A stretch of DNA of 64,000 bases from Trichosphaerium sp. ATCC 40318 (Eukaryota; Protista; Tubulinea). Location of the stretch: contig JALMLS010000440.1 in the NCBI GenBank assembly GCA_038496445.1, forward strand, positions 124,001-188,000. Direction: 5' to 3'. Of this stretch, positions 1 through 64,000 are shown piece by piece. Each line of letters opens with the position of its first letter. Position 1 is the stretch's first letter. Below the pieces are notes generated by a model. The model had not been told where the DNA came from. It saw only the letters and a program-made list of their open reading frames with translations, and searched no databases. The position numbers were made by a program, and so were the translations under genes.

Positions 1-35
1 AGTATATTGTATGTTAATGCAGTTTTAGATGTCAT
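1..35 (-). CDS. 5' start (MTSKTALTYNI...) of a probable F-box-like/MORN2 paralog that runs off the window edge
   Basis: Positions 20-380 are homologous to 15665-16030 (shared tagatgtcatttttgaa, gaggtggagagta..gtgaaatgta, ccaatatggtgtcta). The ATG at 35 sits where the ATG of the F-box/MORN gene at 15680 sits. Confidence 0.35.
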   Translation of the reverse strand, partial: MTSKTALTYNI

Positions 36-380
36 TTTTGAAAGATGCTACGTGTATTTAAGATAGAGCGAGATAAAAAGTCATGCAAAATCTCTACCTT
101 GCTTTTTTTTTTAAAGTTCTCTTTTGTTACTAACAATATGTGTAGATTGGGAGCTTTGAAATGTTGTCTGATCAAGAATGCATTTACTTATTGTACTCAA
201 TCTAATGAGCCAGATACTTTATCTATACCTAAAGATAAACAGATGTACTGAGGTGGAGAGTATGTGAAATGTAACTTAAATTGGATTTAAAAAGGTACAA
301 ATTTATTTATAAACAGGTAAAGATGAATCCAATATGGTGTCTACTTGTTGTTCAACATAGACATAGATGTTATAAGCTTG

Positions 381-1304
381 CTAGGACCGACTGGTATTTA
401 GAAGTTGTACAGAGTCAGTAGTATATTGTAAGTTAACATGTAAACGCCATGTGCCTTTTGGAATATCAATGAGAAATACTGTATTGTTGAGCACCATTTT
501 AAGCTCCCTCTCTGTAAGTGTCAAGGTCACTGTATCATCTTTGAAGGCTATTAAACCTGGGCATTTCTTTACAGAATCCCCATTATGTACATATTTTCCT
601 GACCAACCATACGCGGCTTTATTAAGGAAAGAACGCCTTGATGGAGTTACACCAGCACTTATAATGCCTATAAACAGCCAATCTCTCGTTCCATGTATCT
701 TGAGCGTCCATGTTACATTACTTTCGAAACTATTAGATCCAAATGCAGCACAATAACTTGATGTCTTAACCTTTTGAACAAGAGTTGGTGCAACTAAAAT
801 TTCGCCAACTGAAGTATCAGCAGAAAACGAATCAGTCAAAGGAAGGCTCACTAGAGCAGGAATGATACCAAAGTAATCAACAAGTGCTGAAAAGTCTTTG
901 TCAACATTCTTCAGTTCAATCACTTTATGAAGTGGTTCTCCAGGTTGCATGGAAGCTGATCTGAGAGATCGTAGAATGACTGTAAAGTACTCTGGGTCAA
1001 CATCTAAAAAGATGATACCATTCTTGTCGAGAGTGTGTTTACCCTCCCACCGCCCACTGAACATGGTTTCGAGCATTGATCCTTGAACAACACATAAAGT
1101 ACGTCGCGTGGTTGTCATGAGTGTGCCGCCAACGTTTAGTTCTATCACATCCTCTGTAGTCGTTTTTGAAGCCATTTGTAATTTTTCGTTTTCAAACTGC
1201 TTTTTGGATGCTTCAAGCTCTTTTGTCTGCTTCACAACTAATTCTGTTTGTATTTTGAGAGCCTTGTTAAAGTGTTGGTACAGGTTCGTTAGTTCCTCAG
1301 CCAT
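381..1304 (-). CDS. Intronless coiled-coil + BTB/POZ (KCTD/T1-type) + SPRY/B30.2-like protein, 307 aa; putative Cullin3 adaptor
   Basis: BTB motifs VIELNVGGTLMTTTRRTL, SMLETMFSGRW and IFLDVDPEYFTVIL. The beta-rich C-terminus (WTLKIHG, WLFIGII, AYGW, DDTVTLTL, WRLHVNL) is typical of SPRY-like domains. Confidence 0.85.
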   Translation of the reverse strand: MAEELTNLYQHFNKALKIQTELVVKQTKELEASKKQFENEKLQMASKTTTEDVIELNVGGTLMTTTRRTLCVVQGSMLETMFSGRWEGKHTLDKNGIIFLDVDPEYFTVILRSLRSASMQPGEPLHKVIELKNVDKDFSALVDYFGIIPALVSLPLTDSFSADTSVGEILVAPTLVQKVKTSSYCAAFGSNSFESNVTWTLKIHGTRDWLFIGIISAGVTPSRRSFLNKAAYGWSGKYVHNGDSVKKCPGLIAFKDDTVTLTLTERELKMVLNNTVFLIDIPKGTWRLHVNLQYTTDSVQLLNTSRS

Positions 1305-1746
1305 TAGCGTGTTGGGTATGCCTCTGTTATTTACTTTAAAATATGGATCTGTATCAAGTTTGGCAGTCAGTTAATTCAACCCAGTTTTGGAGTAGCAGCT
1401 TTTAACTAAAACTTGGTTTTAGCCATACCTCATTCTAAGTATCCTAAGAATCAACAATTAGAAATTCCAGAGATTTCTACGGAATCTCCCTGAACCTACA
1501 ACTAAAAAAACGAATTGATAACTTATTTACCTATAACACCGTCTCTAGTTAATTCTATTACAGCTGTACTAAATATCAAGATGACAAGCAAGATAACAAA
1601 AAGAACAAAGAAAGTGAAAAGATGAACTTTTCTTAATGAGATTGTTGGACAATCATTGAACTAACATGTTCGATAAATCTAACAAATATACATCTGCTTT
1701 TTATCGTTTATTACAAAACTAACTGCCTTTTTTAGGGATTTTTTAC

Positions 1747-4700
1747 CTAGTACGTTCCAGTCTTCTTTTCTAGTTCAATAGGGTCACCAATATTATTAAT
1801 CAATTGATCCAACTGTGTTGCTTCAACTGCATGTCCATTTTCTTGTAAACTTTGTCTTACTTTTGACTTGTTCATATATATCTGCTTGTATACGTTTGCT
1901 AGTGCTATATCTTCTATATTCTCTGGTATAATAGCAGGTAAGAAGTCATCATCCTCTTGACGCTGTGGAGGCATTGTTGCGATATCATCAAAAAAGGCGT
2001 TAATACCATCTTGATTCTCGTCAATAAAGTCGTTCAATACGACCATGTATGGCTCTTTACCACCTAGTTTTATACTATTTGATAAACTCTGTAGTGTTTT
2101 TGTTATGAGCACAAAAACACGACGTGCTTCTTTTGATGGTGGGTGACGAGAAAGACCATAAGATTCAGGTAAATTTATAGCTGGATTGAAAAATCTCAAA
2201 AAGATGAAACCACCAATCGCTGTGTACTTAGAGTTTGGAAATCTATTATGTACTTCTCTTCCAAGATGAGTGCAAATAACACGAAACTCACTAAAAGAAA
2301 ATTTAAGCTTCATAGTTATGTGTAGTAAAGGTAAAAAATTTTCAACTTAAAAATACTTTTCCCGGTTTTTTCTTAATATTGTACGTACACTGGGACTTCA
2401 TCTAGAGATCTTATTATCGTTGAGAGTACTTTCTGAGCTGTTAATAGTAATTGATACTTATTAACACGGACATCTTCTTCGTCTGGTTTTATTACTGGAT
2501 CAAGTTCAAACGTGAAATCAGCTGCTTCTTCGCCTATGTGCAAAAAAAAAAAAAGTAAGAACAAACACTAAAAAAAAACTACATGGGTAACAAACCAAAT
2601 TAAAAAACGTGGTTCAAAAAAGAATATTCTATTAAAAATAGACGTATTTGGGCAACTGCTTTAGTCCAAAGTGAACGAAACAAGATAAATAAACATCAAA
2701 AAGGAAACAGCAAAAAAACAACTTTTTTTTGACAATTTTTTTCCAAACCGTGTACCTTTTGTACGTTCCATTAACAAGAATATATCATTACTTAAAGTAT
2801 TCCATAGATATTGTAATCCGACTAACTTTGAGTAGAACTTAAGCATCTTCGATGCCATCGAGTTTGATCTAAACAAAGTAGACTCCGAAGCTGCTCCGGC
2901 TACCTCATCTGAAATGAACTTTTTTATCAATCCAAGCGATCCTTCATGACTCTCGAACGTATAAACAAGTGCTTGAGCAACTGCATCTTGTTCTGTCGCT
3001 TTTGTAATGTCTACAATCGCACTTGCTATTTTTAGACTTTCATCCTCAACCAACATTCTTTTTAAGTCTTGTAGCATCTTTACACGTTCTGTATCTTTTT
3101 TGCTTACACGTGCATTCATAATAGCATTACCAAACATGATTGGTTCAAAGTTTGGCGGACCAGGTTTTCTCTAAACAGAGGAATAAGAACAAAGTCATTT
3201 TTTTCGGTTTTTTAGGCTTGATTTTCTCATAAAATTATTCAATGCAAGTCTTGCCTGTAAGATTGATCGATCAGAATCTCCTCTGTATTTGTAAATTATG
3301 AAGGCTATGATTAGAGCAATGATGATCAATATGATAATGATTGGTATCACAATAGGGATAACGTCTGGTGAGAAAAAGTTTTAGCAAGAAAGTTTTGTTA
3401 CAGAATTTGCTGAAACTACATCTACTTGCCTAAGCCGTCATCCGTTCCAGATCCTAGTACTGGGCATGTATCTCCTCTGACAAGTTTTGTAGAGCAATCC
3501 TCTGAAGAATATTAATGGCAACAATCTCACATTTAATTGTTTTTGGTATGCCTTGAAAAAAAAAGTACCTTGTTTCAAACACCTTGGTGTGCCTTCTTGA
3601 CACCATCCACATTGAATATTTGCAATACAATTACCACAACTAGCAAGAGCAGCACAACCTATGTTGATGGAAAAGTAAGTAACTCACATAGACAAATTTC
3701 TTCTTCGACTCAAAAAAAAATGTGCCTTCCAAAAATAGAGAAACTGTATTTCCTGTTACACCAATTGTGGCATTAGCCACTTGACCATTTTTTGTTTGGT
3801 TGATAAACTGCCCTGTAATAGCTAAACAAGTTGTTAGTACAATGACCACTAGTATACTCTTGGTACAACAACTACAATCAAAATACTAAAAATGAGAAAA
3901 AAAACAGAAAAAACTTTAAACGTGTTTTTTCACAAAAGACGTATTTGATACTTTCACAGTTTGGATGAATGCGTTTACTCTGACAAAAGTTTAAAAATAC
4001 TTACTGGTATTCGATGAGATAAGAACAAGTCTGCTCGTTTTGTTGAATGCTGTTGATATCGTTGGGACAATAACAATGCCTCCAGATATTTCAGCTCGTG
4101 TGGACGTAATAGTGTCGTATTCTGCTGGTAGCTCTCCGCCCACTTTATAATGGATCGTTCCTGTGTCTTCCTATAAGGTGGTATGTGAGAATCACAAACC
4201 GAGTTCTTTCAAAAAAAAAATTGGTATATGCAAACACCACGTGATAATGTTTAAACCTTTGTTGTTTTTACTATTTTTTAGAATGTAATAATTTTGATAA
4301 AATAGGGCTCTTTTGACAAAGAGAAGGGTACTCTGGAAAAAAGCTTTCCTCCTTGATAAACGAAGGTATGCGAAAAAAAATTGTTACTTCAATTTGACGT
4401 ACATTCTTCAATAGACCCCTAATATTCATTAAACGTCTTGGAGGAGGATCTACATCTGATGGCCCAACATGTAAGTTACCAGTATTGAATAGATCTCCAG
4501 TAAGTTCACCTTCAAGCTAAAACAAAACTGTTAACTTTCTTCCTTTTTACTCAAAAACAAAGCAAAAACATTGTTTCTTGGATTCCTGTTTTCTCGTACT
4601 TCAAGTGTGCCATTATTTCTAACTGTTGCTTCAATAGTACCATCAAATACTTTCATTGTTCCTTCTTGTGTTAGGGTACCATTAACACGAAGTGCAGTCC

Positions 4701-7700
4701 CTTCACCGCCCATATTTATAAAAGTTTGGCCTCCAGTTCGTAGTTCATCAATATTAAAGTTAAAAACACCATTATCCATAGTTAGCGGCTATTTGAATAA
4801 ATAAGTTAGATAATCATGAATCTCATATTAGAACTTATTTTAAAAAAGTACTTACAGCTAAGATTGCGAGCGAGTGAGGAGAAGTACCACCTAAAAGAAG
4901 CCTGTAAGGTAAAATTTCTGAAGGGAAAAAACTATTCAAAGGAAGTTCTCTGATGCAGCAGTAGTAACATAACTTTAGGTTAGGCATCTATCACCACAAA
5001 ATATATGGAAAATTGTAGGAAATAAATTGATTTTTCTTTTCGGTGAGTTTGAGGACGAAAAGCAGGTTACACAAAAAACACTTACCCTGAATGTCTACAC
5101 TATTGCCTGAAATTGTCACAGAATTCTTTACAGTTAAACATCCATTGGATAATATTTTAGATCCTCCAGCGATTGCAGCAGATAGTGATAATGTATCAGC
5201 AACCAATCCATCACCACCCATGTCCAATGTACCTTGCATCCAACTTAAATCGCCAACTTCAAAAGAAGTTCCACTTCGTTTTGTGGCACTCTTTACTAGT
5301 TGAACAGTTGCATTGCCATTACACGTAATTGCTGAAATCTTTGGTACCCCCTAACCACGGTAATTAAAGAAACTGATTACTTGTTCGAATAAAGTGTACC
5401 TCTAATATACGTAAAATGCTGTTACCTTTACTTCGAAGTTAGTACACTAAATAAAAAAAATTGACAAAAAACAATTCACCTGTTGCTACTACGCTTCCAT
5501 CAATACTTGATACTCCCTCAACTGATAGAGTACCGCCTGATATAACAATAGAACTATTAAGAGAAATACTGGTTCCTCTTAATACAAGAATGCCTCTTTT
5601 AATCTCAATACTACCAGCAATGTCCAACGTGCCGGTTCCTATTTTTCGAAGAGAAAAATAAGAAAAAAGGTTTGTTTCTTCTATCTGTCTGTCTTACCTG
5701 TTAAAATAGCTTCAGCCGTATCTTCAGGCATATCAATGATTATGTTATTGATAGACAAGGATGATCCTTCACCAACTGAAATAGTACCACCACTAGCTCC
5801 GTTATACACAAGTGTATCAGAAACAGCCAATGAGCTTCCTAATAAAACATCATTAGGCGATTTTACCGTACTTGATTTTGTCATTGTTTTGAATAAGTTG
5901 GAGACGTTAATTAGTCGTAAAAAATAGTATACAATCTTTGGAGAGTATTCATATTTTTTCACGTGTTACAAAGAAAACGTGATTCAAAAAATACAGTGCA
6001 AAATCAAGTTCTTTTTAAAATCTTTACTATTGTTACGCACGTGTTATATCAACCGATCCAGACGTTACTGTCATATTATTTAATCCTGATGTTATATCTA
6101 TAATAGATACAGGCGAAGACGAATTGTTCGAACTAATCACAAGGCCCTACAACGAAGAATAGGTCAGATGACTTTTAAAAAAAACACTTTCTATAACAGC
6201 TTTCATTTGCCATTTTTTGTTCGTACATTCATGGTGATAGGAACAGAAGCCATCAAGGATCCTCCTGATAATATAACATTCGCTGTAGAAACTTGATCTG
6301 CCGAAGTGTAAAGAAAGCTAGCTCCAGCAGATTCTACGTTCAACCTCCGTTCAATCGTATGTGCACTAAAGTCCATGTCACCTGATTCGATAGTGAGGGT
6401 CCCGTTTCCCGTTACTTGTAAAGGTGTAACAACCTGTATCATCATTAATGTGATTATTCGTTACTGGGAGTAAGGAAGTTTAGGGTAGTATCAAACACTC
6501 AGTAAGATGTTTTTTGAGTACAAAACAAAAAGTTATAAAATAATTTGTCATGCGCACTCTTGCTATAATCAGGTTGCCTCCTTCTTCGAGTGTATGACTA
6601 TTTCCAAAATCATAATCATCAACCCTCAAAGTACCTCCATTTTTTAGAATTAAAACACCAATATTACTTATTAGAGTAGTGGCAAAGACCTGTCATTTCT
6701 GAATTAGTAAAGTACAATGAAAAAAAGAATAAAAACAGTTGTTCTATGAGGCTTTTCTTACTGTTGATGGTCCGTAAATTGATATAATACCCGCATCCGC
6801 GTTAAACATACTGAAGCTCATTTCTTCGGCAAATATTAAGGAAATGGTGCCTAAGTAAAAGTCATAAACAAAATAATCTTGAAGCACAAAACATTGGAAT
6901 TTAAAAAAAGTCACAGTACAGTTCTATTCGTTCGTTCTTATTTTTTATTTCTTGCCTAACCACACAGAAATACCTTATGTTTTATTTTGGCAAAGAAACA
7001 GTTGTTTTCACATGCGGAAAAGTAAGAATTTTTAACGAATAGAACTGGTATCTATACAAATACTTTTTTACGCTTTTCTTGATTTACGCTATCTTACCTC
7101 GTCTCGTAATTAAAACTGGATTACTAGTCCACGTTACATCCCATCTCATTTCTACTCTATCTTGTAAAGAAACATTTGTAGCTTCGTATCTTGATGTCTC
7201 AGAAAATGTAACATTACAATCTGAAAACTGCACATCACCACCTCCAAGAATTGAACCACTAATAAAAACTTTTGGTATGAAAGTTGAAGCTGAGGCAGGT
7301 GATCCCTAAAAGACGATTTGGTTATAAGTGATAACAGAACTTTCTAGTTTCTTGTAATTACTTACATCTACCACCATCTCGTTGTTATTCATTTGAACAG
7401 TTCCTTCAAGTCGAAGAGAAGCAATACTTGAAAACCGAAGTATTCCTACAAAGAAAAAAATAAGAAAACGAGTGGCTATCACTTCAAAAGAAAGCAAATC
7501 CAAGTTCATTGTTTTGAACCAGTCAAATATGTGTATACACTTACCGTTCATTCCTATTGAAGCAACGCCTGTGTGCACTAAATTAACAATTACAGCGTCT
7601 TCTCGATTTTGAGAATCAGAAGACGTAGCGCGGATCTCAAGGATACTGTCCTGGACAGTAATCGCTTCAACGTTAACATTGTAGGTTTGCAATGCTGTAA

Positions 7701-8932
7701 TACCAGTCAGGCCGTCGAAGTTGATCGAATCTTGTAAACCAGTCTGTTCATTAGCGTTGACTTCAGCAATGCTGTAAAGAAGTTAGAAAATCTAGTTGTT
7801 TCATGCTTCACAATCCAAAAAATAACACAAAGTGTTTCACTAGTACTCTCAACGCCAAGACGTCCAACATGACTTTTTTTGAATCAGCCTGAGTTGGTAG
7901 TACTATGCTAAACACTGAAAGCAAAAAATATCCAACACTTGCTTTGTAAAAGCAAAATAAAAAGTCAAGGTAAAAAACAGTAGCGATGGATTGTAAACGC
8001 TTCGATTTTGGTTAAATGTAAAAATGAACAAAAATTATGTAAACGTACTTCAATGTTATTGTATTTTCGTTAAACAGCATGTCTAGAACAGGAGAATTTC
8101 CACTAGGGTCTGGTTTAAATATCACAGATAAAGGAGCCTCAAACGCGACGGATCGAACCAGTACTCGTCCGCCTACAGTAAACTCAAGAGCTGTGTTTGA
8201 ACCATAGTTTGCTCTATAAAAAAAAACCTGTTGAGTTCCCCACAGAGTTTCACTTTGAAACTTACTCGATTAACTCTAATATTTTACCCAGTGAACTTGC
8301 AGGGAATAAGAACGAAGTTTTATCAGCGTTGGAAGTTAATCTACACATATTAGACTTTTTGTTGAACCACAATTTTATCATCGATTTCATACCTTGTCTT
8401 GAAACCGAACGATTGTGCACCTGAAAGTACAAAGTTTATATCAGCGCCATTAGGGATATTTACAGTATTCCATTCATAATGATTTCCTGCGACTAATCCA
8501 ATGGCACCATTTTCCAGACCTATTTTTTTTTGGGTTTATTTCAATCCAAACTAAAGTGATTTTTTTTTTTTCTGACAAAAAAATACCTGTATCATTGAAA
8601 AGGAGTGTAGCTGTGGTATCTGATGTGAAAACTATATCGTCCATTATCTCAGGGAGTGTTTGATCTCCATCTACTACCCAATTCGCGACCTACGCGAGAA
8701 GAAACGGATGTTAGTGTTAAATACTTGTTTGGTTTTTTTTTTGTGGTTTTTTGAAACGGAAACGTACAGCGTCTACACTACCCTCTGATACTCCGCTATT
8801 CCACGTAAACTCTCTTGCCCGTGTGGCTTGTAATAAGCATAGAATAACTACTTTCTATTTACATCTCGCAGCGCTGATAATTTTTCTTTTTTTATAAACT
8901 GTACCTAAAGCCACTATCGAAGTACGAAACAT
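1747..8932 (-). CDS. Multi-exon type I membrane protein: signal peptide, long Gly/Thr/Ser/Val-rich beta-solenoid-like ectodomain, one TM helix, cytoplasmic RasGAP domain
   Basis: Spliced start MFRTSIVALVILCLLQATRA (ATG 8932). TM exon VIPIVIPIIIILIIIALIIAFIIYKYR at about 3283-3363. RasGAP signatures LFRSNSMASK and GGFIFLRFFNPAI. All intervening exons are on the same strand. Not every internal junction was checked. Confidence 0.8.
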
Positions 8933-9762
8933 CACGTGCGTATGCCTGTTGGTTTATTTTTACTCTACTAAAAATTATGTTAAATAGCTCTTTTATTGTC
9001 TGTACCTCGTAGTGCTCTATGTATTACTTATTAATACTGGAGAAGTGCGGTGAATAGAAACAACTTGCGTGATAATAAGTGTGCACAAAACTGGTTCAAA
9101 CTACTTAACGAAACAAAAAAAATCGGAATCCACAGGCCTGTGAACACAGTTTGGTTGTTTATTTTGGAATAATGTATATCACGTGGGCTTTTTTTGTTTT
9201 TATTTTTGGAGACTTTTGGTTACTGCCAAACCGCTTTTTGGTGTCGATGCAGTAGCGACTCTCAGAAAAGATCAAGCTTGAAAGGTTTTAAACAGTTCAA
9301 AAGCTGTACAACGACAATTACTCTAACTGAACTCTGTCACCAAGTCCAAGGTTAGTACTTATAAAACTGGGCAACAGAAGGGCGGTACAACGTTTTGGTT
9401 AGTCTATTTCTGTATTAAGCCTAAAGAAAACACGTGGTGTAGAACGCAATGTAGCACAGCTACGGCCACACTTTGATTCGTTCGCTTTTAAGTCACGTGA
9501 CATTTTGTAGTTTAGGCGCTGTCAAGACTAGCCTGGGGTACTAGAAACCCATCTATCGTAATACAGGAGCTCTTGATTGTTCAGATAAATTCTTTTTTGA
9601 TACCATAAAAAAAATGGGCTTCACGTGTTTTTACACTACTCAGCCACGGCGTAAACGTAGTTCGAAATTAATTAGTTTGACTCATAAAAGTTGTTTGAAA
9701 AAATAAAAGTAGTAACTGGTATATTGAGCAGCACCAGTCGCGAATAATACAATTTAAACAAT

Positions 9763-11447
9763 ATGAGCTACTTAGAGAATCAAATACGCGAAACAATCGG
9801 TGGTAGCGGCGGAGGCGTTGCTATTGTTCTTGTGGGACATCCACTAGGTATGTTGTGTGTATTGGTAGCGTACTAAGCGCTTTAGATACAATCAAAGTAA
9901 GAATGCAAACTATGAAAGTAATTCAAGGTACAACGACGGAAACGTACCAACTATGCTAAAATAGCGTCGAATAGGGCAAGCACCGCCTTACAAGAGCACC
10001 CTTGATTGTGCACTGAAAATGATGTCCCGAGAAGGCCCTTGGAGTTTGTACAAAGGGTGCGTAGATAGTTAAAACCTTTATGAAATTACCGAACACTAAA
10101 ATTAGTTTCAACCCGACCGTTATGCGCTTAAAACCTTTCCTACGCTTCATTGTTGCGCTGTAGCGTTTTCTATCGCTCACGCGTTTATCTCTAAAACTTT
10201 ACGTTTAATCGCCCTAAAAACTACTCCTTTCTGCTCTAAAACAAATTCCTTTGCGTGTGCAACGAAGGAAAACGAAACTGTTATTGAGACGTCATCGCTC
10301 ACTGAAATCTAGAGTTACAGCTCCGCTACTAGGTGTAACTCCTATGTACTCTCTATGCTTCTTTGGCTACGGTATCGGCAAATCAATTTTCACAACTGAG
10401 GATAACTTTAAAAACTTGGATTTACTACCAATAGCATTAGCAGGTACGCTTGTACACTCCAAGAACGAAAATAACGCATTTGCGGCTCATACTCAGATTC
10501 TTCATAAAAATTACATTTTGCATTTAACGTCGTTTAAAACGGCTCAATGTCAATATCATGTGTTAAACGAGCGTAGGTGCTACCTCTGGGCTATTTACAA
10601 CACCTATATTGGCTCCTTTAGAGCGCGTGAAATGTATCCTTCAGACACAAACTGCAAATCTTAAACCAGGCGAAAAACCAAGATTTAAGGGCGTTCCAGA
10701 TCTTGGCATGCATCTATGGAAGACTGGAGGTACGGCTGGCGTATTTGTGTTGCCTCAAGAGGCTCATAAAGACTATTTTTCTCTGAGTGGAATTTTTTTT
10801 GTTTCATTTGTACTTTGGCAGGTGTACTTAAATTTCTTGCCAATTAGGACTCGAGTCTATCAATCGTGGATTTTCTGCAACTATGTTACGTGATTGTGTA
10901 GCGTCCATGGCATATTTTGCTGGATATGAATGGTTCAAGAGCACTTTACAAGTAAATGGTAAGCTTGAAGAATTATTAATTCCAACGAAAGAAATATTTA
11001 CAGTTGTGTAGACCAGACTTCTTGGGGACAACGTACATGGAGAACTCTTGTAGCTGGTGGTATGGCTGGTGTACTCAACTGGCTTCCAGCAATCCCTATA
11101 GACACTTTAAAGGTAAGAAAAATTTGTTTAAGAAACGCTTGCGGATCATTGCGTTTGCGTGGTGGTAACAGTTTTCTAGTCCCGCTTACAAACGGCTCCT
11201 GATGGAAAATATCCAAATGGTATCAGATCCGTGTTTATGGAGATTTACAGAGCTGAAGGTATTCTTCTTGTAGACGAAATAATCATTTCTCATTTTTTTC
11301 GTAGGTATGAATACTTTCGCCACTTTGTACAGAGGATTTGGACCTGTAATGATCCGTGCTTTCCCAGCAAATGCTGCATGCTTCTTAGGTTATGAAACAA
11401 CAAAGCAAATATTAGAAATGTTCTGGGCAAGGAAACAGCTTGAGTAA
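9763..11447 (+). CDS. SLC25A20: Mitochondrial carrier, carnitine/acylcarnitine translocase-like (8 exons)
   Basis: The spliced translation gives [68 protein letters not shown] and [14 protein letters not shown]. All introns are GT-AG and in frame. Confidence 0.9.
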
Positions 11448-11695
11448 TAAGGTCAACAATATTTTTCAAAAAAAATCAAGTAATTAATTCTACAACCAAA
11501 AATAAATAACCATTATTCAGTAACCTAACGAGAAAAGGACAACTTTATTGGTTTGTATGCATGCGCACTATTAAGTACCGCGTATGAGACACGTATTTTA
11601 ATGGCTTTAGGCTTATTGAAGTTGACAAGGCGTTTTTTGAAAATGTTTGAGTTTTCTTTTTTGATTGTTTAGCTTTAGTTGTACGTTAATTGCAC

Positions 11696-13699
11696 ATGCA
11701 AGCAGCTAAACTAGCGCGTGCTGTTACCTCTAAGAGCGCTTCGACTCATTTGCGTAAACCTCAGCAAGAATTATACGATTATCTGCAGAAAACGCCTAAT
11801 CCTGAATATGACGTTGTTAAAAAGCTTGTAAAGGAAGAAACTAAGGAGTTCAAGGGGTAAGCGAGTTAATCGAGCGTAAACTCACCATATCACTACATAA
11901 ATGACCTCTCTTCGCGTATTTAATGCATACGGACAAATATAAAAGCGTTTGACTCATAATTTTAGGCTTCTAAGCGACTGGCCTTCAGAACATGTTTTGA
12001 CGCCTTTGGAGCTTGTAAAACCAACGTACTCTCGCCATATATCGCTTTTGTTGGAGCATGGCGCCAATCCTCACAAATATCACAAAACCAACCCTATACT
12101 GTCTGCAATGCCTCACGATGAAGCGTTAAAACCATACGTCGATAACAAAGTTGATTTAACTTTTAAAGAAGACGGTAGAAGCCTCTACTTTGTAAGTTTT
12201 TTCTGTTCTTGAAGTGAAAGTTTATTGAGTGATAGGTTGATTGTGCTTCCTCAAACTTTTCTCAGCTTGGATACGCTAGAGTACCTCTAGCTCCTGATTC
12301 TAAAGGAGATTGGCCTTGGCATGTATGTCCTGGCAGTAGCCTAACAAGACAGTTTAGGTGCAGACATTTCGATTTGTCTTCAAAATCTCATGAGAACAAT
12401 ACTGTTCTCGACATTGTATTCGCACAGAGCCACTTTTACTCCTCGTTTATGAAGAGTACGTTCATTCTTCGGATTATACCCAATTTTTTGTCTTATCACG
12501 TGATTTAGATTTTTTTGAAATGTGGATACCATGGGACTTCACAACGAAGGATCAACCGCTTGCAACATATTTATTGAACAAAGACAAAGAATCGTTTATT
12601 GAAGCTAAAGATCAACTATCCATCGTATCAATATTTAAAATATTCAACGTAGCAAACGCATCAAAGTATTATGGTACTTGTACATCATGGAGTCTAATGG
12701 TTGCTATGGCGTTAAGAGATAAGACAGCTATTGAGTTTATAAAACCAAATATAACACGTGATATTGTTAAAACTGTTTTACCGAAAACAAAGCTTTCACC
12801 ACTTCATGTTGCTTATATGTCAAATTCAATGGATATTATACCAATAATAGAAGACCTTTCAGATGGTTTTAATGAACCTGACTCTAAAGGAAATACACCA
12901 GATGATTACGCAAGACTTTTTACTGTTGTAAAACCTGATTGTTTTACTGTTTTGTACAAAGGAAAGATTTACGAGATGGATACCCCAGATTTTGAGAAAT
13001 GGACTGGTGTTGAGATTACTTCTTATCCACATATACCTAATGAATTTTCATTTGAAGCAGGAAAGTTTCTTTTCGAACCACCTGAGTACGATGAAGAAGT
13101 AACAGAAAGTGGATCAGATCATCTTCCTTTTTTTAAAAGTTCTCATGTCGTTGATGCTAAGAATATACTCATTTCTTATATTAATCCTAAGTTCGAATTT
13201 GGTGCATTTGCCATGAGGAAGTTATCAAAAGGAGATTATGTCTGTTCTTATGGAGGAAAACTTACTCACAAAGACGCTCCTTTCAGAATTGACATGATCG
13301 AAGAAAAACAATCTTCTTATACTTTTCTTACTGGATCAGATGAGTGGTCTATTGATGGATCATATATGAGATCGCTAGGAGGGTTTATTAACCATTCACA
13401 AAAACCTAACCTTGAAGTACGTCTTTGAGTCCACAAGCAGTTGAAGCAAATTCCTGTTTTTTTCTCACGTTTAGTATCAGCATCCCTTGAACTTATTATT
13501 TTCTTCTTACTTTTTGTTTGTTTAGACACAGTATGTTTTTGATGGTGGGTTATGTAAGATTTACTTTACTGCAAAGAGAGATATAGAGCCATTAGAGCAA
13601 TTGTATATTGACTATGGCGAGCGTTACTGGAACAAAAACAATATGCCTTCAAAACCAAAGCTACATAAGCTATCACCACACTACCTGGAACAATTGTAA
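11696..13699 (+). CDS. Ankyrin-repeat + SET-domain methyltransferase
   Basis: Ankyrin motifs LLLEHGANP, LSPLHVAY and PDSKGNTPDDYA. SET motifs FGAFAMRKL, GGFINHSQKPNL and, in the last exon, FTAKRDIEPLEQLYIDYG. The start is inferred (MQAAKLARAV...). Confidence 0.8.
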
Positions 13700-13886
13700 A
13701 GTATAGCCCAGAAGCTAAGTCATTAAAAAAAATAAAAGCCTTACAACAGTAAGAGTTGACAAATTTATGACAGTATAAATAATAAGTAGTTTACTGACGT
13801 TTGAAAAGTGAGGTAGTTGTTTAAGTACGGTAGTATCGTAAACAACATCAGCAAGTAGCAGTTCTATACAAAAGGCAGATTACAAT

Positions 13887-14506
13887 TCAAAAAGGTTTTG
13901 TGTTTGAAGCTCCAAAAAAGTGAGTGTATTCAAGTTCTCCATTTTCAAACCATCTTTTTCCTTCACCTTGTACTCTACCTCCAACGTACATAAACTGGCA
14001 CATAAGTTGTCCATTAGAGTGCCATTCCTTGAAAGCGCCTTGTCCTTTGCCTTTAACAAATCTAACCTCTTTCTTCAGCTGGCCACTCTCATACCATTCC
14101 TTGTCCTCACCATGCCGTTTGTTGTCAACCCACATACTTTGCCAACTTAGCTGTCCATTTTCATGCCATTCCTTAAACTCACCATTTATTTTACCATTAA
14201 TCTTAAAGTAATGACTCTTACGTCTTCCACTCTTGTACCACTCTTTATGTAACCCATTCACTACATACAAATGAGTGTGTACCTCTCCAGTTTTATACCA
14301 CTTTATCCATAACCCTTTTCTTTTCAAAGTTTCATTAAAGTGAGTATTAATTGCTGCCGTCTTTGACAGAGTGTGAAATTTTGTGAATGCTTCCCTTGTG
14401 AAAGTAGAAATATACTCTTGAAGTTCACGTGGAATACCTAGTAGACCCAAAGAACCATTTTTGTGAGACCTTAAAGAAAAAAATGTCAGTCTTAACCAAC
14501 GTACAT
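13887..14506 (-). CDS. F-box-like N-terminus + MORN2 (YwqK-like) repeat protein
   Basis: LLGIPRELQEYI motif followed by repeats of GxxKEW(Y/H)xNGQL. The ATG is probably split AT|G by a 35-nt intron (14470-14504). Confidence 0.75.
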
Positions 14507-14828
14507 TATAATTGTTCAAATAGGCTATGGATTAAACCTCATTGTATGTAAGAAAACCACTTGTGATTATTACCGTACATGACAATAGCGTATTCAGATC
14601 AAAAGCTAAATATTTATCCAACCTTAGCTTTGAAAGTTGTAATAGTACGCTTTTTATCTTCTTCCAGTTGCTGTTGTAGTTTAACGCGAATATATAGTGT
14701 AACAATTACAACACGCGCGATGAATTCAGCTTTGACAAAAAAACGTTGTGGTTGAAGTAACATGACCACGTGATAAATTAAGATCCATATTTTAAGTAAA
14801 TAACGGGGCGGCATTGCCAAACGCGCTA

Positions 14829-15411
14829 ATGGCTGAGGAACTAACGAACCTGTACCAACACTTTAACAAGGCTCTCAAAATACAAACAGAATTAGTTGTG
14901 AAGCAGACAAAAGAGCTTGAAGCATCTAAAAAGCAGTTTGAAAACGAAAAACTACAAATGGCTTCAAAAACGACCAAAGAGGATGTGATAGAACTAAACG
15001 TTGGCGGCACACTCATGACAACCACACGACGTACTTTATGTGTTGTTCAAGGATCAATGCTTGAAATCATGTTCAGTGGGCGTTGGGAGGGTAAACACAC
15101 TCTCGACAAGAATGGTATCATCTTTTTAGATGTTGACCCAGAGTACTTTACAGTCATTCTACGATCTCTCAGATCAGCTTCAATGCAACCTGGAGAACCA
15201 CTTCATAAAGTGATTGAACTGAAGAATGTTGACAAAGACTTTTCGGCACTTGTTGATTACTTTGGTATCATTCCTGCTCTAGTGAGCCTTCCTTTGACTG
15301 ATTCGTTTTCTGCTGATACTTCAGTTGGCGAAATTTTAGTTGAACCAACTCTTGTTCAAAAGCTTATGATTTCTGGGCATTGTGCTGCATTTGGATCTAA
15401 TAGTTTCGAAA
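14829..15411 (+). pseudogene. 5' half of a second BTB-SPRY copy, cut at the inversion breakpoint (ORF reads on to 15482 in antisense MORN-gene sequence)
   Basis: Near-identical to 1304-721 up to tctaatagtttcgaaa, where homology stops abruptly. Confidence 0.85.
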
Positions 15412-15680
15412 TACACGTGACTTGTAATTTGTTGGGTATTGGTTTCACGTTCTTTTTTAATCCATTTCCCGTGTTTATTTAACTCACTATCAAACCTTGT
15501 TGTTATCGCTGTGTATTTTGATAACAAAGACCACTTTTGATAAACTTCAAAGCTTAAATCAACGAAATCAAGATGTAGTTCAAAAGGAAGACACAAAAGA
15601 AGACATTTCTTGGATATTATCTTAAAACTAGTTAGTCATAGTATGGCGTGATGAAACAGTACGTTGCATGTAGATGTCAT
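15408..15680 (-). pseudogene. 5' half of an F-box-like/MORN2 gene lying inside the inversion
   Basis: MTSTCN, a 42-nt intron (15621-15662, ACTAAC branch), then IISKKCLLLCLPFELHLDFV...LNKHGKWIK. Paralogous to 13887-14506 and 17071. Confidence 0.8.
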
Positions 15681-16030
15681 TTTTGAAGTTAATAAGATGT
15701 ATATGGCGTATTTAACAGATAACTAAAACAAGTCATTCAAAGTAAACAACTTTTTTTGCGAGCCTCTTTTGTTACTTACATTAGCTTATTGTAATACATT
15801 ATTTAAGTCATATGTTGTCTTATTCAACTACATACCTTTACTTTGTTCTTAATTTGTTGAGGATCCAAGTAAACAAACTTAATGAGGTGGAGAGTACCAG
15901 TGAAATGTAGGAATTCATTATTAGTCAATTAACTTAAAAATGGATTGAACCAAAAAGTCACATGTATTTGTAAACAAGTAAAGATTACCAATATGGTGTC
16001 TAGTTCTTCAACGTGTATGTTATAACATTG

Positions 16031-16368
16031 CTAGGACCGACTGGTGTTTAGAAGTTGTACATAGTCAGTAGTATATTGTAAGTTAACATGTAAACGCCAT
16101 GTGCCTTTTGGAATATCAATGCGAAATACTGTATTGTTGAGCACCATTTTAAGCTCCCTCTCTGTAAGTGTCAAGGTCACTGTATCATCTTTGAATGTTG
16201 TTAAACCCGGGCAACGCTTTCTAGAACCTCTAGCATATTCATGTTTTCTGTTCCAACCAAACGCACCCTTGCTATTGAAAGAAGTCCGTGTTGTTGGAGG
16301 TTGATCAGTGCTACAAACAGCCAATCGCTTGTTCCATGTATCTTGAGCGTCCATGTTACATTGCTTTC
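16031..16368 (-). pseudogene. 3' (SPRY) half of the second BTB-SPRY copy, inside the inversion, with a net 7-nt deletion frameshift
   Basis: Matches 381-725. There are 32 nt rather than 39 nt between the WLF and SF codons. Confidence 0.85.
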
Positions 16369-16806
16369 AAAAATGGTAAACGTAACGGAGATGCAAATAG
16401 TTGGTTTGAAAATGGCCAATTATTGGCTCAAAAGCAGTTTGTAAATGATAAACAACAAGGAGAGTTCAATAGGTTCTACAAGGATGGCCAATTGATGCAA
16501 AGTACTAATTACAAAGATGATAAACTACATGGAGAGTTTGAGTGGTTATACAATGATGGTAAATTATGTATAAAATGTATGTATTCCAATGGTGTACTAG
16601 AAGGAGATTCCAAGTCTTGGTATACCAATGGACAATTGAAACAGCAAAGCAATTATGTGGATAGTGAATATGAAGGGGAGTACAGATGTTGGTATAACAA
16701 CGGACAATTGAAACAGCAAAGAAATTATGTGGATGGTAAACTTGAAGGAGATTCCAAGTGCTGGTATTCAAATGGGCGATTGAAGACACTATCAAGTTTT
16801 GTTTGA
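16369..16806 (+). pseudogene. 3' MORN2-repeat half of the inversion-split F-box/MORN gene (still an open frame)
   Basis: Six 24-aa repeats of the type EGxxKxWYxNGQLKQQxNYVDG, with no start of its own. Confidence 0.8.
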
Positions 16807-17070
16807 TGGTATTGGTAAACTTGAATAAACCTTTAATAAACCAGCATTTCTAGTACCAACCCAAAAAGTGAATGGCAGCAAGTGAAGCAGGTTTATTTGG
16901 AGAGCGAACAAATAGAATTTTAACTGAATCTTCAGCGAGTATATGTTGTGGCTTAACTTGTCATAACATTACCGTATGGTAGCTCACTGCTGAATAAGAG
17001 TTATAAAAAAGGGTAATGGAGTTGAACTTGAAGTAAAAGTTGTATTGATACTTACAATGATTAATAGGAG

Positions 17071-17280
17071 ATGAGCTCTTCAAAATCGCAGTCTTGTTAC
17101 TTGTTAAACCTTCCAGTAGAGCTTCAGCTTGATATCATTGACTTGGCCATTAACGTGTACATACAATGGCCAATTCTTTGTAAACAGTCAGCAATGAGCA
17201 CAAGGTTTGATGACAAGCTTGATAAACACGGAAAGTGGATCCGGATACTTCATCAAGCTGAAGAGAAATTCACTAAAAAG
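17071..17280 (+). pseudogene. F-box-like N-terminal part of another family member, lacking MORN repeats
   Basis: LLNLPVELQLDII...TRFDDKLDKHGKWIR aligns with LLCLPFELHLDFV...TRFDSELNKHGKWIK. Similarity then ends. Confidence 0.65.
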
Positions 17281-17494
17281 GTAATTCCAAACCTAACCCT
17301 ATTTTTTTTTTATCTACACACTCAATCAACAATTGTCGGCAATGTTGAAAAAAAAGGCGTGTGTTCACACTCTGTTGGTGCAGTTTTTGGAACCCTTTTT
17401 AAAAAACAGTAATTTATCACATTCTTAATTGTTTTGATTTTTATTCAAACCACTTATCCTGTGTTTTAGCGTGAATGTCATTGGGTACATGGTA

Positions 17495-17838
17495 TTAAAT
17501 GGGAGATGAGGCCCTTTACTTAACTCAATAAGAGGTCCGCATCTAACGGAAACATCAGTTTAAACGCCAAAACAAGCAAGCGACATCATTCTGTCGTTGC
17601 TAAGCCTCAAAACAAGCTTGTGCACTCAGAGTTTGTTAACACGAACCTATATGCAACACAAGCTTCCCCGTCAGGTACTTTAAGGTTGACTATTTCTGTC
17701 TTATAAGGAGAGTACTGAAAAGAAAAAATGAGATTGTACAAAAATGTTGGTTTGTTGCTTTGGTACCTTGAACATCTCCAATGCTCTAGCCTTTGGTACC
17801 ACCAAACGTTCAAACTTTTGATTCTCCTTAATGATTAT
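17495..17838 (-). pseudogene. Orphan three-exon fragment of the threonyl-tRNA synthetase N2 (editing) domain
   Basis: Spliced translation IIIKENQKFERLVVPKARALEMFK|YSPYKTEIVNLKVPDGEACVAYR|CGPLIELSKGPHLP resembles eukaryotic ThrRS (..FERL..EMFKYN.FK..VYRCGPLIDLCRGPH). No flanking ThrRS exons are seen. Confidence 0.7.
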
Positions 17839-18913
17839 TCGATTGAGTACAAATGTTAAAACCAGGTCTTTCGTCATGTTGATTTTAGCTTAGACTAATA
17901 ACTCCCTGTGGAGTCGGGACTAAAAGTGAAACCTGTAGTTCAAACCTTCTTTTCATATTGCTGTGTGCACACGCAAACTCATACAACATGTTTTATCTAT
18001 TGCATCTACTGGAGTTCACGCAAGTATTTGCCTTAATTTGCGCTAAGGCATGCTCACATTTTGACATCTAACACGTGCTGCTGCTAAATGGAACTTAGAG
18101 GCATAAAATAACAATAATAACATTTGGTGTATCCATAGGAGGTAATATTAGGCGTAATTTCGCTTTTGGCGTCATTTATTTTTGTAACTTCTTCTAAGCA
18201 CCTTTAGACCCAACTATCCGCTATTAAATAGGGTATTTCGGTGATACCGCCAAAATTACCCGCCAAGGAGCCTTAATTTTAAGTAGCACGCCGATTCTAG
18301 GTTACAAACCTTAATCAAGGCACGTTAATAAGTGTAGATGTCTTTTTCGGTTGTTTTTGAATACAGTGGTTGAAAAACAAATCAAATTTCTTTGAGCCAA
18401 TTTTTTGCAATCTGGTTGAGTCAGCTGAAAGATTCACTACACAAGTGCTGTAAATGTTCCTAACGTTCACAGCACTTGTTGTGGGACGTATTTTAGTTGC
18501 CACAGCGAGTGGCTCACTCACTTTAAATAAGAAAAGTATGAGTAATTTAGTTGCAATACATTTAAGTAATTTTGTTTTGAAGTCTTCCTCCTTTCTGCTT
18601 CCTGGCGTATATAACACTTCTATTTTACAAATCTCAACTTATCACATTTATTTTCCCTCAGTATTCTGCGTTGAGACCTTCTTAGAGAGCTCAAAACCTG
18701 TTTGCAACCAAAAACTTTACAAAATTCCTGAGCTTTACAGGTTACCTCGCTTTATCGGGCTAATTTAAATCTCCCTTCATTATGTCTCCGAATACTTGTG
18801 CAAACGCTCTGTAACCAATTTTAAGTATAAATCTTGTCTAAATCACGTGTGATCTTACGAAAACATTTTTAATTGAATTTTTTTTTAACGCTTTTCTTAA
18901 CGTCAATTGTTAG

Positions 18914-21295
18914 ATGATGACTCGTTCGAAAACAAGGGCTGCAGCTAAAAAGTCTAGTTCCTTAGAACCAGAAGAACCAATTGAGAGTACGTACACAAAA
19001 CCTGAATTCAACGCGAGTCTTTTAATTAAGCAAAAATTATACTGCGCACATGGCAAGCAACGGTTTCCAACTAACTTACAAAGTAGCTTTGACTCTTCAA
19101 AAGTTGAAAGAAAAGTCATACAAGCAACTGAAAGCTATAGCGAATGATATACAGCTCAATGTGAGCGCCGTTTCAAAGGACACCTTGGCCGAGAAGATTT
19201 TCTACTCTACACGTACGCTTTTCACCTTTACCAGGTTTATCACATCAAACTTGTTTTTTATCTTATCAATCTAATTTTTTTTGTAGATAAAAGAACAGAG
19301 AAACAGCGCTCTATGGAGGGCCCAGCAGCTTTCAGCGAAGATGCACAGCGTAGAGCTGAGAATCAATTGTTGTCACAGGATTTGGTACGCGCTATGATTG
19401 CGGAGTCTGCTCGCGAGGCTAGGTCTGAATTCAATTCGAAAATACTGCAAATGAACATAGAACTTGAAGACCTACACACGAAACGTAAGGCTGATAAAGA
19501 GCTAATGGGCCGACTCGCCAAAAGGTGTAAGGCCACTGAGCAAACGGTGCTACATATAAATTTGTCACAGCGATCTCAGACGTTGTCAACGTACATAGAA
19601 CAAAGTACCTACCTGCTAACACTCCTAACAAATGCCACTAACAAATATCTTTTAGTTGAGCTTACAATCGGCAAGCGTTTCCTCGCTGTCGCTCTAACCC
19701 TTAAAGACGAGTTTGTTAGTACTGTCGTTAAAGTTCCTAAGGGCTTTTTACGAAAGAATGGGAAGTTACAAAAAAGCTGGGAGAAGGAGAAGGATTTCAA
19801 TGAAGATCTTCATTGTTGGTTTGCCAAACAGGAAAATGCTTTGCCATTTTTGAAAATTTATGACACGCACCTAAAGCCGTGTACTACGACAGGCACAAAA
19901 GACGTGTCAACCTCAAAACCTGACTTGTCTGTGCTACCTAAAGACACGTTTATTTTTGGAGTGTTACGGATAAGAACATATCACATGGCTTTAGTTTTGG
20001 AGCTAAAAGCTGGCAGTACGACAACTTTTTTTTCTGGTTTTTTTCCGTTCCTTTAACTTACTCATTTTCTTCAGATTCGTTCAGTACTACATCTGTAGGG
20101 CAAGCAGTAAAGTATGGGTTAACCATACTGCGTTCCCAAAAGCTTCGAACATTTGTGTATGTAGTACTTATGAACTACTCAAAAGTGATGATTATGAAAA
20201 TTGTCATGGAACAAGATGATGTTGTTCCATGGTATTACAAAGATATTATCCCATACAACAAAGGTGGCTTGAAACACCTATTTCAAGTTCTTCACCAATC
20301 GCCAGAAACCCTCGGCTATGTCACAAAGTTCTTCTACTACAAGAACCAAAGATATTCTCCTGAAAGATGTTGTGGCATCAGTTCATTTGCTACAGTCTAT
20401 GGTGTACCTGTTTCAGATGGTGAGGAAGGTATCCAAATAGTAGCAATAAAGGAGTTCAAAGACCTTCCTAATGTAAAGAATATGATAAAGAAGGAAGCAA
20501 GATATATGAACATCCTCGAGACACTTGACACTGTCCCAAAAGTGGTATGTTTTTTTTTCTTCGAAGTCTTTCCGTTCTAATTGTTTGTTAGCTCCAATGT
20601 ACGAACAAAACCATTGTAATGCAACCTGTTGGTACAAAGATTTACAACTTGGCAAGTATTCCAAACATCCAGGATTGGATTCGTCAAGTTGTAGAAACAC
20701 TTCGATTAGCACACAAGCGAGGGTTTATTCATCGGTGAGTTCAGTTTTGTTTTTCTTATTTGACATTTTCTTACATAATTTTAGGGATATCTCAACATCT
20801 AACATCCTGTTGTTTGAAGAAAAAGCTCTTGTCATCGATTGGGGAGCTGCTGTAGATATAGATACGGATGTGCTAACTGGAGGTGGATTTAAATACTGCA
20901 ATCTGCTCGTTTTGGAGAATTATGATCCGACAGTGATGATCTCTTATAGCGCTACCCATGACTTGTTCTCCTTTGTTCGTGTACTAATATACATGAAACT
21001 TATCCCGCAATGCCAAAGGGAAATAGATATAGCCTACACAGAATGGGTAGACGCCTTAAAGAGATACAGTTACGGTGCAGAAAAAGAAGTTGTAAAACGC
21101 AAGGCTTTTATAAACTGTTGGCAAAATAACACAAGTGCTCATACTTGGGATCCTAGCTTTGCTAAAGCATATGACGGAGACTATGATGGATTAATAGAGC
21201 AACTGTGTTTAGTTTTCGGAGGAGTTATTAAGCGCTGTGTTCATTGTAACTCTCAAGGATTTTGTAAACATAGAAGAGATAAATTTACAAAATAA
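18914..21295 (+). CDS. HeH/SAP-like + coiled coil + PD-(D/E)xK nuclease-like + protein kinase (Crinkler/CR-effector or FunK1-like architecture)
   Basis: LKEKSYKQLKAIANDIQLNVSAVSKDTLAEKI; KPDLSV..VLELK..VGQAVKY; kinase GISSFATVY, VAIKEF, spliced FIHR|DISTSNIL, IDWGAA and HDLFSF. Confidence 0.75.
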
Positions 21296-21737
21296 ATTCA
21301 GAACTGCTTTGCCTTTGTGTTGCACTAACGCCTTGATTTCAAACTCGTTGTACAAAACATGTAGTTAGTTACGTATAAGTGCTAGACAACTACTATACAG
21401 CTAAGGTTGTAACGAAAGTGTTCTTTCTAAGTTCACTGAATTTGTACAAATCAACTTTCAAGCTTCTTGGTGTTTTTTTTTTCAATCTTGCCTCTTTTTG
21501 AATTTCTTTACGCCTTTTCAGCTATGAGAGTGTGAAATAAAGTTATTTTCACGTGGTAGGGTAAACTAATTCTCCTATTGATCATGTACTCTACATAGTA
21601 AGTTGCAACGTGTTACAACCACCATAGATATACACAAATTGGACAACCACATGTTTTGTTTTACTGTTAAGGCAAACGTAACGAATCTTAATTCATTCGA
21701 TCGAAAACGAACGAAATAACAAGCCTACTATCTTACC

Positions 21738-22604
21738 ATGCAAAAAGTGAGTAAATACACGTATTTAGACAGCTCTTATTAACACGTGCAGATTTTGCTT
21801 GCGATGATTGCTTTCATTCTTTGTAGTGTAGCTCTTGGAGGTATCTACAAGGCTACTGGTGGCGTAAGGCAATTCGAAAAAGGTAATCCATGTGCACAGG
21901 ACTACGCATGGTTTATAGAGCAAGCCAATAAGAAAGGTTAGACCCTTTGTAACTAATATCAAAACGGTATTAAAGAGGGTCAATATAAAGAGTGGCATAA
22001 AAATGGTCAATTGAGATATGACTATTATTACCTCAATGGTGATATTAATGGACCATACAAAGCGTTTCGCAACAATGGACAATTAAAAATGTCTTGTCAC
22101 TACATCAATATTAACGGTAAACCCAAACTACAAGGGCAACGCAAAAGCTGGTATGTAAGTGGTCAATTATGCGAACAATCAAACTACATTAATGGTAACC
22201 GTGAGGGAGAGTCGAAACACTGGTATAGATTTGGTCTACTTTACGAGCAATGTCAATTTGCCAATGACAAACTTAATGGAGAGAAGAAGTCTTGGCATAT
22301 GAACGGACAACTATTACGCAAGTGCCATTATACTAATGGTAAACGAGAAGGAGAGTACAGAGCGTGGTATAATAATGGGCAATTAAAGAAGGTGTGCCAA
22401 TATGTCAATGATAAATAAGAAGGAGAGTACACTAGTTGGTATGAAAACGGAAAATTGTACGAAAAGTGCATGTATGTCAATGATAAACGAGAAGGAGAGT
22501 ACAAAAAGTGGAACGAGAATGGTATTGACAACACAAAGATAGAATGGCGCTTTTATATTGATGGTAAGTGCTCTGATAAAGGCACTGATTACAGGGCTTA
22601 TTAA
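21738..22604 (+). pseudogene. MORN2-repeat sequence (21957-22604) with an internal TAA at 22416-22418, preceded by signal-peptide-coding exons
   Basis: The repeats continue in frame past the stop to TAA 22602-22604. Upstream exons MQK|ILLAMIAFILCSVALG... can splice in frame through 21937-21975. Confidence 0.6.
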
Positions 22605-22666
22605 GAAAGAAACGAAGTACTTATTTCTGCGACAAGACATTCTTTGTTTGTTTGGTTCTTTTCGCT

Positions 22667-23940
22667 TCATGAGCCTATCAATGAGAGCAGCTTAGATGGT
22701 GTACGCTTAAGTTTAGGGTTATTCACTATCATTGTACCAATACTATTGGTCCTATAAATAAACCTTGTCAATGGAGAGTACTTAACAGTTTTTTGCAAAT
22801 ACTTATTTTTAAAGTACCTGATGAGACGAGGTCTCTTTTTCTTTCCTTTTACAGTGAACACACTACCACGCTTTTTCTTTACTTTGACATTTGACATGTG
22901 GATCTTATGTTTGTCGTGTTCAATTGTATTACGAACAATAAACTTAACAACAATCACTTGTTTTTCTTGACCGATTCTAAGAAAGAAAAGGAATTTGTAA
23001 GAAACCAGTTTAAAGTGTAGGGAAATAAACTATGTACCTATAAGCACGACTAATAGCCTGACCTTCAGTGGCTTCGGCTTCAGTTTTTGAACTAGATACG
23101 GGATCTGAAATGTATAAGTAAAAAAGTAGTGTGCACAAAAAAACTTACCAATAAGCACAACATATTCGGCTTCAATAAGGTTTATACCACTTGCTGCAGT
23201 TTCGGAGGATAACAAAATTACCTTGAAAATACCATTGTGAAACTCTTCAATCGCTTGATTCTTTTGCTTAGCAGTTCTAAAAAGCAGATAAGCCACAAAG
23301 CCAAAGTAATAAAAAACCTGTAAATTTTTTTTCATACCCAGCTATTTTTGTTGCTAGAATGCCATTCTCAAACAAAAGGCGTGAAACCTGTGATAGTACT
23401 TTACTATACTTTGAAAAAATGATAACATGAACATCAGGTTCACGACGGAATAGATCAACCATGAAATATAAAATATGACCCAACTTTGTGCCGTAAATCA
23501 CTATAGCTTCCTCCAAGATTAAGTCTTTGAACCCAGTTGTAGGCATTGACTTGTTCTACAAGAGTTATTAGGTATAGCAAGGGTGATAAAATCAAACAAG
23601 TTATGTACTTCTGAATAAGTCCTCCTGCTCAATAATTTTAGCAAGTTTATCTCGTGCGTCTTTATCACTATCAAAAGAGATGAATCTAAAAGTAAGTGCT
23701 TCTTTCACTTTGTCAATTGGAGACTCCAATGGACCAATGTCATATAAAGGCAAAGCCTTTTGTTTAATACAGGATATATCCAAGTCCTTCTAAAGAGATT
23801 TGTGTATTAGCAAACAGTCATTGAAGAAAACTGGAAACCAAAAAAAAAAATACAACTTACTAGTGGCTTAACATTAGCCAAGATAAACTTTTCGAAGATT
23901 GGAATAGTTCGCCCAAGGTACGGTATTTCAGCTTTAATAG
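22667..23940 (-). pseudogene. 3' fragment of a RAD5/RAD16-like SNF2 helicase (helicase C-terminal domain only)
   Basis: YGTKL, VIIFSKY, VILLSSETAASGINLIEAEYVVLIDP, EGQAISRAYRIGQEKQVIVVKFIVRNTIE. There is no N-terminal ATPase half, an apparent frame break near 23495-23560, and the sequence switches to BTB-cassette DNA at about 23990. Confidence 0.7.
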
Positions 23941-23992
23941 CTTTGCCTTTTTTTTATAAGCGCTATTCAATGGAAGAAATGCTACAAACAAT

Positions 23993-24260
23993 TGTTTATA
24001 AATAAATTTGTATCTTTTTACTCTCCTACATTTCACCCATACTCTCCACCTCATTACATCTGTTTAAATTTAGGTATAGATAAGGCATGTGGTACAGTGC
24101 TGTTTAAAGATACTACAGTAACCTTGAAGCTCACAGAGAGGCAGCTTAAAATGGTTCTCGACAAAAAGGAATGGTGTATTGGCATTCCAAAAGGCTCTTG
24201 GCGTTTACGTTAATTTACACTAACGACTCTGTGGACCTGCTAGAATCTAATCAGTTATAG
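23993..24260 (+). pseudogene. Third BTB-SPRY remnant: 3'-flank DNA followed by a frameshifted SPRY C-terminus
   Basis: 23993-24090 matches the reverse complement of about 215-316. 24100-24260 encodes FKDTTVTLKLTERQLKMVL..IPKGSWRL. Confidence 0.7.
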
Positions 24261-24711
24261 AAATCTACTTACAGTGCCCTTTAGATAAGCAAAGACCTAT
24301 CTTTTGATCGAAGATGATAACAATTAATGTTGTGAATCATATCAAAATAAATACAACTTATTATTCAATCAAATTATGTTCAAAATCTTATACCTTCTTT
24401 AGGTGTTTATTAGACGCATGTAACTTAGATAATATTGTTCTAATATCATTAGCTGAACAATAACCCGTTAGTTGTTTTCCTCACCTGACAGCTTTTCAAT
24501 TGCCGTGCTACCTCACCTGTAAACTTGTTGTTGTACAACACAATTTGATTTTCGTATATTGCCGATCGCTGTTTTAACCTACTACTAGTGTACCCAATAT
24601 TAGTGTGAGCCATTATATTAAATGTGGGCCGACCCACTAGACCCGAAAAGGAGATTAAGCCGTAAATCAAAAAAGCATATTTTTTGGATCTAACTTCGGC
24701 AACAATAAACG

Positions 24712-25718
24712 ATGAACTTAGGCCAAATACTCACTCTTACCTTCTCTATTGTTCTGATAGTACGTAAAGAAATTGTTACTGAAATATCCATAAAATCGTT
24801 ATGCCTATTTTTTGCCTTTCGACGCGTGTACCACGTGATAGCGGCCTAATAAGGCTAAACAAAAAAAAAGGAAAAAAAACTTTGCCTTTTTCACAATGTA
24901 GCTTATTCTGATTCGCGGTTTTAGGTGTTCAGCGTCTTGTTAATGGGACTTCTTGGTGCATTAACAGATGGCGTTTGCGGAAACACAGTCGATTGCTCGT
25001 TAGAGGCGTCTAATAGAAATCTAGGAGATAAAGACGCCGGTTTTGGTTTGTTTATGACAGTTGGCGGCATTGCTTTAGGTAAGGAACTCAGAAAGTACCC
25101 ACAACATTAAGAAATTACCTGACAATCCCATGTAGGCGTTTTCGGTATCCTAATGTGCTTCATTACATCTCTAGCATCAAAAACTTTCACCACTATCGTA
25201 CGTAAACAAGAAAACAAAAACTGCACCATGTAAAAACCCACGTGGGTAAAAGGGTATTTGCATAAAAAACTCGGGTGAACCTCTCATGTTGTTACCACTG
25301 TTGCCGACTTTTTTTTTTTCATATATTGTCATTTAACGTCATATTTGGCTATCAATGTTTTAGAACAATTTTTTTGCACTTATCACGTGATTGTAGCGGT
25401 GTTTTTCTGACATTCTGGTTTTCCTTTCTTAATTATCGCGATCTTTTTTTTAACTTTTTGTAGTACTATGCCTTGCTAGTGTTCTTCCTTTACTTTACAT
25501 TTGCTACCCTTCAAGTGCTTGCCGCTTCTCTTGACAATGATAGTAAAGATGACTTTACTAAAGTATCCAAAACAGGTACGACTTTTGCTTGTTTTATGTT
25601 TTTTTTCTTTAACTTGTCTGTAGCTTGGGTGTTCACCATGTTCTGGTTTATTGCTGCACTCGGACAAGCCATAGGAGTTTCAATGGGATCTGATGGTGTT
25701 GATAAAGCAAGTGATTAG
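24712..25718 (+). CDS. Small four-TM membrane protein (5 exons), family unassigned
   Basis: Spliced MNLGQILTLTFSIVLI|VFSVLLMGLLG..|..|YYALLVFFLYFTF..|AWVFTMFWFIAALG..; canonical in-frame introns. Confidence 0.7.
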
Positions 25719-26072
25719 TAGAGCTTACGCATACTAATAAACAAAATCCGTTTAATATTTGTTTTGTTTTTGTTTTTGTTCTTCGCTTGACTGCTGTGGT
25801 GCAAAGTGTAGCACTGTGCAAAGTGGTGTTCATGTTCTTTGTGATGAATCTGTGGTTTTTTTCTGGACATTAGCGTGTATTAGTACTCTACCTAATTGCT
25901 GACTGCATTGCAGGCTCGCTGGCAAATAAAAAGTGTTTCAAATTACTGTTTATTCAACACATTGTATTCGAGGAATATTACAGTCAATTTGCGTCTAATA
26001 ACTTAGTTGGTTCATGTTTACATCTATCTTACATCTATCGTATATACATGTATGACTTTGTTAGCGTACAAT

Positions 26073-29000
26073 TTAGTGTGTACTAACAATATTTGGGTTC
26101 CTAGCTGTTATTGAAACCATATTGGGTCTCTTTGGACCGACACCCATGACCTCGACTCCATCTCTCACATATGTGCTATCTGCAGATATTGTAACTACTC
26201 GTGACTTTGAAGAAGGCAACTTCTCGTCAGCCTACACATAATTAGCAACACAATTGTACTGGTGTTTTTTTTAATCGCACGTGAGTGTCATTCTTGTCTA
26301 CGGTATACACAACGCCGCCAATAGCAGCAATAACAACGGCTACAGCTACAACAGATCCGATAGATAAACCAACTATAGCACCTGTTCCAAGACCTCCTGC
26401 GGTTGCTGCTCCTACTGAACCAGCTGTGGATGCAATTACAGTTGCGGTTACTGGTACAGAAGCGACAGAAACTATTACATCATAATTAGTAAGGTACAGC
26501 GATTTATAGTTGTGAACGTACTTGATGAAGGAGCGATACCACTTGAAGTAGCTGCTGTTGACCCGGAAGCAAACAGGTTTTGTAAGTTTGATGCCATCGC
26601 AACAGAAGATACCTTTGAAGTACCAATGAACGTTGTTGATACTGATGTTGTCGCTCCTGCAGCTAATTGTCTCTTTGATGTACATCCAGAACCTGTTAGT
26701 TGCATTGAACCAAAGGCACTTTGTGGAATATTGAGTAACGTTGAAAGACGTTGTAGTACAAATGCTTCAGAAGGACATCCAGATATGACGAAATCTATTT
26801 TTGATTGTGTACTTATCGCCACATCTCTGAAAGAAGCCAGTCCGCTGGCGCAGAAACCCAAGTAACCATTCACATCAGCTCCAGTGAAAGTATAACTATA
26901 GCTTCCGCTCTGTAGAAAATAGTAAGAGACAAAGTACATTTTGAAATTAGACAACATAGGTACGCACAGAATCATCGAATGTTAGGTATGTAATACTTGT
27001 CATGGTTCCATTCTTTACAACTTCAATAGTTACATCTTTCCATGTACCAACAGGCCATTCAACAGACCAAGGATAGTTGGTTCCTCCAATTGGCTAAAAG
27101 AGAAGATGAGTGACATAGAGAATTAACAATTCACTAAAAAAACCCCAAAGTGCATACATTTGTTGGTCCTTCGTAGGCCGTGAAACCAAACTCTGCAGTT
27201 GCATTAGATTTTCCTCTGAAATTAGTCAATATAGCAAAATTACTCCTGTCAGTGGGACCCATCCTGTGTGAATTAGTTAGTTTCATCAAGCCAAACACGT
27301 GTGAAAATTTTTTAACTTACTGTGTTGCAATTGCTGCAAAGTTAGTTTCCGGCGAGCGAAATATTGAAGCAGCTATTTTAGTTGTAGCTCCTTCTATCAA
27401 ATCTTGCGTCCTGAGGTAGGTTAGTGACAATAAGTTTGTGGCAAGATGTCTTTTTTGAAAAATGAATAGAAGCAAAAACTCAAGTTTCACGAGACTATTT
27501 TGGTAAAACTACGATGTTATAGCCCGTACCCTTCCCATTTTATGCATTGTAAAGTATTACCATCTTGATGTATTTGATTAGGTATACTTTCTTCTTGTGG
27601 GAATATACTAAAACAATAAGTCAGAAAGTTAAGATAGAGAAAACGCGACAAAAAGTTGTACCGCCAGTTTGAGATATCACCAAAGTCAGAAAATGTTGAG
27701 AATATTGGTAGTTCGTTATAAAGTGTTGGAACACACTCTGTACCATCGCCTTGATAACCAGAAATACATTTACATGTTGGAGATGATCCTGAGGTATCAC
27801 AAGTTGCCTTAGAATGACACCCTTGACAAGTTTCACACTTAAAGTTTGAACACATGGTTCCACTTGTACAATATCCACAAGAATGACCAAAACACTCATC
27901 GATACTACCACACTCTATGCTTTTAGATGCACAAATGGCGTCGCACTCCTCTGGTGTTGGTTCACTAGGTGGACTAACAACAATTACTTTGATGAAACGT
28001 TTGCCATGATTGGAGGAAACACGTACATTGTAACGCAGAGGTTGCTGGTGCAATTTTGCCCAGACGAACAAGATCCACAACTTATTGTATTACCACAACC
28101 ATCATCTAGAGAGCCACAAGCTTCAGGTGTGCACTCTTGAGAAGGAGTACAAACACAAAGTCCATTCGAGTCACAACTGTTTGGACCGCTACATGTGCCA
28201 CAAGATATATCTTCACATCCATTGTATGCCACACCACATTGTCTTTGTTGCTCGTTACATACATTTGGGTTCCTTGTATTAGTACAAGCAGCTAAGACAG
28301 TTGTTAAAAATGCTCTAATAAACAAGGTGAACTTACAGCATTGATCAGCTGGGAACGGTCTGTTAAATCCACCAAATGAAAAGTATTCATCGAAAGCACA
28401 GTAAGCGTATAAGGAAGAACCACAAGTAGTTGAAGCGCATGCAAACTTGGTTGCTCTTTCGTTTACGATTGTTCTACAAGAAAGATGTCAAAAACCACGA
28501 ATTCAAAGACCATCTTTCATTGTAGACGCACCCATAGTACCATGCAGCGTTAGCGTCTGTATTACTATTATCACTACATTGCCACTTGGTTCTCCAGCTT
28601 ATCCAAAACGATAAAATATCGAAAATATCAGTGACACCAAAAAAACTTTGAGTCAAGTCTGTTCCTCCAATAGATGGACTTTTTCTAGTTGCAGGGCAGG
28701 ATTTTAATTGCTCTTCTATTTGCATTTGCATATCAGTGTCCCATTGTAGAGGTTCAACATTGTATTGTGCTCTATAAGAGAGACTTAGAAGAAAAAAGAT
28801 GAAAACAATCAGAAACACTTATCAGCGAGTAAGTTCAAGAAAAGCGGAAAAAAGAAGAAAATATATCCACATAGCACGTGGCTTGGAGTTTGATAATTTT
28901 ACGGAATATTAGAATGGTGAAGCGTTATTAAGAACACGTGCCTTTCGTCATTGAAAAGTTTGATAATATTGTTGGGGTATGTGTTTTCTGATACACATTT

Positions 29001-31226
29001 ACCATCAATTGAACAAACGTCGCTTCCACTGCAAGTACCACATCCATCTGGTCGATTACAGTTATCTGGTCCGCACTCTCTAGTACCGCACTCGCTCTGA
29101 CAAGCTACACACTGACCATTTATACAGCCATCGGTACCTGTACGAAAAGTTATTAACCAGTATCAATCTTAAACAGTACCTGTGCAAGGAGTTCCACATT
29201 GTACACCAGCGCAGTTTGAAGGTCCGCATACTTTTCCTCCACAATCAGGAGTACAGTTTGAGTCCCAATCCGAAAGACATCTAGAAGCTGAAGCAAGGTG
29301 TCCACAACCTTCGCCTTGGCTGAAGCGAGAGAACTTGTCGTATTCGGTGCTTCTACATGAAAAACTAAGTAAATAAACCGCACTTTATTGACTTACGCAT
29401 AACCTTGTACTGAAGGATACATAATACCAGTGGAAGTTTCATCATGGTTACATCCAAAGTTATGTCCTATCTCGTGACCAATTACACGATGAGCCATGTG
29501 GCGATTGTTCAAATGATTCGATACTCCAGTTCCAGTACTCTAAATACGCATCAACAACTCGCATCTTTGTTGGTTAAAGGACATACAGAACTGCACACAA
29601 CGCCAATCCAAGCCATACCAATTGTACCAGGAGATGGGTAGCAGTTTGTTAGTAAGTGGAGTAGACCGGCAAATGGTTTGTTTAAGCGCTTCCACTCAGT
29701 TGCTTGCTCGAGCTTTGTTCTGAGCGTTGGACAAGTACCGCTACTTTTACCAGCAGTGTTCCAATCTTCTTCTCCAGGTGTAGTTTTAATAAGAAGAAAG
29801 TCGATAGTGATGTGCACATTCTATTGAATACGTGAGTAAGCATGTTGGATCAAACATTCAAACCAACTTACAAAGTCTGTTTCATAGTACACATTCAAGT
29901 CCATCCAAGCTAGAGTAATCGTTAAACAGCTAAATGTTCGGTATTATCAAATACCTTGATTGATGTAGTCTGTAGCCGCTTGAGTAGTTCCTCCGACCTG
30001 ATCATAGAACCCAGCATCAGAAATAACAGCCTGTAGGTAAACAGTTAAAGACATTACTTAAGCCTTGTTCATTCAAAGTAGTACTTGTTTGAGCTGTTTG
30101 GAGGCTTGTGGGCAAGGTGATGGGGCTGGGTATAAAGGAAGTGTATTACCATTAGGAGCAGCTTCAATACTTCTAACGCGTAGCAGTTAACACATGCACA
30201 TTCTGCTATGTAAACACGTGCCTCTTGCTTCTAAATATATCATGAGTATGGTTATGTCCAGAGCTGCAAAGGTGTTCTCGTTCATCAACATCCATGAGAC
30301 TCTCTCTACAAACCAAGGTTAATTAAACTCAACAATAAACAACAAGTTACCTTATGAGAACGTATTCATCATCTGAACTAAGCTTTCCTTTGTGGCTGTC
30401 GTGCATCCATTGTTTATGTCTGTAGATAAAAGGTTACAATGCCAATTTCCAAAAGCAACAACAGTGTAAGTAACAGCGTACTTCTGTTGTAAATTTTGGT
30501 TCAAATAGAAAAAGATCACAAAGTAAATGTCACGTGATCAATTATCAGGAAGTATCGGATTGCTATTCAACGTACTTCAAAGCAGGGTCAAAAACAATTC
30601 TGTCTCCCTTAATTGTGAAAGCACCCGAGAATGTGCCATCCTCGTGAGCAATAAAGCGTAAGTTGTTATGACCATTACCAATAGCTTTGTATGAGTTTGT
30701 AGGAGCAGGAAGGTATATCTTCTCATCTCCCTTATGTACTTCGATCTATTGAGGATTGTTAGTGAGACGCTCTTGTGATAAAAACTTAGTGTAAAAACTC
30801 CTTTTTTCGGGCAAGTGGTGCTTATCTAAAAATACAAAAAGTCGCGATTTTGGTGTAAAGTATAAAAATACAAACATTCACACGTGATATCTAGTTTATA
30901 AAAATAAAACAATCAAAACTTGTTAGTTCTTCCTATTAAAACGTACAACAGCATCAGGCGCAAAGGCAGAGTACTTCACGCATCTGAACACGTATTTATC
31001 TCCATTCGCTCTGTGCATCACTACACGTCTTTCTTCTTTACCCATACGCTTTGATATACGACCAGGACTGAAATCAACTGAACGAGGGAAGGTTAAAACA
31101 AAACAGACCAAACTCTAAGAACGTACTCCTTGTAACGACTTCAAAGTCATTTACACGGTCCCAATACTCTTGCTCAAAGCATGAGACAGTGAAAAAGAGT
31201 AATGTGAGAGCGAACAGTTGCCACAT
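26073..31226 (-). CDS. ADAM/reprolysin-like (M12B) metalloprotease with Cys-rich, CAP/SCP-like and EGF modules and a C-terminal TM helix
   Basis: Signal peptide MWQLFALTLLFFTVSC; HEIGHNFGCNHD plus Met-turn GIMYP (about 29420-29480); RAQYNVEPLQWD..ATKFACA (CAP-like); CHSKATC..CKCISGYQGDGTEC (EGF); TM GAIVGLSIGSVVAVAVVIAAIGGVVY. Confidence 0.85.
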
Positions 31227-32833
31227 GTGAGAGGAGGGAGGAAAGTTTTCGAACAAGTGTGATGAATTTCCGGAACTTCCAAATTTCTTCTAGCGCTTGG
31301 TTTATAACGTTATTCACTTTCTGAGGATTTAGGAAAAAGGCACTTTATCATTCGAGATATTAAGCTCCGCTTAAAATATGAACAAACAATCATAACTAGA
31401 TGAACATTTTGGTGCTAGTCTTTTCAGAAGTTCCTTAATTAAAGGGATGAATACGGAGACAACCACGTTCGAGGTTTAAGGTACTTAATTGTTTAGCTTT
31501 TGTGTACAATTTATTGCGAGCATGTAGTGCCATTTGGGCTCCTACTGAAGTCATATTGGTTCTCTTTAACTAGCACCTATGGACATATCATCGGCTATGT
31601 CACCGCTTGAGTTCATTCCAGCGTGCCTGGGAAGGTTGCAGAGCTATCAACAAAACTTGTTGCTGAACCACTTTGGTAATCCGTATTCAACAAAACATAC
31701 TAGCTCGTGTTTTCCTAACTAACTTGCAAGAATTCCAAGTAGAGGTTGCGTTTTTGGAGAATGTTGCCTCAATGTAAGCTGCTTGCTCAATACTAGAGGG
31801 TAATCATGAATAATACTAACTATAACGACAATAGTGTAAGCACGAGTCAGTAATCTATGAATAGAAACTGATAATGTGCACCAAATTGCTATTAAACAAC
31901 GTATTTGTGCACAAGAGTTTGGCAATATGAGTCATATAGGCAGATTCAATAGTATATTTATACCTAGCCCTACTGTTAAGGGCACTGTATCAATGGTGTT
32001 CGAGTTTAAAACTAACAAGCTAGTACGCTAAGTCAGGAAAAACGTTTTCAAAGTACACCATGCATTCAAGCTATACTGTACGCATCCTTTATCTCTAAAT
32101 GCTGTACTAGAGTCCTGTATATTATTGTGACGAAGGATGGAAGATAAAAAAAAAGACTAAAAGTTTGTATGGACTATTGATACCAGACAAAGGTATGGAT
32201 GTAAAAGACTTTGTTTTCTAACTATTTTTAAAAGAACATACTTCAAACAGAAAGTGTCGGGATATCCGAATGGACTTGAGATATATCATGTATACCTAAA
32301 TGACCCATACTCCATTGTTCTTCTTAATCATGTATACGGTCAACTTTTACTAGCCACGCTATACTTGTGTAGTGAACTTATTGCTTTAGCCTACAACGTA
32401 TTTTACAAAATGTACAAAATACCAAACAACCTGGCTTAAAGTCACGTGATAAACTTGAGGCAAATAAAACTTACAAATCAAATATTTTAGTACTTGTTCC
32501 TTTTATAGCTTGACCTTGGTGCAGCTCATTCATAAAAAATTTTATTTACTACAAGAAAACTTGAGTGTTCCTTATCAGAGAGTGTTGACATCACGGATTA
32601 TTCAACAAAGAACCCAGTATATCGATAAAAAGGTCAACAATATTCCATTGTTTGAGGTCATCACCGTATGCAGCTAATACTACACCTTTTTCTCTTCCAT
32701 ACTAGTTAGATTACGGGTATCATAACTAAAATAGTTTTACTTGTTAACATGTTCTAAATGTCTTAGTCTAACATGATTTCTTGCTAATGACTTCTTGAGT
32801 AAAATTATTTTATTTTGGGAATAACCACATGTA

Positions 32834-33923
32834 CTACAGTACAACTAAAGACAACCAAGCAACACAAGAAAAAACTATTAATACGATACTAACAGAATTC
32901 AGTTGTGTTGAAGAAGTAGGTGCTGCAGTTGTAGGCGTAATTGTTGGTGCTTCTGACAGTGACGTTGATGCTGTTGGAGAAGTTGTTTGACTAGGTGGCA
33001 TTGTTGTTTGTGAGAGTGTTGGTGGAACTATTGTGGTTGGTGGGATCGTTGTTGTAGGTAGTGTTGTTGGCAGTAAAGTTGTTGGTGGGAGTGTTGTCGG
33101 TGAAAGTGTCGTAGGAGGTAATGTCGTAGGCGGTAGTGTTGGAGGTAGGGTTGTTGGAGGGAGAGGTAATTTTTGAAGTATTATCTTTCTGAATCCACGT
33201 GAGTCGTTATTAGTAATAGTTGTACCACACCTGTTTGATACAATTAGCATGTGGTATCAAACCAAACTACAAACAAGAACGTACCTCCAACCACCTATGA
33301 GGAAATGGAAACATAATTTCTTATTTAACTGTCCGTCCGCGTTGCCATCACACGTATTAAGGTTAATTGTATTTACAGGTGTGAACCCAATTGATCTTTC
33401 GCCACGATACCAATATGCACCATTTATAAAAGTTTGGGTTTCTGACTCCTCAAATGGTGCTATATCCTGTGTTAAGACTTCTGTACTTCCAATTGCTTGT
33501 AAAAGAGTAAGTTTGAGAGTGGGACAAGTTAATAAACAAGCTTCAGTTCGCACAAGGATGTCGAATACAAGAAACTTGTTTCCTTCTTTTTTTCAAGTCT
33601 TTTACTTTTACACGTACCATAGACGATAAAGTTATTATCACTGCCAACACACCCCATGAGAGTCATTATGTCTTCCTGTGTTGAGCATTGAGCTAATTCA
33701 GAATCTATATCTGCTCCCCATCGAACATTCACGCAAGGCGTCCAATCAGCATAGTCACTTAGAGAGTCTTTGTTAACTTGAATGCCAGTAACTGGATAAT
33801 TAAGCTGGCATACTGAATTCTGAACCTAGGCCAATGTTAACGCATGATTTATCGACCTTGGTGATCTACACGTACGTGTATAAAGAGTATGAGAATACTT
33901 GAAACAAAGAAGAGCTTCATCAT
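32834..33923 (-). CDS. Secreted Cys/Trp-domain + short PPTTL mucin stalk protein, copy 1, with a hydrophobic GPI-type tail
   Basis: MMKLFFVSSILILFIH signal; 4 exons; NGAYWY..SIGF..LCFH..GGWRCG domain; ends SIVLIVFSCVAWLSLVVL*. Confidence 0.8.
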
Positions 33924-34269
33924 GTTGAGTTGTAAGTAGTTTAAGGTTGTGTACTGAATACTGTACTTTTTACATAAAAACTGCTGTCGTTTTATGATTT
34001 TCTAAAAATGTAGCGTTGCTATGAGGTCATTATAGTAGCGAGAGTATGAGTTACAAGTATTTATAACATCTGAAAATCCAACAAACAATTGGTAGTATTT
34101 GTCTTGTGATTTCGGCAACGAAACTGCAGTATTTTATTTGTGCGTCTCTCCACTGTCTTTGAGTGTTGGTGTTCCTATCAGGAGTTGACCCACACTTCTT
34201 TCTTTGCAGGTTGATAAATAAACGCTCCATCACGTCAGATTACACGGAAAATTTTGTCGATAGATCACG

Positions 34270-34327
34270 TAACGCCCTTCCGTTATGAATGAATAATTTG
34301 AATATTCAAATACAGCCTACATTCACA
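34270..34327 (+). repeat. 58-bp dispersed repeat, second copy at 40341-40398
   Basis: taacgcccttcc(g/a)ttatgaatgaataatttgaatattcaaatacagcctacattcaca, one mismatch between the copies. Confidence 0.85.
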
Positions 34328-35090
34328 AATATTCACGACTAAAAAAATTCATTCATTATTCATGACCTTTTTGCTGCCACTTATGCAGTAGAAAATTGAT
34401 CGCGCAGTATTGGTTTACAGTTTGGCTGTTACAATTCTACTTACAATAAGAACTACAATAACGTATCACAGACAAGAGTACTGCACACATGAATACGTTG
34501 TGAGTGACGGTTTTACGATTTGCCGCCACGAAAATAAAGCATCATAAAACTGAAGTTGTTGGCTTTTTTTTCGGTCTCTATGTGCTTTTTTTTCATCCAA
34601 ACACTTGCATATGTTCTAAAAAGCATAGTTCTATACATAGAGTGGTTGAAAGCCATATATTGAGTGAGTTTAAGATATCTACATTTTAGCGGTAAAACTA
34701 AGTCATTGTAGCACCTTGAGCCTGCCACGTGATCTATTTTTTGCTGTATCAAAACCACTTTTTAGTACTTTCCACGCGTAGAAATAGCCAGAGCTTGGGG
34801 TAAAAACATATTTTAACATAATTTTGTAGTTTGCTCTATTTGTTGCTTTTTCTTAAAAAAAAGTCTCAGACATTGTGAGGATGTAAAGAAATGGGCAGTA
34901 GAGCGAATTTTACTAAGCAGTACCCATTTGGAAAAAAAATCATCAACAACTTAGAAACCCGTAAAACAGTGAATTTATTTTATGTATACAAGCTACTATA
35001 TGTTAGGTATATGCGTGTAGCTTAAGAGAGCTCTAAAAACTATTGACCATTCTCCATCAGTCGATTAAGTTTTTTTGTCATTTTTCCGTA

Positions 35091-36347
35091 TTAAAGACAA
35101 AAAGTCTCATCTCCAATGCCATTATTTTCATCCAAAACATCTAGTATGCTCCAGTCAAATGCCTTGCGTACTCTTTTATCATTAGCAGGAACTTGACTAG
35201 CAACAAAATCCTCATCCAATTCCCAAAATGGCTGTACACGTGTTTTCTCCGTTACAGACGTTTGGGTAAGACTTGGTATGACTCATAAATCAACTACAAA
35301 CGCCTACAACGTGTACAAGAACATGGCGAGCGGCAATCACCCACATCCCACCCAAAAATTTCCTTTTCAATTTGTTTTAAAAACCTGTAAAACTTTCTTT
35401 TATTTTCCAAGTGTTTCTTGTATAATAGATAACAAATGCTTGGCGCTGCGCTAGAGCCACAAGACATTTTGTCTTCCTCCCAAACATCGTCTAAGTTGAG
35501 TCCCTTTGGTTAGTTGATAGAAGAGTAGTAGTTAGTATCAGAACTCTAATTCAAAGTTTTTTTCTTGTTTACTACTCTCGTATTCAAGCAACTCTATTTT
35601 TCGAACTTGATACTGTAACTCTGCACCTTCTTGCATACCTACTTTGAGTTTTAAGAAACGCTACCACGTGTTGTTGCACTTTGTTGTTAAACGCATCCAA
35701 CTGCCTATCCTTGTGTAAGTGTGATTATTGGAGTAGTTTGACGCACTGTTTTTGGTATTTTTTTGAGTTTTGAAAACGGTCCAATAAGCCTTCCTCTCCT
35801 CTTACACGCTTTATAGATGCGTTAACAACACTTTGCAGAAGTTGGTAAAAAAAAAATAGGCACGTGATTTTGTGTTGGCATGAAATCTCAAGCCAAAATC
35901 AAAAAACGGCAGCCAAACTCTCAGAAGTAGTAGTAAAATAGGTGCTGTAGAGTTTGTCGGCTTTTGGCTGCCGTTTTTTGGTTTTAGACATACCTTTACC
36001 GCAATTGCGTTTTCATTCCGACACTGAGCACACGCAAATCCTTTATCCGCTTCGCTATGCACATCTAACAAACAAAGAAAGCTTCCCATGTGCCATTGGT
36101 CATTTTTGTAATGTACTGTAACTCTAGAGCCTTTAGCAGCCCTGACGTATTCACAGCACACACAACGTTCCACCTGCGCCGTGCAACAGCAGTATCAGTA
36201 CTGCCAAAGCCTAACAGGTGGAGGAAATAGTGATTTAAATTCTTCGCAGCAAAAATTTGACTTTTTTTGCCCGTAAACAGTATTGATTTTTTTTTGACTT
36301 TCAAAATAACACAAACGCACTAAAACTAGTGACAACATGTTTCCCAT
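35091..36347 (-). CDS. Possible small multi-exon hypothetical gene inside the left-arm-specific insertion
   Basis: Signal-like MGNMLSLVL|ALAVLILLLHG and an acidic last exon ..QPFWELDEDF..FDWSILDVLDE..*. Internal exons are not resolved. Confidence 0.3.
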
Positions 36348-36909
36348 GCGTATTTACGTGTGTACAACAAGTGGCACTGCTTAGCAAAATTCGCTCTAAT
36401 AGGAATTTGGTAAATGTAGAGCTGACATCGTTTTTTTCATTTACAGGTTGGTTGATTTATTGCTACATGCGACGTGACTATGAACGATGTATAAAGAAGA
36501 ACATCCAAAAACTAGTCAGCGTTTCAAACGCTAACAAATTGGATAGTTCCTGTTAGGATCTATTGTTGCAATACGTTACCATTTTAAAACAGTACATTGA
36601 GCTAGTGACATTGACATCAGACATTGCTGTAAGCTTTCTTTTGAAAAACAGTAAAAAGCTGTCCATCATTAGACGCTTGTTTGTCGCAGTAAGGTAGAAC
36701 TTTACAATTCACCATTTTAGTTCTGTATTGAATCAGACCGTGCAAACTGAGAACATTGCAGCCAATCCCTAAAGGCCTACAATACGTAGGTCAAATCAAG
36801 TACACGAATCTAAATAAAAAGACAAAATCTAGCGGTTTAGACTTCACAAAAAGGTATTTCGAAATCACGTGTGCTGTTCTTTACAATATTTTACAATTTC
36901 TTAGCTCAA

Positions 36910-38662
36910 ATGGTTTTCGGTGTCTCCCATGTTTTCTTGATAGCGACGCTACTATCTCTCATTACGCCATGTTACAGCGCTTGTTACAGTACTCCTGATT
37001 CTATTATTGGTCTCTACAAGTTCAGTAATGCCGATAATTTATCCATGAATTCAATCAGCAATTCAAGCTTTGTTTCTCGTTTTACATCAATGCCTACCAA
37101 CATACAGGTAAATAATAAATAACACATAACATTTTTGTGCTAATTGGGACGTTATCTTCAACTCTTTGAAGGTTACACCCGTAATATCAGTTGAAGAACC
37201 AAAATTTGTAGTTTATTTGTTGTTTATTAAAAAAGATCAGTGTCACGTGCTCCGAAAACTCCGTCTGGACAGTTTTTGTATTTTTACATTGTAGGTAACA
37301 TACTACATAGGGATACGTGGGTAACGGCGTACGACTTGAAGGATCCGGGGCGTTTGAAATAAATATTGGCGCTGAAGAATTCGTCCCATTCAGTGCGTTA
37401 GAATCACAAACTGGAACAATAATTTATGTAAATCTCTTTAGCGGACTTCTCTGTTGAGTTCTGGTTCAGACTGCTTTCTAAACCGACTCAAAACAGCACA
37501 CTATTCGCCCTCTACAATGTCACTGGTGTACTAGCATACATCTCATCAGAAGGCCATTTGACAACACATTTTAATACCAACAGCGGTCCAAGTTCTACAA
37601 ACTTAGTGTATCCTGATTTGGTTGATGCAACATGGCATCATTTTGCAATTACCTACTCGAGGCAAGCCAAGAGTTAATATCTATTCTTACCACGTACAGG
37701 ACCAACTCCAGGGTTATTTTTTTCTTTGATGGTGACTTTGGTGGTGGCAATATAGCAGTGTGTTGTATGTTTCATACAGCAAGCCCACTTGAAATTGGAA
37801 ACATGCTTAACGTCGAAATTGACGAAGTACGTTATAGCCACACTGTTCATTATCCATTAACAATCTATACAGGTATCATATTATAATAAAACACTGAGCA
37901 CAAACGATGTATTGAGTATCTTTGTAGCAGGTTCAATTGAATTTTACTAAAGCAACTTGACTTGAAGTTATGATACCACTAGCTGACTCTAATGTTGTTA
38001 GGAAACGATGGTAAATGGATGCCTGGATCACCTTCAACCAATTCGCCAATCGCTCTACCCCCTGAACCGATGCCGGTTGGTGTACAAGTAGAATCTTCTC
38101 GTAAAGTTGTCACACTTGAATCATTTGGAGCGACATGTTCAAATAACACTTTTTGTGTTTTCTTTAACCAAAATGTCGCATTGACTGGAGAGTTAGACTT
38201 GCGTGGCATTACCATTAATGTACAAGGTGCGTACATACTTATAAATATGTTGTTGATATTAATGCTATGTCTCTACCCTTTAGGAAACATCTCATTCAAT
38301 AGTGCGATAATCACAGTTGATGAGAATACAAGAATAACTGTTGAAGGATGTACTTCTTTTGGTACTCTCACAGTTACAGTTGATTCTGTTGTTAATGGAT
38401 TTGAATTATTTAACTCTAATTCATTCTGTGATGAATCTTCAGTTGAGGATGTATTGGTCAAGCGTGCTTCTGGTTGCTCATCACTAAAATCAGGTACAGT
38501 ATTTTTTGATTGTTAGAATACGTGTTTATTGTATTTGTAGAATTGTCTTCTACACGTGCTCTATTTTTTATTGGAGATATATTCCCGTGTACTTCAGGAT
38601 CTATTCAATTGTATAGTTCTCTCATATTTATGATACTGCTACTTGTGTTGCTGTTGCAGTGA
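36910..38662 (+). CDS. Secreted LamG/concanavalin-like + beta-rich stalk protein with GPI-type tail, copy A
   Basis: Signal MVFGVSHVFLIATLLSLITPCYS; DFSVEFW, WHHFAITY, FFFDG and IDEV motifs; hydrophobic end LIFMILLLVLLLQ*. Confidence 0.8.
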
Positions 38663-39640
38663 TAACACAAAGTATTTTGTATATGCATTTTGCTGTACAA
38701 GAATGTTGGCTTTTATGTTTCTAGCTTGGACTAAGTTTGTAGCAAATATAAGTATAAATCACAATCAAGCTTATGATTTACTACACTGTTTTGATAGCCT
38801 TTTTTCTCTTTTTTTGATATTCTGACTATTTACAGCTGAGAGTTGGCTCTGAGTTGATAGTAGGCGCTGATACTTGCTCATTAAGGACCTTAATATCCTT
38901 AGGGCATTTTGAGCATGAGGAGGTAGTATAGCATCGCTTGATCGAAGGTTGGGAGTTGCGCTGATGTTTATACTGACGCCCATATTACGACGTGTGCGGC
39001 CTCTAACGGAGTGTCGATAGCCATTCGAATTGAACTGGCGCTTGCGACCATGTGAATTATCAACACCAGAGGGACCACGGAGTTCACTAAGTAATTCTGG
39101 CACAATCTGAGGTGTACCCTTTTTGCTGTGATTTACCTTGACTGAGTATTGAATACGTCAGTGCTACTAAATAAACAGTTATTTTAACCTGCATCTACGA
39201 CGTACCTTAAATTTGCGTTCCGTATTAAAACCAGAAATCTAGACCAATCTTTTTCATTGAATTCGCGACAATACACTAACATTTATAAATTGCCATTTAA
39301 TATTCGTAAATACAGGAATAATGTTTACCGTGTAGACTATGGCATGGTGAGGTCTTTTTAAAGTACAACAGATGTTAACTGAACAATTCGTAATAGCAGT
39401 AAATAGCTACTATGTTTGTACTACCCAACTATGTCTGGTTCTACATACACTATTAAAAGCTCTTATGAAGTACCATAGTTCCAAAATATGCAAAACATTT
39501 TGACCAAAAATGAGAACTTCAACTTTATTGTCTATCACACAGAGCGTGCATAGAGGTACATGCGTGTTGATTCTTGTCAACCAATATTGATTATTTGTTG
39601 CTACGTCAGAATAGTATGCGTAGGGTATTGAGTAGGTTGC

Positions 39641-39970
39641 TTAAACCTGAACATACGCTTTATTGTTTTTATGGAGTTTTTTGACTTCTGCTTCATTGTC
39701 GCTGTTCCTTTTTACTGCTTTAACAATCGTGACAATAACGCTTACAAAACATGCAAGAGCAGCTTCAGCTGCTAAGGTAGCCATGAAAAGCCACCAATAC
39801 TGTAATAGCATAGCACGTTGAACAAAATAGAGAAGAGCCATTATGACACCTGTGAATATCGCAAATGCAAGCCATATGACGAAAACAGAAGCAACACCGC
39901 CAGCTATAGGGTGTTTTTTTTCGTTTATATTAAGGGTTATAATATATATGAGCGTTGCTTCATAGCACAT
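39641..39970 (-). CDS. Small intronless two-TM hypothetical protein (109 aa)
   Basis: ATG-initiated ORF with two long hydrophobic segments and a basic tail. Confidence 0.45.
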   Translation of the reverse strand: MCYEATLIYIITLNINEKKHPIAGGVASVFVIWLAFAIFTGVIMALLYFVQRAMLLQYWWLFMATLAAEAALACFVSVIVTIVKAVKRNSDNEAEVKKLHKNNKAYVQV

Positions 39971-41629
39971 GGTGGTAAAGTTAATATGCTTTTTTCTATC
40001 GGGTTTTCAAACCACGAATTATCGGGTCTTTGGCGGTCTTTGTTGAGTTTCTGGAAGATTCTAGAAGGAGCTGTAGTTAGATCGATTGGCGTGATAGCAT
40101 AGAGTATAGAGTGAAGTGTTACTATAATTTCACAGAATGATAATTGTATAAATACAGGAAGTTGTGAAGCGCAAAATTATGAGATTTTATTGAACTCCTA
40201 TATAATCAGCTTTTAATGCAACCACTATCAATCACTCTTGAGATCAACTATGATCAGCCTGGTTCAACTACTGAAATATTAGCAAAGAGTAGCAATAAAG
40301 TAGCAATAAAGTGAGGCGGAATTACTTTGTAAGGTGAACATAACGCCCTTCCATTATGAATGAATAATTTGAATATTCAAATACAGCCTACATTCACAGC
40401 GTTAGGTGAACACGTGATAAAAAACGACATTGTTTACAACTCTTTAGATTGAAGTTAATTGGAGACATTATGGGGAATTCAGTTCGTGGCATGATAGCGG
40501 GAAATTGCACAAGCACTATGTAATGAAAAACTTTAAGGAGAGTATGTTGAATAGTAAATACATCAGTAGTAAAAAGGAGAAAACAAATTTTAAATAAAAC
40601 ATGGCAGAACATTCTTGGTACACAAATGCCCAACATTATGGAGAATACAGGGTATGGTATGGTTGTGAAGACTACTTGCCGTACAAGAGGGGGACAAATA
40701 CGACGGGAATACAAGGAGTGGATAGACAAGCAAATTAACTGTAAAAAAAACTACGATCCATCCACAACAGGCACATAGCAAACTTTACTATCGTCTTGGG
40801 TTTGTTTGTGTTCTGTTTTTTGTATGCACTACGTACAGGTACTAAATTACGCGTAGCTGTAAAACCTTGTAAGTATTCTTGGTATCAATAAAAGTATTAG
40901 TTTGAACAACTTTTTACACTTAAGTTTATCCAGTTAGTCGGATTGTTGTATCTCGTAAGCCTAGTTAACAGCAGCGTCTTGTATTAGCTCTTTCATGATT
41001 GCTGTATTGGTTTGAGCACAACAGTGTTAATATTGAGGTTGTGTAAATCTCACATACTCGAACATTCTTTGTGATTTAGTAAAGTGCACACATTGATTTA
41101 CATATCACACTCTAATAAACCGCAGGAACTTTATTTTTAGTGAATATAATGTCAGTTCCTGTTTTTACGGATATTATGATAATGATCCCTGAGATTTTAC
41201 TGGCAAAGACCAACTTAAAAAACTTCCAGTATGCACCCTCTCTTGCTTGTCGGAATTACATTAATTCCATTCATTTTGGTAGCTTCAAGTAAGTGCCCTA
41301 ACAAGAACTAGCTGTAGACATAGTATTTTTTAAAACCAACTTACAAAGCGATAGATACAATAGATCATGATAAACAGTCTTGTGCTCACTTTCTTAAAGT
41401 ACGTGTAATACTTTTTTGTAACTTCAAGAAGTAACCCACAATATTACAGTATTTTTTTTATCACGTGATATTTAAGAGAACCATTTGATCCAATACATTC
41501 ACTTAAAACAAAGAAAAAACTAATTTTGTGTTTTTAGAGCGACTTGACGTACAGGGTATGGTTTTTCGAAACCATTTTTTAGCGCAGCTAATAGTACGAG
41601 TATACTAGGCTTTTCAAAGACAAAAATAC

Positions 41630-42536
41630 TTTTCGTCACCAGACTTGGCCCAGAATTGCGATAACTGGTACAGTTTGTTTCACGTCTTGCTTTGTCTTTC
41701 TCTTATGCCATCTATAGGATGTATTCCAAACATTGCACCTTCTCTAGCAACGCTTTCCATCAGAAAGTATGTATGCCAGATACATGTGACGACAGCTTTT
41801 ATAAAGCGATGATAGACAAACTAGCAGTTGCGTCTTGATACAGCAAGATCATCAACTCTTTTTAATTGTATTACTGTGTACTCACGTGATTTTAGCACTA
41901 TTGTTTGATGGACCATAATGAACCACGTGATTGTGTTGTTCAAATATCTGACTGTGTTGTGAAAGATAAAGGAGAAAATCTGAAAAAAAGAAGAATACTC
42001 AATCCAAGTTCTATCAGCCTCATTTTCGTATTGTCTGTTTTTTGTTCTTTATTGCTTTTGACGCTTACTATTATTGTATGTAAAACAGTATGTACTAAAC
42101 TGGTAACAGAATATCTTATTCATTGTCTTGTTCTAGGTCATGGCTAACAGGAGAAACACAATATCGTACATCATATAAAACTTACAAAATAAAACTCTTT
42201 CTGTGTTGTTCTATCAAGTTGTCTAAAAAGAACGTACATAAGATCTAGAATGCTTACTCTTTAATGAAGAACAGAAGTATAAGGAATGGCAACAAACGCA
42301 CGCAAACTGCGTAGCAACATTTGTAGTAACGCTGGCACGAACAGATTAATCAAAGACAAACAGACACCTCGAAATAGCGACGAAAGTACTGAACCCTTGT
42401 AGCTGATAACGGATTTCGCCTAATATTGCAGCACAAACGTCCTGACGATGGTCCAATCAACCAAGGCCTGCCGAGGCAGCAAAAAAGAAGGGGTTAAGTA
42501 TTATCTTCACCGCAAGCCAAACCAATCATAATACAT
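41630..42536 (-). CDS. Possible multi-exon hypothetical gene divergent from ZNF622; ends not resolved
   Basis: Several in-frame GT-AG-bounded exons (YDWFGLR|PWLIGPSSG..RRYFE|RYYKCCYAVCVRLLPFLILLFFIK). No recognisable domain. Confidence 0.3.
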
Positions 42537-42831
42537 GCACCGTGTTCAGTTTTACTGCACGAATTTTCGCTTTGCCTCAAAATCGCTAACAACGCGTGGA
42601 TTATGTCCATACGAGCTATTCATGAGGTACAAACGCTTTGTAACGCCAACTGCAAGAATTAACGCAAAGCGTTCGTTATTTAGAGTCTGTCTCGTCATTG
42701 TATTTTACTTTAATGATTCTACGCCTGTTTGTGTCCGCTAGTATTTCCTCCATCTCACTTAGTAAAATTCAAATAATAAAAAACGGACTTGAGAATTTAT
42801 GATGATTGCATAATTTTTAAAGCGATAAACA

Positions 42832-44796
42832 ATGGCCTCTCTAGCGTCGTACCACTTTCAAGAGTCAGCACAGCCAAAGCCTGCAGCCCCAGTATCTACT
42901 TTTGATAAATCGAAGCTTCCTGAGTTCTATTGCTTGACCTGTAAGCTTGTCTTCAGAGACAGACCTGAAATGATCGCTCATTTCAAATCTGACCTCCACC
43001 GGTTCAATTTGAAGCGAAAAGTTGCTACACTACGCCCAGTAACACAAGCAGAACTCGACAAGAAATTAGAGAGTACGTGAACGTAAATGTAAAGTTGACT
43101 GCGAAATACTACCGGTTGCGTTATCGTGTGACTTACATTACCTCTAGCTGCCAAAGGTAAAGAAAAAGCAAAAGCAGAAAAAGCAGCGGAGAAGAAGGAG
43201 TACTATTGTGTAGTATGCAAGTAAGAACCCATGTTACAACAAAAACAACTCGCAAATTCCAGCCAAGAAACTAAAAAACTTCCTATTTACCTACAAATTC
43301 ATTTACATGCTTAATATCGCGTATACAAACGCTAATCGCTAAGTAGAAAAAGTTTCGCATCACTCAATGCGTTTAACGCCCATTTACAGTCTAAAAAGCA
43401 TAAAAGGCTCGTTAAGGAACAAAAGAAAAAGGAAGAGGTACCATTACGCTCCATTTGAGTATACACAGTTTTTTGTACCTACATTTATACGTATTAAAAC
43501 GTTATTAGGAGATTCTACGTGTTACTGACAAGACAAACGCACCTGTTGTACAACAAAAAGCTGCTGTACGTCATACTTTGAAATTCAAGCGAAAAATCGC
43601 CTTTCTGATCTTTAAACTAGTCCGATGAGACATTAGATGATAGGATTAAAAACGCTAAGCGTGCACCACTCACTGAGTGTTTGTTTGATGGCCATCAAAG
43701 CAAAACAGTAGAAGAGTAAGTTTTCAACAAAAAAATTCAAAAAAAATCTTTATCTTAAATTATGTGTATTCAAGTGACTTTTGATCATTCTGGATATGAT
43801 AAACATATTTTCTTATATTTATTAAAGCTAATGAGTGTATTTAGAAACTTGAAATACATGCGTTCAAAGTATAATTTTAAAATCTATGATGAAAAGTATT
43901 GTATCAACAAAGAAGGAATGTTACGCTATCTTGTTGATAAAGTAACTCTTGGATACACTTGCATTTATTGTCATAAAGAAATGTCATCATTACATGAACT
44001 AAGAGATCATATGGTACGTCTTTAAAGTCACATACAAATGACTTTGTCTTCGAGAAACAACATTTTGTTGCTCGTTCAATGAAATTTTCTTAATGTTTTT
44101 TGTCTTGTCTAGATTCAAACAGGTCATACAAGACTTCCACTAGAAGATGATGTTGGTGAATTTGAAGGTTACTATGATTTCTCTCCAAGTTATCCAGATG
44201 CTACATTTGAAAATAAAGACGAAGAGCTCGCTGAAGTTGAATCGTGCGTTTATCCATTTCATATTTTTTCAGAAAATTTTTTCACTCCATTTTATGCGCT
44301 TGAACTTAGTTGGCTTGCTAACTAATATCGCAGTAATATTCAATTGGCCGATGATGGCTATGAACTTGTTATAAGCTACACAGATGAAGGTATGTCACGG
44401 TTATTTTTGGCACAAGAGTTTCAATTTAATTAATATTATTTTTTTTTAGAAGGTGCAAAAAGAAGAAAGACTGTTGGTCATCGTGACCTCGCTTTGTATT
44501 ATAAACAGAATAACCGTGAGAGAAGACTTATGGCTCCAGATTTATTAGCACAAATGAAGAGAAGAGAAATGATGGTATGACACGCAAACACGATCTCTTT
44601 ATCTTCTTTAACTCTTTTTTTTTTAACAATTCTTGAGTGAACTATTTCATTTGCTTACTTTCTACTCTTCTAGCGATATGCCAAACAAACAAGATTACCT
44701 CAACATATGGTTAAGAGAAACAGACAATTAGATCTAGTCACAGGGATGCGCAGTAATATTTTGTTCACTTACAGAACTCAAAATCTTTTTATATAA
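42832..44796 (+). CDS. ZNF622: Pre-60S ribosome maturation zinc-finger protein (REI1/ZNF622 family)
   Basis: CLTCKLVF..HFKSDLHRFNLKRKVATL; YCVVCKKSFASLNAFNAHLQSKKH; CLFDGH; CIYCHK..RDHM; VGHRDLALYYKQ. Confidence 0.9.
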
Positions 44797-45329
44797 ATCC
44801 TCTCACCCGCGCTCAAAAACCATTATTATTGTTTGGTACAATAAAGAGAAACTTAGAATTATCTTCCTATTCATAAACTACTTTATATACTCTGGTCCAC
44901 ACTGATTGAGCATAAAGCATACATATACGTTTTGTGAGTCATCTGCCTGGCGTGTGGATCATCTACACTCTACTGTTCAACATACTTTCAAGGATTAACT
45001 TACGGAAGGTCGCACTGCCAGACAGCAAAAAAGGAATACTGGATTTGTTCATAAACAAAACCATGCTTGACTTTGATTTCCATTGTTGTTTGCTTACAAA
45101 TTGAACGTCTTCAATGGGAGCAAGTACTTCTATCCGCAATTTGTACAATAGTTGAAATACTTTAGCATCTCGGTTTTGCAGCGCCAGCACGGCTCTTTCT
45201 TAACAGGCTCTGGTCTTTGTAACTACAAACACGCAACGTTAGAATCTGCAGTCTACAATATCTAATTGGGATTATTTGCAGTATGCCACTTTTTTTGACA
45301 TCACAGTGTACATGTGTAAGAAGCCATCT

Positions 45330-46127
45330 CTACCGTTTTGGAACGTGACAAAAATAGATACCAAAGTCTCCACTATCTGTACGTATATTCCAAATTACAT
45401 AGATCTTACATTTCTTATTCCACAACGACCAGTTTTTCTTCAAATACGGAATTATCTCATCTTCATCGTTTCTTCTATTGTATCTATGAAAAGTGAATAC
45501 GCCGCGCTTATGCCCATATAAAAGAGCCCTATTTGGTTTCCCAAAGAAACAGCCATAGCAGTAGTTATCTTCTTTCCATTCGCAACATGCCCAAGTACAA
45601 TCACATTCTGCACATCGTATTTCTTCAATTACATTATTTGTCTCCGAAGCTCTTTCTTCAGCACAGTATGAACAAAACCTTTCACCACCAACAAGTGCTA
45701 GTACTAGGTCATCATTACATTCTTCACACAAAGTGTCAATAGGCACGCAATCAAGTTCATCAACTGGCACATTGCGGTAAGTAGCTAATGCATCATTTAG
45801 TGAAAGTACTTTATCCATGGAGTAATCTCCATCATTTGTGTATAGAAATACATATTTCTTATTTCTCATGATGGGTAGTATGTGTAGTACACGTTTTGGA
45901 CATAATACAGAGAAATAGTGAAGGTTATGAAGTAATGTGTCGTCATTGCCTGTATACTTGTGTATGCGTGTTTGAAAACTTGTGTTTGTTGATTTTAGCT
46001 GTATTAGACTCCAAACGTTTTGGGTTAGGAGTGTATCCACTATTACGAAAAATATATCACTGTAGAGAGTTGCAAGAGTTATAACACCATGTTTTTCAAC
46101 TTGTGAATCTAGTGTAGGCGTACTCAT
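45330..46127 (-). CDS. Intronless hypothetical protein with an F-box-like N-terminus and four CxxC pairs
   Basis: LATLYSDIFFVIVDTLL..SLIQLKSTNTSF; CEEC, CSYC, CAEC and CYGC. Confidence 0.55.
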   Translation of the reverse strand: MSTPTLDSQVEKHGVITLATLYSDIFFVIVDTLLTQNVWSLIQLKSTNTSFQTRIHKYTGNDDTLLHNLHYFSVLCPKRVLHILPIMRNKKYVFLYTNDGDYSMDKVLSLNDALATYRNVPVDELDCVPIDTLCEECNDDLVLALVGGERFCSYCAEERASETNNVIEEIRCAECDCTWACCEWKEDNYCYGCFFGKPNRALLYGHKRGVFTFHRYNRRNDEDEIIPYLKKNWSLWNKKCKIYVIWNIRTDSGDFGIYFCHVPKR

Positions 46128-46299
46128 CTTGTTGTGTTTGCACAACTGTTTTTTAAAGACAACTAAACATCCAACTATACATGAGCTGCTGTTGTGGTTT
46201 ATTTTTGTCCTTTTTGGTCAACAACAGTCGTTTATCGCAACTGTTGGTCAACAACAATCAGCAAACCAAACAGAAAAGCCAACATTCTTATTCAGCAAA

Positions 46300-49200
46300 A
46301 AGATTTATTTGCATTTACAAAAGTACTTCGTGTTATCACTGCAACAGCAACACAAGTACCAGTATCATAAATGTAAGAGAAGTATACAATTGAATAGATC
46401 CCGAAGTACACGGGAATATATCTCCAATAAAAAATAGAGCACGTGTAGAAGACAATTCTACAAATACAATAAACACGTATCCTAACAATCAAAAAATACT
46501 GTACCTGATTTTAGTGATGAGCAACCAGAAGCACGCTTGACCAATACATCCTCAACTGAAGATTCATCACAGAATGAATTAGAGTTGAATAATTCAAATC
46601 CATTAACAACAGAATCAACTGTAACTGTGAGAGTACCGAAAGAAGTACATCCTTCAACAGTTATTCTTGTATTCTCATCAACTGTGATTATCGCACTATT
46701 GAATGAGATGTTTCCTAAAGGGTAGAGACATAGCATTAATATCAACAACATATTTATAAGTATGTACGCACCTTGTACATTAATGGTAATACCACGCAAG
46801 TCTAATTCTCCAGTCAATGCGACATTTTGGTTAAAGAAAACACAAAAAGTGTTGTTTGAACATGTCGCTCCAAATGATTCAAGTGTGACAACTTTACGAG
46901 AAGATTCTACTTGTACACCAACCGGCATCGGTTCAGGGGGTAGAGCGATTGGCGAATTGGTTGAAGGTGATCCAGGCGTGTATTTGCTATCGTTTCCTAA
47001 CAACATTAGAGTCAGCTAGTGGAACAAAACTTCAAGTCAAGTTGCTTTAGTAAAATTCAATTGAACCTGCTACAAAGATACTCAATACATCGTTTGTGCT
47101 CAGTGTTTTATTATAATATGATACCTGTATAGATTGTTAATGGATAATGAACAGTGTGGCTAAACGTACTTCGTCGATTTCGACGTTAAGCATGTTTCCA
47201 ATTTCAATTGGGCTTGCTGTATGAAACATACAACACACTGATGTAATATTATCACCGCTATGGTTACCATCAATGAAAAAAATAGGCCTGGAGTTAGTGC
47301 TGTACGTGGTAAGAATACATATATAATATCTCTTGGCTTGCCTGGAGTAGGTCACAGCGAAATGATGCCATTTTGCATCAACCAGATCAGGAGTCAAATC
47401 GAATGAAGAACTTACAAACCTGTTGGTATTAAAATGTGTTGACAAACGACCAGCTGGTGAGATGACTGCCAATATACCAGTGATATTGTGGAGGAAGAAT
47501 AGAGTACTATTTTGAGTCGGTTTAGAAAGCAGTTGGAACCAGAATCCAACAGAGAAATCGGCTAAAGAGATTTACATATTAATGTTGCTGTTTGTTTCCA
47601 AATGTAACAGTTCTAACGTACTGAATGGGGCGAATTCTTCAGCACCAATATTTATTTCAAACGCCGCGGATCCTTCAAGTCGTACGCCGTTACCCACGTA
47701 TCCCTATGTAGTATGTTACCGACAATGTAAAAATGCAAAAACTGTCCAGACGGAGTTTTTCGGAGCACGTGATGTGATGTTTTGAAATAAACACAAAATA
47801 AACTACAAATTTCGGTCCTTCAACTGATAGTATGGGTGTAATCTTCAAAGAGTTGAAGAAAATGTTCCCAATTAGCACAAAAAACTTGATATTTACCTGT
47901 ACGTTGGTAGGCATTGATGTAAAACGAGAAACAAAGCTTGAATTGCTGATTGAATTCATGGATAAATTATCGGCATTACTGAACTTGTAGAGACCAATAA
48001 TAGAATCAGGAGTACTGTGAGAAGCGCTGTAACATGGCGTAATGAGAGATAGTAGCGTCGTTATCAAGAAAACATAGGAGACACCGAAAACCATTTGGCA
48101 ATTAATTGAGCTATTGTAAAATATTGTAAAGAACTGCACACGTGATTTCGAATTACCTTTTTGTGAAGTAGTTTCAACGGCCAGATTTTTCACTTTTTTT
48201 GGTCGCATACTTGATTTGACCTATATACGGTTTCCGGAATATTTCACTTCCAACACTGTTGCTATCTAACTTGGCAATTGCAACAGCAATCAACAATATC
48301 GGTATGCAATTCACCAAAGTTTTCTTAGATCCACAGGTGTGGCTAGAATAAGGCACTGTCGTCCAAGATATATCCCTTATAGACTGCAATGTTCGTGCTA
48401 GAATTTTAATAAGTAGCAACGAAATATATCTGTGAACGTTACTAACACTGGATTTATAGCCCGACGGTACCTTTCCAGTATTAGGTAAATTTACTGCGTT
48501 CGAGTGGAGCCATAGCCTTAATAACTAATATCATTCATCCTAACAGGAACTCCCAAAATCGTGTTAGTTTTCGATAGTTTGTATTTTCTTCTTAATATAC
48601 TTCACAATCATGCTGCAAGATCCTTGACTCCTATTGTAGCTTTCAAATAAATGTTAATTAATAGCACACTGTGGTATTGCCAACTTTAACAATGGAGGCA
48701 ATACTAAAACAAAAGACAGATTCATGTAAAACGCACAAGTGTCTATAGTCTAAAATTACACGTGTCTAAACGATTACTAATGGAAACAGAGATGTATTGA
48801 AGCTTTGAAAGTTTTTGTTGTATTGGACAAACTAAATAATGATACGTAAGTTCCAACTTGATCGTTCATAGGCATGTAGCAAGTACGAATCAACCAACTC
48901 GTAAAATGAAAAACCAATGTCAGCTCTACATTCACCAAATTCCTATTATGTATTAGACACTAGCGTACGGCAATCAACAAACAGGTCACAATTATAAAGG
49001 CAAAGTAAAAAACTAAAAAGAGATACGCATGGTTAGTTAAAACAATAGACTTCTGCGCCTATTCCTAGCCACGTGATCTATCGACAAAATTTACGTGTCA
49101 CCTGACGTGATGGAGCGTTTATTTATCAACCTGCAAAGAAAGAAGTGTGGGTCAACTCCTGATAGGAACACCAACACTCAAAGACAGTGGAGAGAAAAAC

Positions 49201-50200
49201 AGAGCTTACACCATCAAAATTTGTAGTTTCTTTGACGAAATCACATCACAAATACTATCAATTGTTTGTTGGATTTTCGGATGTTACAAATACTTGTAAC
49301 TCATACTCTCACCACTATGATGACCTCATAAACAACGCTACATTTTTAGAAAATAATAAAACGGCAGCAGTTTTTTGTAAAAAAAGTACAGTATTCAGTA
49401 CACAACCTTAAACTACTTACACCTCAACATGATGAAGCTCTTCTTTGTTTCAAGTACTCTCATACTCTTTATATACGTACGTGTAGATCACCAGGGTCGA
49501 GAAATCATCCGTTAACATTGGCCTAGGTTCAGAATTCAGTATGCCAGCTTAATTATCCAGTTACTGGCATTCAAGTTAACAAAGACTCTCTAAGTGACTA
49601 TGCTGATTGGACGCCTTGCGTGAATGTTCGATGGGGAGCAGATATAGATTCTGAATTAGCTCAATGCTCAACACAGGAAGACATAATGACTCTCATGGGG
49701 TGTGTTGACAGTGATGACAACTTCATTGTATATGGTACGTGTAAAGTAAAAGACTTGGAAAAAAAAAAGGAAACAAGTTTCATTTTATTCAACCTTGTGA
49801 TAACTGAAGCTTGTTTATTAACTTGTCCCACTCTCAAACTTACTCTTTTACAAGCAATTGGAAGTACAGAAGTCTTAACACAGGATATAGCACCATTTCA
49901 GGAGTCAGAAACCCAAACTTTTATAAATGGTGCATATTGGTATCGTGGCGAAAGATCAATTGGGTTCACACCTGTAAATACAATAAACCTTAATACGTGT
50001 GATGGCAACGCGGACGGACAGTTAAATAGGAAATTATGTTTCCATATATTTGTAGGTGGTTGGAGGTACGTTCTTGTTTGTAGTTTGGTTTGATACCACA
50101 TGCTAATTGTATCAAACAGGTGCGGTACAACTATTACTAATAACGACTCACGTGGATTCAGAAAGATAATACTTCAAAAATTACCTCTCCCTCCAACAAC
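46300..50200. repeat. Right arm of the inverted segmental duplication
   Basis: Reverse-complement homology to 33150-38690, minus a roughly 2.1-kb block. Confidence 0.9.
46336..48094 (-). CDS. LamG/GPI surface protein, copy B
   Basis: Same exon structure as copy A. The stalk exons are nearly identical and the LamG exons have diverged. Confidence 0.8.
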
Positions 50201-50639
50201 ACTACCTCCAACAACACTGCCGCCAACAACATTACCTCCAACAACACTACCGCCAACAACATTACCTCCTACAACATTACCTCCAACCACTTTGCCACCT
50301 ACAACGCTTCCACCAACAACACTACCACCAACAACATTGCCTCCAACAACACTTCCGCCTACAACGCTGCCTCCAACAACACTGCCTCCAACAACGCTCC
50401 CACCAACTACACTACCGCCAACGACACTTCCGCCTACAACACTCCCTCCAACCACATTTCCACCAACTACTTTACCACCAACAACCTCACATCCCACTAC
50501 AATGCCACCAATGACATTACCTCCAACTACACAACCACCAACACCTACACCTCCACCAGTAGGTGAAGGTCAAATACTAGCGCCTGCATGGCAATATAGA
50601 AAAAGATGTGTTAGACGACTATCAAAAAATGAACTGTAA
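49429..50639 (+). CDS. PPTTL mucin protein, copy 2 (about 22 repeats), ends ..RRLSKNEL*
   Basis: The 5' exons are nearly identical to copy 1 and the 3' end is nearly identical to copy 3. Confidence 0.8.
50190..50540 (+). repeat. 15-bp coding minisatellite (PPTTL)
   Basis: CCN CCN ACN ACN YTN units. Confidence 0.95.
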
Positions 50640-51389
50640 CCAAATAAAATAAATTAAACACTCCTCACACATAAACAAGTGATAATTTTTGTTGCTGTAC
50701 AAGTCAGCCACTTTAAACTCATTCTTTCATGTACACGTGGTAAACAAAATGGAGAGCAACTGTTTTCAAAGAAGAAACAATATCTAACAGTAGTCTTTTT
50801 GTAAATGGAAGGCGTATTTACTCAAGTTGGACTATGAATTACTTTGGAACTTTGAGAAATCTCATTATAATCGTGGTTTGCTTCATGGAGGTTTTAACGG
50901 CATTCAATAAACTGTTGAAATGTTACGAGTGAAATATGTGGCTTACGTAATAACAACCCTTACAGCAAGCCGTTTATGGTCACTTTTTTTTAACCTAGTT
51001 TATTAGTCAAAAAACTGCGTCATGAATAATTTGCATTAGGAACTATTTGAACCCTGTGTTTTTGTCTATTGCCTCTGCCACAAATAAAAAGCTTACAGTG
51101 TCACTAACACAAAGTTTTACAGCTACATCTATGCCTTACCTTTGCATCACTACCAGAAATACTGCTTTAGAGTGGTAAGGGATTGCGAACAGATCCTAAA
51201 AGGAACTTTCAACATCGTGTTAGGTTTGAGTTTTGGCTATGTCTCATGATCATATTCGTGCCGACAACACGCATTCTATTGCGAGGCAACCGTAAACCAG
51301 CGACAGAAAGCTGCAGTATACCGCACATGTATCAATATTATTAACTATCTCTTGCATCTAATTAGAACAGGTGACGTGGGTTAAAACTT

Positions 51390-52395
51390 AAAACAACAAA
51401 GAGAACAAGAATAGCAAATTACAAAACTATACCTTTATTGAATACATTACGCTGTTTCCAGGCGACTGCTAATGTGTACGTAGAACTATTGCAGCTGTGA
51501 TACCTTTTATTGTACTATACAAACTGAATAGTGATACAAAAACTCGTAAAGAGAATCAATAAACTCGTAAAATGATCTGCGAAAAATCATGCTGCATTCA
51601 AGAAGTTCCCATGATAGAGCATACTTTTGGCTTATGGCAGGCGGATGTAGGCTTACATCAAAACGAAGTAAAAACCTAAAGCAAAGATGGTTAAAATAAT
51701 AGATTTCTGCCTATTCCGAATCACGTGATTAAATAAACCATACAACAAGCGTACGCGTGGGTGGACTTTTTGGCTTAGATTCCCTTTTTTAGTGACGTTA
51801 CCATGGGTAGTCAAAAACTCAACTAAAACTACCAACTTCACGGTGTTAACAGCGTACATCCCTACAATACTTGTATGACTGCAGGAAACGTGTTAAAATC
51901 TCAAAGAGGATTTTTTTTTACAAACTACAAGAATGAATTATGTTAAAACTCCTTATGGGAATGTCATCACTCAAGAACGCTAAGGCCTTTAATAAACCAT
52001 AACACTTTATTTAATCCATCAAATACTGCAGATTCTTTGCTGAAATCACAAGACAATACTACCATTTGTTTTTGATTTTTTGATTTTCGGAACTTAAACG
52101 TAATGATCCTATTTTTCAATTAAAATTACTTTTAGTAACTTATCACTTTGTATCAACACTATGATGACCTCATAACAACGCTACATTTTGAGAAAATAAT
52201 AAAACGGCAGCAGTTTTTATGTAAAAAAGTACAGTATTCAGTACACAACCTTAAACTACTTACAACTCAACATGATGAAGCTCTTCTTCTCTTTAAGCAT
52301 TCTCATACTCTTTATACATGTAAGTATAGATCACTAGGACTGATCAATCATCCGTTAACATTGGCTTAGGTTCAGAATTCAGTATGCCAGCTTAA
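51390..52395 (+). repeat. Upstream block of the mucin gene, tandemly repeated at about 55825-56760
   Basis: Shared aagaacaagaatagc, ctaaagcaaagatggttaaaataa..aatcacgtgatt, and a near-identical 52005-52350 vs 56380-56720. Confidence 0.85.
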
Positions 52396-55374
52396 TTATC
52401 CAGTTACTGGCATTCAAGTTAACAAAGACTCTCTAAGTGACTATGCTGATTGGACACCTTGCGTGAATGTTGCTTGGAACGCCAGGATTGATTTTGTATT
52501 ACCCGTATGTGCTACAGGAGAAGATGTAATGACTCTCATGGGGTGCGTTGGCAGTGATAATAACTTCATTGTCTATGGTACGTTTAAACTAAAAAGTAAC
52601 AGCCTTGAAAAAAAGAAGAAAACAAGTTTCATCCACACCCTGCGAACTAAAACTCATCAATAAACTCGTCTTGCTATCAAACTTACTTTCCTTAAGCAAT
52701 TGGAAGCGCAGAAGTCTTAACACAGGATATAGCACCATTTGAGGAGTCAGAAGCCCAAACTTTTATAAATGGTGCATATTGGTATCGTGGCGAAAGATCA
52801 ATTGGGTTCACACCTGTAAATACAATTGACCTTAGTACGTGTGATGTCAACGTGGATGGACAATTAGATGAGAAATTATGTTTCCATATATTCTCAGGTG
52901 GTCATAGGTACGTTCTTGTTTGTAGTTTGGTTTGATACCACATGCTAATTGTATCAAACAGATGTGGTCCAACTGCAATTAATGGCAACTCACGTGGATT
53001 CAGAAAGATAATACTACAAAAATTACCTCCGCCCAGTACTGCACCACCAATGGTACCTACTACCGAACCGCCTACAACATTGCCACCCACAACACTGCCG
53101 CCTACTAGTTTACCACCCACAACCTTACCTCCAACAACGTTACCGCCTACAACACTTCCACCAACAACATTACCTCCAACAACGTTACCGCCTACAACAC
53201 TTCCACCAACAACATTGCCACCAACAACCTTACCGCCAACCAGTCTACCTCCAACAACATTACCACCAACAACGTTACCTCCAACAACACTTCCACCAAC
53301 AACATTACCTCCAACAACACTACCGCCAACCAGTCTACCGCCAACAACATTGCCTCCAACCACGTTACCTCCAACAACGCTTCCACCAACTACATTACCA
53401 CCAACAACATTACCTCCAACAACCTTACCGCCAACAACGCTTCCACCAACTACATTACCTCCAACAACCTTACCGCCAACAACGTTACCTCCAACAACAC
53501 TACCGCCTACAACGCTCCCACCAACAACACTCCCACCAACAACATTACCTCCCACTACACTATCGCCTACTACTTTGCCACCAACAACCTTACCGCCAAC
53601 CACTCTACCACCAACAACATTGCCTCCAACAACGCTACCTCCAACAACACTAACGCCAACTACTTTGCCTCCTACAACGTTACCTCCAACAACCTTAGCA
53701 CCAACAACACTGCCTCCAACAACGCTCCCACCAACAACCTTACCACCAACAACATTACCTCCAACAACGTTACCTCCAACAACCTTAGCACCAACAACAC
53801 TGCCTCCAACAACGCTCCCACCAACAACCTTACCACCAACAACATTACCTCCAACCACCCTTCCTCCTACAACTCTTTCACCTACTACACTTCCACCAAC
53901 AACATTACCACCAACAACACTACCGCCAACCAGTCTACCACCAACAACATTGCCTCCAACCACCTTACCTCCTACAACCCTACCACCAACGACTGAGGTA
54001 CAAACAATAACTTTTGCTAAACGATTGACTAATACATTTTAGCCTCCAACAACGTTACCACCAACAACGTTACCTCCAACTACAGAACCACCAACAACCT
54101 TTCCTCCCACGACACTGTCGCCTACTACTTTGCCTCCTACTACGCTTCCACCGACTACTTTACCTCCTACAACATTGGCTCCAACCACACTACCGCCAAC
54201 AACGCTCCCTCCAACAACACTACCGCCAACAACTTTACCAACAACCTTACCACCAACAACATTACCTCCAACCACCCTTCCTCCTACAACTCTTTCACCT
54301 ACTACACTCCCACCAACTACATTGCCACCTACTACAGCATCTCCAACAACGCTACCACCAACCACATTGCCACCGTCAACACTACCTCCAACAACCTTAT
54401 CACCAACTACACTTCCTCCAACAACACTGCCTCCAACAACGCTCCCACCAACCAGTCTACCACCAACAACATTGCCTCCAACCACCTTACCTCCTACAAC
54501 ACTCCCACCCACAACACTCCCACCAACCACTTTGCCACCTACAACGCTTCCACCAACCACACTACCTCCAACAACGCTCCCGCCAACAACACTTCCACCA
54601 ACAACACTGCCGCCTACTACTTTGCCGCCTACAACGCTTCCACCTACTACACTCCCACCAACTAGTCTACCACCCACAACACTCCCACCAACCACTTTGC
54701 CACCTACAACGCTGCCACCAACTACACTACCGCCTACAACATTGGCTCCAACCACACTACCGCCAACAACGCTACCACCAACCACTTTGCCACCAACAAC
54801 GCTCCCACCAACTACACTACCGCCAACGACACTACCTCCTACAACTCTCCCTCCCACCACATTACCTCCTACAACGCTTCCGCCAACAACATTGCCTCCC
54901 ACTACACTACCGCCTACTACTTTGCCACCTACAACGCTTCCACCTACTACACTACCTCCAACAACATTGCCTCCAACCACAGTACCGCCTACAACACTCC
55001 CTCCAACCACATTTCCACCAACTACTTTACCACCAACAACACTTCCGCCTACAACACTGCCTCCAACGACATTGCCTCCAACAACGCTCCCGCCAACAAC
55101 ACTACCGCCTACAACACTCCCTCCAACCACATTTCCACCAACTACTTTACCACCAACAACACTTCCGCCTACAACACTCCCTCCAACCACATTTCCACCA
55201 ACTACTTTACCACCAACAACCTCACATCCCACTACAATGCCACCAATGATATTACCTCCAACTACACAATCACCAACACCTACACCTCCACCAATAGGTG
55301 AAGTTCAAATACTAGCGCCTGCATGGCAATATAGAAAAAGATGTGTTAGACGACTATCAAAAAATGAACTGTAA
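52272..55374 (+). CDS. PPTTL mucin protein, copy 3 (about 140 repeats), with a 45-nt intron (53998-54042) inside the array
   Basis: GAG|GTACAA..GACTAAT..TTTTAG|CCT joins the two long ORFs in frame. Confidence 0.85.
53065..55270 (+). repeat. About 2.2-kb 15-bp coding minisatellite (PPTTL) with synonymous variation
   Basis: Direct reading of the sequence and the ORF track. Confidence 0.95.
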
Positions 55375-56644
55375 AAACCAAATAAACAAACTATTTATCA
55401 AAGTCGTTTTTAACCCATATTTCTATTCCACAGCAAGTTAAAACAATCGTATGTGCTACATACGAATTAGTACTCAAGATGATCATAGTGTTGTAGGAAT
55501 AACAAGAAAGTTACAGCATTCAGACAATTCAAACTGTCACAAGTATGAAGGTATTAAAATTTACTATGGCTTTGTAATAGTTCAACCCGTGTATGTTATA
55601 TGTATCACGTTTGTTATTCAAAGTATCAAATTTGTCTGATGTGTCGTGGCTATACTCTCACGTTTTACTATCTATTCAGATGGTTCCATGAGCCTTTTTA
55701 TACATTCTTGTCGATGGCATGCTTCAATAAGCTATGAAGTTATCACATGATGCATGCCTTTCCAATATTAATACTTTTCAAAATACTTTTAAAGTTGTAA
55801 CATATTGAGGAAGATCCTAACTGGGTTTAAAAGAACAAGAATAGCTAACAAAATATTTCTTTGTCAGTACATACAGAAACAAATGCTACAAAGATGTAGT
55901 TAAGTTATGAAACCTTTTATTTCTTGTACAAGGTGAATAGTGGTACTTGACTTTGTACCAAAATCTCGCAATAAACTCGTAAAATGATCTGCTGCATTGA
56001 TAAAATTCCTACGCTGTATTAACGTATGTAAGCTGGTCATATCAAAAACGAAGTAAACTCCTAAAGCAAAGATGGTTAAAATAACAGATTTCTGCCTATT
56101 CGTAATCACGTGATTAAGGTTATAATTTTTCGTGCTCAGATTTGTTGGATTCCCTTTTTTAGTAAGGTTATGGTTCGGTCAAAAACTACCGAATTCATGT
56201 AGTTATTGTTACCACACCTAACATACTTGTATGACAACAGGCACGGATTCAAAATCTCTAATGCGGATTTTTTAAAAACAAACTACAAAAAAGACTGAAT
56301 TTTGTTGAAACTCCTTGAGACCTTAAAAAGAATTAGCTGTTAGATTACGAAATTAGTACAATCTAGGGCCCTACATAGTCTTTATTTAATCCATCAAATA
56401 CTGCAGATTCTTCGCTGAAATCACAAGACAATACTACCATTTGTTTTTGATTTTTTGATTTTCGGAACTTAAACGTAATGATCCTATTTTTCAATTAAAA
56501 TTACTTTTAGTAACTTATCACTTTGTACCAACACTATGATGACCTCATAACAACGCTACATTTTGAGAAAATAATAAAACGGCAGCAGTTTTTATGTAAA
56601 AAAGGTACATTCAGTACACAACCTTAAACTACTTACAGCTCAAC

Positions 56645-56760
56645 ATGATGAAGCTCTTCTTTGTTTCAAGTATTCTCATACTCTTTATACATGTACGTAT
56701 AGATCACTAGGACCGATCAACCATGAGTACATTGTCTCGAGAATTCAGTCTGCCAGCTGT
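56645..56760 (+). pseudogene. Truncated fourth mucin-gene copy (exon 1 plus a damaged intron 1/exon 2 start)
   Basis: MMKLFFVSSILILFIH is intact, the acceptor is altered, and homology ends after agaattcagtctgccagct. Confidence 0.8.
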
Positions 56761-56989
56761 TTGTTGATACAACCGAAAAAAATAGAACAACAGTAAGTGA
56801 AAATTACACAAACGTTTTATAGGTAGCTTACTGACGTTTTAAACTGGTGCTATTACATGTACTGTAACCTGTACATACAATAGGCGCTAACATACCGAAA
56901 CGAAGTTCGTACATGAAGCTAATTTAGGGTAAACTACGCTATAGAAATTATAAAATATTATTTGGATGTTTTACAGTTGCGTTTTCTTA

Positions 56990-59418
56990 TCATTGAATTG
57001 TTGGTTCTTCACTATCAGTTAATAGACCAGTTATTTCTCCAATACCATCTTGCCATAATTGTTTATCATCAGGTAAATCAGCTGTTAGTATTGCTTCTCT
57101 TTTTTTACGTAATGAGTCGTAATCTCTGTAGTACTCCCTACATTGTACGTCAGTCGAACATTATTAGAATTGAGACCCAATACTAAAAATAGGGCTATAG
57201 GTTATGAGTACATACCAAAATGCCATGAACAGTGCGCCTATTATTCTAACAGACTCAAAACAAAGTACAGCAACCTTATAAAATTTTCTCATTAGTTTCT
57301 CACTTTTTTTTCAAGTGCATTGTTGATGGCACGTGCTTTCAAAAAACACAAAAGTACCGTACCCATATAAACCATATTTCTTGTTCTATAGTTCCAGCTA
57401 GTGAAATTAAAGCGACATAGGCAACACCGGCTACCATCATGACTAGAGATAGATATCTAAAATTTTGCATTGCAAAGTTTACGCCTTCATAAACGCCACC
57501 CTAAATAAGCAACCCTTGTTAGCTATCACCTCCTACCATAAATATGGTAGAAAAATTTATACTAAGAACACATGCCTGCATACCAACAAACGTGAGTATA
57601 CCATAAATAATCCATGTTTTAGGTGTAAGTTCGTCTATAATTACTTGCGAATGTGTGAATTGTAATGTCAACCATTTTCTTCCAAGATAATAAATAGCCC
57701 AAAAAATAATACCCATGAATAAACCTGCTACGGATGCCGCTAATGTAAGTATCCTAATAAACGTAAACAAGACGGAGATGCCAAAACAAAAACTTAAACC
57801 AAGACTTTTTTGGATGTACTTGAAGCGCTTGTAAAAACCTTTGGCAATCAAGTTTGTGCCAACAATATTAGCAGCTTTTCCGACAGCATCTATAATACAT
57901 AAGTTTAAATGCAAAGCTTTTCATACTAGAATACCTGCAAAAGTAGGGGCATATAAATAAAGAGCGTTCTGAATGCTAAAGGCGTCATACTTTACTTGAG
58001 CTAAAAGAACAAAAAGTTAATAAACCAAGCTACCATGTACTTAATCGCCTTCTATTGTTTGTCTACACAGCAACCAGGTGTTGGAAAAAACCGATATTGT
58101 AGACAGTGTCAAAAAAGGTAACAAAGAATACTATAAATTTTCAGGTTTTTTTTACGCACTTTTGTCTATCCTACTTGCTATTACAGAAGACACCATATAA
58201 GTCAGCATGAGTATCACACCACGTCTATGCGAATGTAATTTAGAGATAAGCAAACCATTGAGTTTAGCACGTACACAAAGAGCCATAGATTATCAATTGC
58301 AAAAAAAGTCAGAACATTTCCTGAAACAAGCGATTTTATATCATAAAGCTTGTACTCTTTGATGTATCTAGGTTGATAGATGACCAGCATGACCAAAATA
58401 AAAGTCACTATTAAGCGTAAGCTGTTGTTGCCGTTGAAAGTATTAAGTGCAGCGTACCAACTCCTGATACAGTGTAGCCATACGCAAGAGAGTTCAGGCC
58501 AATATCAGTAAAATAAAGCAAACTACAACTAAACAAAGAGTGAGTTTCTTTTTCTCATATTTTTCGCATCCGGTACCTTACTAGTAGATCAATAACAGTT
58601 GTGAATGTTGCTATAATTACAGCATATACAGTTCTATCCATACCAAACAGAACACCAGACATGAGTGTATTTATATTGGTACAAACAGCTCCAGCAAACA
58701 TCCTTAAGAAATACTCTTTTGCAAGTGCACGTGTTTCAGGTGCACTTCTGTACAGGTCATAAATGTATTCCTATACATATTAATTACCTAAAACGTATTG
58801 CTATGCGTACTTGTAAGATATACAATGTCGTCACGAGAAAGAGTCCCCAAATTACTCCAGTGATCAAACACAAGTTTATTATTTTCCCAACTGTGTGGAA
58901 ATCTCGCTAAAAAAAACCGTTAATAACTTGTCACTTACCTGGTTCATAACTACAACGGTATACTCAGTCGTTAAAAGACGTACTGCGGCGAATCTGAGGC
59001 GAATTTGGGAAAGTACGCCCGATGCAACGAAATTGATAATGTAACTTGGGAACAGCACTACAATAAGCGTATTAGATCAATATACGCAACATCTGAGCGT
59101 TTAGTGTATCTATATCGCTTACAGACCGTTTTTGGTTGTCACGTAAAAAAATCAAATCCAATACTACGTACCAGCGTTAGCGATAGTTGAATACGCGGCC
59201 AGGGCATATGTTCCTTTTATTTCAAGCCCTTATAAGCTGTTTTAATTGGAAAGTTTCTTGTTTAGTTAAAAGTAGACAATGTAGGCCTTTGTTGTACCCA
59301 GTATCTTTGTTTTAACTGTATTAGTCGTTATAGTGATACACGTGAGGTATACAAGTAAAACAGATAAAGCAGCAAAACGTGCTAGATCATGTGATAGCAG
59401 CTTTTTAATTCTCTCCAT
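56990..59418 (-). CDS. Polytopic membrane transporter, MATE-family-like
   Basis: Many hydrophobic exons; GTYALAAYS and DAVGKAANIVGTNLIAKGFYKRFK resemble MATE motifs. The start MERIKKLL has an upstream in-frame stop. The first introns are not resolved. Confidence 0.55.
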
Positions 59419-59476
59419 CAGTTTTTCCGCGAGGGTGAAAAGTGGCTTGATCTTTATTTTTTTGGTTTTTCAGCTT

Positions 59477-59696
59477 TTTCGAGTCTATTGGGACAAGAAT
59501 GTTTCCCAAATCGTGCTTATTCGTCAAAATCCGCGAATCACAGCCTCCACAGGGGTTTCGATAAGTAGCAGTAAAAGCTGTCCACTTGCGAAAGTGATCG
59601 AACACATTCTTCCTTGATAAGGAAGCTGACAGTATTTAGGCGTAGGATGCCTCATATGTAAAGCCGTACGCGTTTGTTGAATGCAGAAACTCGAGA
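59477..59696 (+). ncRNA. Candidate 220-nt multi-stem structured RNA, family unassigned
   Basis: Closing helix TTTCGAGT/ACTCGAGA encloses several hairpins, including CACTT-GCGA-AAGTG and CTTCCTT-GAT-AAGGAAG. Folded by eye only. Confidence 0.3.
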
Positions 59697-59778
59697 CGTT
59701 AAGTTCGTTTGACTGCAACCGTTTAGATGTATAACAGCGTTATTTCCTTGAGCAAGGGCAGTTGTTAATAATAAAGCG

Positions 59779-60909
59779 ATGTACGATGGCCCAAACAAGT
59801 TTGTAGAGTATATTGAAGGAAACTCGCCTATAATCATCAGTGCACCTCACGGAGGCGTAGAAAAACCTTCTAGTATACCAGATAAACCAAGAGGTACGAC
59901 TTTTGAATATTTCAGCAACGTTTATTATTACAAGGCAGTCAACTGTCTGATTTGAATACAAGGACACTTGCGAAGCGTATAGTATCAGAAATAGAGCGTT
60001 TAAGACCTGGTTTTACACCACACTTTGTTATGGCTCATATTCATCGCTCAAAGGTTAGTCAGTCAGGTTTAAAAAGTAAAAAAGTAATCCGAAGGTTTCG
60101 TGGCTGTAAAACTCGCTCTTATTTCGAAAAATTGTATTCGAAAAAAACCAACTTTGCACTCCCTTTGTGCTTGTGGTTGCATTTTATGCCAACTATATAT
60201 TACATCGCTTGTCCACTAAGTTACCAATGAAGGTTGATATGAATAGATCACGTGATGACTCAGATCAAGCAGTTGATAAAAAAGCACTTGAAATATGGTT
60301 AGAGACTTTTTTTTGTTGAAACAATGGCTTGTCTTTAACCTGTGTAGGGATGCTTATCACCGTTTTATGAACACAGCAAAGGCTGTTGTTACTACAGATT
60401 TCGGAAAAGGTATAATCTTTGATATACATGGCGTAGCAACGCACAAACAAAAGTGGATAGAGCTTGGGTATAATATTAAAGCAGACACTTTAAATAAAAC
60501 AGGTACGATCTTTCTTACCGAGTGACACCATCACATCTTTCCCTAAAGATGTATAGACATAGAACTTAACGATGTACATGAAAAGGGAAGTGTCAGTAAT
60601 CTTACAAACACATGGGCTTCAGATAAAGTCAGCTTCTCCGACATCATACGTGGAAAATCAAGCTTTGGTGCTTTACTTAAAAACTATAAAGTTGTACCTT
60701 CTCCCTCAATACCTTGTCCAAAGAAAAATGCATATTACACAGGTGGTTATATAACACGTGAACATGGTAGCATAAAAGGAGGAGTTATTGATGCTATACA
60801 GATTGAATCACCATCACATCTCCGAAAGCTTAATAAAATACCAGATTATGCAACTGAACTTGCAAAAGCGATACTGTACTACCACGATAATTGGTACCTG
60901 AATAAATAA
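59779..60909 (+). CDS. N-formylglutamate amidohydrolase-family protein
   Basis: GNSPIIISAPHGG, HIHRSK|VDMNR, IFDIHG, IELGY, YTGGYITREHG and DAIQIE. Confidence 0.8.
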
Positions 60910-61254
60910 CGTTCAAGAATATACACTTCAAATCAAATATATTTTGATCAGCTTGGAAAGCTAAGCGAGTAAAGCAAAGTTCATTGAAATCTATTTTTCA
61001 AACAATAAAATCAGCAAAAACACGTGTAAATATTGATAGAACAGATTCGCGAACTTGTTAAAACGAGTTAAAGAATTTAAAGATAAATACTATGCTGCTC
61101 GAGCAAATAATGATTCAAAGCGATGTGCTTTGCTGTAGTACTTTAGACACATAAAAATACTAATTATTATGCTTATCACATTGTGCCATAATCAATACAT
61201 GGTTTGTATGCGGTGCCAAAACACTATGCCTTTGGGCGCATAGTACTTCCCTCC

Positions 61255-64000
61255 CTATGTGGGCATCACTTCTAAAATTGTAACAAGGCAATTTTGGCAA
61301 AACACGACACTTGCTTTTGACGGTTGCTTGAGAATTGGTATGGATAATTTCTCAGGAATTGTACAAGTTGATTAACTAATTTAGAAGCGAACAGAACTTC
61401 ATTTATTGATTTATTGTTTGAACTGTTTCTGACTCATGAAGTACACTTGGATGCCAAGGTTCAGATGAAACAACCAAAGATATAAGCATTCTAAACTGTG
61501 ACACAGTAAATGTTCCTACCATGTATCCTTCAGGAATGATAATATGAATCAAACTAAAGACAATAAGGAACTGACAAAAAACAGAAAAAAAACAGAAAAA
61601 CCATGACGTACCATTCTTCTCGTCTATTTTGGTTTTCTCCTTCCCATGGTATGATACAAGACATGCCATGTGATGAAGTATCTATATGCTTTCTTGCTTT
61701 GATCATCATTGTATTATGAATAGTACGAACAGACGAAACGATAACATTGAACAAACTGAAAGATAGCTCCACTGTTTCTCCATTCTGTGAAACAGAAAAA
61801 GGAAGGTATCCACGAAGGTTACTTTGCGCTGATATCAGAGGTTTATCTCTCCATTTATAAATACATCTAGGTGCATTTTCGTAGCCTAAATCTAACAGAC
61901 GATAAGAAGAAAAACACATTTAGTCGCTAATAGCTGATGGACAACTTAACGAACCTTCAAGTTGGGTATTTTCTTCTTCTGCAGTAGTTCGTCCTGTAGG
62001 TGAAGCCCTAGTATTTTGTTGACCCCCATTCTGCTGAAACTGATGTGATAATCCCAATTGTGTCTGCAATTGCTTGGACGCATTAGGAAATGGTGACTGA
62101 GGCTGTATCTGTTGCAGCTGCTGTACTGGAAGAAAACCTGGCGGCTAGACAGTAGTCAGTGAACTGTAAAATAGTACATAACATTGATAGTTCTGTGATA
62201 GCGAAGCCGCTCCGGTTGCTCTTGCTGCTCCTGGTGTTGCAACAAATGCAAATTAAAGCGCATACCTGTTGGTGAGGAAACATGTGCGGCTGCATATTGT
62301 ATTTAGGTCCATAAAGTGGTTGAGGAAAGACCGGATAAAGAACACCAGAAGGACCATTTGGGATATTAGTTGGTTGTACGGGATGAATAGGATGATGAGG
62401 TAAGAATCCTTTTGGAGCGGTTCCCTTTGGAAGGAATTTGGGTGTATGAGGGTTTAAACCTTTCGCAGCTGGTACTTTTCTTGAAGGTGCCTTTGGACTA
62501 GTTAGTGCTGTTGAATACCTCATTGGCTGTTTTGGTGAAATTGAAGGCGATCGAAGGCTTTTCTTGGGGGTTGACGGTGTTGGCTTAGGTTTCGGAGATG
62601 TCATCTTTGCTCTTTCTTTGGTTCTCTGCTCCTGAAACACGAGTTAAGAATTTGAAGAATTGTAACAGTACTTACTTCTTTGAGTGTTTTCATATAACTA
62701 GAGTCAATGATCGATTTATCCATGACTATTACATCCTTTTCACTAATTTTAGAAATATCTGGAGTCGTTCCTGCTGAGACAAAAGTATTTTGTTTCTTGC
62801 ATGTTGAGATAATCGTGTTAAGTTCAGGGCATCTAAAAACGTTAAGTTAGTACTGTTATCAGATTTAAGTTAGCTATACGTACCTGCAAACGCATTTCTC
62901 ATCACCGACAATTATAGCAAGAGATATTGCCCTACTCAGAGCTGTATTTAACCTTTTAGGGTTGAACACAAAGCCAACCTAGCTCAAATTACGTTTTATT
63001 TTGTAAAAAGAAAGAAATACGTTATGTGTTTGGTCTCCTTTTAAAGCGCCACGTGTTGTACGAACTGTACTGATGATAATCACCTATAGAACTAATATTA
63101 GCTTATATTCAATACAGTAGGGTACATACCTTCCGTTCATGTCCTTGAAACTCAGCAGTACTACCAACTTTTACATTATAGAATTTGCTCTGTTTTAGTA
63201 GATAAGATATCTTTTGGACTTGCTTTCTTGTTGCTGCAATGACACCAATATCTTCCTCATACATACCGTTTCTCTTGAGCGCCTAGAAGTACCTATTTAG
63301 GTTTGGAGCACAAAGTTATCAAAGAACATACATTTATGAGATGCTTTACAGCAATAGCTTCCTTGCTATTAAAGTAAGATGGAGAATCTCCTTCACGCTC
63401 ATCTGTGCTCCCTTGAACATCATAGAACATGATAGGAAAGCTATCATTAGCACCCATGCTAAACTGGAAGTCTATGCTTTATTGTAAACGATGAAATCTT
63501 ATCTGATACAGTACCTTGAATCTCGAGCATTTCAGTATTGTGTGCACATGCTACATACAGTTAATATAAATATGATCAACAAAACGTGCCTATCAGTTTC
63601 CTCTTGTAGAACAACTGAGATAACGAGGTAAGTATCTTTGGATGGTTTCTATAGTTTCTTTGAAGCTCAACACAGAGTCTTGGATCTTTGCGTCCAACAT
63701 AGACCTTAACAATCAATAAGAGGTGCCAACAATATTACAATTATACTTACATCAAGCTCAACAAGATGCTCCATAACTGACTTGTGTAAGCCATGGTGAC
63801 CCGCTATTTGAGATTGAACTACAGGTCCAAGCTGCTTATCATCGCCTTGGGAAGTTCTTGTTAGTACTAATCCATTTTCACTTGTGTACCAGCCATAATT
63901 ATGGTTGTGTCTTTATTTGCCATTGATATTGGAATCAACGCTTCAGCTTGCATCAACTGTGCAGCTTCATCCATGATGATATGAGTAAAATGTCCTGGTT
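61255..64000 (-). CDS. UPF1-like SF1 RNA helicase, MOV10/Armitage/SDE3-like (3' part; continues beyond the window)
   Basis: GHFTHIIMDEAAQ, QLGPVV, RNYRNHPKIL, EREGDSPSYFN, DIGVIA..RKQV, VKVGSTAEFQGHER, NPKRLNTALSRA. Followed by a Pro/Gln-rich region and an unassigned C-terminal domain. Confidence 0.85.

Follow-up and report, generated by a model that had tools for sequence, protein, structure and literature searches.

The locus described here raises the question of how two adjacent genes came to be cut short together, and whether the rearrangement responsible happened once or can be reversed. It lies in the window (the whole stretch of 64,000 nucleotides that was analysed), which was regarded as eukaryotic nuclear DNA because it is AT-rich, contains few long ORFs and intron-like interruptions, and returned no match in tRNA and Rfam scans. 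The GC content is ~36% overall (range 34-44%, mostly 35-39%), and the intron-like interruptions were seen in the RasGAP gene. The original prediction held that an exact reciprocal inversion of 961 bp had removed the substrate-binding halves of both genes, and preferred a fixed one-off event to a reversible switch.

The inverted segment and its joints

The segment at 15408-16368 is flipped relative to an intact paralog of one of the two genes, located in the same window and referred to as copy 1 (Table 1). When the region was searched against the window using blastn, positions 14781-15411 matched 1350-722 on the opposite strand with 95.6% identity (14781 being the point at which the homology of the rearranged gene, copy 2, begins), whilst 15930-16372 matched 272-729 on the same strand with 81.3% identity (E 1e-122). 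Both matches overlap exactly on the palindrome TTTCGAAA of copy 1, which had been predicted there and is present as described. Because the strands of the two matches differ, the halves of copy 2 are oriented oppositely relative to copy 1. Reversal of 15408-16368 by script rendered copy 2 colinear with copy 1 across the joint with no indels there, and a check at the nucleotide level showed the BTB-SPRY joint to have neither lost nor gained a base. The inversion and its exact joints were thereby confirmed. The flipped order is considered ancestral, since colinear BTB+SPRY proteins of ~320 aa are widespread in eukaryotic assemblies, often as tandem arrays.

Table 1. Features of the rearranged locus and of its intact paralog, with positions given in the window.
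Feature	Position	Strand	Remarks
Copy 1, intact BTB_2+SPRY gene with short flanks	272-1350	-	CDS 381-1304, 307 aa; TTTCGAAA at 722-729
Copy 2, 5' part: coiled coil, KCTD-type BTB, linker and first SPRY strands	14829-15407	+	aa 1-193
Newly acquired tail (23 aa) and stop ending the truncated F-box-like ORF	15336-15407	-	Antisense of the BTB-SPRY gene
Left joint, palindrome TTTCGAAA	15404-15411		Break anywhere in 15408-15411 (4-bp microhomology)
Inverted segment	15408-16368		961 bp, of which 953 bp lie between the 4-bp terminal inverted repeats GAAA/TTTC
Newly acquired hydrophobic tail (23 aa) and stop ending the truncated BTB ORF	15408-15482	+	Antisense of the F-box-like exon
F-box-like N-terminal exon (LPxELxLD...KHGKW module)	15408-15635	-	Open from 15635, no in-frame ATG
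Former intergenic and 5' region of the F-box-like/MORN gene	15636-15929	-	Inside the inversion; speculative micro-exon
Copy 2, SPRY 3' part and 3' flank	15930-16368	-	Net -7 nt frameshift in a patch at ~16270-16315
Right joint TTTCAAAA	16365-16372		7/8 positions equal the left site in inverted orientation
MORN2 repeat array	16369-16806	+	145 aa and stop; severed from its N-terminal exon

Homology between the two copies is limited to the BTB-SPRY gene and short flanks (~1.08 kb): copy 1, once thought to be a paralogous cassette of both genes, duplicates only the BTB-SPRY gene. Synonymous divergence between the copies hardly differs from one side of the break to the other, with dS at 0.09 over aa 1-200 and at 0.08 over the final 65 codons, and copy 2 is therefore read as one duplicated gene that was later split by one event. 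Two separate duplication histories, considered because the SPRY half is less similar to copy 1 (81% as against 96% identity), were ruled out on the same dS values and on the confinement of the divergence to two patches. The 31-mer leading into the left joint gave no match in collections of viral and metagenome contigs.

The two interrupted genes

The identity of the first gene is most readily established from copy 1. Pfam recognised BTB_2 (PF02214) in both copies, with 34.9 bits in copy 1 and 34.1 bits in copy 2 against a gathering cut-off of 21.4, and a profile of the BTB-SPRY family matched the BTB structures of SHKBP1, KCTD16, KCTD9, KCTD7 and KCTD5 (E 5e-21 to 1e-11). The SPRY label given to the C-terminal half is upheld by profile comparison with solved structures and by fold: a 68-sequence profile matched SPRY chains of TRIM9, TRIM67 and HERC1 (E ~2e-6 to 3e-5), and the AlphaFold model of copy 1 (pLDDT 83) retrieved the SPRY folds of SPSB3, Ash2L, RanBP9/10 and TRIM67 with probability 1.0 and target TM-scores up to 0.72. 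In its combination of BTB_2 and SPRY, copy 1 resembles the KCTD/SHKBP1-type BTB and the BTB/SOCS-box SPRY adaptors of cullin-RING ligases, differing from them in that its SPRY domain is missed by the Pfam SPRY model. Judging by domain types only, both genes are putative cullin-RING substrate adaptors.

The relatives of the BTB-SPRY protein at 30-35% identity are unnamed proteins encoded in tandem arrays of eukaryotic assemblies. For both gene families, the closest relatives are transcriptome proteins (47-65% identity), several of them deposited under MMETSP, and two were traced to Trichosphaerium sp. ATCC 40318 (MMETSP0405), a marine amoeba. The DNA is not regarded as human, and its source is probably an amoebozoan.

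In copy 2, residue 193/194 of 307 is the last before the break, which separates strands of the SPRY sandwich. As assembled, the BTB ORF extends from the ATG at 14829 to a stop at 15482 and encodes 217 aa, comprising 194 native residues and the new tail. It converges upon the truncated F-box-like ORF with an overlap of 147 bp, and the ORF coordinates bear out the two convergent, overlapping products, ending at 15482 and 15336, that had been proposed. On the far side of the segment, the last 107 SPRY codons persist as an ORF at 16031-16354. The frameshift of 7 nt reported for this half was recovered in the alignment of copy 1 with the flipped copy 2, where a deletion of 10 nt and an insertion of 3 nt occupy a divergent patch ~55-90 nt past the joint; owing to this net change of -7, the BTB-SPRY gene is still frameshifted after being flipped back. 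Decay is thus evident in the SPRY half only, the BTB ORF being uninterrupted and the flipped F-box-like/MORN frame free of stops.

The small numbers of substitutions between the copies give dN/dS ratios of ~0.2 for the BTB part (~11.5 synonymous and 8.5 non-synonymous differences) and ~0.8-0.9 for the SPRY part. The low value of the BTB part may reflect selection that predated a recent inversion. It could also be taken to mean that a real, one-off inversion left products which were kept, BTB-only and F-box-like-only proteins acting as decoys or dominant-negative partners of the intact paralogs. Such a role would be in keeping with the 217-codon ORF, which retains its own ATG and upstream region, with the predominance of synonymous differences from copy 1 in this part, and with the BTB oligomers seen in the solved structures of KCTD5, KCTD16 and SHKBP1 that the family profile matched. 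Nevertheless, the ratio of 0.2 derives from small counts and integrates the time before the inversion as well as the lineage of copy 1, the new tails are arbitrary antisense read-through, and no transcript or protein near the truncated forms was present in a collection of 5.8 billion proteins, in which the best match to the BTB part was 53% identical. Retention as decoys is accordingly regarded as unlikely.

The second gene couples an N-terminal module to MORN2 repeats. MORN_2 (PF07661) was assigned by Pfam across 16288-16803 with 91.3 bits (cut-off 29.6), and a chance ATG at 16336 opens a would-be MORN-only ORF of 156 aa. The two pieces were searched separately, and the joined protein was built only in local scripts and aligned with homologs. 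When the F-box-like exon alone (75 aa) was used as the query, 27 proteins of 61-1795 aa, mostly 144-247 aa, were retrieved; in all 18 that were read, MORN2-type repeats follow this N-terminal module, and MORN_2 was detected by Pfam in all nine scanned. The flipped junction aligns without a gap to 12 full-length transcript-derived homologs (one of which, P0135, is recorded only at JGI/IMG) and lies inside the first MORN repeat, where the TTC of the microhomology encodes a conserved aromatic residue at the joint codon. A paralog within the window at 13887-14519 is likewise colinear across the same junction. The MORN half on its own found distant relatives only, at 30-45% identity and mostly bacterial YwqK-like proteins, none of which provides a template for the junction.

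The assertion that flipping regenerates both genes to the nucleotide consequently holds for the BTB-SPRY joint, whereas the F-box-like/MORN joint is established at the codon level only, through its homologs. The loss of substrate-binding halves stands in so far as both genes are truncated, but each was cut within a domain, the first gene in its SPRY sandwich and the second in its first MORN repeat, and neither at a domain border.

The restored product had been described as a stop-free F-box/MORN2 protein of 222 aa. Its frame is indeed free of stops and its MORN2 repeats are supported by Pfam, but it comprises 221 codons from stop to stop, has no methionine before residue 119 and no ATG in the exon, and its F-box has not been confirmed. 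No F-box match (PF00646/PF12937) was returned by Pfam, at E up to 1, for the exon, for the paralog at 17071 or for nine full-length homologs; a 19-sequence profile of the F-box-like module found nothing meaningful among PDB sequences; a low-confidence model of the module (pLDDT 65) gave no Foldseek match; and a PHROGs search likewise lent the label no support. The module is therefore called F-box-like on its LPxELxL motif alone, a labelling with which the literature agrees. In the draft genome of Trichosphaerium, F-box and MORN are the most common domains among virus-like genes (PMC10521059), and the F-box + MORN proteins of Trichosphaerium and giant viruses share the two-part layout observed here in many transcripts, including one traced to Trichosphaerium (MMETSP0405) in which the LPxELxLD...KHGKW module precedes MORN2 repeats. 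The present copy differs from them in being split by an inversion and in its unconfirmed F-box.

With regard to the start of this gene, the only start offered by the ORF finder within the exon is a bacterial TTG at 15596, and an ATG at 15606 is out of frame. Upstream lie an ATG at 15680, a GT donor at 15662, a branch-point-like ACTAAC and a TTTTAAG acceptor at 15621, which might speculatively constitute an in-phase first exon of six codons and an intron of 42 nt (15662-15621); the paralog at 13887-14519 displays a similar upstream arrangement of ATG and splice signals. The missing ATG was not relied upon as proof of a dead gene, for a spliced first exon could supply it.

Origin of the inversion

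The left joint at 15407/15408 reads agTTTC/GAAAtac and the right joint at 16368/16369 reads tgcTTTC/AAAAatg, the slash marking the break in each case. The ends of the segment share exactly 4 bp of inverted microhomology (GAAA...TTTC), or 7/8 positions when the flanks are counted, and both figures of the original prediction were reproduced from the joint sequences. In a simulation of 200,000 random breakpoint pairs on the window, 4 bp or more of microhomology arose in 2.1%, which, for a single event, lends modest support to microhomology beyond chance. No inverted repeat longer than the 8-mer links the two joints. A near-perfect inverted match of 15 nt (15409-15423 with 15955-15969) was dismissed as a mediator, as it lies wholly within the segment.

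These joints also form the basis of the proposal that the segment flips reversibly at TTTYGAAA sites, so toggling two substrate adaptors jointly. The exchange is exactly reciprocal, the sites are matched at 7/8 positions in inverted orientation with one of them palindromic, and the flipped F-box-like/MORN frame is stop-free, as a switch would have it. Against this, the exact match of the sites amounts to only 4 bp with no longer inverted repeats linking them, the supposed "on" state would still carry a frameshifted BTB-SPRY gene, and copy 1 carries this palindrome without being inverted. Nor are the sites meaningfully enriched: TTTCGAAA occurs 5 times in the window against 2.2 expected, two of these occurrences being those in the two paralogs themselves, and 8 of 100 shuffles reach 5. 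Pfam found no recombinase, integrase or transposase among 28 long ORFs of this window of spliced genes, and the host is a eukaryote whose genes are spliced. The likeness to bacterial and phage switches (Hin, Gin/Cin, FimB/E and shufflons) consists in the exchange of coding-sequence ends and in two conceivable states; those systems employ a dedicated recombinase and inverted repeats of ~10-30 bp or more, with both states functional, in contrast to the 4 bp of homology, the eukaryotic host, the lack of a recombinase among the ORFs scanned and the one gene frameshifted either way in the present case. The evidence goes against a programmed switch on every point at which it could be tested, and such a device is almost certainly not at work here. 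A looser variant, in which both genes of a multinucleate amoeba are jointly disabled or restored by a polymorphism that recurs or can be reversed, or in which the decoys modulate intact paralogs, is very improbable.

A different objection is that the inversion arose at the bench. Under this explanation, the true order would be uninverted, and a template switch by phi29 during multiple displacement amplification (MDA) would have been carried into a long-read assembly. The draft genome of Trichosphaerium sp. was obtained from whole-genome-amplified nuclear DNA, sequenced by Nanopore and PacBio and assembled with Canu, and its GC content of 37.69% is near that of the window (PMC10521059); the closest relatives of both gene families are, moreover, found in Trichosphaerium transcriptomes. 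Inverted chimeras produced by MDA typically connect sites separated by less than 5 kb and do so at short overlaps, of which most measure 5-8 nt (PMC9984789), and the distance of 961 bp with an overlap of 4 nt (7/8) fits one such junction, sharing with them the inverted join, the separation of <5 kb and the short complementary overlap. This would require the window to come from that assembly, and exact look-ups of two window proteins in public assemblies returned nothing. An MDA chimera, moreover, is a single junction on a single molecule, whilst the assembled consensus holds two reciprocal junctions: a balanced inversion would need a second, exactly reciprocal switch on the same molecule, and the chimeric molecule would have to prevail over the normal reads when the consensus was formed. 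Nor do the frameshift and the divergent patches depend on the joints. An artefact of amplification or assembly is consequently held to be improbable.

The most convincing explanation, and probably the correct one, is a single microhomology-mediated balanced inversion that has become fixed, at least on the haplotype represented by the one assembled sequence. The 4-bp microhomology, the frameshift and the want of switch features favour the fixed one-off event that had been the earlier preference. The ancestral arrangement would have consisted of two genes on the same strand, head to tail, the first with a KCTD-type BTB and SPRY and the second with an F-box-like module and MORN2, the first sharing a recent duplication with the gene at 381-1304. 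A flip of ~0.96 kb would then have exchanged the 3' part of gene 1 for the 5' part of gene 2, with the ends rejoined via the 4-bp inverted microhomology GAAA/TTTC. Candidate routes are microhomology-mediated end joining, illegitimate recombination between very short inverted repeats and a template switch during replication, rather than the action of a recombinase. Such an event would leave one ORF with only the BTB part, another with only the F-box-like module, and a MORN array without a promoter. We infer the repair mechanism and the single occurrence, together with the status of the products, which would be pseudogenes or at most truncated decoys. It should be borne in mind that a balanced inversion without a base lost or added at the joints is cleaner than typical end joining, a point that counts against this reading, as does the restriction of evident decay to the SPRY half.

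Balanced micro-inversions of eukaryotic genomes, attributed to alternative end joining or to replicative template switching of the FoSTeS/MMBIR type, offer the closest parallel in their size (sub-kb to kb), their few base pairs of inverted microhomology, their independence of recombinases and long repeats, and their cutting of genes at arbitrary positions within domains. What sets the present case apart from typical examples is the unusually clean joint, checked at the nucleotide level, and the simultaneous cutting of two adjacent genes of similar presumed role.

A cluster with rapid turnover

Pfam annotation of 28 ORFs in the window returned BTB_2, MORN_2, SET, RasGAP, Helicase_C and EGF_3; the ORF with the SET domain had no hit when used as a query in a homology search. 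Other broken members of the BTB-SPRY and F-box-like/MORN families lie nearby, namely a MORN array at 21957-22568 that is interrupted by in-frame stops, an F-box-like exon without adjoining MORN at 17071-17280, and a truncated SPRY fragment at 24055-24207. The cluster is one of fast turnover.

As a structural rearrangement, the inversion is ordinary and belongs to a known kind; it involves no new mechanism. Should amplified DNA underlie the source assembly, the locus would also provide a test case for the recognition of amplification artefacts and for assembly quality. For annotation, it carries a warning that the BTB-only, F-box-only and MORN-only ORFs found here are the halves of two rearranged genes. 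Above all, the locus offers a clean case of a balanced inversion of less than 1 kb that truncates two adjacent genes at once within a fast-turnover family.

Predicted starts of the F-box-like/MORN genes

An in-frame ATG is absent from the main exon in both F-box-like/MORN genes, namely the paralog (13887-14560 (-)) and the gene split by the inversion (15596-15680 (-)). Upstream of each main exon lie an ATG, a GT donor, a branch-point-like CTAAC/CTGAC, and a TTTTAAG acceptor, and the presence of all these elements in both genes suggests, albeit speculatively, that each gene begins with a tiny predicted first exon. Within the split locus, the end of the F-box-like exon (15409-15423) and the 3'-flanking sequence of the SPRY half (15955-15969) match each other in inverted orientation over 15 nt, with a single mismatch; this match plays no part in the joints because both of its arms fall inside the inverted segment.

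Family fragments and neighbouring genes

Additional pieces of both gene families are present in the cluster (see the table). A second F-box-like exon and a MORN2 array are encoded on the same strand, the latter 4.7 kb downstream of the former with kinase-like ORFs in between, and the two may represent another disrupted family member. Ahead of the truncated SPRY fragment lies a 43-nt sequence that matches the 3'-flanking DNA of the BTB-SPRY genes, on which basis the fragment is a rearranged pseudogene piece. The RasGAP, SET-domain, and helicase pieces around the cluster are ordinary spliced eukaryotic genes.

Features in and around the cluster and repeats elsewhere in the window (copy 1, intact BTB_2+SPRY gene)
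Feature	Position	Strand	Remarks
RasGAP exons	1747-3137	-	cluster flank
SET-domain ORF	12520-13428	+	cluster flank
Second F-box-like exon	17071-17280	+	ends at GT donor-like site; no MORN array adjoining
Kinase-like ORFs	19313-21295		
MORN2 array	21957-22568	+	in-frame stops; without F-box-like exon
Helicase C-terminal fragment	23030-23546	-	cluster flank
Truncated SPRY fragment	24024-24207	+	~50 aa, 53% identity to copy 1
Large inverted repeat pair	33092-33980 vs 49372-50258		410-469 nt at 93-94%; ~16 kb apart
Large inverted repeat pair	36907-38678 vs 46320-48097		703 nt at 97%, other pieces 82-99%; ~7.6 kb apart
Long 15-nt tandem repeat arrays	53067-55278 and 50190-50555		strong C skew

Repeats and distant relatives

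The 15-nt tandem arrays also score at periods 45 and 60, and their minus-strand reading yields a pentapeptide repeat, V-V-G-G-S/N/K, of ~400 codons. Both large inverted repeat pairs look like inverted segmental duplications with ORFs, for which no Pfam match was obtained.

Distant BTB_2+SPRY relatives (~34% identity) occur in another eukaryotic assembly (GCA_949826985.1, contig CATKWK010002129.1, 400848-413903), within a tandem array that comprises three or more BTB_2 genes and adjoins a reverse-transcriptase ORF. The BTB_2+SPRY family is therefore tandemly expanded outside the window too.
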